Assembly: GCA_030704615.1 (NCBI GenBank)
Contig: CM060734.1
Coordinates: 49,662,001-49,726,000, forward strand
Length of the DNA: 64,000 nt
Origin: Takakia lepidozioides
Taxonomy: Eukaryota > Plantae > Bryophyta
Direction of reading: 5' to 3'
Notes under the pieces: generated by a model
Seen by the model: only the letters and a program-made list of their open reading frames with translations
Databases searched by the model: none
What the model was told of the DNA's origin: nothing
Program-made: the position numbers and the translations under genes
Shown: one piece after another, positions 1-64,000 of the stretch
Position numbering within the stretch: position 1 is the stretch's first letter
Layout: each line of letters starts with the position of its first letter

Positions 1-67
1 TCAACCAATTCCAGCTTCGGAGATTGGCAACATAACTAGCCCCAACAGTTCCTCGGGCGCTGGCCCA

Positions 68-1739
68 ATGGAGGGATCGCTTGCAAAAGTAGCTGCAATA
101 CAGAGGGCGCTTAGCAGGGAGCATGATCACCCTCTTGTTGACGTCGAACTCACCTACGTTGACTCGAACGCAGAAGATATCAAAAGAAAAAGGGTGTTGC
201 TGCACTTCCCTGGCAAGAAGGTTGACAGGAATCACGCGCGGGATTGGGCAATAAAGCATCTAGGGGGTACTAGCGATCTGAACCATTACTTCTGTCAAGC
301 ACAAGGAAGGGGTTTTTTCTCCATCTTATTGGATTCTCCAAAGGCGGCGGATAAAGCGCTCTCTTTTAATCCCCATCTGCATGGATTCAACATCAATATC
401 TTCCCATGGTCCAAGGATATGGGCAACAAAAATGGAAACATATGGAATCCAAGGATCCTGACGCTTCCCTACATCCCTGATCACTATCTCTTTAGTCTCC
501 CGGAGATTGGCAACTACTTTGGGACGTTTCTAGGATGTCTGGCCGTGTTTGATCCCAGCATGTGTACCCGATCCTTGAGAGAACAACAACCATGGAGGGG
601 CGCCACAATTGCATCAAGGCCTCGTGAAAACGGATTTCCAAAAATTATTGTAATGATGCCTATTGACACAATTCTGCTAGAATTTATCAGGCTGCCCATT
701 GACAAAATGGGAAATTACTTCTCTGTTGAATTGTCTGAGGATACCTCCTCCATAGCTTGTTGCTACTGCTGGGTTTCAGGGCACCTAAAAGCAGATTGTC
801 CCAAAGCAAAAAGGAAAAGAGAGAATACTATTCGGCTGGGTGCTGAGCAATCTCATTCTACTCGGAGTCTTCCTCTCATGTCTAACTCGGTCCCTGGCGG
901 ACGGCAGTCATTAGCTATTTCCTCAGATAAGATCTACAATGCCCCACCTATGGCAACAGACTGCCAGGAAGGAGCTACGGATGCCCAACAAATATCTACC
1001 TCCCCTCCCGCCAGAAAATGAAGGATTTGTTGGACTCTATGCTGCTTGAAGCCTCTTCGAAATGTGCTATCAGGGAAAACAAGTTCAAGGGGATCATCGA
1101 ATGGGAAATTGAGGCCGCCACAAAGAAGGGAACACTTGACGCCTCCACCTCCAGGATTCTAAAGAGGCAGCCAATCGTCCAGCACACCAGGCCCCTCCCA
1201 TGGCCCTCCGCCATTGCTCACAACCCTGTTATTGCAAAAATCTGCGCGAAACTAAAATCCTTCCCTTCCCTGGCCCTTAGGGGATGCTCACCCCAGGGTT
1301 CGACCCATCGCTGGATCCGGTGGCCACATGCCTCACTCCACTGATCTTCAGAAGGAAGCCAAGCCCGGCTTTCTTGGTTACGGCACCAAACCGCATGCAT
1401 ATGGACTCAATTTGGATCACAACAATGGACGTGCAGAATTTCATAGCAAAATGCCCCATGGACAGCAGTCCAATCCCAGCAATGTGCAACAAAATCAGGG
1501 ACTATTTCCTCTCCTCTTATCCACTTTTCACCTTGGCCTCACCCTCGGTGATTACATGGGGCACCTACGTGAAGGCATTTCCTGGGTTAAGTCATGATCT
1601 CACTCCAAACACCCACATCCTCGCGGTAATGGAAGAAGAACACCTTCGAGGCAATGGCGGCACTACGCCCGGGGTCTGGGCAAAACCCACTCATTTCGAC
1701 GAACCCTGCGCGACTACTAAAACACTGGCAAGAGCATGA
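68..1739 (+). mobile_element. L1-type LINE ORF1 (degenerate), with zinc knuckle
   Basis: ORF 68..1021 has a plant L1 ORF1-like GRGFFSILL...FPW segment and a CCHC knuckle CYCWVSGHLKADC. Frameshifted low-complexity continuation follows, upstream of an APE-type ORF2. Confidence 0.75.
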
Positions 1740-2540
1740 GACATTATCCACAATGCTTTCACGATTCTGTATGCAATCTTGGAGACCGAAAGAGATGCAG
1801 AAAATGAAGCAATTGAAAGCAGGCGCCTCTCGGAGACAATCAATCCCACCTACGACCCCTTCGGCTCCACTTCTGCTTCCAGCTCTTCGGAGCTACAGCT
1901 ATCTTAGATTTGCACTCAATGGGCTCCACTCTCTTCCCAGCATTCCTTGCATGCGGACCCCCTTCCACAAGCTTGGCAGACTCAGCTGCCGTCCCCAACT
2001 CCAGCACCGCTATCTTTCACATCTCTCCCTGTGAGTCCACACCCCCACTCCCAGCCGATTCCATTGCTTGTTTTCTCTTCTATCTCTAACAATAAGCGCA
2101 GATGCAGAATCTTTGTCTGTCATCCTTCAAAAACCCTCTACGGTCCCGTAAACTTCTCCCAACCATTCTCCCTCACCCCCATCAGCAGCTCTATCACCAT
2201 GAAGAAACAGAAGCTCTTCCCTGTCAAACCTCCACCCCTTTCATTCATTACCAGCTCTTGGACCTCCTTCCCAACATAGCCATCTCGGACTTCTCCTTAT
2301 TTTCTTCCATGCAATCTTGTGTTAGATTTGCTCCTCTGGACTGCCTAGGAGCTCCTATCCCTGGAATGGCATTCACACCGATTATGCTAGTTCAACTCTA
2401 CTCACCATGCCACCACACTCCCATTAATTGCCATTGGTCTTCCTCCCTCCTCCCATCGGACAAAAGAACCAGATTTCGCTACTTCACCAACAAGCCATCA
2501 ATTGAGAATCATATATTTCCCAGCCTATCAACCTCTCCTG

Positions 2541-4031
2541 ATGCAGGTTAACCTATTCTCTTGGAACATTAGAGGGCTTGGATCCGACCAAATGGCACTT
2601 AAAAAAATCAAACTATCAGCCTGGCTGACCCCATTGATTCCCTCTCTTCTCCAAGAACACAAACTCTCTGAAACCGGAGTCTCACCGGAGTCTCACCAAC
2701 CAACTCTGGCCCAAACCCTCTTCGCTCTGGGAGCCCACCTATGAAACTACCAAGGGAGGCACTGCCATCCTCCTATCACCTTCCCTAAAGCAATTCCTCC
2801 TTAAAGATGAGGTGTGGGAACCGGGCAGAGTTCAGTTCTGCTCTATCCTCTTCCCCAACGACTCCGAGCCCACTGGCTTCGTCAAGATCTACGCTCCAAA
2901 CTCTGCCCTTGACCAAACAGCCTTATGGTCCAGAATCAGCAACCTTATGGCCGACCAGCCAAGCATCCACAAATGGATCCTAGTGGGCAACTTCAACATG
3001 GTTGAAATTGCTCAGGATAGGAAGGGCCCCGGCTCACATTACCTCACTCCAGAAGAGGAAAATGCCTGGCATAACCTCACCCAAACACACAATCTTATAG
3101 AGATAGAGAACCCACCCTTCAATCCCAACACCTCAGTCCCCTTCTTCACCTGGACCAATAACAGAGGCATCAATGACCTCTGCATGGCTAGACTTGATCG
3201 TTTTTACGTCTCACTTTCTCTTTCACCCTTCGCCTCCCCTGCTCCACAAGATCCCATCCCTCAAGGGTTTGATCATGCCATAATTGCCGCTTCTATCAAC
3301 ATCCCAAACACTTATCCTAGAGGGAGAGGTCTCTTCAAGTTAAATACCTCTCACCTTCGCATTCCTTCATTCGTTGAAGGTCTTAAGTTGACATGGTTGT
3401 CTGCTGGGAATGATCTGGAATGCCCGGTGCTTCGATTTCAGGCTAAGCTCAACGCAACCTGTAAAGACAGCCAGCAGCGCAGCAAAGACATCACCGAGGC
3501 CCAGAAAATGAAAGCTTTGGCCTTCAAAAAGTGCCTAGGAATCTGTCAGAAAACAATTCAAGCTAATGCCTGCGATGAGCATACATACCAAACCTACCTG
3601 GAAGCCAGACTTAACCTAGAAAGTTATCATGTCCAGAAGGAAAAAAAGATGAAGATTCAAGCAGGCATAAACTGGTCCACCAAGGGTGAGAAAATGTCCA
3701 AGTACTTTTTCCAAAAAATGAAGCAAAGAGGGGCCCTTCAAGCCATCTCTGAACTCTACACAGATGAAAGGGGGGCTAAATCGTCTAACCCTAGAGACAT
3801 GTGTACTTCAGCTTTCCAGCACTTCTAGTCCTTGTTCAGAGCTAATGACAGGGACCCCCTCTACCACATCCGCTTGGAAGAATGTCTCTGAACTATTCCC
3901 CGCTCAATCCATCCCTCATGTCGCTCAGCCTTGGAGGAGCAGTTCACCGCCAAGGAACTAAGGGATGCCCTAAATCACATGAAAAATGACAAGGCACCGG
4001 GGATAGATGGAATGTTCTACAAGGCAGTATG
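2541..4031 (+). mobile_element. L1-type LINE ORF2 (APE endonuclease to start of RT), broken and truncated by LTR insertion
   Basis: APE motifs SWNIRGL, LQEHK, IYAPN, GNFN, FTW, RLDRF, FDH; then FKLN, W..KGEK.SKYFF and KAPGIDG. Stops abruptly at TGTCAC (4032). Confidence 0.9.
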
Positions 4032-4750
4032 TGTCACGGACATAGCCCAGAGGAACTTACCAGGAGTAAATACCAGAAATTACCAAGTTTACATGTTACC
4101 AAAAATTATCATGATTTATTGTGATTTACCATTATTTACTAGTCCACAGTTGATGGCATATGTACCTCCCTAGCTCAGAGCGGGAGATATTTTCGGACCC
4201 AGCCAGATCCACGAGATTATTTACCAAGTTACCGGGAGTTTACCAAATTACCAAGAGTAACTTGGAAAATTGCTCAAGAAACTTCCTTGGAGGAAACTTC
4301 TCCATCAAGATACCTCTTTTGTTTAAGGAAGCTTCTCCATCAAGAAACCTTTGTTTAATCTTGAAAACTTCTCCAGCAAGAAACCTCCATAGGGAAAGCT
4401 TCTTAGGGACGTTTTTCTTAGTAGCCAGTATATATAGGAGGCGAGACTGAACACTCTTCAGTCTCGCCAACACCAGTTCAAGCTACTTTTATTCCCAGTT
4501 TCCAGTACTCCAGTCCAGTTCCCAGAACCCTAGCCCAGTTTCCAGTATCTGGTACTCCAGTCCAGTTTCCAGCATTTCCAGTATTCAAGTCGTGTTCCAA
4601 TATCTTATACTCTTGTTCATTGTTATAAAGATTGTCTTGATTCTTATTTACTCATCATGCATTCGGCCACGCCGGCCTTGACTTCTTGTCTAGTCCTGTA
4701 CCTCTAATCTGATGTCTAGTTTGTGTTTAGTCATATTCTCGTCCTTGATA
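4032..4750 (+). repeat. 5' LTR of Ty3/gypsy element, copy A
   Basis: Starts TGTCACGG and ends CCTTGATA (CCTTGACA in copy B). TATATA near 4430. Near-identical in reverse complement to 13892-14535. Confidence 0.85.
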
Positions 4751-4788
4751 GTTTGGCGAGACTAAAGTTTGTTCCTTAGTTAGTTAAG

Positions 4789-5558
4789 ATGGAAGACACA
4801 TTTGCGGAAATTGTCGTCATATTGAAGAGTCTTCAGCTCCAAATGCAAGAACTTCGTGCCTCTACTGCCCAACTACAAGCTGATCAGTCTCAAGATCTTG
4901 GCAACGCTCTCAACAATTTGCAACAACAAATTTCAGAGTCGAACAATGGATCTTCAACCTTACGAGTCCCTACTACAACAAATCCTATTGCAACGGTTCC
5001 TCCAAATCTTCAACACATTACAAGGGAACCAAAGGTCAGCATGCCCGAAAAATTTGATGGGACGAAATCAAGATTTTGCGGTTTTGTTCAACAATTACGA
5101 TTGTTCCTACGATTACATCCACAATGCCACCCTGATGAAGGTATTCAAGTGGGATTTGTGGGCACCCTTCTATCCGGCACTGCCCTATCTTGGTTTGCAC
5201 CGCTATTAATGAAAAATTCACATTTACTATACAATTTTGAAGCGTTCATGTCCGAGTTCACTGCAACGTTTGGAGAGAATGATAAAGAAAGAGTTGCAGA
5301 GACAAAGATGCGAAATCTTCGACAAGGAGCACGTCCAGCTTCCGTTTATGCTGCCGGATTTTGATAACTTGCGTGCGATCTCGACTGGAATGAGAAGAGT
5401 CTCATTAGTCAGTTTCGATGTGGCCTAAAAGAGGATGTTAAAGATTTGTTGCTGACAATGTCAAACGTGAGTACACTGAGCGAATTCATCACCCAAGTCA
5501 TTGCATGCGATAATCGTTTGTTCGAAAGACGTCAAGAGAAGCGATCTGGATCGTCGAC
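4789..5558 (+). mobile_element. Ty3/gypsy gag, copy A, truncated
   Basis: PEKFDG, LLSGTALSW, LRQG..ASVYAAxF motifs; one premature stop. Homology to copy B ends near GTCGAC (5558). Confidence 0.9.
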
Positions 5559-7745
5559 AATATTTTGACCCCTTCTTTGCTTCCATCAACGAGAAGTCCG
5601 TACAATTGCAAGTCGGCTCCACTCCAATCGTAATTGTGTATACGTCGTCGCATACAGCTGAGCCGGCCGTTGCCATCCGATAAACACGCCCAAGGTCGGG
5701 TGGGGGTATATCCACAGAGCTCTGAATAGTCCAAGCCATCCCAAGAGCATTGGCAATCCGAGTCTCATTCAACTTGTTGGGAGGGTGTCGTCTCTTCACT
5801 CTTCCGAATCGCATTGTGGGATGTGCAGAATTGTCCAATACGTCTTTACTGGACCGAGCAGTCTGCAATGGCTGGGTCCGAGGAACTGGAAACGACTGGG
5901 CCGGGACGTCTGTGCATTGCACCATTCAAAATCCTGCTGCAGAAAGAGCATCCGCCTCATTCTAAGAGAGGTTGCAACTCGGTGCAACAGACCAGACGCC
6001 CGGAGGCTCCGGCATTCCCTGAATCCCGTACGTAGGCTTGCCAAATACACAGGTCATTATGTCGTGCCTACAGAACCAAAATGTCTGCGTTGTGGCATGA
6101 GAGAATGTGGGAGTCAAAAATCTGCCGTTGAAACAAGGTGCAGGTACAGCACCGTGTGGATTCCTCCGAATCATCTCACCACAACGTGCTCTCGTATCCA
6201 CCCAGATGGCGCAGCACTTCCCTCGAAATGCCGGCAATGTCCTTGCAATTCTCCATTGTGACTCCGACACTCTTGTCTCCACAATGGGTATGTTGTATTG
6301 CGTTACTACAGATGGATGGTTATGTTCCTCGGGCACGTGCCCTGTGCTCAAAAGAGATGGCGATCGTGAACATGCAGGACTAGCGGTGTTCGACGAGACC
6401 TCCTCAGGCAACATCACGGGACCACGAGGGAGCGTGCGAATATTCTTGTCAGCTCGCCATGAATCCTCTTCTCCGTTAGGTGCCTCGTCAAGTCTTCGTC
6501 TCACTGGATGGGTGTGAACATCTCCTTCCAAGTGTTGGCCTCTTCGAAGCAATGGCGTGTTCCGAAGGCCCTCTCGCAAGGCTGCCGCCCACTTGCGAGG
6601 ATTCTTCGATCTGGAGGCAGTCTGCATCAGCATTTCTTGCCTGTCCGGCCCCAAGCCCCACTATTTCCCTTTCAAGAACTCGTTGTACCTGCATTGCTGC
6701 ATAATTGACCTCACAATGTCCTCCGTTGTGGCAGTGAGGATGTCCACCAGATGCGCCGCAGAGGAGGCACGCCAGGAAGAATGTACTGATTCGGCCATGT
6801 TTGTTGTCGGCATGTCGGTGTCGGAGTCCAGACACATTTCCTGCACATGCACATGTTGAGGTTACAAGCAAGTTACAAATAATGACTAGCATAATATTGA
6901 ACGGGACATGAATTCGTCCAACTCACCTCCCGCATATAGTCGCCGAACTGGAGGAAACGATAATGCCACCATGCTAGCCAACTGACCATTGCTCCCTCGT
7001 CTGATTTCTTTACAGCACCTGACGTTGTCCACCAAGCCCGTATACATGCAAACTGTGTCTCTACATCATCCAAGGTGGGAGCACGCTTCCACACAAGACA
7101 CATGGAACGGTGCTCTTCTCTGAAATCTAGCGCCACGAGCCGGGTTGTGTACTGCGACAAGCTCTGCAGAAAATGGAACCCACAAGATCTCTCCTTGCCT
7201 TCCATCGGAACATTGGGGTCTTCCCCGTACACCCTTCGGATGGCAGCCCAATTTGCTTGTGCGTTGTCCGCCATGAAACCACGGAAATTGGGAGGGGGCA
7301 ATCCCGCCCTGGCCATCTGTTCGTTTATTCCCTGCCAAAAAAGCATCTCCGATTGTGTGTCCTCTCCTTTCATCTCACAAATAGCAATTGTCATTAGCAT
7401 CCTGCAGTTGGTGTCGTAGACATGTGCAGCCATTGTCACCCATTGGTGATTTGTAATTCGCTTGATATGGTCGAACTTGACCCAACTGTTTGACAAGTCC
7501 CCACTCGTCATCTGGTCGACCAGTTCGACGCCGCTGCCAGGCCCACACGTGGACATTTTGAATACGAAACAACGATCTGCCTCAATCCCTTGTCCAGGAA
7601 ACCTACTTCCATGAATGTAGTCATATCCACATCGTCGATTCACCTCCAGAATGGAGTGCATATCCGAGCCACGCCCAATTTTCTGTTTGCAGGAGACAAT
7701 GTGGTTTCGGACATTCGGTGAACAGACGTGGGACGCTGACTTTGC
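5559..7745 (-). mobile_element. MULE-type transposase gene with Cys-rich domain and SWIM finger, truncated at both ends
   Basis: VKFDH (D1), FMADNA (D2), SCGFH (CxxH), then a GT..AG intron near 6843-6926 and TTNMAES (E). Downstream WRIAR..C..FWFC domain and SWIM start PTCNCTDF. Confidence 0.8.
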
Positions 7746-7802
7746 GTGCTTGCTTCCAGGTCTGTGGATAATGCGAAATTCAAAATCCTGGAGCGTCACT
7801 CA
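7746..7802 (-). mobile_element. Sliver of gypsy RNase H C-terminus
   Basis: Translates LQDFEFRIIHRPGSKHA, fused in frame to the MULE ORF. Confidence 0.6.
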
Positions 7803-7879
7803 CAGTTGATAAAATCAGGCACCTCAACCATGACCACACTTCTGAAAGAGGATCAAGAGAGGGAGTCCACAATGTTTTT

Positions 7880-8818
7880 CTACTCAACACCCTTGTCAAC
7901 ATGTATGTTATGTGCGGGAGCATCATCGATGCTCACCAAGTGTTCAACAGAATGCCTCAACGATCTTTGATCACGTGGAATATAATGTTGGCAGGATGCA
8001 ATGAGTGTCCAAGCCTGCGAGCTCTGAAAAAGGGGAAAGAGGTCCATGGTGACATTGTCAAAGCTGGAATTGTACCAGATGTCATTCTGAACACTCCCCT
8101 GGTGGACATGTATGCCAAATGTGGGTGCATTAAGGATGCGAAGGGAGTTTCCATGGCTGAACGAGGTGTGGTGTCGTGGAGTGCGGTGCTTGTAGGGTAT
8201 GCACAGCAGGGACGTGGTATAGAAACTTTGGAGACCTATGATCAAATGATGGGGGAAGGGGTGAAGCCCGACCACATCACATTTGTGTACATTTGCAATG
8301 CGTGTGCAAGCCTGTCAGCTCTGGAAAAGGGCAAAGAGGTCCATGGCGACATTGTCAGATTTGCAATTGTATCAAATGTCATTATGAACAATACCCTCGT
8401 GGACATGTATGAAGGGAGTGTTCGACGGTATGGCTGAACGAGATGTGCTGTCGTGGAGTGCGATGGTTGCAGGATATGCACAGTAAGGGCATGGGATGGA
8501 GGCTTTGGAGACCTATGAGCAAATGATGTGCGAAGGGGTGAAGCCCGCTTGGCATTGCGTGATGTTGAGGAAGAGCTTAAAGAATCGTCTCTTTGCCACC
8601 ACAATGAGAAGTTGGCCATTGTTTTTGGGCTTATCAACACACCCTCTAGGATGTCTTTGGGGATCATCAGGAATCTTCGGATGTGTGGTGATTGCCACAC
8701 AGCCACCAAATTCATCTCAAAGATAGCTAAGCAAGAGATTGTTGTACGGGATGCAAACCGCTTTCACCACTTCCAAAATGGTGTTTGTTCTTGTGGGAGT
8801 ATTGGTGAAATGAAATGA
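7880..8818 (+). pseudogene. PLS-class PPR-DYW RNA-editing factor pseudogene
   Basis: PLS repeats (LVDMYAKCG, VVSWSA, GVKPDHITF) joined directly to a DYW domain HHNEKLA...NLRMCGDCH...RDANRFHHF..GVCSCG; frameshifts, E domain missing. Confidence 0.9.
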
Positions 8819-9611
8819 TTGTCACCTAATTGAATGTATTGAACTCTGTCAATTGTGAGTTAGGTTGGACTCCAACAGTGGCAGCAAAAGCGCACGAAAT
8901 ATCTTTTGGAGAGGAATTCTCAATAGTAGGGTTTGAACATAATTGGACACTCCCCGTCTCTACTGCCCTCTCCCCAGCTTCACCTCGAACTTCCACAATC
9001 CGTGCTCTTTGTGGTGTTCTTTCCCCTCCTCCAGTCTCCACCGTATGGGTAATTTGGTGGGCCGCTCCCACCCGCGATGGTGTAACCGGTGTGTTACTGC
9101 CTGTTTGTGGTGTCTTGGAGGGATCCACCGTCTCTATACGTCCCTCGCTTACATGGACATCTGTCATTTCGACAACCCTGGCATCTTGAGTGGCCTTTTC
9201 TCTTGCCTCCTGGCTACCCTTATGTCTCGCCTGTTCTTTTGCCCTCTCTTTTGCCCTCTCACGGGCCTTCTGTTTCTTACTAGGGGTAGCAGCAGGGGAG
9301 GCCTCCAGGACGACCACCTTTGATTGAGGCGAACTGACATCCTCATGCGCCCTGCTCACTCCCCCCTCCGCAGCCCGTGACGGCTCTCTCGCCGGGGATT
9401 GCATGTGCTTGGCTTTCTTCTTCTTCTTTGCGTGGGCGGGCCCTACTGCATGTGCATCAACTTCCTCCATTGCCGGATCTGATGTCCTCATCCGACGCCC
9501 TTCACCTGCCATGCCGCTTGCACCAACCTCCCCAATGCCTATTCTCTGCAGGTCCTCCCGTCCACCAACAAAAGGATTTAGTTTGCCCTCCCGCCCCAAG
9601 TTGGGCGATCC

Positions 9612-12600
9612 AAATAGATGCACATACTTCGTGGGAGTTCAAGCCGAAAACTGACCGGATTTATTTGTCGAATAATTTTGAATGATCCCAGGCGTTGATA
9701 ATCCAACTTCCTTGATGGTCGCGAGGTTTGTATGTCCCGTCGAAGAAGCCACACACGATCTCTGACCTTGAACTGGGGTTGGAGTTGGCGACGTTGATCT
9801 GCATACTCCTTGTATTGTTTTCAAACTTCTGCGAGGTGGAATGTAAGCTTCTTGTGAATCATAGCAAGATGAATAACAAGGTTTTCTGCGGCAGGGCTTC
9901 CAATAGTCTTCATGTAGAAAGGGTTTGCTCGAGGATGACGACCATAATTGGAGAAAAATGGAGTTTGTTTGGTCGAAAAATGTATAGTGTTGTTGTAGGC
10001 AAACTCAGCCAATGACAGAAGGTCCGTTCAATTATCTTGGTGATAATTTATCGTACAGCGAAGATACTGCTCCAAAATTTGGTTTACACGTTCGGTTTGA
10101 CCATCAGTCTGTGGATGATTAGCTGTAGAGAGGTTGATCTTAGTATCCAATATGTGAAATAATCCCCTCTAAAAATTTGATATGAACTGTGGTCCTCGAT
10201 CAAATACGATGTCCTTCGGGAGTCCATGAATGCGGTAGATATTATTGAGGAAGAGTCTTGCAGTTTCCTCGCCGGTAACCGTCTTATTACATGGAATGAA
10301 ATGTGTCATATTTGTAAAACGATCTACAATAACAAGGATTGAATCGGTGGTCTTGGAAATTGGAAAGTCCGTAATAAAGTCCATAGACCCGGACGACCAT
10401 AGACCCTTGGGAATGGGTAATGGTTGAAGAAGGCCGTAAGGTCGATGTCGTGGTCCATTCGCTCTAGCACAAGTGTCGTAAAATTTTATAAATTCTTTCA
10501 CGAGTTTCCACATCTGCGGCCACCAATAGTCCTTGGATATCAATTCCATTGTTTTGTTGAAGTCGAAATGTCCTGCAGCCGGAAGATCATGACATGTTTG
10601 AAGAATTCAAAGTTGTGTAGGTCCTAGAGGTACATAGAGAAGTCCCTTGAAATAAAGTAAGTCATCTTTGAATTCGAAGTCGTTTGTAACATGTGGGTTG
10701 TCTCGAGGTCGATTTAGTTGACTTCGTAGTGTTGTAGCAAATTGGTCGCTCTTTAGTGCTTCCTGAATCTCTTGTATGATCTCTACATCGTCATAGGTGG
10801 ACATGGATAACATATTCACTTGGAGATTTGCTGGTTTCAAGATGATGGATTTCTGTTGGTCAAAAGCTGCATCCCCTTCTTTTGGCGCAAGATAAGATCG
10901 TCGAGAAAGAGCATCTGGTTTTCCTTGAAGATGTCTGGGACGGTAAGTTATAACAAAATCAAACCTTGCTAGTGACATACTCCATCTCGTTTGATGTCGA
11001 TTCAAAACACGAGCACTCATAAAATACTCGAGGTTTTTGTGATTGGTATAGACTGTGACCTGATGTTTAGCTCCCTCCAATAAATGACGTCACTCCTCAA
11101 AAGCATTGATAATCGCTAGAAGTTCTTTGTCATGGATTCCATAATTGATCTCCGCAGCGGAAAATTTGTGAGAACGAAAATCAACAGGGTGAAGTCAGCC
11201 ATTTGTACCATATTGAGAGAGTACCGCACCAAGTGCTAAGTCCGATGCATCTGCTTCCAAAAAGAATGGTTTAGATGGGTCTGCATGTACCAGTATTGGA
11301 GCCGTTGTAAATGTCTACTTCAGTCTTTTAAATGCTTGGTCAACCTTATCGTCCCATACAAATTTGTCCTTCCCTGTGAGTCGTGTCAATGGTGCAACAA
11401 TTTTGGAGTAGTCATTGATGAAGATTCTATAGAAATTTGCAAATCTTAGAAAACATTGTACATCTCGGACCGAAGTTGGTTTAATCCACTCGATGATGGT
11501 TTGTATTTTCTTCTGATCCATAAAGACTCATTTGTCGGAAATAATGTAGCCCAAAAATTCGACTTCAGATTGGTGGAAAAAACATTTTTCCAACTTGGCA
11601 TATAGGTTTTTTTTCCCTCAATTTATCAAGGACAAGACGTACATGGCGACCATGTTCTTCTTTATTATATGAAAATATCAAAATGTCGTCCAAATAAATG
11701 ACTACAAAGTCATCTAAAATTTCTCGAAAGATGTCATTCAAATATGTGTTGAAAAATTGCTAGAGCATTTGTAAGACCAAAAGGCATAACTGTGTATTCG
11801 AAATGTCTGTACCTTGTGCAAAAAACAGTCTTCCATTCGTCTCCTTCTTTTATTTGTACAAGGTAGTAAGCTCATCTCAAATCGATCTTTGTGAAAAAAT
11901 TTGCTCGTCTAAGTTGTTCGAGGAGTCCGGAAATCAACGGTAGTGGGTAACGATTTTTTATAGTGACTTTGTTCAGCCCACGATAGCCCACACACATGCG
12001 TAACGATCCGTCTTTCTTCTTCACAAATAAGATAGGTGCTCCCGCGGGTGATTTCGAATGTCGAATAAATTTTTTTGACAAATTATTCGCGTAAAGCAGC
12101 CAGCTCCGTCTGAGAAAAATTGTAGATCGGGCCGAATGGTGGTTGAGCTCCTTCTTGCAACTCAATTGCACAATCATAAGGTCGATGTTCTGACAACATG
12201 TCTGATTTTTCTTCTCGAAGACATCCTTGAAATCTTGATATTGAGTGGGTAATGTCGAAGTACCTTGGTCTGTTGTGGTTTTGATCGGAGTCACATAAAG
12301 TGCAAATGTCGCGTCTTTCTTCGTAGCTCTCATGAAGGCTCTAGCTCCAAGAAACAGGGGTTGAATACCTTTCGTACTTTTGCATTTTTGTCTTGCCGAA
12401 ATTTCTCGTGATCGCCAGTCGATGTCAGGATTATGAAGTTCAAACCAAGGAAGTCCAAGGATCACAGGATTCGTTGGAGACTGGATGACATTGAAAACAA
12501 TATGTGATGCTTGATTTTTAAGCTTCACTTCAAGGGGTTGAGTTTCATGGTCAATATTTCCTGATGCTAACGGTTGTCCATCGATGACTTCAACAGGGGC

Positions 12601-13852
12601 CGAGAATTTTTTTCTTACGAGCGTTAAATTGTGTTGCTTCGCAAAGTCTTTGTCAGTAAACACGCTGAGGCGCCCGAGTCCAAAAGTGCTTCTACGGAGA
12701 TATTTCGATTTTGCATCCTGATCTTTACTGGAACTGTGAAACAAGGTACAGGGTCTGGAGGTAGAAAGAGACATTTTTTTGGTGATGAATTTGGAGTATC
12801 CAGCCGCATGGTCCCTACTGTGACTGGACATCTTCGTTTTCCGACCTCCTCGTATCGAACACTTGAGTTGTGCCCCGAACTTTGAATCTTATCTTGTTGG
12901 GGCAGTTTAATGCTATGTGATCATCTTCTCCGCAATAAAGACATAATCCATTCGAGCGCCGTCTTTGTTTTTCTTGTGGCGTCAATGGCTTCAATCGGAC
13001 AACATCAATCTGCATAGGATCATTACCGGATGTCTGATGGATCGTTGTGTTTGGTGCCGTGGTAGCAGCGGCATGGTGCGTCGTCGACCATCCTGATCGC
13101 TTCTCTTGACGTCTTTCGAACAAACGATTATCGCATGCAATGACTTGGGGTGATGAATTCGCTCAGTGTACTCACGTTTGGCATTGTCAGCAACAAATCT
13201 TTTACATCCTCTTTTAGACCATATCGAAACTGACTAATGAGACTTTTCTCATTCCAGTCGAGGTCGCACGCAAGTTGTCGAAATTCGGCAGCATAAACGG
13301 AAGCTGGACGTGCTCCTTGTCCAAGATTTCGCATCTTTGTCTCTGCAACTCTCTCTCAATCATTCTCTTCAAACGTTGCAGTGAACTCGGACATGAACGC
13401 TTCAAAATTGTATAGTACATGTGAATTTTTCTCTAATAGCGGTACAAACCAAGATAGGGCAGTGCCTGATAGAAGGGTGTCCACGAATCCCACTTGAATA
13501 CCTTTATCAGGGTAGCGTTGTGGATGTAGTCGTAGGAACAATCGTACTTGTTGAACAAAACCGCGAAATCTTGATCTCGTCCCATCAAATTTTTCGGGCA
13601 TGCTGACCTTTGGTTCCCTTGTAATCTGTTAAAGATTTGGAGGAACCGTTGCAATATGATTTGTTGTAGTATGGACTCGTAAGGTTGAAGATCCATTGTT
13701 CGACTCTGAAATTTGTTGTTGCAAATTATTGAGAGCGTTGCCAAGATCTTGAGACTGATCAGCTTGTAGTTGGGCAGTAGAGGCACGAAACTCTTGCATC
13801 TGGAGCTGAAGACTCTACAATGTGGCGACATTTTCCGCAAATGTGTCTTCAA
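9612..13852 (-). mobile_element. Ty3/gypsy gag-pol, copy B (gag, protease, RT, RNase H, integrase), degenerate and 3' truncated
   Basis: Gag knuckle CLYCGEDDHIALNC, protease [25 protein letters not shown] and YLDD region, RNase H NHKNLEYF, integrase YWWP, SMDFI, AEFAYNN; ends after the GPY/F-like module. No 3' LTR. Confidence 0.95.
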
Positions 13853-13891
13853 TCTTAACTAACTAAGGAACAAACTTTAGTCTCGCCAAAC

Positions 13892-14535
13892 TGTCAAGGA
13901 CGAGAACATAACTGAACACAAACAAGAGATCAGGCTAGAGGTACAAGACTAGACAAGAAGTCAAGGTCGGCGTGGCCGAATGCATGATGAGTAAATAAGA
14001 ATCAAGATTATTTTTATGACAATGAACAAGAGTACAAGATACTATAACACGACTTGAATACTGGAATGCTGGAAACTGGACTGGAGTACCAGATACTGGA
14101 AACTGGGCTAGAGTACTGGGAACTGGACTGGAGTACTGGGGACTGGAAACAAAAGTAGCTTGAACTGATGTTGGCGAGACTGAAGAGTGTCCAATCTCGT
14201 CTCCTATATATACTGGCTACTAAGGAGCTTCCCTAAGAAGCTTCCCCTATGGAGGTTTCTTGATAGAGAAGTTTTCAAGATTAAACAAAGGTTTCTTGAT
14301 GGAGAGGCTTCCTTAAACAAAGGAGGTATCTTTATGGAGAAGTTTCCTCCAAAGGAAGCTTCTTGAGTAGTTTTCCAAGTTACTCTTGGTAATTTGATAA
14401 ACCCCCGGTAACTTGGTAAGTAATGGTAAATCATGGTACATCATGGTAAATCATGATAAGTCATGGTAACTTCCAGTAACATGGTAACTTCTGGTATTTA
14501 CTCCTGGTAAGTTCATATGGGCCATGTCCGTGACA
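13892..14535 (-). repeat. 5' LTR of Ty3/gypsy element, copy B
   Basis: Reverse strand reads TGTCACGGACATGGC...TCCTTGACA, followed by GTTTGGCGAGACT; matches copy A LTR apart from indels. Confidence 0.88.
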
Positions 14536-15730
14536 TCTGAGACTATTCGCAAATGTTGTTCAAGTTCTTCTTCTGTCGTAGAAAATATCAAGATGTCATC
14601 CATAAAGACGAGAAATTTTGCCAAGATATTTTTGAAACAAACAATTCATCAAATGCGTGAACGTGGCCGAAGCATAATTCATAAGCCCAAAGGGTATTAC
14701 TGTGTACTCATAGTGGCCAAAGCGTGAACGAATCCAGGTTTAGGTATATCTCAATCTTTAATTCGTATGTGGTGGTAACCTTATCGTAGATCAAAGTTTG
14801 AAAAAGACTTTACTACTATATAAATGATCTAATAGATCATCAATGCGGGAAAATAGATATTTATTCTTGATTGCCACTTTATTCATCTATGTACAGTCCA
14901 CACACAGTCTCAACCCACCATCTTTCTTCTTTCTGAACATGACACTGGACAGGAGTGCCCCAAGGCGACTTGCTAGCACGGACATATCTCTTCTCAAGCA
15001 AATCACTCAATTGCTTTTCAAGTTCTTCATTTTCTACAATTGAATGTCAATAGGGTGCTTGTGCAAATGGTACTGACTCAGTCATCAAGTCAATGACATG
15101 ATCAATATCACGTACATGAGGCATCCTAGGGATTTCCTTAGGAAACATATCCCTATAATCGTTCAAGATTATTTTTGTCTTGACATGTACTTATATATTT
15201 TTAGTACAATGTCCTGACAGATTCTCATGCATACTTGAACATTTCCATTGCGCGCATACCTTTTCATCTGAACTGCAGACATTAGGGGAACATTGGGGAG
15301 AGCTTGAGTACCTTTCAACTCAAAGGTTTTTCCAGAAGGTAAGGTACCGCTCACCAACCCACGCTTGCAAGCCATCATTGTGTCCATAGGGTCAAGCCAT
15401 TACGTCCCAAAAATATAGTCATAGCTAGACTTCGAAATCTATAGTCGTGTGCACACCTTGCATGATGATTGGTACGGCATAAATATGTCGCTAAGTGGTT
15501 TTTACTCTGCCATTTTGGTAGTAGGACTTAAGATGGTTGTACCAGCTCCTCCTGAGATAACCTTAATTTGTCTGCAAAGGTTTTTGATAGCATGTTATGA
15601 GTGTTGCTCGTGTCAATCAACAACGTCATTGGTTTTTCCACTACCTGTCCTTGGACTCGAATGACATTGTGATTATAAGCCACTTTCCCATCGACGACTA
15701 CAGCTGAAACTCTCATGTTGGAACCTTTTC
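14536..15730 (-). mobile_element. Second, older gypsy pol fragment (protease-RT)
   Basis: Protease-like LLIDTSNTHN, RT-like GYHHIRI and degenerate FMDDILIFS; many stops. Confidence 0.65.
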
Positions 15731-15799
15731 CAGCGATTCTATTATGAGGTAATGGTTCATGAACCCGAGATTGGTCATGTCAAATTGCTGTTGTAAGTA

Positions 15800-16170
15800 G
15801 TGACTTTTTATCCACTCAAATTCCTTTATGATTGGGCCCATTATCAACAGGTCATCAATGTACACAGTACCAACTTTTCACGATCATTGAGGTAATAAAG
15901 GTTATAATAAGCATTGCTACGTTGAAGACCTTGTGACTTAAGATAATTGTTTATCTTCTCGTATCCATGCCCTTGGTGCTTGCTTCAGCCCATATAATAA
16001 GGCCTTATTTAACCTGCACTTTGATCTCTTGTCCCATCACAACGAATCCAGTTGAGTCATAAATACCTCTGCTTTCAGCTCTCCATTAAAAAAAATTGTC
16101 TTCATATCCAAGTGGTACATGGGCCAATTCTTATGTGCTGCTAGTGCAAGCAAGTGTAGATGCATATATT
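15800..16170 (-). mobile_element. Ty1/copia RT fragment
   Basis: LLALAAHKNWPMYHLDMKTIFFNGEL and LNKALLYGLKQAPRAW motifs. Confidence 0.8.
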
Positions 16171-17719
16171 GGTACACTTTTAATTCAGATCGTTTTTTAT
16201 CATAAGACAAGCAGTTTCGGCATTGTACTACCAAAACATGTTAGTTTGTTAGTTGTCTGGATACCGTTGGTAAGGCACGTAGGAACTGAGACAGTGTCTG
16301 CAACGACTGAAGAGTGGAACTCTAGCGTCAAGATGACCGTAGAAAGCTGCATCGACAGCAGATTAGGCTGCCAATTCGGTACCAGAAACGGCGAGGTAAT
16401 CCTGTTCAAACAATACAGGACGACTGTTCCAATCCCAGATTGCGATCTCTCTTTTCTCTCGCCTTTCAAGTCCAGTAGGAACACACGGCGAGGAGCTTGG
16501 CAATTGGTGGAAGCGACATGTACAGCGATGAAATATCGCAATTTTATGGAGCTGATTAGCAGCAGGGCCAAATTATTGATTCAACAGCATTCACATGGTC
16601 TATTATTTGCATTTCTACTTCTTGGATGGATGAAAAATCTTGGAATTCGCCTTGAGGAGCTGGATGGATGAAATGACAACTCGCGCCAACTGGTCATCCA
16701 ATTGGATGGATGAAAAGCCAGCTTTCATTTGCCTCTAAGACTTTTCATCCATGTTGAATATTATATTATAGATCCTCCAAGGAAACAATAGTTTAATGAA
16801 TATTTTCTATTAGTTTATTAGGGCAAGTCTTATCTTGTTCTTCATCTAGTTCTTCATCTTGCTTAGTTTCCTCTTGTTGTCGTAGTGTTTGTTAGTTTGA
16901 GGCTTGAGGAGGCTAGATCCTAGGGCTCGTGGAGCTTGAAGCTCCCTAGTTAGGTAGAATTCTTGTAAGCTAAGACAAGTGGCCTAGCTTGTGGGCCATT
17001 GAGCCATTTCAATTGAGGGCCTTTGAACCATTTCATTTGTGAAGGAAGAGGGTAAATTCATGTGGAGGAAAGTGACTTGAGGACGAGTAGGAGGGGCTGG
17101 TGTGGACTTATGGACGAGAGCCCAAATGGAGGCCGCATAGAGTACCATTACTTGAGTCGATAGAGCATCCCAAGCACTCTCGCATAGAAAGGTTGATCCC
17201 ATCTTTCCATTTCACCATTTATGTATGTGATTCATTTATTTTCTAAGCAAAGCTTGAAGTTGAAAATCTCATTTAGGCTCTTCAAAAGAGGAGAGTGCAT
17301 TGTGGAATCCCACTATTTCATGTCTAGAATTGACAAGGGGAAGAATCCCATAGCCTATTGGAAAGGGTACCAATAGAGGCTTATATTTGAATTGTTTGAA
17401 GAATGAATCTTTGTGTTTTTGGTTACTAATTTGAAATATAGCCAGCTCTGGAAAATGAAGGCCAGCAGACTGGATCTATGATATATGGCCACTATAAGGC
17501 CACTATGTGCTAATCCCCACCCCCCCCACCAGCAAGCCATGGAGGCCTGGGGAGGGTGGGTTGTATTTTTTTGTCTTGGGGTTTGGGCGGGCTAATTTCG
17601 CTTGACAGCCGCTGCCCCAGAGTCGCGAGCAGCCTGGGAGGAGCCCGGGTGCTGCGCCTAGAGAGTAGGCACTCGATTACTAAAAGCGTGGAGGCAGCCG
17701 TGGCCCAGCCACGACGTAC

Positions 17720-18680
17720 ACCTCTCTTCGAAACTTGGGGAACCTTGCGAAACTTCATGACGAAAGCCTCTTCATCTTGGTTTTGGTGGCGATTTGAATT
17801 GCGATTTTCTTCAAGTTGCAAACGTCCAACGATTTCATCTACCGAGGGTAGGTCATTCTCACTGGAAATCACTCTGACAAAGTTATTGTACCTAGGCGGT
17901 AGAACATTTATTATTTGCTCCACTACGATATTGTCATAAGGTCTCTCACCAAACTCTGCTAGTTGGTTCAAGGTGTCTTGAACCAAATTCATGAACTCTG
18001 CAACAGTCGTCCCTTCATCCATACACAAGTTTGAAAAACAATTTTTGACTGCTAATTATTTTGCATTGTTTTTCACCTCAAACTGCCTCTAAAGCGTTGT
18101 CCAACATTCTTTTGGAGTTTTGGCGTTGAGAGTGAAAGGGATGATTTGATCTTTCACGTCTGACAACTTTATAATAAAGAGCGCTTTTCAGATCCTCTGT
18201 CATCGCAGTAGATCATCGTCCCTTGGGTATGATAGGACTACTGAGATCGTTGAAGATTTAGCTTCCTTAGAGTCTGGTTCAATATGCTCCCATAGATCTT
18301 CTCGTTTTGAAAATGCTCTGTATCCGAAACTTCCATATGACGCAGTTGGAAGCATATTCCAATTTGTACTGCTCAGAGAAAGAATTTTCAAGACCTGTCA
18401 TTACGACTAGTTCAGATCACCTAAGAGATAAGGAGAGAGGTAATATTTACAAGTGATATTAAACAGAAAATGGAGAAAGGACAGAAAAAGATAACATAGC
18501 ACAGAGTAAGTCTAGCCTTTCAGACGCAGCCTCGTCCTAAACTACGATCTATCATACTATCGACATAGTGTCTCAGAGTCTTACAGATGCAACTTTGTCC
18601 TAGACAAATTCAACCCTCCCTACAGATCCAACTCCATGAATCTTAGGCACTCGACATATACTATTTCCGCTCTGATACCA
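17720..18680 (-). mobile_element. Ty1/copia 5' region (PBS and gag), truncated
   Basis: tRNA-Met PBS TGGTATCAGAGC (reverse of 18669-18680); UBN2-like gag MDEGTTVAEF...LPPRY. Confidence 0.8.
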
Positions 18681-18989
18681 TGAGAATTTCTTGTATGTTC
18701 AGAAGATATGAACTATACACATGAGCCAGCGACGCTACGGCGGTCTAGGCTCACTCTTTGCTGATGTGGCGTGAGTCCAAGCTCAAGTGACATAACGTGG
18801 CGTGACCCTACGCTCATGGCACGTCAGCATGAACGTACATAGCATGTGGCGGCAGAAAAGGCACTTGTACCCGATGGGCCTATAACCGTGAGAGATGTTC
18901 AATCTATATTTGTGAATTCTGCTGCCTTTTTCAATGAAACCGACACAGTAAGAATTGAAGGAGAGTGCATACACCCATAAAGATTGTTG

Positions 18990-20260
18990 TGGCTATCTTA
19001 TTCCCAAATAATTGCATCGTTCCAACACTGAACTTAGTTGTGTAGCGTCACTTTTTCTGTTGTAACTCAATCCATATACCGCACCAGGCCTCACGTAAGA
19101 ACACATATCTCTTCAGAAAAATGTCATAATAAAACATAGCAAGGAAATATTCATTTTCAAACATACAATGTAAGTAGTGGTGCATTTGTATCCACCCTTG
19201 TTTCAATTACGCAGAGAAGAAACACTGAACTGCAATAAATACAAATGCTTACATGGAACAAATTTCCCTCTTTTTCCTAGACTAGTCGACAACATGCTAA
19301 CAAAATCGAGACATATGCAATTTGAGAAATTTGAAAGTATATATGTTGTAGGTCTTCTCCTGCAAAACATATGTGGATGTGTCATGATTGTGTACACCCA
19401 TATTCCGGATGCAAAACTTACATTGTACCTGCTAGTCGAGCACAAAGCAGATTCGACCAAGGTGTGCATCAACGAAATGGTGTGTGTTGACGCACACCAT
19501 TTTTCCAACCAACCGGGAGGGAAAAAACAAAAAAAATTGTGTTTTTGGAAAAATATGTGCGTCAACGAAATGGTGTGCGTTGACATACACCATTTTCCAA
19601 CCAATCGAAAAATTAAAAGATAAAATAAAATCTCTCTCATGTAGGCTCCGCATCTGGAAATGGGGTCAGATATAAGGGTGTGCTTTGACTCACACCATTC
19701 TAAGGGGCCCATGCGTTTTGTTATTGTGGTACGAGATCGCAGCAACAATGTCTCTCTTAGTCATGCTCTATATCTAGAAATTGGGCCATGCAGAATGGTA
19801 TGCGTTGACGCACACCATTTCAGAGGTTTACCATTCCAAACTGTCCTCCTGTTCTTATAGTATGTGATCGCGGATGTGGAATGTCTGTCATGGTGTGAGG
19901 AAACAGCATGGTTCAGTTTGGTCCTCTGGTTCAGTGTGCTTGCTCATTGTCATGTCTGATTGCACAAGGGTCATGTTGTGTTGCAGGAGTCCTTACCTTT
20001 CCAATGGGACCATCCTTGCCTATGTGCAAAATGCTTTTTTGAAGAGCCCTTCGTCATCTTAGCACCTCCCACATTACGCGGAGGCAATCGCTCGGGAGCT
20101 TGTTTCCATGCCATATTCCACAGCTTGTCTGTGCAACTCTGAGGAGTACAATTTTGAATGCTAGGGCTAGGGTCTACATTGACCATTATCATATTGTCTA
20201 AGGATAACATTAGTTCAGCGAGTTTTGGCAGTATCTCCATATAGTTGGATATTATATCGG
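18990..20260 (-). mobile_element. Degenerate SWIM-finger gene (MULE-associated family) interrupted by a palindrome-rich repeat
   Basis: SNCICLDF...KFVPCKHLY SWIM signature with a GT..AG intron; similar to the SWIM at 5560-5700. Confidence 0.6.
19458..19830. repeat. Small non-coding element with repeated palindrome TGGTGTGCGTYGACGCACACCA
   Basis: About four to five variants of the palindrome at ~19478, 19570, 19675 and 19796; termini and TSD not resolved. Confidence 0.55.
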
Positions 20261-20423
20261 ATATTACACATATTCCTTGAAGAAGAAGTGAAAAAAAAAC
20301 TTTGAAATTGCAATTAGGATTTGGGAAAAAACTTCGTTCTCCCGCGGTAATAGGTTCATCTGCGGTTGTAGGCCCATATACCTCTAGAACATGATGCTAG
20401 AACGTGGGCCTGACCAAGCTCAT

Positions 20424-21177
20424 AGGCAGTTGCAGGATTGGGTCGGATCAAAAGCGGCACATATTGAGTCCATTGGAAGTCCATGGATTTTTGTCTTCTT
20501 GAGTCTATTGCTTTCAGTTTAATTTAAAAAAATAGATAGTAGTATCCATAATATTTTTAGTAAAGATCCCCCTCTTCAAATATTGAAAACATAAATTTTT
20601 ACTAGATATTTTAATCTTTAATTTGAAAAATATATTTAGACGTCAAAATCTAGAGTTTACAACCACTTGTCCATATACCACCTGGCACCTCTAGATTATA
20701 GGTTTGTATGTTTTTTTAGTAAAAAACGACACCTCAAAAACCCAAAACATAGTATGCTATGGACTAGAGCAAATTAAAACCTGTTTTTAGGTGCAAAATA
20801 GTCAATAGCTCCCAATTCCTAAGATAACTAGTCCATATAAAAGTGGATTTGGGTTGGATTTCAAAATGGCACCCCTAGTGTGTTTTCCTTTGTGCCATTG
20901 TATGAGTGTACATGATGTTTTTTCAGTCCATAAGATTTTATGTGTAACATCTGTACTCCATAATAATCATTTAAAAAGTCCATGGCTCTCTGGTACTTGA
21001 TTGTTTTTGCAATCTAACAATTGGTACACATACCTATTGTAGTTAGAAACCTTACACCATATAAATTTAGATGAAATATTGAGTTGTTGGAAAATATGGG
21101 TAAAACCATGGAGGGAGGTCACTGCAGAAGCTGCCATGTTACGCAAAACTGAGACACCCAATCCTGCAAATCCCTGG
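20424..21177 (+). mobile_element. AT-rich MITE (hAT-like termini), copy 1
   Basis: TIRs GGCAGTTGCAGGATTGGG / CCCAATCCTGCAAATCCCTG. An inverted second copy lies at 24200-24880. No clean TSD. Confidence 0.75.
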
Positions 21178-22141
21178 GGCCATGCTCACGTTCTAGCAGA
21201 TTCCCCGACACATTAGCAGAGCAGGTATATATATATATACCGAGAGTACTTCTACCTAACCAACTACCTCCACTAATGGGGCTTATCTCATCCGCGACAT
21301 CACCGTCAACCTCATTAACTACCCACACTACCCACATTAATGAGGCTTATCTCCACCACATCGTCGTCAAGCCTAAACCTATCAATAGAGAAAGAAACGG
21401 AGAGATACAATGGCCATACTGGGATGACTGCGTTTGGTTCAATGTTAAGATCAGCAGACCTACGCATACATTATTACTGAGTAATTATCTCGCCGCTCGG
21501 ACTGATTAGTACTGTCCATTGTCTCGCCAAACTGTGTTAGGTATAGGAGAAGGGCTTGAGTGGAGGGTCTTCCGCCATTTGAGGGCCGTAGCCCGAGGCC
21601 CAGGTCCCGAAAATGGCGGAAGGTTCGAAACGTGGGCCCTTCTCTTGCATAAAGAACTGCTCTCGAGGTGTAGCCTTACGAATTCGTAAAGAATTACCAT
21701 GATATTTTTCTTAGTTCATTTTAGGTCGTTTATAGGGCAGAAGATTGCACTGTACCTTCCAGCCCCCGTAAGGTGCTTGCTACGCTGACAAAATACCTTA
21801 TGAAATTCATAAGGTACTTTGTAATTGGGGCACTCGTTTTTATTTTATGCATGGTTTCTTTATCTTTACAAGAAAATTTTCTTTACAAAACATCACATGA
21901 CATGACTAGCCTTGAACTGAGATCAAACAACTGTGAGTATAGCTTTATTGAAAGAATTTGATCACCATCTTTGTCAAAGAATGTGAGATGACAAACTCAA
22001 TTGAATCAATGTTTCTAGAAACTATTGCTGGTAGACTATATCTGAATTAACATTCAAATTATCTATGTCTACTATAATTTCTGTAAGACTACAACCGAAT
22101 TATCTTCTATCGATCTTAATCTTAACAGATTTATACCGCAA

Positions 22142-24080
22142 TCAAGTTAGTTTTTGAGATGACTCTGAAGAATTATCCATTGAAGTTAATGCTGCAGAAG
22201 CAACAAGAGTATTTGGATCAACGATGTATTTTATAGTGATGGGACAGTTTTGGAAGTTATTGAAAATATGACTAGTATTACTATTCACATTAGCAGGACC
22301 ACGAGGCAAACGACCATGAATAGCCTCCAGCCGCTCTTTATACTTTGGAAGCTCGTCCTCAAACAGCTCATCCGGTACTTATCATCAACATCAGTAGATA
22401 CTCTCTTAGGTTCTGCTATAGGTACCATGGATTTCTCCTCGGAACAAGAAACAGAAGTAATAAGTTAACAATGATCTGATCCCCTGCACATTCTTTCTCC
22501 TACACGTAAACAAACAAATAATTAGATCTTATCACCAAATTGAAATACAACAATGTAAGAAGGAGATATGAAAGAGTTGTACTTTTATCTTCTCATATCC
22601 AATTTTTTCCTCACTGTATGCCTCTTCAAACCGAAGTAGACGACCATTCTTCAATTCTCCACTAATTATTCATTGCATTGCTCGATCTTTTCAATGTTCA
22701 TCAATGCGATTGTACATATCTTCACAGAAAGAAAAAAAATTAAAACCAAAGCACTCATGGAATTGGAATGTGCTGACCCTTACCATTGGAATTCCTTCAT
22801 ATTGTTTTCGTAAAGTCACTTCACTCACTTTCCATAAGAGATTGGATCTTTGTGACCAATCACTTCCATGGCATATTGCCAATGAAGAAGGGCTTCCTCC
22901 ATACGGGTAATTCCAACACCTATGCTTGTCTTATTGGAAAGAATTCTGCACTTCAACTCAGGAAACGTCGCAGTCAACTTATTGACGATCGAAAACAATT
23001 GGTTTCGACCAATTGGAGAAGTATTAAATCACACATCATCAGATTTTTTCCACTTCGGTTTAGCACACTGAAACAAGGGGTATGCCTCTGGTTTGTTATG
23101 AGGCCAAACAACATGGCGATGTCTAACCAATTCTTTGTAGGTGTTTATAACATCATCAACAGGGCAATCAATAGCAAGTCGGTGCCTATCAACAGAACAG
23201 TGCCTAATAATGTCTATACACCAATTTTTAGAAACACCTTGGCAAAACCTGAGCACCAACCCAATAGGAAGCTATACCTAACTGAATTCATCATAATCAA
23301 CATTCCTTAGCTCTTGTCCTCCCCGGATAAAAAAATTCCGCATACAGAAGTAGTCAAATCTGAGATTTAGGCCAGTTGCCAATGTCGACTGATAGATTTA
23401 TTGTGCCAACATTTTCCGCTCCTCTTCAATTGTCAGAATGTCAGATTTCTTGATAGTCTTCCCAAGACCAACATTTAACGCTTGCAATCCTGCTTCATCA
23501 TATGCTAATTTTACTCGACGATATCTCAAGTCAGTCAAAATGTTAAACGGCACTTAAGGTGCTTTCCCGGTCCCAAAAACACGGTAGCCCTGTCTCTGTC
23601 TGATTAACCTTTTAATGTTTCTTATCAAAGCCTGGATGCTGCAGTACAACTCAAAAATAGCTAGAACAATTTAAGCTATCTAAGCCATGGACATAGAAAA
23701 ACAGAAATATCATAATGGACAAGTGCCTTGTTGGAGGGTATAAACTGCCATCATTTTTTTTTGCCACCTGAATGACAAAAAGGGCAAGCATGTCCACAAG
23801 CTCTTTCACAGTGTTATAATTCTATGATAAATCTGCTATAGATTTTTCTGAATGGTATCATCTAAAGCGCCTCCACTCATAGAAAGCATTTTTGGCCGTT
23901 ATAGGGCCAACCCCCGAAAGGGGCAGTAGCTGTAAGGCGAAGTGGCTCTTAGTTGTGCCGGCTAAGGCCGGAGTCTTCTCTCTCTCTCAACATTTTTGGC
24001 CCATAGTTCTCCATGTTTACTTGCTCTCTGAATAAACTGGGTAGATTGCGATGATCTCTACTTAAGAGATCATCAACCTT
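22142..24080 (-). pseudogene. Crypton-type (DUF3504-like) tyrosine recombinase gene, intron-containing, decayed
   Basis: Manual translation: ELWAKNAFYEWRR...LALFVIQVAKKNDGSLYPPT/SIQALIR...FNILTD...ILTIEEERKML...NFFIRGGQELR...VSKN...PIGRNQL...LSNKTSI.VGITRM...MEVIGHKD..SYGK/YNR. Frame held from ~23897 to 22830 across an 88-nt intron, with scattered stops. Confidence 0.8.
23898..23988 (+). mobile_element. 5'-truncated non-LTR retro insertion ending in (TC)n
   Basis: Flanked by the direct repeat CATTTTTGGCC (23887-23897 and 23991-24001). The same 3' end recurs at ~63870-63938. Confidence 0.75.
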
Positions 24081-24199
24081 GTAATACATTGGGCATGAGA
24101 TTGAGGTCTCTCCACACCTTCTTTGAGTTAGCCGCTACTTCCATTGGTGGAGTTGGAAGCACGAACCGAGTGGAACCTTAATTCATCGTAAAGAACTGC

Positions 24200-24880
24200 C
24201 CACAGGGTTTTATCCATATTTGTTCAACAACTCAATATTTCATCTAAATTTATATGGTGTAGGGTTTCTAACTACAATAGGTGTGTGTACCAATTGTAAG
24301 ATTGCAAAAACAATCATGTACCAGAGAGCCATGGACTTTTAAAATTGACTATTGTGGCCTGCAGATGTTATACATAAAATCTTATGGACTGAAAAAACAT
24401 CATGTACACTCATATAATGACATAAATGAAAACACATTAGGGGTGCCATTTTTAAATCCAACCCAAATCCATTTTTATGTGGACTAATTATCTTAGGAAT
24501 TGAGAGCTATGGACTATTTTGCACCTAGTTGATTTGCTCTAGTCCATAGCATCTTATGTTTTGGGTTTTTGAGGTGTCTTCTTTTACGAAATATGCATAC
24601 AAACCTATAATCTAGAGGTGCTACGTAGTATATGGACAAGTGGTTGTAAATTCTAGATTTTCATGTCTAAATATATTTTTTAAATTATAGATTAAAATAT
24701 CTAGTAAAGAATATTTTCAATCTTTGAGAAAGGACTCTTTACTAAAAATGTTATATATACTACTATCTATTTTTTCTTAAAATAAACTGAAAGCAATAGA
24801 TTCAAAAACAAAAACTTCCATGGACTTCCAATGGACTCAACATGTGCCGCTTTTGATCCACCCAATCCTGCAACTGCCCC
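24200..24880 (-). mobile_element. AT-rich MITE, copy 2 (inverted, one end missing)
   Basis: Reverse complement aligns by eye with 20424-21110; ends CCCAATCCTGCAACTGCC. Confidence 0.75.
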
Positions 24881-26429
24881 GGAATGATTCACTCGCAACT
24901 TCATTCTCAATCAATTGCGACCCAGTCTCTATTAAACTGGAGCATGATATTGATGTTGATATCAATTCAGATGTTAAGTTGATATGGCATGATGAAACTT
25001 GCGGAGCTTGTCTGCAATCACCTGAATCTCCTCAATCACCTATTGAAAATCAAGATGAGTCTTGTCTGTTTGTGAATTTCTACAATCATCTCGTGTCCCT
25101 CAATGTAGAGGATTTCGATGTTGCTTATGGTGCTCCTCGTCATGAGTCTCCTGATTCTCCTGTTCCGGTTGAGTGTCAGTTTCCTACTCACACTGTTTGA
25201 TGTATGTGCAAATTCAAGACAAATTCTCGGTTCTTTAATGTCAATGAAAATGAATTAGAGAATATTAATACAAGAGGCTGATGGATACACATATACCAGT
25301 GTAAATATACCCTCATGAATGAGTTCGAGCATTTCAGTTGCGCGAGTTCCTCACTCGACCTTGTGGGAACAGTTAGCGATGTTGAGATGGTTGCGGGTGT
25401 CTTCATTGCGAATGACTGCATCTCCTTCAAGCATAACAAACTTTTCATTGCTAATCCCTGCCAAATAACTCTAGCATATAGGTAATTCTCTTGGTTGTCC
25501 ACTCAAACCAATAACCAATGTTTTTTTAATGTCTTTTATGGTTTTCAATTTTAGGTGACTCGATCTCTGATGCCAAAGTAGAGCCTGATCTTTCCTTTTT
25601 GTTAACATGGAGTGAATGCAGGAACACCAACTCCAATTGGGTATAATGCACCTTACAGTTAGCAAGTGATGGCATTTTGATTTCCTGCCCTTCTTTTGAT
25701 ACACTTGTCTAGTATAATCTCGAAGCTCGTTCTAGCTTAGTCAATTTACCTGCAACAGACAACAGATTCTTTTTTAGCCTTGGTACATGAAGCATATCTT
25801 GTACTTGGGTTATCAAACCTGATGTCGTACTAATTGTTATTGTGACATGTCCTACAACATGTTGAGTGCTATCATCTCCTAGATATACATGCAAAGGAGA
25901 ATTGAAAGTCTGGTAGTGACTAAACCACTCACTGTTAAGTTTTATATGTTGCGATGCACCTGAGTCAAGATACCAGGTATCTTTATAAAGTGTACTTGCA
26001 TTCAGACAGACAATATACAATTGAATCCCCATTGTTTCCCTCCACTGTAGAAACAAAGACATTTCTTCGGGACACCAAAAGGACGATTGCTTATTACTTG
26101 GTTTCCTACATAGGGTTTTGGAGGAAATCCACTCCGTCCTTGATTGATTTTTTTCCGTTTCTTGCCTTGCTTTCCAGCATAAAATGCTGAAGATGACGAC
26201 CTCCATTTTTAGGAGACCCAAATGGCAAAGACGTTCATGGCTTCTCCTTGCTGTAACTTTCCACATAACATTGGAAGCGTCATCTCAGGTAGGTTAGTCA
26301 CGGTGGTTACAAAAGACCGCCATGAAGGAGGAAAACTCCCTAGGAGTTGCATACAAGCATCTTCATCTAAAATTTCCAGACGAGCTGCAGCCATCTGATT
26401 TAACATTCTTTGGAATATCTCTAGGATTA

Positions 26430-28135
26430 CACAAGAAACTTTTGGAGGATCCCTTGGGTGTGTTGCAGGGGAAGGGCCGATTCCCCCTGCAATCACACAG
26501 GGGATCCTTGTTTCCCCTGTTTCCCACAGAGGGAAAATTGACAATAAATCGTGTCAGGGGATCTGTGTGTCAGGGGACCAAACGTGGCTAAACTCGAATT
26601 AGGTTAGAATTTTGAGTTTTAAAGAGCTCTTCGAGTTTTTTGTGACTGGATTGGACGCTAGTTTTAGTGGCAGGTGGAGATAGGTGGAAATTATTTCTAG
26701 AGGGAGTACACCGTATACGGAAGCAAATGGGGGGGTTCGCCGTGCTGACGATCGGTTATGAATTGAGCTTTCCCCTGAAGAACAAGTGGTGGAGATGTTG
26801 GCAGAATGTGAAAGAATGAGGCACAACGTGTGCGATAGCACTGTGGAAGCGTCGTAAGTATGGAAGGAGGTGCCAATCCATTGTACTTTTTATCCCTGAA
26901 GGAAATGACTAGCCTTGTTTGTTTGTGGCTATGACAGTGGTTTTTGTGTGACTTCACAGGCCCATGCTGGGGAGCATACTCTTCACACTTAACCAAGTAT
27001 GGCTTTGATTGTAGTTTGTTTGTTCATTCTAAAAAATTGACTGATAACATTGTGTACATACCCTGTGTTGCATGAGACATTTGTTGTGTGGAATAGGCAG
27101 CATAGATTTAGCCCATGTCTTGGCTACTCCCATGGGGGTGATTCGCTCAGACAAACAGGGGCAAAGAGTCAGTACTCTAGCAGTTTTGAAATGTGCTAAT
27201 ACAAGAGGTCACATGTCTTGTGCCCTTGTGGCGCATTGTCCATTGGTTTCAATCATAGTGAGTCTGTACTGCATGTGGTTGAACTGAACTGGGGCACTCT
27301 GGCTCTGAGCAGCAAACTACAGGGCAGTTCGGTCTCTTTGCCTAAACAGCTTGAATGCTGAAAGAACATATACTCTGTTGAATTCTTTTATCGTTGTTTG
27401 TAACAAAGGTACTCTCTCACTCTCTCTCCCACTCTGTATTTGTGTACCTTGGATCCTTCAGGCCTCCCACATACATTTATCTGTCAGGCATTAGTGTGAG
27501 GGTTTGCTGCTGTTTTCTTTGGCAGGGATATACGCGCTGAATTATTTGTGTCATTTGGTCCTGTGGTGCTGTGGCACCATAGCTGGGGAGAATAAGGTGA
27601 AAGAGGGGCTTAAAATGTCTATCCAGGCCATTCAGGCAAGCTACCTGCTGACAAGCCCAAGCTGATCGATGTGGATCGGCTAATTGTTGAGCCCATTATT
27701 ACTTTGAATTTGAATTTGCTTTGAGCCAGATGGCCCTCCTTGTGGTGTGCAATCTACTGACCTTAGTCGAGGTGATGGCTACAGTCACCAAGGGTCCATT
27801 TATTTATTTTATTTTTTCTTCTTTCTTTAAAGGGGATGAAGCCCCGATAATTTATCTATGGGGAAAAAAAAACCATTTTCCCCTACTTAAAAATACACAT
27901 GTTATTCCCTGTGGTCTCATTTTTCCCTACTTAAATACACATGTTATTCCCCTGTGATCCCATTTTCCAAGGGTCCCATTTTCCCTACAAGACACATGGT
28001 ATTCCCTGTGGTCCCATTTTCCCCTCCGACACGAGGGGATCCTCGTGCGCAGCGAATTTCACTTCAAATCCCCTACGGCTTCGTGGGGGATTTGAAGTAT
28101 TTACCCAGCAGGGGACTAACCAAAAGATTCTTGTG
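26430..28135. mobile_element. Non-autonomous TIR element with CAC termini and 3-bp TTA TSD (CACTA/CMC-like)
   Basis: TIRs CACAAGAAACTTTTGG / CCAAAAGATTCTTGTG; TTA at 26427-26429 and 28136-28138; subterminal TTCCCCTG repeats. Excision restores the copia gag frame. Confidence 0.85.
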
Positions 28136-28387
28136 TTAATGCTATTACAGGTTCTCCCTCCGTCATCTCTAACCCCATGAATCTGTCCTTTAATCAACTG
28201 AGTTGCCCTATCTGTGCAATCATACAGACTTTTGAAATAGTCCCATATTTTGTTTAGACTTTGCCAGATTTCTTACCATCGCTATCTGACTGTCTCCGCA
28301 GTTCAGTAGGATGTCACAGATGGCCTTAACGTCTTTAAGAAGCCAAGCCTTCTTTTCATCATCCATCTTATGAACTCTGGCTCCAAC

Positions 28388-28615
28388 CAACCAACGGGGA
28401 GAACCGGCAGCTAGTTACATGCTAGCCGACTGATTTCGAGTATTTCCGAGTGAAAATTGAAACTTTCGGAAATTTACCCAGTATGTTCACATAGAAAATT
28501 GTCTATTGCAGTTACCATTAAGGGGAAGCAACCGACTCCCCAACCCACTTAGCGGGTTGGTTCTCAGAATGAGGGGCCATTGGCTGGTTCAACTGAAATT
28601 ATTTCCCGGACGCTG
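28388..28615. mobile_element. hAT-like MITE
   Basis: 8-bp TSD GCTCCAAC (28380-28387 and 28616-28623), CA..TG ends, imperfect TIR; interrupts copia gag. Confidence 0.7.
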
Positions 28616-29843
28616 GCTCCAACCCTTTTACAATGTGTACTAGATCATTTCTGGAAAGCACTATTTCGAGTTTGACTTTACAAATCGAATAAGTTATACT
28701 ATTTATTTTTTCGATCATTATTGACTGTGTTCAGCAGGAACTACTTGAGGAGCAGCCATGGAGAGCACTGATTGTTAGATCAGGTTTGTTCCAAGGGCAA
28801 TTCAACAGATCGGCTGTCTTTGTGGTGCAGTGCACCGATCGTTGGATCGGGCCAGTACCTAACTCCACATCAACCTGCACGAGAGAGGGAACTATACTCA
28901 ACAACAACTGAATCAAATTAAGTCTCAAAGTCTCCTTTTGAACAACAGATAGACGAAACCGTTCTGAACACCTGTAATTGTTCATGAACAGATCGATGAC
29001 TCCACATGAAGCCTAGACTTATGGATGAGATTATGTCATTCCAATAACCTCAGGGGATGCTTGTGAGAAAACCGAAAGAACACGTGTCTCACCATTAGAT
29101 AAGATAAGATCCTGCACGGAGGCTGGCTCGATTCTGGTTTGGTGGATAATGAGTGGATCATGTTGTAGTTAATAGCTGTAGATTCACTGCGATCTTGAAT
29201 GAGGTAACATTGACCAGCGATCAGTCTGAATAGGTAGGAGGACATGACGACTGACTGGGTGTTGACGGATTCTCACCCTAAGTCGCTGACGCAAAAGTTG
29301 GCAATCGTTACATTAATGATTGTATGGCTTGAGGCTCAGAGATGCTGAATCGGCCTAAACGTGTAAAGCTGAGTACTGGTCAGTATCTTACTTATGAAAA
29401 TATCTGTTTCCCGGTCTGGTTCAACTTCAACAGTAATTTGGTCAATGTACTCGCGACTGGAGCAAAGACTAAACTCATGTTCAATTTTGCCTGTTGCAAG
29501 TTCAATCATGAATTGTAACGTCCATTGAAGGTCTGCTGCTGCTCGTGTCCTCAGGCCTTGGCAGTTGTCAAGGCCTGCACCAACCTTTTGGCTGACTGTG
29601 TGCTCCTCGCATGCACAAACAGCACTGATCAACACCGTGTAGGTCATCATGTATCGTTATATTTTTTACTTGTAAAGCTGCCCTCCAACTTTACTGCCAG
29701 GTGCCTTTTCGCAATATCCATCAGCCCAGACAACTTTACTATGTACCCCGCCCAGTTTGGGAAGGTCAGGCGACCCGACACTGTGGGAAGAGCGAATCAG
29801 TGGGGCCGCATTACTATTGCTAAACTAATGAGGTACAGATATA

Positions 29844-30355
29844 CCGTAGTGGGATAGCCGGTTAGCCGAAATTAATTCGAAAAAAAAGTGCCTAATCAAA
29901 ATAAATTATTTTTGACATGAGTGCCTAATTAAAAAAACTTATCTTCAAAGAGAGCCTAATTGTCTAAAAGTGCCTATGGTATAAAAACTTGGATTTAAAT
30001 TAGAAAAACAAATAAAAAAATAGAAATTAAAATAAAAAATGACATCCATTTAAAGTGATATTCATTTAAAATGTCATCCATGGACTCAGTTTTCAATTTG
30101 CATCCATGGCCGCAGCTGAGTTTTCATTTGAAATGTCATCCATGGACTCAGTTTTCAATTTTCATCCATGCTGCGGCTGTATTTTTATATTTTTGTGTTT
30201 TCATTTTGTGACCATTATTTTTAGTTGCCTAATTTGAAAAAATTACACATCCAAGATGCCTAATTTAAAAGAATTTCTCAAAAGTGCCTAACTGCCAAAT
30301 GGCCCCAAAAATAATTATTAGGCAGGCAAGTGCCTAACCGTCTATCCCACTACGG
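29844..30355. mobile_element. Tc1/mariner-type MITE
   Basis: TIRs CCGTAGTGGGATAG.CGGTTAG / CTAACCG.CTATCCCACTACGG, TA on both sides, internal TGCCTAA repeats and a ~62-bp tandem duplication. Confidence 0.88.
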
Positions 30356-30727
30356 TATATATATGAGAAACACTAAGAAAATAAATTACAGAACAGGGGA
30401 CAGAGGCCCTGAGAATTTTATTGATAAATTATTAAAGGGAAAATATTAAACCCTTAGGTTGCCACACTTTTTTAGTTTCAATTAAATGGAGATAAAATGC
30501 ACTATTTCATGTTGTATATAACTTCATTTTCATTTTTCCTCAGTAGCTCAGCTGATTTGTCTGCAATTTCTGAGATATTCACTTTTATGAGAATAAATAC
30601 CGTGGCAAGCTCATATACCTTATAGGGACAAAAAATATATATATCTCCAACTGAGCTCTACAGATTTCTTTTTGGTTTTGCTAAGGATATTTCTGTGAAT
30701 GATTGTGGACTGTTAAGAAAAACGCAC

Positions 30728-30950
30728 ATGGGCTGGTAGCTAAGCCGGTAAGTGAATAGTGTGTCACTCTGGTGGTCGGGGTTCAAACCGGCTGCCCTGT
30801 CCGCGGTCTGTCTGGGCGTTGTTCGTTGTAGGTCCCATGGCCCATAATTGAAAGGGGGTTAATTTTTCCCCCTCCTCAAGGGCCTGAATTGTGGGCTGTA
30901 GCTCCCAGGTTTCCTTTCTGGAAAAAAACAAAAAAAAAACAAAAAAGGAA
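30728..30950 (+). mobile_element. tRNA-derived SINE
   Basis: A-box-like TAGCTAAGCCGG, B-box GGTTCAAACC, shared tail GGCCTGAATTGTG...GCTCCCAGG. Confidence 0.75.
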
Positions 30951-31022
30951 ACAAAAACGATTCATTCAACACTCGCTATGGATGAAATTGTTGACTTGAG
31001 CCATTTTTCATTATAATTGTTT

Positions 31023-31218
31023 AAAAAAAAAAAAAAGGATGGGAGCGACTGCTCACAATTCAGGCCCTTGAGGAGGGGGAAAAATTAACCCCCTTTCAGG
31101 TGGGAAACGTCACCACCAGACCAACCGGTCACGAACAATCCCCACACACCAGGCAGGGCAGCGGGTTTGAACCCCGAACCACCAGGGCGACACACTGTGC
31201 ACTTACCAGCTGATGTGC
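31023..31218 (-). mobile_element. tRNA-derived SINE (inverted copy)
   Basis: Reverse complement shows B-box GGTTCAAACCC and the same tail followed by a T run. Confidence 0.75.
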
Positions 31219-31544
31219 ATTATAATTATCTTCCAAGAAAAACTAGGGCTTGGCGTTGCTCCGCACTACTAGCAACGAATTCTGAGAACTATGTTCAATT
31301 TTTCACAAAAAGGGGCTGGGTCATCCCCACGGTGGTACATGCAGAGATCCCGTGTTTTGTTTTTTTTTGGAAGAAAAATGGCGGATCTGCATTTCAACAT
31401 TCAATTTTCACAAGCCGCATCAATCAATAACAACATACCCAAATACCCTTACATTCACTGTATGAACTTTCAAGCATCCATGGGATTGGATTTTGGTGGG
31501 TTAAGGCTAGCTTTTGACAATATTCATGCAAGTTCATCAAGGGC

Positions 31545-31985
31545 TCCATCCCCACAAGAACACACCCCATTGTTGAAGTGATGAAGGCAGATGGCATCCC
31601 TTGCAATAATTTCTCGTGCAACAATTTTGGATATCAACTTGGTGGCAGTGTGGCGGTCCCTACATACACGTAGGTTTTTAATGATGCGGATAGGTCCCAG
31701 GGGGTGTGCTAATGAGCCCAAAAGCAATGGCCTCCTTAATCTGCCAAGTCAATCTAGCATAGATCTCCTCTGCCTCGTGGGTGAGATCTATCTCCAACGG
31801 CAAATGTATACACCCTGTTTTCCACCTCAATCCAAGTGTGGTCTGGCTCCTTTTTCACCTCTGGCGTCCATTGTTTTTCTCACTTTTGCTACATCAGCCC
31901 ACCTACTAGCTGCAGCATAGATGTTTGAAAGCAGCACATACACTGCAGCATCTTGTGATTTCATCTTGAAAATACATTCTGTAGC
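31545..31985 (-). pseudogene. PPR E/DYW domain pseudogene fragment
   Basis: AVYVLLSNIYAAASRW (E domain) then [14 protein letters not shown]...[18 protein letters not shown]; the HxE region is deleted. Confidence 0.85.
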
Positions 31986-32047
31986 ACACTCAACCCAGAA
32001 TCACCTGGGTGGCACTCAGTGCTCTATCCAACTGAGCTACCGGCTGG
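31985..32047 (-). mobile_element. Isolated tRNA-like SINE head
   Basis: Reverse strand GCCGGTAGCTCAGTTGGATAGAGCACTGAGTGCCACCCAGG; similar to 55500-55550. Confidence 0.55.
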
Positions 32048-32227
32048 TGGTTCAAATTCAAAACCAGGCTTCAATTAGGGTTTGTGTTTTGTTTCGTATC
32101 CTTTTTGGGGATGCTATTATTTCCCTCCCTCCCCATTGGCTGCTGCAATCATCCCCTTTTTTTCGACCTTTGGGAATCGCCCTTTCCAGAATTTGCGACC
32201 CTCATTTATTCATTCCCAGCCTGGAGG

Positions 32228-32445
32228 GTGGGGGCACATTGGTTGGTAGTGTGCACATAGTGTCACCTCGGTGGTTCGGGGTTCGAACCCGCTGCCTGCC
32301 CTGTCTGTGCGTGGATTGTTCGTTGTAGTCTGTCTGGGCGTTGTTCGTCCAAGTCTCATGGCCCATAATTTTTTCCCCCTCCTCAAGGGCCTGATTTGCA
32401 CGGTGGGCTGTCGCTCCCAGGTTTCCTTTTATTTACTTTTTAAAA
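32228..32445 (+). mobile_element. tRNA-derived SINE
   Basis: B-box GGTTCGAACCC; body and tail match the 30728 copy. Confidence 0.75.
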
Positions 32446-32519
32446 AAGGGGCTGGGTTATTCTAGCGACGACCAAAGGTCGGAAGCTAGTTTAGCATAGA
32501 GTAGGAATAGGGTGCCATA

Positions 32520-32665
32520 GTGCCACGTCATTGTCGACATGTCATCGTCGCCATGTCATCGTAGACACGTCATCGTAGCCAGGTCATCGTCGTCGTCAAT
32601 TTCTTTGGAATCTGCCCGGACTTCCCGCGCGAAATAGGCCAATAGAAATCGCCGCGCCAACGTTT
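32520..32665 (+). promoter_or_regulatory. Candidate promoter: ACGTCA-type tandem motifs, E2F-like site, CCAAT
   Basis: About five ~15-bp repeats of (C)CAYGTCATCGT, TTCCCGCGCGAAA at 32622-32634, CCAAT at 32639. Followed by a CpG-rich leader and a GTAAG donor at 32926. Confidence 0.45.
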
Positions 32666-33879
32666 TTGGAACTCCCCGCAATGCCCGGATCTTGATCTTC
32701 TTGAACTGCAGGAGCTCTGCGTTTTCCGCCATCGTTCACCTTGCATACACAGGCATGGATAGCTGAAGGAGCAGGGATCGAGTGTGGAGCTTGCAAAGCA
32801 AAGAGCGGAGCAGATTGCGGCTCGGCTAGTCGGTACCGAGGGGAAGCAGCCCCGGACGGGGGACAGCCTGGATGAGCAGAACGGAGCTCGGGCGAATGGC
32901 CCCGAGTTGGACCAAGTCTATCCTGGTAAGGTTTTCACTGAGACGTAGCGTCGTGATGTTAAGTAAAGCGACTTCATGTTCTGTCGTAGATGTTATTTTA
33001 CAAGACTACCTTCTTTATGTGCACTTCAGCATTGCAAGGTCTCGTGACAGTAAATCAAAACTTATGCATTCGCGTAAACGATGTTTGTAGCAGCACCTCT
33101 CTGCCCTAAAATCTTTAGATTGTCTTTCGAGTGAAGGGAGTTATATTATGGGTCGTCCATGACCGTGGACTGCATTCCCTTCTCCTATGAAGCTTGATGG
33201 CTCCATGTCGGCCTCTGTGGAGTCTCAGTTACTATGCCTCCATTGCGTTGGATATCAATGCGTCCACTTTAGCCAGATTACCTATAATTCGAAAAGACAA
33301 CAAATGAGGAGGAGTTTCTTGCAGACGGAATCGGAAGCTTTCACTCGTAATTGGGTGGGAAAGAAGAAAAGTGCAGCTTAGATTACACCTTACTTCCTTG
33401 TTTCAGACCCGCACAGTGAGTCTCCGTGATTGATTTTCCATGAGCACGAAGGGTATGTCAAGTTGTGTTCAGATGCAGAAACAAAACTCGGTAGAATTCA
33501 CCACCGGGCTTCATGGTGTGGGTGAGCAGGTGATCGTGCTACCTCGCTGCCCAGCTCTCGTCAGAGGTCCAGCTGCTCAGAAACAGCTCCATTCTGACTG
33601 AGGAGAAGCTCGATTCATTGAAAAGGATTCATGAGCAAGAGGTAGGGCACATTCATATTTCAGACATGGTATACATCAGATACTTCATTTGCAAATCATG
33701 TTAACAGATCCAGATACAAGGCAAGTCTCCCGATTCCATAAGCAATGATATATCAAGCATATATTATAACGCCATTTCTAGTTTCTGCTTTTGCCACAAT
33801 TTCCCCATCCTGCTACCTTGTCGGGTGTGGTATATTCTTCTCCCCCTTGCCTGTCCCTCGAGCCTTCCGCTCTGCGCCC

Positions 33880-33990
33880 TATGGATGAGGTTATTTTCTC
33901 CTCTCACCAAAATTAAGCGGCCTGATTTGTGAGCGGTCGCTCCCGGGTATTTCCCTTAATTTTCACTTCAAAATGTTTTTTGTTTTTTTG
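33880..33990 (+). mobile_element. SINE 3' portion
   Basis: GGCCTGATTTGTGAGCGGTCGCTCCCGGGT tail shared with the other SINE copies. Confidence 0.55.
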
Positions 33991-34047
33991 AAGTCCAGCA
34001 TGGCAAACTAGAGGGACAGACGTCCCCTTCCATTGAAAAATAAAACA

Positions 34048-34074
34048 TAATAATAATAATAATAATAATAATAA
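34048..34074. repeat. (AAT)n microsatellite
   Basis: About nine perfect units. Confidence 0.9.
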
Positions 34075-35629
34075 ATGGGACAGCCCTGAGTTACACAGGA
34101 GTAAATTAAACGCACCAACAGACCAACATGTACGGGGTTTAGAGAATCCCAGCGCTGGCAGCTCGGTTAGGATAGTGGTGATAAGGGTAAATAGTTAAAT
34201 AATCTTGCTACCGCAGGGCGCCGTTCACGTGCTCCGTTATGGGGCCCTCGTGGGCGTGCCCTCTCCTTAGTCACTTCACTCACTAACCCTCCTTCCTCGC
34301 ACGCGGGGACACGTGCTTCTTCGACGCGTGGCATAACGCGTGAGACAGGGTACCAGATATTTACTGACCCGCGGACTGCAGCATGTGCATGATCCGCGCG
34401 CTGCCTCCCTTGTCGTCCATGTGGACAGATATCATCCCCACGTCCTCGATAATGAATGAATGTTGGGCGGCGTTGGTCGATGTCTCCTCCCGTCCCTTTG
34501 GATGTTGGGTAGTTAGACATGACAGAGGTCGATCGGTTTCGAGAATCGGGACGCGGGAGAAACCAAAACAAAATAAATACGTAAAGGTGCTGGACTATTG
34601 GCTAAACAGTCACGGCGACAGATAATGATGTGGGCCCTGTGGATGCGACTGAAATTAATTTCAGTGAAATTACGAAAATTATTTACTTTATTTATCTGAT
34701 GAAAGGGCAAAAAGAATTTTTTGTGTGAAAAAAAAAAATCAGCTGCCTTCTCTATTCTCAACGCAATAAAGAGGGATTTTCTTCCCCACTGCTTTCCTTC
34801 GGGAGAACAAGAAACAAAAACTGGGGAAAGGACTCGATGGAACATTTCTGCAAAAGAGAATACTGGCGGAACCACTTTTTCTGTGGAGAGGCCAGACGCC
34901 AGCGATGGAGGATTATTCCCTTCTCAGAGTTGCAGAAAGCTGCGATATTTTGTTTGTTGTTGGAAAGAAGAAACAACGGGTTTGATATGGCTGCTTTTTA
35001 ACAAATCTTGCTCTGCACTCTCCAGTCTTTATGATCCTGTCTTATCGGGATTGAATGGTCTCCTACTAGTCCTATCCGACTTATTAATGCTTTGGTTTCC
35101 AAAAATTTTACTGCACTGTCGAGTCTGCCTGTGAGTCCGGTCTCTCATCAAGCTCACGATTATCTTCTCCACCTAAGTGTTTGGCTGCTCGAAAGCTATG
35201 ATGCCTTCCTTCAGCTCCAGGAAAGGGTTTTCGTTAAGTTTTTTTCTTCAATTTGCTGTCTCCCTCCTCTCCTCACCGGATGTCCGGTTTCTGTAATGTG
35301 GGTTGCCTTTCAGCCTGGGTATCTGCTGAAGACTGACATGCACGTGGGGAGTAAGGTTTCATAGCCACAGCACTGTCTTGACATGGAAGAATTTACACTT
35401 ACACCTCCATAGATCAGCGCGGGGTGACAGTTTTCCGTGGGAGATGTTTTCCCAGGGTTGTTTCATGTTCAAATCTCCGTTTTGTGGGATTGGTGGTGGA
35501 GCTCATTGTTGCACGGATATCATATGCAAGGTCTAAAGCTGAACAACCCAAAGTTTTACCGAATACGAATTCTTGCGCATGTGTGCTCTACGATAGTGGG
35601 ACAGTGGGAACATCGCGTAGAGGCCGGCG

Positions 35630-38600
35630 ATGAGCGCGGTAATCGTGCCCCCGATTCTCAATCTGCAGGCAGATTGCCAAGCTCTGCGCGAGGCATTCAA
35701 AGGTATGTCTGTATCCACTACAGGGCCACGTCGCTGAATCTATAAGGGCATTACCCCACGTTTCCCTCTCTTCAAAGGGATGAGGGCGACTGGTCTACCT
35801 TTTTTCCCTACTACCAACACTTCTCATTATGACCCTTGGCAGAATTTCATAGATGATGGTCGCAGTCAAGTAGCACACTTGTTAACATACTTATTCTTCT
35901 GCTTCTAGCGAGTGAAAGAATCAGATGCAAGTTTCAAATGTGATTCGCACACTATTCTGATGTATCTAGGAACTCAATTAAACAATCCATTCATGAATCG
36001 ACAATCTGTATAACAATTTATAATTACTGAGCACTGATTTAGTGGATGTGAAGCCTTCCTTCCGTGTCTGGTTTTTTTCTGAATTTGATTCATGAAGTTA
36101 AACAGTTGCGATAGACCTGTTGTACCATGGCTTATGCAAACCTGCTTTGATGGTTTTCAGGTATAGGATGCAATGAGAAGAAGGTCATTGAGATATTGGG
36201 TCACCGAAATCAAGGCCAACGCATCGACATAGCTCAAGCGTACTACAGCCAGTATGGCGAGAGTTTGCATAAGCGTCTCAGGTCCGAACTGAGCGGGAAG
36301 CTTGAGGTTGGTCTCTCACCCGCTCATCACAACATTCGATTTGAAAGAAAGTATTGTGTTTTAGATCTTGAATCTAAATCTCATCTGTGAGAACTTCAAA
36401 ATAAAAGGGTTTGGTTTCTAGACCCAATGAAGAGCTTTTTGGTTGCACCAGAGGGTATTGAATAAAGTTTAGTATCCCTGGCTTGGGTTTTATGCCTCTC
36501 TCTTTTCTCTTTCCGTCCCACCCGATGGCTATATCTCTGGTTGATGTTGAAGGACCATGTGGGACCCTGAGAGGCCTTTGCCATATGAGGACCCGATGTG
36601 CTTATTGGCCTACCTGCATAAGGTGCTTCGTTTTGGTTCCGCTTTGGGGGTTTAGTTTCTGTGGTTTTACTGCCACCCAGAGTATACTTCTGTGTCTCTT
36701 GGTTTGTTGTACCCTGTTCCATGTCCCTTGTGGCCCTGTCTGGCCGCGATGAAGTCCATTTCATTCTTTCTTTCCCTCTTGGCAGCATATTTGCATGAGG
36801 TGTTGACCCTTTGATGATCCCGAGATCAATAGTTGATTTGGGGCTGCTTATTGAGGGTCCCACTCTTACTTGTTTCATGCTTTCGCTTGTCCCATCAGCT
36901 CTTTGAGTTTTTTGGTGTATCGTTTCATTTCATTTCTCCCTTTCTCTCACACTCATAAGCCCGTTGTGTGGGCAACCTGAAGACAATATTCATTTTCTGA
37001 TTCATTGTCCTTTGTACTCTCATGAGAGAGACGCCCTCTTCATATCCGTTGTGCCTGAACCTCTGTCTACCAACTTTGAAAGTCTCGAGGCTGAGCCAAA
37101 AGCCCAGGCCCTTTTGGGGCCTAGTTATTGGGCAAACCACACACAGCCGATTGATGCTTGTGTGAAGGGATTTCTAGAGGATATCTGGAAAACTCGAATT
37201 AATAGTCTGTTCCAAGGTAAGTCATACTACTTGCATCAGCCCCTGACAAAAGGTAGATTCTGTCGCTTGGTGTTCCGCTCAAACTGAGCGTGGGGTCAAT
37301 GGCCACAAGGCTGCGGCAAACGTCTTATGAGTGCACTCATGAGCTTTTAGTCATGAGGCTCCTTTCTGTCTTCTCTCTCTCTTAAGACACAGTGGATGAT
37401 GAGTGCTTCATGATCTTTATCACAAATGCAATTCAAGCTATTAAGATCAATCGCCCTGGGTCATTCTGTAAGGTCATGGTAGGCCTGGTGTAGGTACTCT
37501 CTCATACACACACCTGAGGACATTTTTTTTAATCCTAGCACAGGAGTAAAGCTTGAATCTGATGGGCTTATGTTTGCATTGGGGGAAAAGAAAGCAGTTT
37601 TATTATGGATGATGGAGCCAGCTGAGCGTGACGCCGTGCTACTCTATGAGTCTATGAAGGGGGCGGGCAGAAAAGACCGTGCATTAATTAGTCTGGTTTG
37701 CACACAGACATCTGGGCATCTCTATTTGATAAAGCAAGCTTATTATACCATGTTCAATCAAACTTTAGAAAACCACATTGAAGGAATCAGCAAGGGCGAG
37801 TATCAAAAGGTATGTGGCAGTGCACTGCACACACTTGTCTGAGTTAGGGAGTAAGCGGAGTGACAGAGAGCAAGAAAGTTTCTCTTGTAAGCTCTACTGC
37901 ATTGCAGTTGCAAGTAGATGCCTTAGCCTTTTGGCCATACATTCCACCAGTCCAGGTGGTCTCCCTACAGGACTGCCCTCTCCAGACGACTTTGATTACA
38001 ATTGCAAGATGGAGGGTTACTTTAGCTGGAGAGTGCAAGGTAGAGACTGTGACCAAGGCCATTGGGGAGGGAGTGAGGGTCAGTGCAGGGCCTCTCACAG
38101 CATTCATCTGTTGCAGATCGTGATGACTTGAAGGAGTCTGTTCAGTACTCAGATAAGTAAAGTAGCTTTCCCAAGTTCAACTGACTTACTTGTCAACACT
38201 TTGTCTTGCTCACCTCGGCTTGAGAAGCAGACCTCTTGGACCTTCTGGCGTACACCTTCTGCAAAGAAAAAGGATAATCAAGAGAGGTTGCCAACTGTAA
38301 CAAAGGTACTTTATTATTAGCCTTCCTTTTTCCTCTCAGTCTTATGTAGACATCGAGACCCCAGAAAGGTTGTTGAGAGGATGGATGTTTACTAGAGCAC
38401 GTGTTCTCTTTCTCCTTCCTTTTGGTGCACTCTATGGACCCAAAAATGACATTGATGCTTGAAGGGGAGGACTCAGATCCCTGCCCAGGATTGAAGCCCA
38501 CATAGCAGAAACAATCTAATAACAACTGGCTGCCTCATTCTTTGGTTCTTATGTTTCCAAAACAGTACAGCTCTGTGTGTATTTATTGCAACATCAAGCA

Positions 38601-40539
38601 CTGTTCACAGTGATAACAATCTGGTTACAATCGGTGTTGCTGGTCTTTGTTACTGTTAGTAGAAGCCACAATTGAGGTCAGTTTCACAAGTTTGTGTAGG
38701 GTTGATGTCTATCCTGAGTTCAGAGTATTAACACCTATCAAGCTATGGCATCCTGCAGCTGCTGCTCGCCCTTGTGAGAGGCAACCGACCTGAAACAACA
38801 CAAGTTGATCGACATATTGCTTTGACAGACGCACATCTATTGAACAAGGCCAATGACCGGCGATTGGCCAGTAATGAGGATACATTAGTACGCATTCTCA
38901 GCACCCGCAGCACAGCTCAGTTGGCTGCCACTTTTAACTATTTTCATCAACATTATGGACATGACTTTGAGAAGGTTGGTTTAAATATTCCATGGAAGCA
39001 CGACCCCCCCCTCCCCTCCCCTCGTAGTATCCTTTTTCCTTTCCAGTAAAAATGTCTAAAATTTTTCTTCCTTGTTTACTAAATTTATTAGTCTTCCACT
39101 CTTAATCCTTCAGCTTTGTCCATACTTGGCATGCAATGATGTTCATGAATGAGTTCACAGCCTCTGAGATAATCCAGAAGTCTACATATGTCAATATACA
39201 GCATCAAGTGATACTTTGGTATAAAAAATTATGAGCCGATGTAGTGACAGGGCTGAGACAGTTAGAGATTTTACTATTAGTTCAGGCTGACATCTGGGTT
39301 CTGGGAAAGGAAGAAATCCTGATCCTTTCTCTTAACCTACCTAGGAGTTGAACTCTGCAAGGATTGCAGCTGGGTCTCAGAGGCAGAAGATGAAGTGCTG
39401 TGCAAGTTTGCTCTGCCAGGGGATTGACTCAAGTGAGAAGGTCTATGCTCCTCCATGTTCTAAGGCCAGCCATAGACTGTAAGGAGGCATTCCAAACATA
39501 AGGATAGCCTTGAAGCCGTACAACTTGGTGCAATGAATTCTATTTGCCAGGCTTCTCTAAAGCCATCAATGTTGATGCCAAATCATTATTCCGATCACAA
39601 ACCACAAGACACTGTACCCTAATTCTCTACCTCCTTATCAACCATGGCAACCTGTCCAATGGGCTGAGTCTTGCTGGCTCTTAAAATGAGGCTGAAAATA
39701 TTGGAGCTGGCTCATTGTGTGCAGGTCCTTAAGAGAGAAGGATCCGGATTTTTCGAAGAGGCCCTTTTAGCAGTTGTTCAGTGTGTTCGCTCTCCAAGCC
39801 AATTTTTTTCCCAGGTACACACATGATTTTGAGAATCTACATGTCCACTTGGGGTTTGCATGTGTTGAAATCATCAGTTAAATCTTTCTACACTACAGAC
39901 AGATCCTGTCGTCTTCAACCCCATGGGATGTAGCCTTCTTTTGAGTGAATCCCCCATTTAAAATGCTAGAGCTGTCATACAGCAAATGGTTTCTCCTGCT
40001 GCTGTACGGTAAGCATGTTTGGTGGCTCAATGGAGGTGTCATAGTGCCAGCTGCTGTGCACAACAGTGGTCTTATCTGTGTCTTCTAAGCACCTTTCTAA
40101 AGTTGGGTGGCTGGAACCATGACATCTAAAGAATCTTGATGAGTGGAGCTTCCTATGCCTTGTGGTTTATTTTTGATGTAGGTAAATGGATTGGGTATTG
40201 TTTGTCATGTACCATTGGCTGAAGTTGCTCAGCAAATTGTCCATTGTCTTGATTGATCTGGATGACACTTGCTCTTCACACTCTGACTGTGGCACTGGCA
40301 CTCAGGAATTGTACAACGCAATGGAGGGAATGGCGACAGATGACGATTCGTTAATCCGTGTTATAACAACGCGTGCTGAGACTGACATGCAATACATTAA
40401 GTTAGAGTTTGCGGGTCAGTACAAGAGAAGTCTGGATCAAATGATCTGTGCCGAAATCTCAGGCAACTACAGGAATTTTCTTCTAACCCTTATTGGCCAT
40501 GGGAGTTTGAGCCTTTACAGTCCAAGAGCTTCAAGGTAA
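35630..40539 (+). CDS. ANN: Annexin, 325 aa, six coding exons: 35630-35702, 36161-36306, 37591-37809, 38759-38974, 39725-39814, 40306-40539
   Basis: All introns GT..AG; exons sum to 978 nt in frame. Four annexin repeats (AFKGIGCNE..ILGHR, PAERDA, LVRILSTRS, LIRVITTRAE); exon sizes 146/219/90 match the usual plant annexin layout. Confidence 0.93.
36950..37382 (+). mobile_element. LINE 3' end in annexin intron 2
   Basis: Degenerate CCHC finger LCGQPEDNIHFLIHC and IWKTR motif, 3' UTR ending in (TC)n. Confidence 0.65.
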
Positions 40540-41724
40540 TTGGTCACCGATCACAGGGCCCCTATGCAAGTTCACCAAAGTCAAAGTGCCTGTTCACTTT
40601 AGTGTTTGCCCGCTGCATGGAATTGTAGAAAACAGGGTATGTTGGCTGGTTGTTTCTCCATTGCAATGGGGTGTGCTCATTGTACAGAAATCCTGGGCAT
40701 ACTCATACTGCAAGGAGATATGTGCTCATTATTTGTGTATTGCATTGTGTGTCCATTATTAAAATCATCACTGAGCCCACATTTTTGTATTACCACAACC
40801 AAAGTAAAGCTGTCCTGGATTGCTTGTTTGACCAGTATTGAAGCGGGTTTTGTGTATGTAACATAAATTCAAGTAATCCAGTGAGACTGTCTTAGAAATT
40901 TTACCGCATTTGAATGTAGAGTATTTCACAGAGTTTCAGCCAACCTGGTGCCATAGATAAGTAGTTGTGCACTCTAAAATCTCCTATTTTTCTTCAATAT
41001 CGAATCTTTGTTATATTTCTACCTTACGAGGATCTGGCCACCTCTGCAGTGATAGTGGGGGTAGTATGCAGCTTTGCTAGGATCACAGAATCACTCTCAT
41101 TAGAATAACCTAGGGTAAGAACTAAGAACACCTATATATTGTAGTTGTATCCCCATAACTACTGTTACTTCTAACCAATATCAAAAACAATGGTCTGGGT
41201 GGAAAGCTCTTCAGACCCTTAGTGAGCACCTATCACAAGAACCATACCAGCATTTCACTACTTCATCTAAGCACATCCAGACCACAGTTGTTCACCTAAA
41301 AGACATAGGTGGGAGCTTCTAAGCACCCATACATTATGCAGATAATCAGTAACATAACAGCCAGGAAGTGTAACTTCCTTGGCTTCACTGATTACAACCC
41401 GTCCTATCACACATCAGCACCAGCTATGCTAATGAGGTTACTGTTTAATTAGACAAGGCCAAATGACTAAAAATGGATGGTTAACTAACATATGTAACAA
41501 CTCTTCACTTCTCATTAATGCTAGTGACACAATAGCATCCCAAGTGAGGTCGAATCCAGCTCCATAGATATGTGGAGCACACCCAGCACAACTGGCGACC
41601 TCCCCATGACCTAGCTATAGGATGAGAGTTACCAATTCTATAACCAAACCACTCCCAGCCTAATTCTAACACTATGCATCTGGCATGAGAGGGATGAAAC
41701 AATTCAAGAAGGAAAACCTTAATC

Positions 41725-42710
41725 TGTAAGATAGAGTGAATATTGGAAGAAACCCAAACGTATTATTGAGTCAAGTCTATCACGAAATTGCCTACCCTCT
41801 TGAATGAAGTCTCTCCCCACCAGATGCTATGAATACCAAGACACTTAGAAATCAGTTGCAGAAGAAAGCCAAACAACACCAATCTATACTCTTGACCCAC
41901 CGGCACCGCAAATATACATTAACGGAGGATAAATTCAAAAAAGGGTATGTTTGGAGTTCTCTTCTACCTCTTCAGACCTAGACCCACCCACCTTTATAAT
42001 CAGCTCTACTATTACACCCCAAATGAACACCTTTAAAAAATAAAAAATTGAGCATAACAAATACAAATCCGTGTATCCTTCAATATATCTTTGATTTATC
42101 CTTTGGGTATATAAAGGAAAACAAATCTATTTATTTGAAGAAAGGGGATGGAGGTCTTTTACTAAATTATATTGAGAGGAGAAAAATCATTTGTCCTTAC
42201 ACTTTAATTATCCTTATGAATATATTGGCCTTTACCCAGCGGATAAATAAATGATCAAATTTTAGTTTACCCTATCCGTAGGACAAATAAGTGGACCTAT
42301 AAATAATTTACCCTTACCCTGGGCCAGAATAAATATATTTTTAATTTTTAATTATCCTTCATTGGAGATAAGCAAAAGTCCATTTATCCGCACCACACGG
42401 ACCACTAGTATATCTGGTTGTCTCTACCTAGTAATCAGAAGTATCATGAATCGTTGAGTGCCTCCAAGGGCATGCATTTGTATATTTGAGAGCTTTAACC
42501 AGTCAAGGTGGGACCCTTCTAGAAAGGTGGGACATATGGCACAAACCCTAACCAGACCCACTCCCGCCACTTAGACACTTGTCCCCAATTTAATAGGTAT
42601 CATCATCCCCTATTTAATAGCTATCAGCTTCTTCCTGTTGTCTTTTTTTGGACCCTTCATTTCGTTAATTAATACAGGTGGCCTTATTACATTGGCCCCC
42701 TCTTTTAACT
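41725..42710 (-). repeat. Probable LTR with adjacent polypurine tract
   Basis: TGTAA...TTACA ends (41725-42691); reverse strand AAAAGAGGGGG just before TGTAATAAGG. No TSD or second copy seen. Confidence 0.5.
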
Positions 42711-42962
42711 CCTAGACCACGCTAATTCCTGGACCACTCTATTAACCGGGAATGAAACTCCTTTACATATTCATTTGCCATGATCCAACATTTATGGATG
42801 TCAGCGGATGGAAGTAATTCCTCAAGGTAAAACGAGGGGTTTAGGGAGAGCACACATGAGAATTTTAAGCGCCCTGAAATAATAAAAACTATGCTCCCTA
42901 GAATTTCTCAAAGTGCCATGGGTCTAGAAATTCAACATTGACCTACCCGCGTGGGTATCACC

Positions 42963-43207
42963 CAGGGTTTCTTTTAAGGAATTTGGAAAATAGCACAAGT
43001 GGCTACAGAGTCTTACAAGAAATAGCCATAAATTCTGTTCATCCACTTAAATTCATCCATATCTGTCCATATTTGGCAAATTCATCCATAATTTTTTTTA
43101 AGTCTGGCGATTTCATCCATGAAAAAACAGGGAATTTGCGACAGAATATTCGATTTTATTTTTTGAGGTCGCAATCTGGCGATAAATCACCAATAAAAGA
43201 AACGCTG
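42963..43207. mobile_element. hAT-type MITE
   Basis: TIRs CAGGGTTTCTTTTA / TAAAAGAAACGCTG with a perfect 8-bp TSD GTATCACC. Confidence 0.88.
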
Positions 43208-45218
43208 GTATCACCATAACAAATATCACCTTATGGGTGTACTTGGGTAAGAAGCCAAACCATGACAATTTACCCCGCAAGATTTCACATACAGAGCAGC
43301 CTATATCAGTTTGTTGGAATTTCGGTCTGCTTTTTGGGGGAGAGAGTCCCTTGGGTGCCTAATCAGATTATGGAGGGCATCTGCCTCAAAAATTTCAAAT
43401 TGACACTTGAATTTAGTGGTCAAACCATTTTTGCCATGCAATCTTAAGATATATTTATAAATTGGGGCAGATTATTTTGTTATAATCTCCCAAATGCAAT
43501 GGTCAAATTGCCTACATTTTTTACAAGACGTGGATATAGTAGATATGCACATAAGTATAAGGTTCATCCCCCTGGATGATTGGAGGTAAAAAATTACACC
43601 CTTATCCATGAGGGTATGCACTATTTTTAGTGGGCCCACCAAAATAGTGCTTATCGTTTAAGGGTTAAATATTCACTCACTAATAAGTGGTTGGGTCCAA
43701 TTGCACACTCTTCCGTCTCAAGGGTTACTTCTCAACTACATTGAGTTACTTCTCAACTACATTGATAGGAAATTAGTAAATTATATTTCCCTCAAGGAAG
43801 TGGCACTGGGGTAGTGAGGTACGTAGCTAGCTAGATTCACTCTGTAAATCTATTCTCTTATGTTTTGTACAGCCGAATGGCCAAATGGGAATGTATCACA
43901 CCTGTCAGTTCAATCCTGTTCAGTTAGGCACATGAGTGGTGAAGATTCTTTACTAAATATGCGACTAAACTTGTTGCAGTTCCTTGAGATTTTTTTTATA
44001 ACCTGCAAAAGAGTTTTAACTTACCATGTCATTGAATGTTCTTTAAGATTTACATGTCTTGTCAGCCCTTCAAATCTTGTCATAATAGTATTCTACCTGG
44101 TCAAGCTAGCAACCCACATCCACATGTGGATACCACCACCAACTCTTTCTCAGGCCTGCTTTTTTTACATGTTTCCCTTGGCACAAAGTATGTGACTTAT
44201 CTGTCAATTTCTTTTGTGCACAATATCTCATGTACAATGCATGGTTACCTATTACAGAAAGCTTGCAAATTTTGAGAAAAACAGCAGCCGACTGTTTTTA
44301 TTGTGTATTACAGTAATGTTCTACATCTTTATCTCTGAAAGTTTGACATATTTTATTACACTTCTTAGCTCCTTATTATACTCCAAATGGAACATTTGTG
44401 GGACGGAGGCCCTGATTATGATAATTACCATCTCCTTGAAACATGTTTATATGTATTAATATAATATCTAGGTATATATAAATATATACATATTTTCTTA
44501 AGAGGTATATGATAAAATAAAATCGACTCTCGCCAATCATAGTACAATTTGCATTTTATCGGTATATTTATATAAGCTGGTTTATTTAATTTTAAATTAT
44601 TTGTAAAATTATTTTATGTTACATGTGCTATGTACTTATTAATAAATTTCAATCTACTATGTATCATTTTAGTTTATTTCATCTTCTCCATAAGAGAAAA
44701 ACTGCGACATTTTGTATCATTATAAATTACAAAGAAAATATTACTTTAAATAGGTATGAATTGCTCATCTAGTCTAATAGCTCACTTTTGGAAAGATTAG
44801 GTGATCTCCAAATTTTACCTTTAAATGATTTTTCAATTGTCCTTGCAAAAGTTGCACATCCTCACTTGATTTACTCTGAGAATCTTATACCTATTAACGC
44901 CCTTTCAAATTATATATTTTGGTTGCTAAGGCCTCATGGCAGCCTTCGGGCATGTGAGGGTTTTAATTTTTTTCCCTTCGATAATCCTTAATAAAACTTT
45001 CTAGGGCTTCCTCCCCTTCCAATTTTAAAGAAAAAACAAGACATTGTACATAATTTATTAAAATTCTACGTTGGAGTGTCTCACACATGCATACTGTTAC
45101 ATATTTGCAACTTTTGCTGTCCAGGTGTTCAGTGACATGTTGTGACTTATAAGTATGTTCTTATGATTTGCAAAGAGATATTGAGAACAGAGAGAAAAAC
45201 TTAGCATATGTACTATTC

Positions 45219-46610
45219 ATGGCTAGTGATGGTTCTTCACATGGAGGTTTTCACTCATTTCAAATAGTAAGAGAGTTTTTATTTTGAAATTTTAACAATA
45301 TATCAATAATACACACTTTTATGTATCTAAGTCACTGAATTATTGTTGTCTGGCAAGACTCTGCCCTGCTTCAAAATATCAGTGATCAATTACTGTTAAT
45401 TTATATGCCAAGGAGTTCAGGGAAAAAAAAATGTACAGATGGTTTATTCTATTAATTTGTATATACATTACAATCGTATATTGTTAATGAACAAAATACA
45501 TCGAGTAAATAGCTACAAAGGTGGGAATTATGAATTTAACTTTGCCATATTAGCAGGAAATGGCACACATTTCAATATCGAATTATTTAATACATAAAAA
45601 TACTATTTAACTGTCAAAACATGAATGCTATATTTTAAGTTACACGGGAGACATAATCAAGTATATTAAGGTGTATATGATGTAATTTTATCACAGCTAC
45701 TGGACGCATGTATGCAGGACGTCTTCACGAGATGTTGAATAGTAAATATAATGGCACCAACTCACCACAATGGAAGGTTGTTGAATGTCTTTTTATATAT
45801 CCTGATTCCAAACAAACATGTTATGAGTATTCTAGCATACAAATTAGAATGTTTCAAGTCAATCTTCAAATGCTGCATGTAATTAGTATGTCAAGGTATT
45901 TTTGTGAACTCGTGAAATTTCATACATGATCTTGAACTAACTAGATTTGACTGCCCAAATTAGATATTACTTTTACAATTTCATGTAAATCGAATTTCCT
46001 TATCTCAGATAGATAGAGTATTCAAATAGGTTTTCTTGTTTATATGTATAAAACCTAGAGTGCTTGGTGATCATTAATCAGGTGCTTATAATGGATGAGA
46101 TGACAATAAAGATAATGTCATGCTCATGGAAGATGTCAGATATCACCGACAAAGGCATCTCTTGTAAATAGTTTTTAGTGTTCACCTTTTATCTTGTCTT
46201 CACCTTTTATGCACATGTATGCTAAAGGAAAATTATCATCATATCTCTGCATTCTATAAATAAATATTTTAAAATAAAGTCCTTGACATATTAATTTATA
46301 TTTCTGAGGTGCCCATAGACTACTTTTTATCATCTAGGAGTGACACAGAACAATCTTGACCATCAACTTCGCAACTTTTCTTTTGTTGCTTATCTGTTTT
46401 TTTCATGGATGAAGTGGTGGATCAATTTTATAGTGCAATAATTTTACAGTGGATTAAGTCCAAAAGCAACATTGAGCTGATTTAGAACGTAGAACTGACA
46501 CGTTTTGTGTTGTGGATCTTCTTTAATACAGTGGTAGAAAATTTGATGAAAAGTAGAGAACCATTACCCGCTCTTGAGGCTTTCTATTTTATTCAACCAT
46601 CTGAGGACAT
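45219..46610 (+). pseudogene. SEC1: SEC1/Munc18-family (KEULE-like) 5' fragment, exons ~45219-45274, 45718-45776, 46082-46163, 46532-46610
   Basis: Spliced translation MASDGSSHGG...RLHEML...WK/VLIMDEMTIKIMSCSWKMSDITDKGIS/LVENLMKSREPLPALEAFYFIQPSED. The exon 4 donor reads AT instead of GT and no further exons were recognised. Confidence 0.85.
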
Positions 46611-47241
46611 ATTAGTGTGTAATGGAGAAGTACGATGTAGTATGTGAATTAAGACAAATATGCCAGTTGACTCGTGAATGATGTTTCAAGCACAACAGGT
46701 AATCCTCGTTCAGAGCGTTCATGAGTTTTGCTACTTGCTTTGGGCTTGCTCCCAAATCCCTCGCCCATTGAGCTATAGTTTCACTTTGCAGACCTAATCT
46801 AGCAGGTGTTGGTGGAGACAAGTCGTCTGAGCCCATATCGTATCTCCTAAGCCTACTCTCAACAAAGCAAGACACACTACATGGAGAAATTGAATGTTGC
46901 AGAGCTTCGGGAAACAATGCAAGTAAATAATAGCGCCGAAACGAGGGACACAACAACGGGAACCTGCAGCTCTATGCGAGCGAATGCAAGCATGAAACCA
47001 ACATCAATGAAGGCGCAGGTACCTCAAGGTATAAGACAAAATTTATATCTTATACATCATCTTCATTTATGGAAATGCTTGTGCAGTGTAAGAGTATTAA
47101 TTGGAGATATGTCTAGCAAAACATCTTTGTACAAAAAGTAAGTTTGGCTTTATGTTAGTGATGGGATGTTTAGAATTCCTCGAGAAAACATGGCAGTTTT
47201 CTAACTATTGATGCAAGTGGAATTTTCTCTTTTGTTACTTT

Positions 47242-47535
47242 TTGCATGAGCCCTATGCCAAAACATATGGCTTCATTTGTAATAAGCGACTCGAAGGCTT
47301 CGTCTGTAGCTCTATTTTGCTTGCCAAACAGATTCCGGATTGCAATGTGAACCTTCCGCAGACAGAAGGGGGCATCGCAACTGTCAAATGTATTTGGGAT
47401 GACGGGACTACTTATACGGTTCACAATCCACAGTCCAACTGGGGGTGTTGCGATTGTCGTCATGCCCGCAAAGGGAATATGTGTACGCATCAGGTCAAGG
47501 TTTCGCAAATGATGCACCCCAACTTGGAGTCCTAA
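47242..47535 (+). mobile_element. SWIM zinc-finger fragment (MULE-derived family)
   Basis: YTVHNP...WGCCDC......NMCTHQVKV (CxC-x7-CxH). Confidence 0.75.
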
Positions 47536-47548
47536 TAGGCAGGATGAT

Positions 47549-48370
47549 ATGATCTATCCACCACACGACTATTCCCAAGCTGTCAATCCCACGGATTTCT
47601 TTGTTCTTCCAATGGGTCCAAATGGATGTCAGCCCGGATATTATGTCCTGGTGCTAGATGTCGGGTTCCTATGTGAGGTCTACCTCCAGAATGGGCCAAA
47701 AACCCCTCCCGCAATGCAACCTTGTATCTCCACTGGAAGATTTAAGTTAGCAATGCGACATGAGGTATGAGGCTTCCTCAAATGGGTCGTCAAGAAGTTT
47801 TGGGTCATCTTATGGAACACTAGCAAAGAAGAGACTGTCGTGGATTTCATATCAGCCTTGTTCGGGAGGAACGCCCACAAGGTCATGCATTACAGTTCCG
47901 ACCAATGTGTGGAACATAGACTTACTTTCAACACATATTGGCCTACGCTGCCTAAGGCCCCAATCTACTTCAAACGACTTTACGACTTGTTCGTAGACCC
48001 CGACTCTAAAGCCTACAGGTCTAACACCCTGCTTATCAACGTCGTTGGGAACATGTACAAGTCTTTCCTCAATCCTCTGAGCCTGGTCATCTTCCTACCT
48101 AAATACGAAGCACTTGTAGATCCATACAATGATGATTTTTTGATGGGTCATCTGAAGCCCCACCTGGAGAAGTTGAGGCATTAAAAAATGGACACTTGGG
48201 CCTTCAATGAGCAGAACCCTTTTGGAATACCTAAAGATATTTATTTTCAGGATGCTAGAGTGAAATTCATTAATCGCTGGGACTTTCCATGGCTTAAGAA
48301 CAAGGAGGAATGGGATGCATATCTAAGGTACCTAGAGGCCCTGGAAGTGGAACATGAGATATTAAAGTGA
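47549..48370 (+). pseudogene. FCP1/NIF HAD-like domain 1
   Basis: One frame with two stops: VLVLDV...RHEV*GFLKWV..FWVILWN...DQC...YFKRL...NTLLI...KSFLNP...EQNPFG. Confidence 0.65.
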
Positions 48371-48476
48371 CTAGTTTTGAGAATGAATTGGGATTCTGAG
48401 GTCATTGAGTTCCTTATCTGTTCATGGGATTCTTCTTTTTTTGATTTACTTAAGTGTCTTTATCACTCCTTCACAG

Positions 48477-49196
48477 ATCAGACAGCCTGGATCTCCACCT
48501 GTGAGGGGACCCCGCTTGATAATTTTTGACGTTAATGGAGTGATATGCAAAATAACGAAGCGCCAGAGCCCAGGAAATGTTCCACGTTTTTTGGAATCTG
48601 ATTACAGCATTCCTGCTATTGTTGGGTATCGACAAATCTTCAGACGGAAGATGTACCGGGAATTTTGGCAAGAGTTACACAAGCACTTCATTTTAGGTAT
48701 CTGGAGCTGCATGGTGCTTAAAAGCTCAAATATCGTTCTGGATTTGCTCCTACGTGGTCTTCCACGGCCAGCGTTCATCATGTCGCAGGAGGATTGTATC
48801 CTTTGCCCAAGCAATCTACACCCAAATTACTGAACGGGACAAGATCAACCTTTTGTGTTCTTGAAACCACTCCTTAAAGTATGGCAGAGTTCTGAAGGTT
48901 TTTACAATCAGAGTAACACTCTGCTAATTGATGATACGGCTTTGAAGTGTTTGCTGAACCCTCCTGAATCTTGTCTTTTTCTCAAGTCTTTTGAGAACAT
49001 CGACGTCGATGATTTCATCCTTCTCAAACTTAGAGATTTCTTGCTTAGCTTCTTGAAAATTGAGAACGTCTCAAGCTTCTTGAAAGCAAGGAGAATAAGA
49101 TATCCACCTTTCAAAGTTAACGATCCACAGTTCAAGCCTCTTCTTGACTATATTGACAATTCACAATATCGTGATTTCCGAGTAAATGATAAGTAA
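48477..49196 (+). pseudogene. FCP1/NIF HAD-like domain 2
   Basis: One frame, one stop: LIIFDVNGVI...FILGIWSC...SQEDC...FLKPLLKVW...NTLLIDDTALKCLLNP. Confidence 0.8.
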
Positions 49197-49878
49197 ATAT
49201 TCGCGTCATACTGTTGACACAGTTTACTATTTAAAATTAATTGTGAAGACCATGGAATTTCAGTCTTCTTCTGATATTCTTTTGTTTTGCATGGAAATTG
49301 TTATATTGCCAAACCATATGTACGGATCAATGGATTCGTTGTTCCTTTATGTCCGTCGATTTCTTTTCGGAACCACGCGTGGTTACGCGTTCTTCCAACT
49401 CAACTTTGTTGACATATATTTCATTTGCAGGTATGCCCATATCAATATGTTCTCTATGCCACAAATGCATCTCCAATTGACGAAACAATATCGTCTGATA
49501 TTGTTGACGATGTAGAAATGATCAGGCCAGAAGCTTTCCAAGGACCTAACAACTTGTTGTCTACTTAGACATCCATTGTTGTTATGGAGAGTGATCCCAT
49601 CAGTGTTTCGGATGTTGTTTCGAGGCTCAAAATGTCAAAAGGTGAATCCACCGTTAGCAGGGTCGATGATTTAACTGGGGTTGGCTGCATAGTGGAAAAC
49701 AACTTTCAATATCTTGGGGAATCCTCTTTGGAGCCGTCCTTATCCCAACACTTTCCACCACACGCCGTCACGGGGCATCTACATGAGTCTACCGAACAAT
49801 TGGTTGCAACTATCGCTCAACTGCCTCATCATCATGTCGTAATTCCAAGCGGGTCACCAGATCACGAGGGCTGGATAC

Positions 49879-50608
49879 CAGTGTTGGGCGGTTCTTGCCT
49901 TTGTGAAGGAACCTTCGGTTCCGGTTCCACAAATTTTTGAAGAGACGGTTCCGGATCCGGATCCGGTTATTTTTTATTAAGGCGGTTCCGGTTACCGGTT
50001 AGTTGCTGGAAAAAAAACACCGGTTCCCGGTTAGGTTCCGGTTCTTTTTTTTTTAATATATTAAATTCTTTTAATTTTTTATTCTTCTGGAAAATTAGAT
50101 GAACTGATCTGATTGGTCATACTGAGAATTTTCAACTAAAACCAGGGAATTTATTAGTAAAACAGAAGTAAATAAACTTATATATTTTTTGTGATTGTCT
50201 TTTATGGTATATATAACTAGTTATATACGCATGGTCTCCATTAAAAACGGAAAACCAGAGATTTTATAAGTTGTCGTACGGTGTAGCAAAGAACAACTAA
50301 AACAAACTAACTACATAAGGATCTTAATTCAAAATACAAAACAAATTAAACATGTGTAATTCTATGGTTACCTTTTATGGTGCAGCAAAAGCACAACTAA
50401 AAAAAACTACATAAATTTGGACCGGAACCGGAACCGGAACCGATTTGGAGCTAGAACCGCCGGTTCCGGTTCCCACACAATCCCCAATGAGCGGTTCCGG
50501 TTCCGGTTCCGGTTCTGCACAGGCGGGTCCGGTTCCGGTCCGGTTCCACATAACCGGAACCGGAACTGGCGGTTACCCGGGGCCCAGGCGGGTAACCGCC
50601 CAACACTG
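49879..50608. mobile_element. hAT-type MITE with CCGGTT subterminal repeats
   Basis: TIRs CAGTGTTGGGCGGTT / AACCGCCCAACACTG and a perfect 8-bp TSD CTGGATAC. Confidence 0.93.
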
Positions 50609-51462
50609 CTGGATACCTCAGCTGCTGAGAAGTCAGGTGATTTAATTCTATTTCATCCATACGTTTTATTGTTACCGTGTTTCTGTTCATCCTCTGATTT
50701 TCTCTCTTTACTCCAAGCCAGAAAAACTACAACGTATGACCTTCCTGTGAAGCGACAACTTCTGTGGGGTTGTATTCTAAGGTAATCTTTTTTTTTCTGT
50801 TTGAATTTGGTTCAGGATGTGCAGAAAGAAAGAAACCGAATTCCATTGCCAACCGTCAGCGATAAGGTTATTGAACTCACTCATTCGTCGATTGAGGTCA
50901 GCACAGCGACAAGACCAACATATATTTCTGCACATCCCCAACCCCCAGAATTCCGGATGGTCCTGTATCAAGGAAATGTCACAGATCACAGCAGTCAGCG
51001 GCGGTCGTGTCCGATGATGAAAAAACATCATCTGGCGTTCTGTTATCCCTTCAACATTCACCTGCCTCCAGTGGTAACCCGCCTCAGAATTGAAGGGTAA
51101 ATCTAGTAAAGGTAATAAGTATCTCTTTCACTTGGTCCTCTGTCTTATTGGTTCTGGCTTCCTAGTAATCATTACATATATCATTTACATTGTCGACACA
51201 ACTTTACATAAAGTAACCTCGCGCGATCGCGCGTGGTTGCAGGAAACTCAGAGACTCCCGATTGTGATTTTTTGTCTCAAGTCTCAATTGGGTGTCATAA
51301 TGCTGAAAATATTACCTTCGCAAAATATTCCATTTGAAAATCAGGATATAAAAACTAAGTAAACCACAAAACGCAAGTATGTTGTGGCATTTTTTGAGTT
51401 GCAAAATATATTGGAAATACCTAATTTTTGGTCAGATAACATAAACTAATGGGCTCTTTTGG

Positions 51463-52216
51463 ATGGTTCAGAACGTTGTTACTCAAGAAATGTGTGGTGT
51501 CCGGAAACACAAACGCATGTTGCTGGTACTGACTGTCAATGGACTTCTTTGCTATAGGCCACCTCTTATCAGAGGTAAGTTGTTTAAACAGAGGTTCCAC
51601 TTGAGGAAAGTAACAATTCGGGTGCCTGCAAGACCATTTGTGGTTCCAAAACCTTGAGTGCTGGAGTTTCTTCGACTTGCATTGAATCATTTTCATGTAG
51701 CAATTTGGTCTTGCTCTGAGATGGATACTGTATTCAAGATGTTGGAGTGTTTCGTTCCTCCGGAAATTATGAAACAATTTCGTTTCATATGGTTTGCCGA
51801 GCATTGCACAGATACAGCTAGACATATTAAGCCTGGATGAAATATCTTATTAAAGATATTAAGAGTATTCTAGTAAAATTTAGTGGGAAAGAATTTGCTA
51901 GGCAGGGGCAAATTCTACTGGTCGACGATGACCCATCCAAGGCACTCCAAAATCCAGTGAATACTGGAGTCTTCCCCTTCACATTCAAGGAATCAGCAAT
52001 TTGGACGATTTGGTTGACCTCACCAAAGCTTTGTGGCATTTTCTCTCTGGCTTGATTGGAGCCCAGTCCGTTGTTGATTACGTCGGCAAGAACTCCTGCA
52101 AATCTTCCGGCCCTCCGATAGATCGAAATCACGTCTACTGGTCCTGGTTTGGAAGATTTATTGATGCTTCTGTTTGGCACCCCCCTCAAAAATATCCCGA
52201 TTATTTGGGTACGTAG
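51463..52216 (+). pseudogene. FCP1/NIF HAD-like domain 3
   Basis: LLVLTVNGLL...EFLRLALNHFHVAIWSC...FIWFAEHC...KDI...ILLVDDDPSKALQNP; one stop and two frameshifts. Confidence 0.75.
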
Positions 52217-55200
52217 TTTAACATTGCCCTATTTTGTGTGTAGTCCATTAACTTTACTTCAACTTCCATTTGTACTTATACGTATGTTGACTTCACATGA
52301 TTTTTGTGAGAAAAATGATATTTCAATGATCTTTGTATTTTCTTTAACAATTCCCTTCTGTGCTGCCTCCACACAGTTATATTCCAGTGTCAAGTTTAGA
52401 ATCAAATTCGATAGGAGAGGAAAGAGGAACTGTAGCGTAAGGCTGAGCGGATGGACCGCGAGACTTTACCTTTGTCAAGGTCATCAACTACAGCTACCAG
52501 TGAGGTGTCTGGTCATATCTTACATCAATCTCCCACTGTATCTATCTCCTCGGGTGCACAGAATTCCGCCATCAGTGGTAACCGACGGCGATTTCGAACA
52601 TATGCATTGAGTGTGAGCCGTTTGGGAAGCAACTATGTGATGAATTAAACTATGACCGGCCTGTTCATTACACACATACGTATTTAACTCTGTCAATGTT
52701 ATGCCAGATCTTTTCGACTGTAATGATAGTCATCGAAGTTTGAGAGAAATCACGCGCGATCGCACGTGGTTCCTTCATATATCCTCTTGTGGAGCTAGCA
52801 TGGATCAGCAGTGCCATCAGATGTTATCAAAACAAGTTGACTTCATTGTCAGTTTAAGCAATAAACAGATCAGGCTGGAGGCTGGAGGAGGTTGGAGGAG
52901 AAGAAATTTTCCGATGTTTTCATATTACGATGGGGAACAAGTGACACGATCATCGTCTATGACTGAATTCGGGTTCCTAACTCGTAATTCAAGCTCCCAT
53001 GATGGTCGTCTCATTTGTTCCTGAGCGGATTGTGAAGCTCTGTTAAAATCTCTCTTCAAATGGATTGAAGTAATTTTGGCGGCTTCGAAATTCCTTCCCT
53101 AACGAACTGATGGCACCACTGTGGTTGATTGAAATCTGGATGCACTCGGCTCGTTGGGGTTCTCAATGGTGGTAGAGGCAGAGATCTATTGGGCGATCAC
53201 TCGTGGTTCGAAAAGCGGAATTCAACATCGTCCTGCTTCTCCAGGCGACTGCCAAATGGTTATATTACCTCAACAATGCCACATGTGATTGGTCGGAATG
53301 ATGTTTTTTCTATGCTCATGCAATCAACAACAAAATGTTGTCATTTGAAGATGTGATGATTATGCAGGCTTAGTGAATTACTTCAGGTCAGTTACAGCGA
53401 GGGAACTCAAGGTATTCGGATAATTCGTCCCGGAATATTTCACACCATCATCCTGGATGATTCATTGATGTGTTTCAGAACACGCACTCAAATCATCCGG
53501 GCTAATGGTGTCACTTGTTCCTTGACGAATAATTCAAGTATCTTATAATCCTAGTCTTTAAGTTGTTTGAAGTCATTATCCCTGCTTGCATAATCCGATC
53601 TCCAACAATTGACAACATCCTCGTGGTATTTTTTTTTGTTCCTATATCCTTCGTTTGGAGACCATTATTCTTTTGAAGAACACCAATGATTAACATCGCG
53701 CGATCACGCTTGCTTTTCTAAGAGCTGACTTGTTCTGATGTCCATCATTGCACACCAAAATGATGTTACGATGAGGCAAAATGTCAGCAACGTTGAACAT
53801 TGAACGTCAATCTCCAGCGACATTCTCATCGTTTTCATGTGGACTGGACGCCAAAGGAGGAACACCGTCGCTAACAATCTGTGCAAACAATCTCAACAAT
53901 CATATATACTTCAAGGTGCTTAATACTGCATATGTTCATGTAGCTGATTTCTATAGGAGCTTTTTGCTATTCCCATTTCAACAACATCGGTCCACTGAGA
54001 CTGTCATATTCCGAAATCGGAATTAGGCACCACCGACATAAAACCATCAGCTAAGAATGAAATCTCCAGTTCATTCAATCACAGCCGGAGAAATATCTCA
54101 AGCTGCTGGCCAACTACTTGTGGGCTAGGGTGTTTATCTGGAGTCGCATATAATGAATCAAAGATCTAGTTCTCAGCTGACATGCAGCTGATGGTTTTAT
54201 ATTGGTCAATGATGGTGGGCCGTGGCTGATACGGGAGTCTGAATATGACAGTCTCTGGGGACCTGATACTGTTCGCATGGGAATAGCAAAATGACTACTA
54301 TACAATTCAGCTACAGGAACAACAATAGCATCAAACACCTAGCAGTAAATATGATTTTTGATATTGCTTGTGACAGCTCCAATCAGTTAGTTGGTGGTTA
54401 GTCAGTTGGAGATTATTTAGTTAGTGATCAATTTACGAGTGTTTTTCAGTAAATCGTCAGAAGTACCATAGCCCGTCACAGATGAACCTCGACTGGTCAC
54501 CCGACACTATTTCCTTGAAGATTTCACAGAAAATGTCACTCTCTCCATCAACGTACTCGCCACCGAACCACTCTCCAGAAGCATACGAGCAGTATACTTA
54601 CTCCCCAATCGGATACTTTCAACATCTTACTCCAAGGTCAGTTACTTGGACATTATGTTTTGAAGAGCATACGAGTAATTCATCATCTTCGCGATTCACT
54701 GAAAGTCTGCAAGACCACTAATTCTTCGAGAAGTACAGCTGAACTTCGGTCGCACAAGACATTGTTGGTTGGTGTAATATTGGAGGATATTTTTTGTGAG
54801 GTCATCACCATATCAACGATTCTCGAGACAACATTTCAGGGACGTCTTCCATCTTCTGCTGACAAAAACCTTCGGAACAACGGAAGAATACAGATTTGAA
54901 AATGGTCCTCCAACCTTGTCAAAATATCGTGATTTTGGGAAATGACTTTCCTCAAAATATTTTCATCATAAGTACGTCGGCCGACATCGTCTTGTGTTAA
55001 CGGAGTTCAGCCCTCCTTCTAGAATTTGATACTCTCATTGACATGGTTTACGATAGTTGTATTGGTCCATGCCGCATAGGGCGAGACTTACTCAAATAGA
55101 CATGGTTCTGAAATAAAACCTGGTTGTTTAACATCAAATGTCTCCCCATTGTTTTTCATTTCATTTCATGGTATTGTGTCATTGTGTCTTGTTTTGCTCA

Positions 55201-55339
55201 CATATTTAATTGATTTATCTTGTACGTTACATAGTAACGGCCTTCACAAGCTCAGTCGCGGTTACGAATATGACTGGTGCTCCAATCATCCATCAGGCCG
55301 CGGATCATGAAGCGAGTTATCACCCGACACTCGTTTTTT

Positions 55340-55556
55340 TTAATTTATTTTTTAATGTAATGGAAACACCTGGGAGCGACAGCTCACAAATCAGGCCCCC
55401 TTAATAGTATAACCTCTTTCACAGTAACCCCGCCATGTGGCATTGGAATGGGACACCACCCAAGAACATACCACACTCGTCAGTAGTAAGATTTGACCCC
55501 ATAATCATCTGGGTGGCACTAAGTGCACTTCACCAACTGAACTACTGACTGTTGGT
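55340..55556 (-). mobile_element. tRNA-derived SINE, divergent subfamily
   Basis: Head GTAGTTCAGTTGG...GTGCCACCCAG and tail GGCCTGATTTGTGAGCTGTCGCTCCCAGG on the reverse strand. Confidence 0.65.
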
Positions 55557-55814
55557 ATCTCATTCAACTCTTACTAAACGTCGAGTGAACAATGGAACTT
55601 GCTTTATGAGCCAAATAAATACTGCTTTTTCTCCTGAAATTTATACATAATGTTTCTTTATTTCTAATATCATATATTAATAGACAAACAATTATTTATA
55701 TCTTTATATTTATATTTAAAATGATCCATTTAAATTCATTTTAAATGATTTAAAAAATACATATTCAGATATTTCTCCTTATTTCTGGACCAAACTTTAG
55801 TCCAAATTTACTTA

Positions 55815-58083
55815 AAATTGTGTTCTCTTCAATGCGACGCTTTTCATTTAACCAAACCCTGTAGGCCTTGCTTGTATAGCTATATCCCATGAAAACACCC
55901 TTCCGACTCTTTGCCTCCAACTTCGTTCTCAGTTCTTTTGGCACATGCACATATGCATCGCAGCTGAACACTCTCATATGAGCAACAGACATCTTATCTC
56001 ATGTCCACATTTCAAAGGGCATCTTGTGAGGTACCATACGAGTATGCGTACGACGCAGCTTCCCCCAAAAAACGTGGATGAATGTTGCTTGGATGGATCA
56101 TGCTTCGTACCATTTCCACGATCGTCCTATTTTCCCGCTCGCATGCACCATTTTCTTCAGGTGTGTAAGTTGCTGTCATCTCGTGCTTACAATCAATGTC
56201 TTTCAAGAACTGTTGGATAGCATCTTCAGTGTACTCACCACCCTATTGGATCTCAACACCACAACTGACTGGTCTGTCTCTCGCAACATCTGCAGAAAAT
56301 ATTTGTTGAAGCTTGCTAATGCCTGCGATTTCTTGGCTATACAAAACAACACTCTGAATGCAGAATAATCATCTTTAAAGATAATAAAGTACCTCGCACC
56401 ACCAACTGACTTGGTAGTGAACGGCCCAACGATGTCAGTATGAACCAGTAGCCCAACTCTTGTTGCTCTGGTTCTGATCTCATTTTTTGGAAAAGAGCTG
56501 TTGCCAAAAGCACACCCTTCATAGAAGTATGGTTCCTTTTTGTTGGTCAACATCAAGCCATCTACCATGTCTTCCGCTGCCATTTTCTGGATGGATTGAT
56601 AGTTTACATGTCCCAATCGCCTATGCCATAACTGCAGCTCTTCTTGGCATCACTTTGGCTCTCTCCAGCAAATGATCTTGCCAAACAAGCAATGTCATTG
56701 CTTATTTTGACCTTAATGCAAAGTTGCCAGAGTTCTTTATTGATGCTTCCTTCCATGACGACAGTGCCACGATGGACCAACTTCAAACAAGAGTGGTTCC
56801 AAACAACTTGGGTGCCCATCTTCACAGCTCTGAGTTCTGAAAATAGGTTCCGACCCAACCCTGGAACATACACCACATTCATCATTTGGCTTTCATACCA
56901 AATGCCATTGGCAAAAACCTCAATGTCAATCGTCCCTACACCATGTACCTCGAGCTTGATACCTCCCACTCTTTCAACGAACTCTCGACGACCAGAAATG
57001 CTCTCAAAATGTGTGAACCAATCTCGTCTCCCGGTCATGTGTTGCGTGCATCCAGAGTCTGCTATCTAGATGTTCATGTCGCTTTCATTTGCATGATTCA
57101 CTGAGCCATCCATGCCTTGTAGGTCGATGCAACTGTCTTGGTTTCAGATTTCTCATCCCTTTTGCCTTTGGCATTCTTTTTCTTGGCTTTGGGATCATTT
57201 TGACACTCTTTTGCCCAATGACCAGGTTTCTCACAATTAAAGCATGTGGTGCTTTCCTTCTCCTTTTGAATGGCATCTCGACGAGCATTTCTTTGCTCTG
57301 GAGTCAATGAGGGTCGACTCGATGTCACACAGATTGTTGCCCTTCCTTCTTTGCAACAAATGCTTTGTTGCTCTTTGACTCTTCTCCTTCTGCGTTCTCT
57401 CGACCTTCCTCAGTCAGCAAGTGAGAGGTTAACAACTCCAAATTCTTGTCGGGACCAGTTGGCACACTGTCCCAAACTGACCGAAAATGCTTGAGGCTTG
57501 GAGGCAAGTTACACAAAACCTTGGCAATCACCGAGGAGTCAGTGAAACTGACATCTCCCAATCCTCGCAGCTGGGTCAAGATCATCTCTATCCTTCCAAG
57601 AAAATCAGCATTGGTTTCTCCATCCTCCATGCTGCACTTGTAGAACTGCTCCTGTAGACGATGCACGTTGTCAAGGGATCGCTGCTCATTCACGGCATAG
57701 AGTCTGCTCCAAAAAGAAGCAGAGGTCTCGCATCCCATCAAATTCTTTAGCTGCTTGCGATCAACAGCCTAACATAGAATACTAAGGGCCTGATTGTCTT
57801 TCTTCTTCCATGCAGCGATGGATGCATCTTCTTGAGCCTTGAGCGTAGCATCGGCATCAGCTGTTCGAGTAGGCATCACCTTGGCTCATGATACGATGTC
57901 CATGAGCTCTTTTCCCCGAAAAATGGCTCTCATCTGGTACTTCCACATGGCGAATCCTTCGCCATCGAATCTTTCAACGTTACTCAGATCTACCTTGGAC
58001 AGATCACCCGCCATGGCTCAACTTGCTCTCTCAGACTCAACAGATAGAAAATAGAATGTGCCATGAAAACCAAAGGTTCAAAA

Positions 58084-58166
<83 letters not shown>

Positions 58167-58392
58167 TTCTTGTGCACAGTGCAAGAAAGAACTGGCAGCC
58201 AAAAGAAAAACAAGGACTTCCCCAAGAATACGACCAGAAGGAGAAAAAATCAAACTAGCAGAACAAATACTATAATTTGGATTTGGAAGTGGGCTTGAAC
58301 TTGGAGTTCCATTTTCTTGTGATGAACGAACGGACATTACCTAGAAAATAGAGACCGACAAAATGAAGCATTGGAAGCGTGGGCCCATAACC
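55815..58392 (-). mobile_element. Ty1/copia gag-protease-integrase, frameshifted, RT missing
   Basis: Gag knuckle CFNCEKPGHWAKEC, DSGCTQHMT, GHVN, LVHTDIVGP, TYTPEENGACERENRT, KLEAKS..GVFMGYS; PBS GGTTATGGGCCCA. Confidence 0.92.
58084..58163. repeat. (TA)n microsatellite in copia leader
   Basis: About 80 bp of TA with one phase break. Confidence 0.95.
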
Positions 58393-58715
58393 TTTTATTT
58401 GTGCTAAATCAGGTCAAGCCCAGATCAATAATAAAGTGACCAGATTTAGTATTACTCCTGAAGGTTCAAGGAATACAATGCTGATCTAACTAACCAGTAT
58501 ACCAGCTGATTGCTGCTACTTAACAAGATCCAACCCAAAAGCTACAACAAGCAATCTACTGCTCACGCAAGCACAGGCTGAGCAACTTCTAAGCTATCTG
58601 CAAATTATGCTAATCGCAGGACAACGTCAAAAAGAGAGAGAATGAGAACATGACTACAAGACTATGTACTAGCCTAACTACCTTGTGGTTGGTTACAAGC
58701 GGCTAGTGAGTAACA
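58393..58715 (-). repeat. Copia 5' LTR
   Basis: Abuts the PBS; reverse strand begins TGTTAC; the inner CA end is mutated. Confidence 0.6.
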
Positions 58716-58739
58716 AGTTGTTTATATGCCAAGAAACTG

Positions 58740-59421
58740 TCCAGATGTCATGAGAAAATCCAAAAACGCTGCTCCAAATCGGCATTAATGCCTCCTTTAA
58801 AAAACAGGTGGCTCAGCTTATCAAAATAAGCCTGCACCCTCTGCTTGTGTTCTTGCTTGATTGAGTCAAGCCTCATTTTTATCTCCGCCATGTCCACTAC
58901 ACCAAACTTGGCAGAATCGTAGCCTAAAAATCCGGCCATTGTTAAGTAGCAGCAATCAGCTGGTATACTGGTCAGTTAGATCAGCATTGTATTCCTTGAA
59001 CCTTCAGGAGTAATACTAAATCTGGTCACTTTATTATTGATCTGGATCTTGAGGTCTTGAACATCACCCGACATTTGGATTCTATCAATCCAATCATAGA
59101 CATCATCATTCTCTCTTCCAAAGAACGGAGCCTCAATGCCCGCTGGGCTTGTCATCCTAAGTAAAATCAAGGCAAACGATGCGCAAACATAGGTCACCAT
59201 CCCTCAATCTCCAAGCAGGGTTAAAGAAATAGAGCCTAGGCTCAACATTCACATTACCAGCACGTTCACTGAAGCATATCAATATGTCTCCAATGCTCGG
59301 ATCATTGGGTATCAAGGTATGATCCCTACCGGCCATATATGGAAGAATCATGAACGCAAACAACAGATCATAGCAACAATCTCAAACCACAACCAAGAGA
59401 ACGACATCAGCTCTGATACCA
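58740..59421 (-). mobile_element. Gypsy-like gag fragment with tRNA-Met PBS
   Basis: PFFGRENDDVYDWI and IKQ...QRVQAYFDK gag motifs; TGGTATCAGAGC (reverse of 59410-59421); LTR-like TGTAAC at 59432. Confidence 0.7.
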
Positions 59422-61142
59422 AAGAAAGGGGCTGTAACGCGAGCCCTCAACATTGACACTAGTTCGTCAGAGTAGTTATGCACCCCCACCCATGCCGCAG
59501 CGGAAGGGAAGACATAGGCAGACATTCAACAGGTTTCATAAATCGTTGACATGAACATGTGATCACGCGCAAGCTTGTGTACCATCTGTAGCTTCACAAT
59601 CGTAACCCCAGGGTAGGCATCGCCCATGAGAAGAAGTCACTTTCTAGTTTTTTATAGTCTCCCTTCATAAACAATAGATCCAAACTACACGAATGCCCAT
59701 CCGGCTCTTTCTCTCATTTTATCTCTACGATGCCAAGGGCTGAATCCATCGCACTCTAACTATCAAGCCAGAGCATATACTGGATGTTGCATCAGAGGAA
59801 CCAAAGAGACAACACTGGACTCATGCAAGCACCTAGCTTCTCATGCATGCAATGATAACCCTCAATGCAATCACTCCATGAAATCCCAGCCAGCTATTAA
59901 CCTCTATCTCAGCTAAAAGTCAGTTTTGCCCTAGGAGCCTAGCATGACAAAATGAACACCATGATACTGCCCTCCTTGAAAAGTCAGTACTGCCTAATGC
60001 ATAATGCGAGTTAGTTTCCCAAAGGGATAGACAGGGTAGCAACTAGTAAAGCATGGACTCTTAGTTATTCATCAGTTCCAAATCACCTCATCAACACTCC
60101 AAATCTGCAGCTCAAAGCTTTGCTGCCACAAATCCAATCTCTCCACCAAGAACTACTCTTCCTCCTTCATCTTCCCCACATCACGAGTTCACTGCCTCTA
60201 GTTCTACTCGCTATCTCCGCAAAACCAAGAAGAGAACTTTGCCTGTAGAATCCTGCCTTAAGTCCCTGCCCCACTTGCCTATGCAATTACTGCATCTGCC
60301 CCTCCTAAAGTTGATATCTACCCACAATTCCTAGCTGCAGAGCTGATACTGCCGCCATTGCAGAAAATTGAATGAGCTACAAGCTATGGATGAGTAATTA
60401 GCATCCAAATCTAAAGCATGCAGGCCTAGTGTCTACTCCAAAATAGAAGGTATTAGTAGCTCGAGATGCACACTCGTGGTGCTGCACTCAACCCGCCGCT
60501 CCACTCAACCCGCCGCTCCTCATCAAACCCACAGATTTAGGGCGAACAGATGATGATCGGATGAATGTTTTTCATCCACCGCATCAAAATCCATCCAATG
60601 CATTCATCCGTTGAACGCGAATTCATCCAAAAAGACAACCCCCAAAAATCACACACCCAAAATTTACCACATATTCACACTACAGTTAAAGCTATTCAAA
60701 CCCCCAACAACCCCCCCCCCTCATGATAAGCTTGCCCACTTTTTCTACCATTTTTTTCCACTTGTGTTTGAGAAGTGACTGGCCTTCTTCTTGTGTGTAT
60801 AGACGCAGTTCCTAATGTTCTTTCGAAAAACTTCTATTTATGTTAATTGAGGAGTTACAAGCGGACTAAAGATATACATCTTGGTACAATTTGGAGAAGG
60901 AGACATAGAGTTTAAACTCTTTAGGACATAGAGATGTGTGAGTAGTGAGAAGTGAAAGAGAGACAAATGTACAGGTGTCAGGAACTGAATCTAATTTAAA
61001 GCTCTTGGTCAGTCGACTTTATCCTTTGCGAGGATTGCAAACTCCCAAGTCATTTTTGAATTTAGAGTGCTTGATTTTTCCAAGAGGCAAGTTGGTCAGT
61101 ATATATCAACTAATTATTCTCATTGTTGGAACATATACGAGG

Positions 61143-62070
61143 TCAATCTATGTTTTCAATACATTTACGTATACAGTGATAATGTACTTTTATATGTTTA
61201 GTGTGTGCGTGAAAAATAGGTTTTAAGCTACTCTGGTTGTCACACAAAACAATGGTAGGTTCATGACTTACAATTTGAAGCTTTCCTACCAGATTTCTCA
61301 ACCATGTTATTTCTTTGGCAACATTTGTTAAAGCTCGATACTTAACCTTAGTGTTTAATAGGGCGACTGGTTGCTTCTTGGAGCACCAAGTCACTGTAGA
61401 ATCTCTGAGACGAAAAACATATGGGCAGTTGTCGAATGACTCTTATCATTATCCCCCGTCCAATCTACATCGGTGTAACTGCGAGAGGTACTGGTGCCTC
61501 GACAAAAGAACAGATCATAATCTACAGTACCATTAATATACCTAAAAATCTGTTTCATTGGATCAAGATGGGTTTGTTGTGGCTTGGACATAAACCGACT
61601 AATCACACCTAAACTCTTAAAGGTCATGTGTTTGTCAAGTAGATGAGGGTTCTGACCATTTGCTTGTTTAAAGTGAGGTCTACTTTAGTGAAATTTTCAT
61701 TTCGACAAGGAATCTGGTTTTTTATGCCATCAAAATAGCTTGAGACTTACAATCTACCATCGGTCCAACATCTTTTTGAAATATGTACCCTCATGGGGTC
61801 ACCATAACTCCATCAACCAAACAATGAACTCAAATGGAAGATATTGATCAATCAGACCAAATTGTCATCTCGTATGCTTGCTTGATTTGCTCTCTAAGCC
61901 ATACAATCTTTTCATTGTCATCATCGGTGAGGAGTCTATCGTCGACATACAAGATCAAGATGATTAACTTTCCATTTTCTCGAAGATCGTAAAGATTATA
62001 ATATGCATGACTAGTATGATGAAGTCTCTGGGATTTGAGATAAGCATCACTTTTTGCACCACTCTTGGAC
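61143..62070 (-). mobile_element. Ty1/copia RT-RNase H fragment
   Basis: LYVDD, ISRFMSKP, YTDVDWTG, WCSKKQPVAL, CDNQS and FHAHTKHIKVHYH motifs. Confidence 0.88.
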
Positions 62071-62452
62071 CTTGCTTTAGTCTTATATGGACGACCTATC
62101 ACCAATGCCATCGGAATCTCCTTTAGGCATTGACATTCATGTTGAGCGCAAATTAGTAACTACTCACCACTAGGGTACCGCTTGTGTTTTTTTGGTGTCC
62201 GTTGATAGGGCCCACCCTCGAAAGGGGGCACTAGCCTCAAGGCATATATTCCAAGCGGTTTGTGGGTATGGACATCCATACAATTTCAATTTGATACTAT
62301 GTGCGGAAACATCAACGCAACATTGGAAGGAAAGTTGTAGATTTAAACGTATACAAATCTAAAGATCCCAACAACTATATTATATGGGATGGAATACACT
62401 TTACATAGGCATTTTACAAGATTATAGCAAAGTCGTATTTTACATATTACTA

Positions 62453-63240
62453 GGGTAGCCTGTGCCGTTGGCCCAAGTGTCCAATGTCATCTAAGTCCAA
62501 GTGCATCAATATATCCACCGTCACTCGCTTACCAAATTGCTTGCCTCTTAGAGAACAAACAGATCACAATGCACTAGTGTATTTTATTGCACAATTTCAA
62601 ACACAATTGGGAATCTACAGCCTAGGACGAAAACTGATCCATCCTCAGTTCATGAGTGCTACATATGACATTCCTTTGGCAAGATATTCTCCGTTCAACT
62701 TGCATTCTGTCATGAAATTGGTGGGCGGCTCTAAATATTCTCATGTTAAAAACGACTTTGCTATCAATACATGAAGCGAGACGTTTGTTTTGTTTTGTTT
62801 TGTTTTGTAGCGTCGTTGAGATCTCCCAAACCGCGAGGCCCTAGCGCGGGTGCTTGGTGCCGTTGGAGAGCCCTCGACGAGGAGGGGTGCACCGGCTTGG
62901 TCTCATGATTTTTGGACAAGCGGTGAGGGAGATGTGGAATTCCAAGTACTTCGGGTCGCTGGAAATTCACAAAAAATAGAAAAAATGGCAAAGCGGGCAT
63001 TCCTTGGACAATGGTTGGAGCCTCGACCGGAGAGATATCAAGGGAAAGATCTCCGGTTCAAATCTGGTCGTAGGCTCTGTGGAAAAAAACTTACTTAGAT
63101 GGCATTGGACACTTGGGCCAATGGCAAAGGCTATCCTAGAGGTTGCATTTGGGCCTCGATATAGGAAATGCACTTTGATACATAGGGGATTGCACTTGGA
63201 CTTAGATGACAGACACTTGGGCCAACGGCACAAGCTACCC
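62453..63240. mobile_element. MITE with ~50-bp TIRs and TA TSD
   Basis: GGGTAGCCTGTGCCGTTGGCCCAAGTGTC / GACACTTGGGCCAACGGCACAAGCTACCC with TA on both sides; extra internal TIR copy at ~63094-63138. Confidence 0.8.
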
Positions 63241-63869
63241 TACAGCACTTGGAGATATCAAGGGAAAGGTCTCCGATTCAAATCTGGTCGTAGGCTCTAT
63301 GGAAAAAAAAATGATTCGATATGGTCTCTCGAGGGCTTAGCAAACATATTGAAAACATTTGATATCATATACTTACAAACAAGATGAAATGTTCTTTGGC
63401 AAGTCTTCACTTTTATTTGGACATCATTTGCAAAAGTAACAGTCATGGCTGCTGCAGCCTTGTGTTGCTTTGGTCCATTAAAGAATGTTTATCCTTTCTA
63501 TATCCTCTTATTGTGTTCTAATTTGCTTGTCCCTTTAATTCTTTACATAGGGATTTACCACAAGCACTTAGTTTGAGGAATTTGTCTCATTGTAAGGGCA
63601 AGTGTGGTATTCATCACCGCTCACTCCTTTCAGTTGCAATTCAGCCTTTCTCTTCAAAAATCTCTGCAGGACTTCTCCTGTCCTTTGAGCTAGATAAGTA
63701 GCATTCAAGCCCACTTCCATATCCTTGTGGAACAATAAGCATTTCAATACTTCAGTGGATGGATAAGGGCAGTCGGGTCCTTCCGTAGCACGACAGGCGC
63801 CTTCATGAACAATGTGGGTCCAGTCGGCTTAGCCATTTGTAAATATATTTGCCCACACTAGCAAACTCT

Positions 63870-63907
63870 AAAGTGGCTCTTAATAGTCATGCCGGCTTTG
63901 GCCGGAG

Positions 63908-63938
<31 letters not shown>
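63870..63938 (+). repeat. Non-LTR retroelement 3' end with (TC)n tail
   Basis: AAGTGGCTCTTA...GCCGGCnnnGGCCGGAGTCT(TC)n, as at 23940-23988. Confidence 0.65.
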
Positions 63939-63941
<3 letters not shown>

Positions 63942-64000
63942 GAATTCCCACGTTTTGTTGCGAGTTCTAGAATCCATCTCCTACTGCATTGTCATCCGTC

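Follow-up and report, generated by a model that had tools for sequence, protein, structure and literature searches.

Does a decayed coding frame in a moss genome preserve the remains of a transposon recombinase, and if so, of which kind? Fungi, animals and stramenopiles, together with a green alga, are the hosts from which Cryptons and DUF3504 recombinases have been described; the searchable literature on DUF3504 makes no mention of plants. A preliminary description of the locus had proposed a plant Crypton lineage. The stretch of DNA analysed here (the window) is 64,000 nt long. On its minus strand, from about 24057 to 22142, we find a multi-exon coding remnant of a tyrosine recombinase gene, the only recombinase copy in the window as judged by tBLASTn with plant relatives. 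We consider it likely that this locus is the dead recombinase gene of a Crypton-like DNA transposon, belonging to a land-plant lineage of DUF3504 (CryptonA-like) recombinases. Our verdict is a genuine transposon relic, of the known Crypton kind and from a plant lineage undescribed in searchable literature.

The ORF list shows, as the preliminary description stated, just a 76-aa reading frame at this locus, and each of the motifs it quoted from the minus strand is present in the sequence. The frame that it followed from about 23897 to 22830 is real but longer than supposed, the remnant reaching at least 24057 upstream and 22142 downstream. Exon 1 (like all exons, on the minus strand) lies in two parts. 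On translation the upstream part (23991-24057) reads ...RASKHGELWAKN; it aligns weakly to RKRNKHSETWAR of P0048, L005 and L006 and is separated from the rest by an insert. The second part (23727-23896) reads AKNAFYEW...VIQVAKKNDGSLYPPT and corresponds to an N-terminal QRICH1-like domain, as seen by tBLASTn and in alignments to L001, L005 and L006; it is 53% identical to residues 184-235 of P0048 (tBLASTn). Removing the insert in silico restores continuity across exon 1, with ELWAKN running directly into AFYEW. Intron 1 (23639-23726) has the 88 nt, GC donor and AG acceptor reported earlier and occupies the same position in relatives. The spliced join LYPPT/SIQALIR parallels LYPPR/SLQGLLR in P0048, a spliced transcript product of a related plant, and the exon map of transcript L006 on L001 agrees with the conserved position. 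The unspliced predictions P0058 and P0059 read through an intron at this point.

Exon 2 (22828-23638) encodes the linker and the catalytic domain, as tBLASTn and alignments show. Its identity is 46% to P0048 over 252 aa (E 2.5e-60) and 43% to P0051 over 260 aa (E 5.8e-62; both tBLASTn). Four of the five catalytic positions are kept: Arg I in IRGGQELR (23328-23305), Lys in VSKNW (23235-23221), His in IGHKD (22860-22846) and Tyr in ISYGK (22842-22828). At the fifth, within SNKTSI (22938-22921), an Ile codon, ATA (22923-22921), stands where relatives have Arg II. This is the decayed second Arg recognised earlier, and among the plant members compared the change is private to the window copy. The relatives also bear out the proposed R-K-(HxxR)-H-Y order of Crypton/DUF3504 proteins: R, K, K-x-x-R, H and Y are all conserved, and only His II is replaced, by Lys. 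The Lys in place of the first His, noted from the window alone, is shared by all plant-clade members whose motif was read. Type IB topoisomerases carry Lys at the matching position, so Lys need not abolish catalysis.

Directly downstream lies a 107-nt non-coding spacer (22721-22827), probably intron 2 of the window subfamily. Read from the sequence, a GTGAGT begins at 22828 and a pyrimidine tract with AG ends at 22720; the exon frames around it are compatible only with a 1-nt offset. Coding likewise ends straight after S-Y-[AG]-[KQ] in P0042 and P0051, and L001 and L006 have no intron at this position. Exon 3 (22574-22720) reads ...KDRAMQ, a stop, then IISGELKNGRLLRFEEAYSEE... and has matches in L001-L006; in tBLASTn it is 56% identical to residues 387-425 of P0059, 49% to P0015 and 47% to P0061. 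The last exon (22142-22378) carries the C-terminal motif HIFNNFQNCPITIKY and a natural stop at 22144-22142. Its F-N-x-F-x-N-C-x-I-T-I pattern finds weak, repeated matches in L005 and L006 (E about 0.02), and a weak match at the C-terminus of the animal-type protein P0063. Exons were searched separately throughout, with no joined or spliced window model.

Nine in-frame stops interrupt the gene: two in exon 1 (TGA at 23860-23858, TAG at 23824-23822), five in exon 2 (at 23556, 23400, 23280, 23274 and 23031) and two in exon 3 (22693-22691 and 22672-22670). No frameshift was found within exons 1-3. With these stops and Ile at Arg II, the window copy lacks an intact-frame set of catalytic residues. 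Exon 1 is further split by 93 nt of a short, highly abundant repeat inserted at 23898-23990 and bounded by an 11-bp target duplication (23887-23897 and 23991-24001). The preliminary description had rightly seen this insert but closed it at 23988; the flanking direct duplication places its end at 23990. Summed contig depth over the insert is 13,000-49,000, where one single-copy contig contributes about 60; loose contig ends occur at about 23907-23920 and 23983-23988. A second, partial copy of the repeat lies at 63871-63922, and Rfam and tRNA scans of 19-26.5 kb gave no name for it. In two runs guessed to be RNA, contigs at the locus lie on repeats only and none covers the recombinase gene. Since most catalytic residues are kept but the frame is riddled with stops, the window copy is no domesticated gene but a relic. 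The locus is long dead and has no present function; it is not a hidden working gene.

Intact relatives establish the family. Drawn from Riccia sorocarpa, Physcomitrium patens and other plant assemblies, they are 43-46% identical to the remnant over about 250 residues (tBLASTn E 1e-60). Word-indexed protein searches, capped at 8,000 candidates, listed few plant relatives. A phmmer search with the 80-aa stop-free piece at 23271-23032 retrieved 47 proteins at E <= 1e-3. The relatives combine an N-terminal helical domain bearing W-A-x-K-x-F-x-x-W with a Cre-like catalytic domain, and their genes carry conserved spliceosomal introns. The Pfam search that had been suggested gave no useful match for nine stop-free window pieces, but it succeeded with three intact relatives, which narrowly exceed the DUF3504 (PF12012) gathering cut-off of 29.7 bits (P0015, 31.7; P0059, 32.7; P0029, 30.1); P0048 (28.2) and P0051 (25.2) fall just under it. 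A plant profile reaches P0063, an animal-type protein with DUF3504, QRICH1 and Phage_integrase domains, at E 2.4e-15. Language-model neighbours fall in Phage_integrase and DUF3504 clusters; when sequences of solved structures were searched with a profile of the plant alignment, no recombinase was matched. An AlphaFold model of P0059:128-425 (pLDDT 78) matches 31 structures at E <= 1e-3, Cre being best (E 7e-6) and Tn1549 integrase, XerA and QRICH1 coming next. This model, made for P0059 rather than for the window copy, predicts that the catalytic domain of the plant relatives has a Cre-like fold and belongs to the tyrosine recombinase superfamily. Together, the DUF3504 scores and the match of the modelled relative to Cre support the plant Crypton lineage first proposed, whether inherited or acquired horizontally.

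How such a gene is packaged when mobile is suggested by a sister subfamily. In a related plant assembly, L001 (8297-11672) and L005 (9579-13263) hold two 3.4-kb copies, 92-95% identical, that share sharp termini within unrelated flanks. Their ends form a 17/19 terminal inverted repeat, beyond which one end has 5 additional bases. A four-exon recombinase gene, for which a spliced transcript exists, fills the unit; there is no other protein, and no reverse transcriptase or RNase H was found in it. These features support its reading as a Crypton-like DNA transposon. Published Cryptons are described without terminal inverted repeats (PMC13465315), whereas this plant unit has one. It also departs from the usual Crypton pattern of no TIRs with 4-6 bp direct repeats or terminal-target microhomology: direct repeats are visible in neither pair of flanks, and no matching terminal or target motif could be demonstrated for the plant units. 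No internal copy of the ends, as expected of DIRS-like elements, was found within L001 or L005. The L001 end motif and the aligned L001 unit ends are absent from the window, and short inverted repeats between the window arms (the long flanking repeats described below) occur at chance level only. DNA comparison with 13 related loci gives 64-67% identity, inside exon 2 only. All relatives being too distant in DNA sequence to define where the window copy begins and ends, and its own ends not having been found, its transposon status is drawn from its relatives.

Conserved introns and host-gene relatives leave room for a decayed duplicated host gene. On that account, which we regard as improbable, a domesticated host DUF3504 gene was duplicated at the DNA level, segmentally or locally, and later decayed. 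Retained introns, one at a conserved position, would fit, as would paralogous contigs at about 90% identity that extend over the flank outside the arms. Candidate host genes exist too. Physcomitrium LOC112277641 is a named gene that has lost the catalytic residues, and in Riccia R1sor_000615, which adjoins a BTB gene, Phe takes the place of the Tyr; both are likely domesticated genes. At the paralogous Riccia loci, common sequence is limited to the gene and about 500 bp upstream, and the inverted repeats at one locus, pieced together from AT-rich repeats, have no counterpart at the other paralogue. The window copy, however, is not nearest to these host-like genes. In a tree built on exon 2 alone, with stops as X and with Glomhopper, CryptonF/S/I and ZMYM sequences outside its sampling, window exon 2 falls inside a 17-sequence clade (support 99) separate from R1sor_000615 and LOC112277641. 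The other 16 rows are short, mutually divergent pieces of ORFs, and decay is plain to see in many of them. The window copy keeps Arg I, Lys, His and Tyr, fitting descent from a lineage that retained its catalytic residues, and the related subfamily behaves as a bounded mobile unit. A search with P0063 gave only close animal-type proteins among the matches listed.

The reading as a Crypton-like relic has also to accommodate the repeats that bracket the gene. The left repeat (20395-21204, plus strand) has short inverted ends of its own; the right (24203-24878, minus strand) is an inverted copy of it without the inner 65-95 nt. The arms are 690 nt long, the left arm (20425-21110) being 89% identical to the inverted right arm. 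Summed contig depth is 9,000-14,600 over the left arm and 4,800-9,000 over the right, against 125-335 in all bins but one between them, values that cannot yield true copy numbers. The arms could be long TIRs of the element itself, closing a unit of about 4.5 kb (20395/20425-24878) of DIRS-like layout without reverse transcriptase, its abundant arm copies being non-autonomous derivatives. We hold this possible but on the unlikely side. The arms are inverted, highly similar and closely bracket the gene. Contig depths suggest roughly 150-250 arm copies; the genome, at 5,084 windows of 64 kb, measures about 325 Mb or more, and by a rough estimate two copies would fall by chance within 5 kb of one relic in well under 1 in 1,000 cases. 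Yet the abundance of the arms is 30-70 times that of the DNA they enclose, and the left arm, with its own inverted ends, resembles a self-contained element. Long flanking inverted repeats are missing from the same-clade L007 and L008 and from the L001/L005 unit, and the outer ends show no target duplication. The flanking inverted repeats are an abundant repeat in their own right and no more than candidate ends of the recombinase element. Between the arms, the source genome shows roughly 2-5 contig-equivalents at >=80% identity, a level of repetition not above that of the DNA beyond them, so recent amplification of the window copy is unsupported. The locus sits in a repeat-rich stretch beside a Copia fragment. 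A tyrosine-recombinase fold, flanking inverted repeats and retroelement pieces close by might also recall a DIRS, Ngaro or PAT retrotransposon fragment whose reverse transcriptase was lost, but this is most improbable. The retroelement domains in the vicinity (gag, Pol beta-barrel, gag-pre-integrase) are of Copia type, the relatives match DUF3504, and the related 3.4-kb unit has no room for a reverse transcriptase. Kojima and Jurka found that DIRS and Ngaro recombinases show no DUF3504 match at all (PMC3212892). Between the arms no reverse transcriptase or RNase H was found, and from 21.1 to 24.2 kb no Pfam domain other than the recombinase remnant, in agreement with the earlier view that the locus adjoins no reverse transcriptase and is not DIRS-like.

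Among known systems, animal CryptonA/DUF3504 proteins, represented by P0063 and by a Halichondria 'ZMYM2-like' protein, share the domain order (a W-A...F..W helical domain, then the DUF3504/Cre-like domain), the order of catalytic motifs, a similar C-terminal F-N-...-C-x-I-T-I and a recombinase as sole encoded protein. The plant proteins, in contrast, are 20-23% identical to them, score about 30 bits against DUF3504 where P0063 scores 117, have N-K-[ST]-x-R for animal N-H-S-L-R, and come from land-plant hosts with conserved introns in their genes. Glomhoppers, the DUF3504 CryptonA elements of Glomeromycota, are likewise non-animal recombinases in repeat-rich DNA, with many copies truncated or intron-bearing; compared by description only, they differ in that they reportedly nest in animal CryptonA, with a canonical active site and no consistent intron positions (PMC13465315). 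Within green plants in the broad sense, CryptonF-1_cRei of Chlamydomonas reinhardtii was observed to transpose by site-specific recombination of a 5-nt terminal motif with a target almost identical to it (PMC9977147), but it belongs to the CryptonF lineage and to a green alga rather than a land plant. The domesticated ZMYM2/3/4, QRICH1, KCTD1 and WOC (PMC3212892) share fold and family; they are conserved, expressed and have lost catalytic residues, whereas the window copy keeps most. LOC112277641 and R1sor_000615 seem to be their plant parallels, and the structures matched by the modelled relative include QRICH1 (9hjt_H). Cre of phage P1, the best structural match (E 7e-6, TM about 0.5 over about 260 columns), is 14-17% identical in sequence, prokaryotic and intronless, and has His in the H-x-x-R box.

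By analogy with the published Crypton model, an intact element would be excised as a circle, whose joined ends would then recombine site-specifically with a short target to integrate it. Of such transposition the window copy is incapable, given its stops, the Ile at Arg II, the insert and the lack of contigs over the gene in the two runs guessed to be RNA. More broadly, we advance tentatively, at somewhat less than even confidence, that land plants carry an old Crypton-type lineage of their own, marked by conserved introns, an N-K-x-x-R box and short inverted termini which, once joined, make up an arm-spacer-arm recombination site. Such a lineage would date back to the liverwort/moss split or earlier and would have been the source of repeated domestications (BTB-linked and LOC112277641-type); its recombinase might also mobilise or target the abundant 700-800-nt repeat that flanks the window copy. 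The window copy, which has no function of its own, would be one of the many fossils of this lineage. If true, such a land-plant lineage would extend the host range of this rare class of transposons; it would provide a recombinase active site with a natural Lys-for-His exchange and would give a source for plant DUF3504 fusion genes.

Three-frame translation of the minus strand of 21900-24400 revealed every motif that the preliminary description had listed for a Crypton-type recombinase gene. The mechanical ORF list offers nothing but short ORFs in this region; the longest of those on the minus strand is 76 aa (23029-23259). Exon 1 (23896-23727, minus strand) reads AKNAFYEWRRFR, YHSEKSIADLS and NYNTVKELVDMLALFVIQVAKKNDGSLYPPT, separated by two stops. 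Beyond an 88-nt spacer of the GC...AG type (23726-23639) the reading resumes, as had been proposed, in exon 2 (23638-22828, minus strand), which contains FIRGGQELR, VSKNW, PIGRNQL, SNKTSIG and IGHKDPISYGK together with five stops. An upstream part of exon 1 (24057-23991, minus strand), ending in KHGELWAKN, is split from AFYEW by a 93-nt insert with an 11-bp direct duplication on both sides (23887-23897 and 23991-24001). The insert is present as previously described, but it spans 23898-23990 rather than 23898-23988; without it and one copy of the duplication, the frame runs unbroken. After ISYGK, a 107-nt spacer (22827-22721, minus strand) begins with a GTGAGT-type start and ends with a pyrimidine tract and AG. 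A 1-nt offset is needed for the exon frames on its two sides to fit, and we read this as decay. Exon 3 (22720-22574, minus strand) adds two further stops, and the last exon (22378-22142, minus strand) carries an F-N-x-F-x-N-C-x-I-T-I motif. In total the relic harbors nine stops and, inside exons 1-3, no frameshifts.

The stop-free pieces of the relic gave no Pfam match on their own. Searching 1.84 billion representative proteins by phmmer with an 80-aa piece (23271-23032) yielded 47 proteins at E <= 1e-3 (best 1e-15), mostly short ORFs. Longer matches and cluster members include Riccia sorocarpa KAL3687813 (P0015) and P0048, a 489-aa protein encoded by a spliced transcript contig. Further searches brought in Riccia R1sor_000615 (P0061) and Physcomitrium patens LOC112277641 (P0062); bryophytes are the nearest named relatives. 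By tBLASTn, P0048 matched the window at 46% identity over 252 aa (E 2.5e-60), and the plant relative P0051 at 43% over 260 aa (E 5.8e-62). Likewise, exon 1 (53%) and exon 3 (47-56%) matched plant relatives separately, and tBLASTn of the plant relatives found no second recombinase copy in the 64-kb window.

DUF3504 (Pfam PF12012) is the Crypton recombinase domain, to which DIRS and Ngaro recombinases have no match (Kojima and Jurka, PMC3212892). The plant relatives P0015, P0059 and P0029 score 31.7, 32.7 and 30.1 bits on this profile, against a gathering cut-off of 29.7. A plant profile detects P0063, a typical protein of the animal type (E 2.4e-15), whose own DUF3504 score is 117 bits and which also has a QRICH1 domain and Phage_integrase. 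We modeled residues 128-425 of P0059 with AlphaFold (30-row alignment, pLDDT 78, pTM 0.64). The best solved-structure matches are Cre recombinase complexes (E 7e-6, probability 1.0, TM about 0.5), followed by Tn1549 integrase, XerA and the QRICH1 chain of 9hjt. Phage_integrase and DUF3504 clusters are also the language-model neighbours of both the C-terminal window piece and P0059. The recombinase observation is confirmed and its interpretation supported: the locus is the fossil of a plant gene for a Crypton-type recombinase.

Mapping the spliced transcript contig L006 to the related contig L001 shows four exons, with the first intron at exactly the place of the 88-nt spacer. P0058 and P0059 are unspliced predictions that read through this intron. 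In P0042 and P0051, from the relic's own clade, coding ends at the same point as the 107-nt spacer; L001 has no intron at that position. The motif of the last exon is common to L006 and the related contig L005 (E about 0.02) and to the C-terminus of P0063.

Catalytic positions were taken from an alignment of the plant proteins and from exon-wise alignments. Arg I (M-I-R-G-G-Q-E-L-R in plant relatives) and Lys (G-x-[SN]-K-N-W) are kept in the window. Box II, the H-x-x-R region, is [ST]-N-K-[ST]-x-R in plant relatives and S-N-K-T-S-I in the window; the His motif is T-G-H and I-G-H, and the Tyr motif K-S-Y and I-S-Y, respectively. Animal-type proteins have N-H-S-L-R in box II, and therefore the Lys noticed earlier in place of the first His is a signature of the plant clade. 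Arg II has indeed decayed to Ile (ATA, 22923-22921), a change private to the window copy. Two genes look domesticated: Physcomitrium LOC112277641, which lacks Lys and box II and whose sequence ends before His and Tyr, and Riccia R1sor_000615, in which Phe replaces the Tyr. R1sor_000615 (L003 10001-16286, from Riccia sorocarpa CM100799.1) lies ~3 kb upstream of a BTB-domain gene.

One assembly of a related plant (ENA ERZ25073694) contains, on two contigs, 3.4-kb units (L001 8297-11672 and L005 9579-13263) that are 92-95% identical, L005 having one additional 339-nt insertion. Similarity ends at the identical base in both, beyond which the flanking sequences are unrelated. At its start the unit carries AGACGCAGCAACGACTTTT and at its other end the inverted form of this sequence (17/19 bases in L001, 16/19 in L005), after which come five additional bases, so that one end is 5 nt longer. 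Abutted as in a circle, these ends would give arm, 5-nt spacer and arm, resembling a recombinase core site. L001 and L005 have no internal copy of the unit ends, and no target duplication is visible at their flanks. The units contain the four-exon recombinase gene alone, and no reverse transcriptase lies between the repeats flanking the relic, as the preliminary description had stated for its surroundings. One of the two contigs also carries a lectin receptor kinase gene, and the L005 unit is located in a GAG/GAC-rich stretch.

We placed the relic in a 35-row IQ-TREE tree with SH-aLRT support, the window being represented by exon 2 only, with X at stops. The plant proteins group in a single clade (100), which a long branch separates from five animal-type proteins. 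Inside this clade the relic falls in a 17-row clade (99), distinct from the L001 group and from the genes of Riccia and Physcomitrium; the remaining 16 rows, drawn from several assemblies and metagenomes, are short ORF fragments that diverge from one another. One of them is a fixed locus, with a THI4-like gene on one side and a CtpA-like protease gene on the other, from a plant in many metagenome samples. In the metagenome and Logan contigs L008-L013, from several samples, the same decayed DUF3504 fragment lies between THI4-like and CtpA-type protease genes; this fixed relic is plant DNA that turns up in environmental data sets. In the source genome, a paralogous contig with about 91% identity runs directly from 22270 to 22638. 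It lacks 22271-22637 (367 nt), and thus the genome contains at least one other decayed copy. No ends could be located for the window copy. Given the shared termini of L001 and L005, their unrelated flanks and the 17-row clade of fragments, an old, multi-copy, mostly dead transposon subfamily fits better than a single host gene.

The relic is bracketed by two arms inverted to each other and 89% identical (20425-21110 and 24203-24878). Two copies of a few-hundred-copy repeat so near one relic are unlikely by chance, which would suit arms linked to the relic, either as its own inverted repeats or through targeted insertion. We keep such a link as a less likely alternative. When contigs of the source organism's runs were aligned at 80% identity or more and depth was summed per bin, the arms reached 5,000-14,600, whereas all but one bin between them stayed at 125-335 (single-copy contigs, about 60), indicating that the arm repeat is abundant in its own right. 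Moreover, the left arm is itself bounded by inverted ends (20395-20443 versus 21156-21204, about 45-50 nt), and relatives from the relic's clade have no flanking inverted repeats. For these reasons the arms are not counted as the ends of the recombinase element. They are copies (20395-21204 and 24203-24878) of a roughly 700-800 nt repeat with no coding capacity or Pfam match, and two runs guessed to be RNA contain contigs of it too.

The repeat of the 93-nt insert is far commoner still than the arms; its depth peaks at 49,000 per bin and amounts to 200-800 times the single-copy value. It has a partial second copy at 63871-63922, occurs likewise in runs guessed to be RNA, and has no Rfam or tRNA match. 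The two runs guessed to be RNA have no contig over the recombinase relic, weakly suggesting that it is silent. Copia-type gag, Pol beta-barrel and gag-pre-integrase pieces (25471-26544, minus strand) come to within about 600 nt of the right arm, where the retroelement seems truncated or interrupted. A second Copia gag fragment lies at 17510-18028 and an RNase H piece at 10607-11080.

In the searchable literature, no paper that mentions DUF3504 deals with plants, and we found none that describes a Crypton from a moss, another bryophyte or any other land plant. Mycorrhizal fungi have DUF3504 CryptonA elements called Glomhoppers (PMC13465315), and an active CryptonF is known from Chlamydomonas (PMC9977147).
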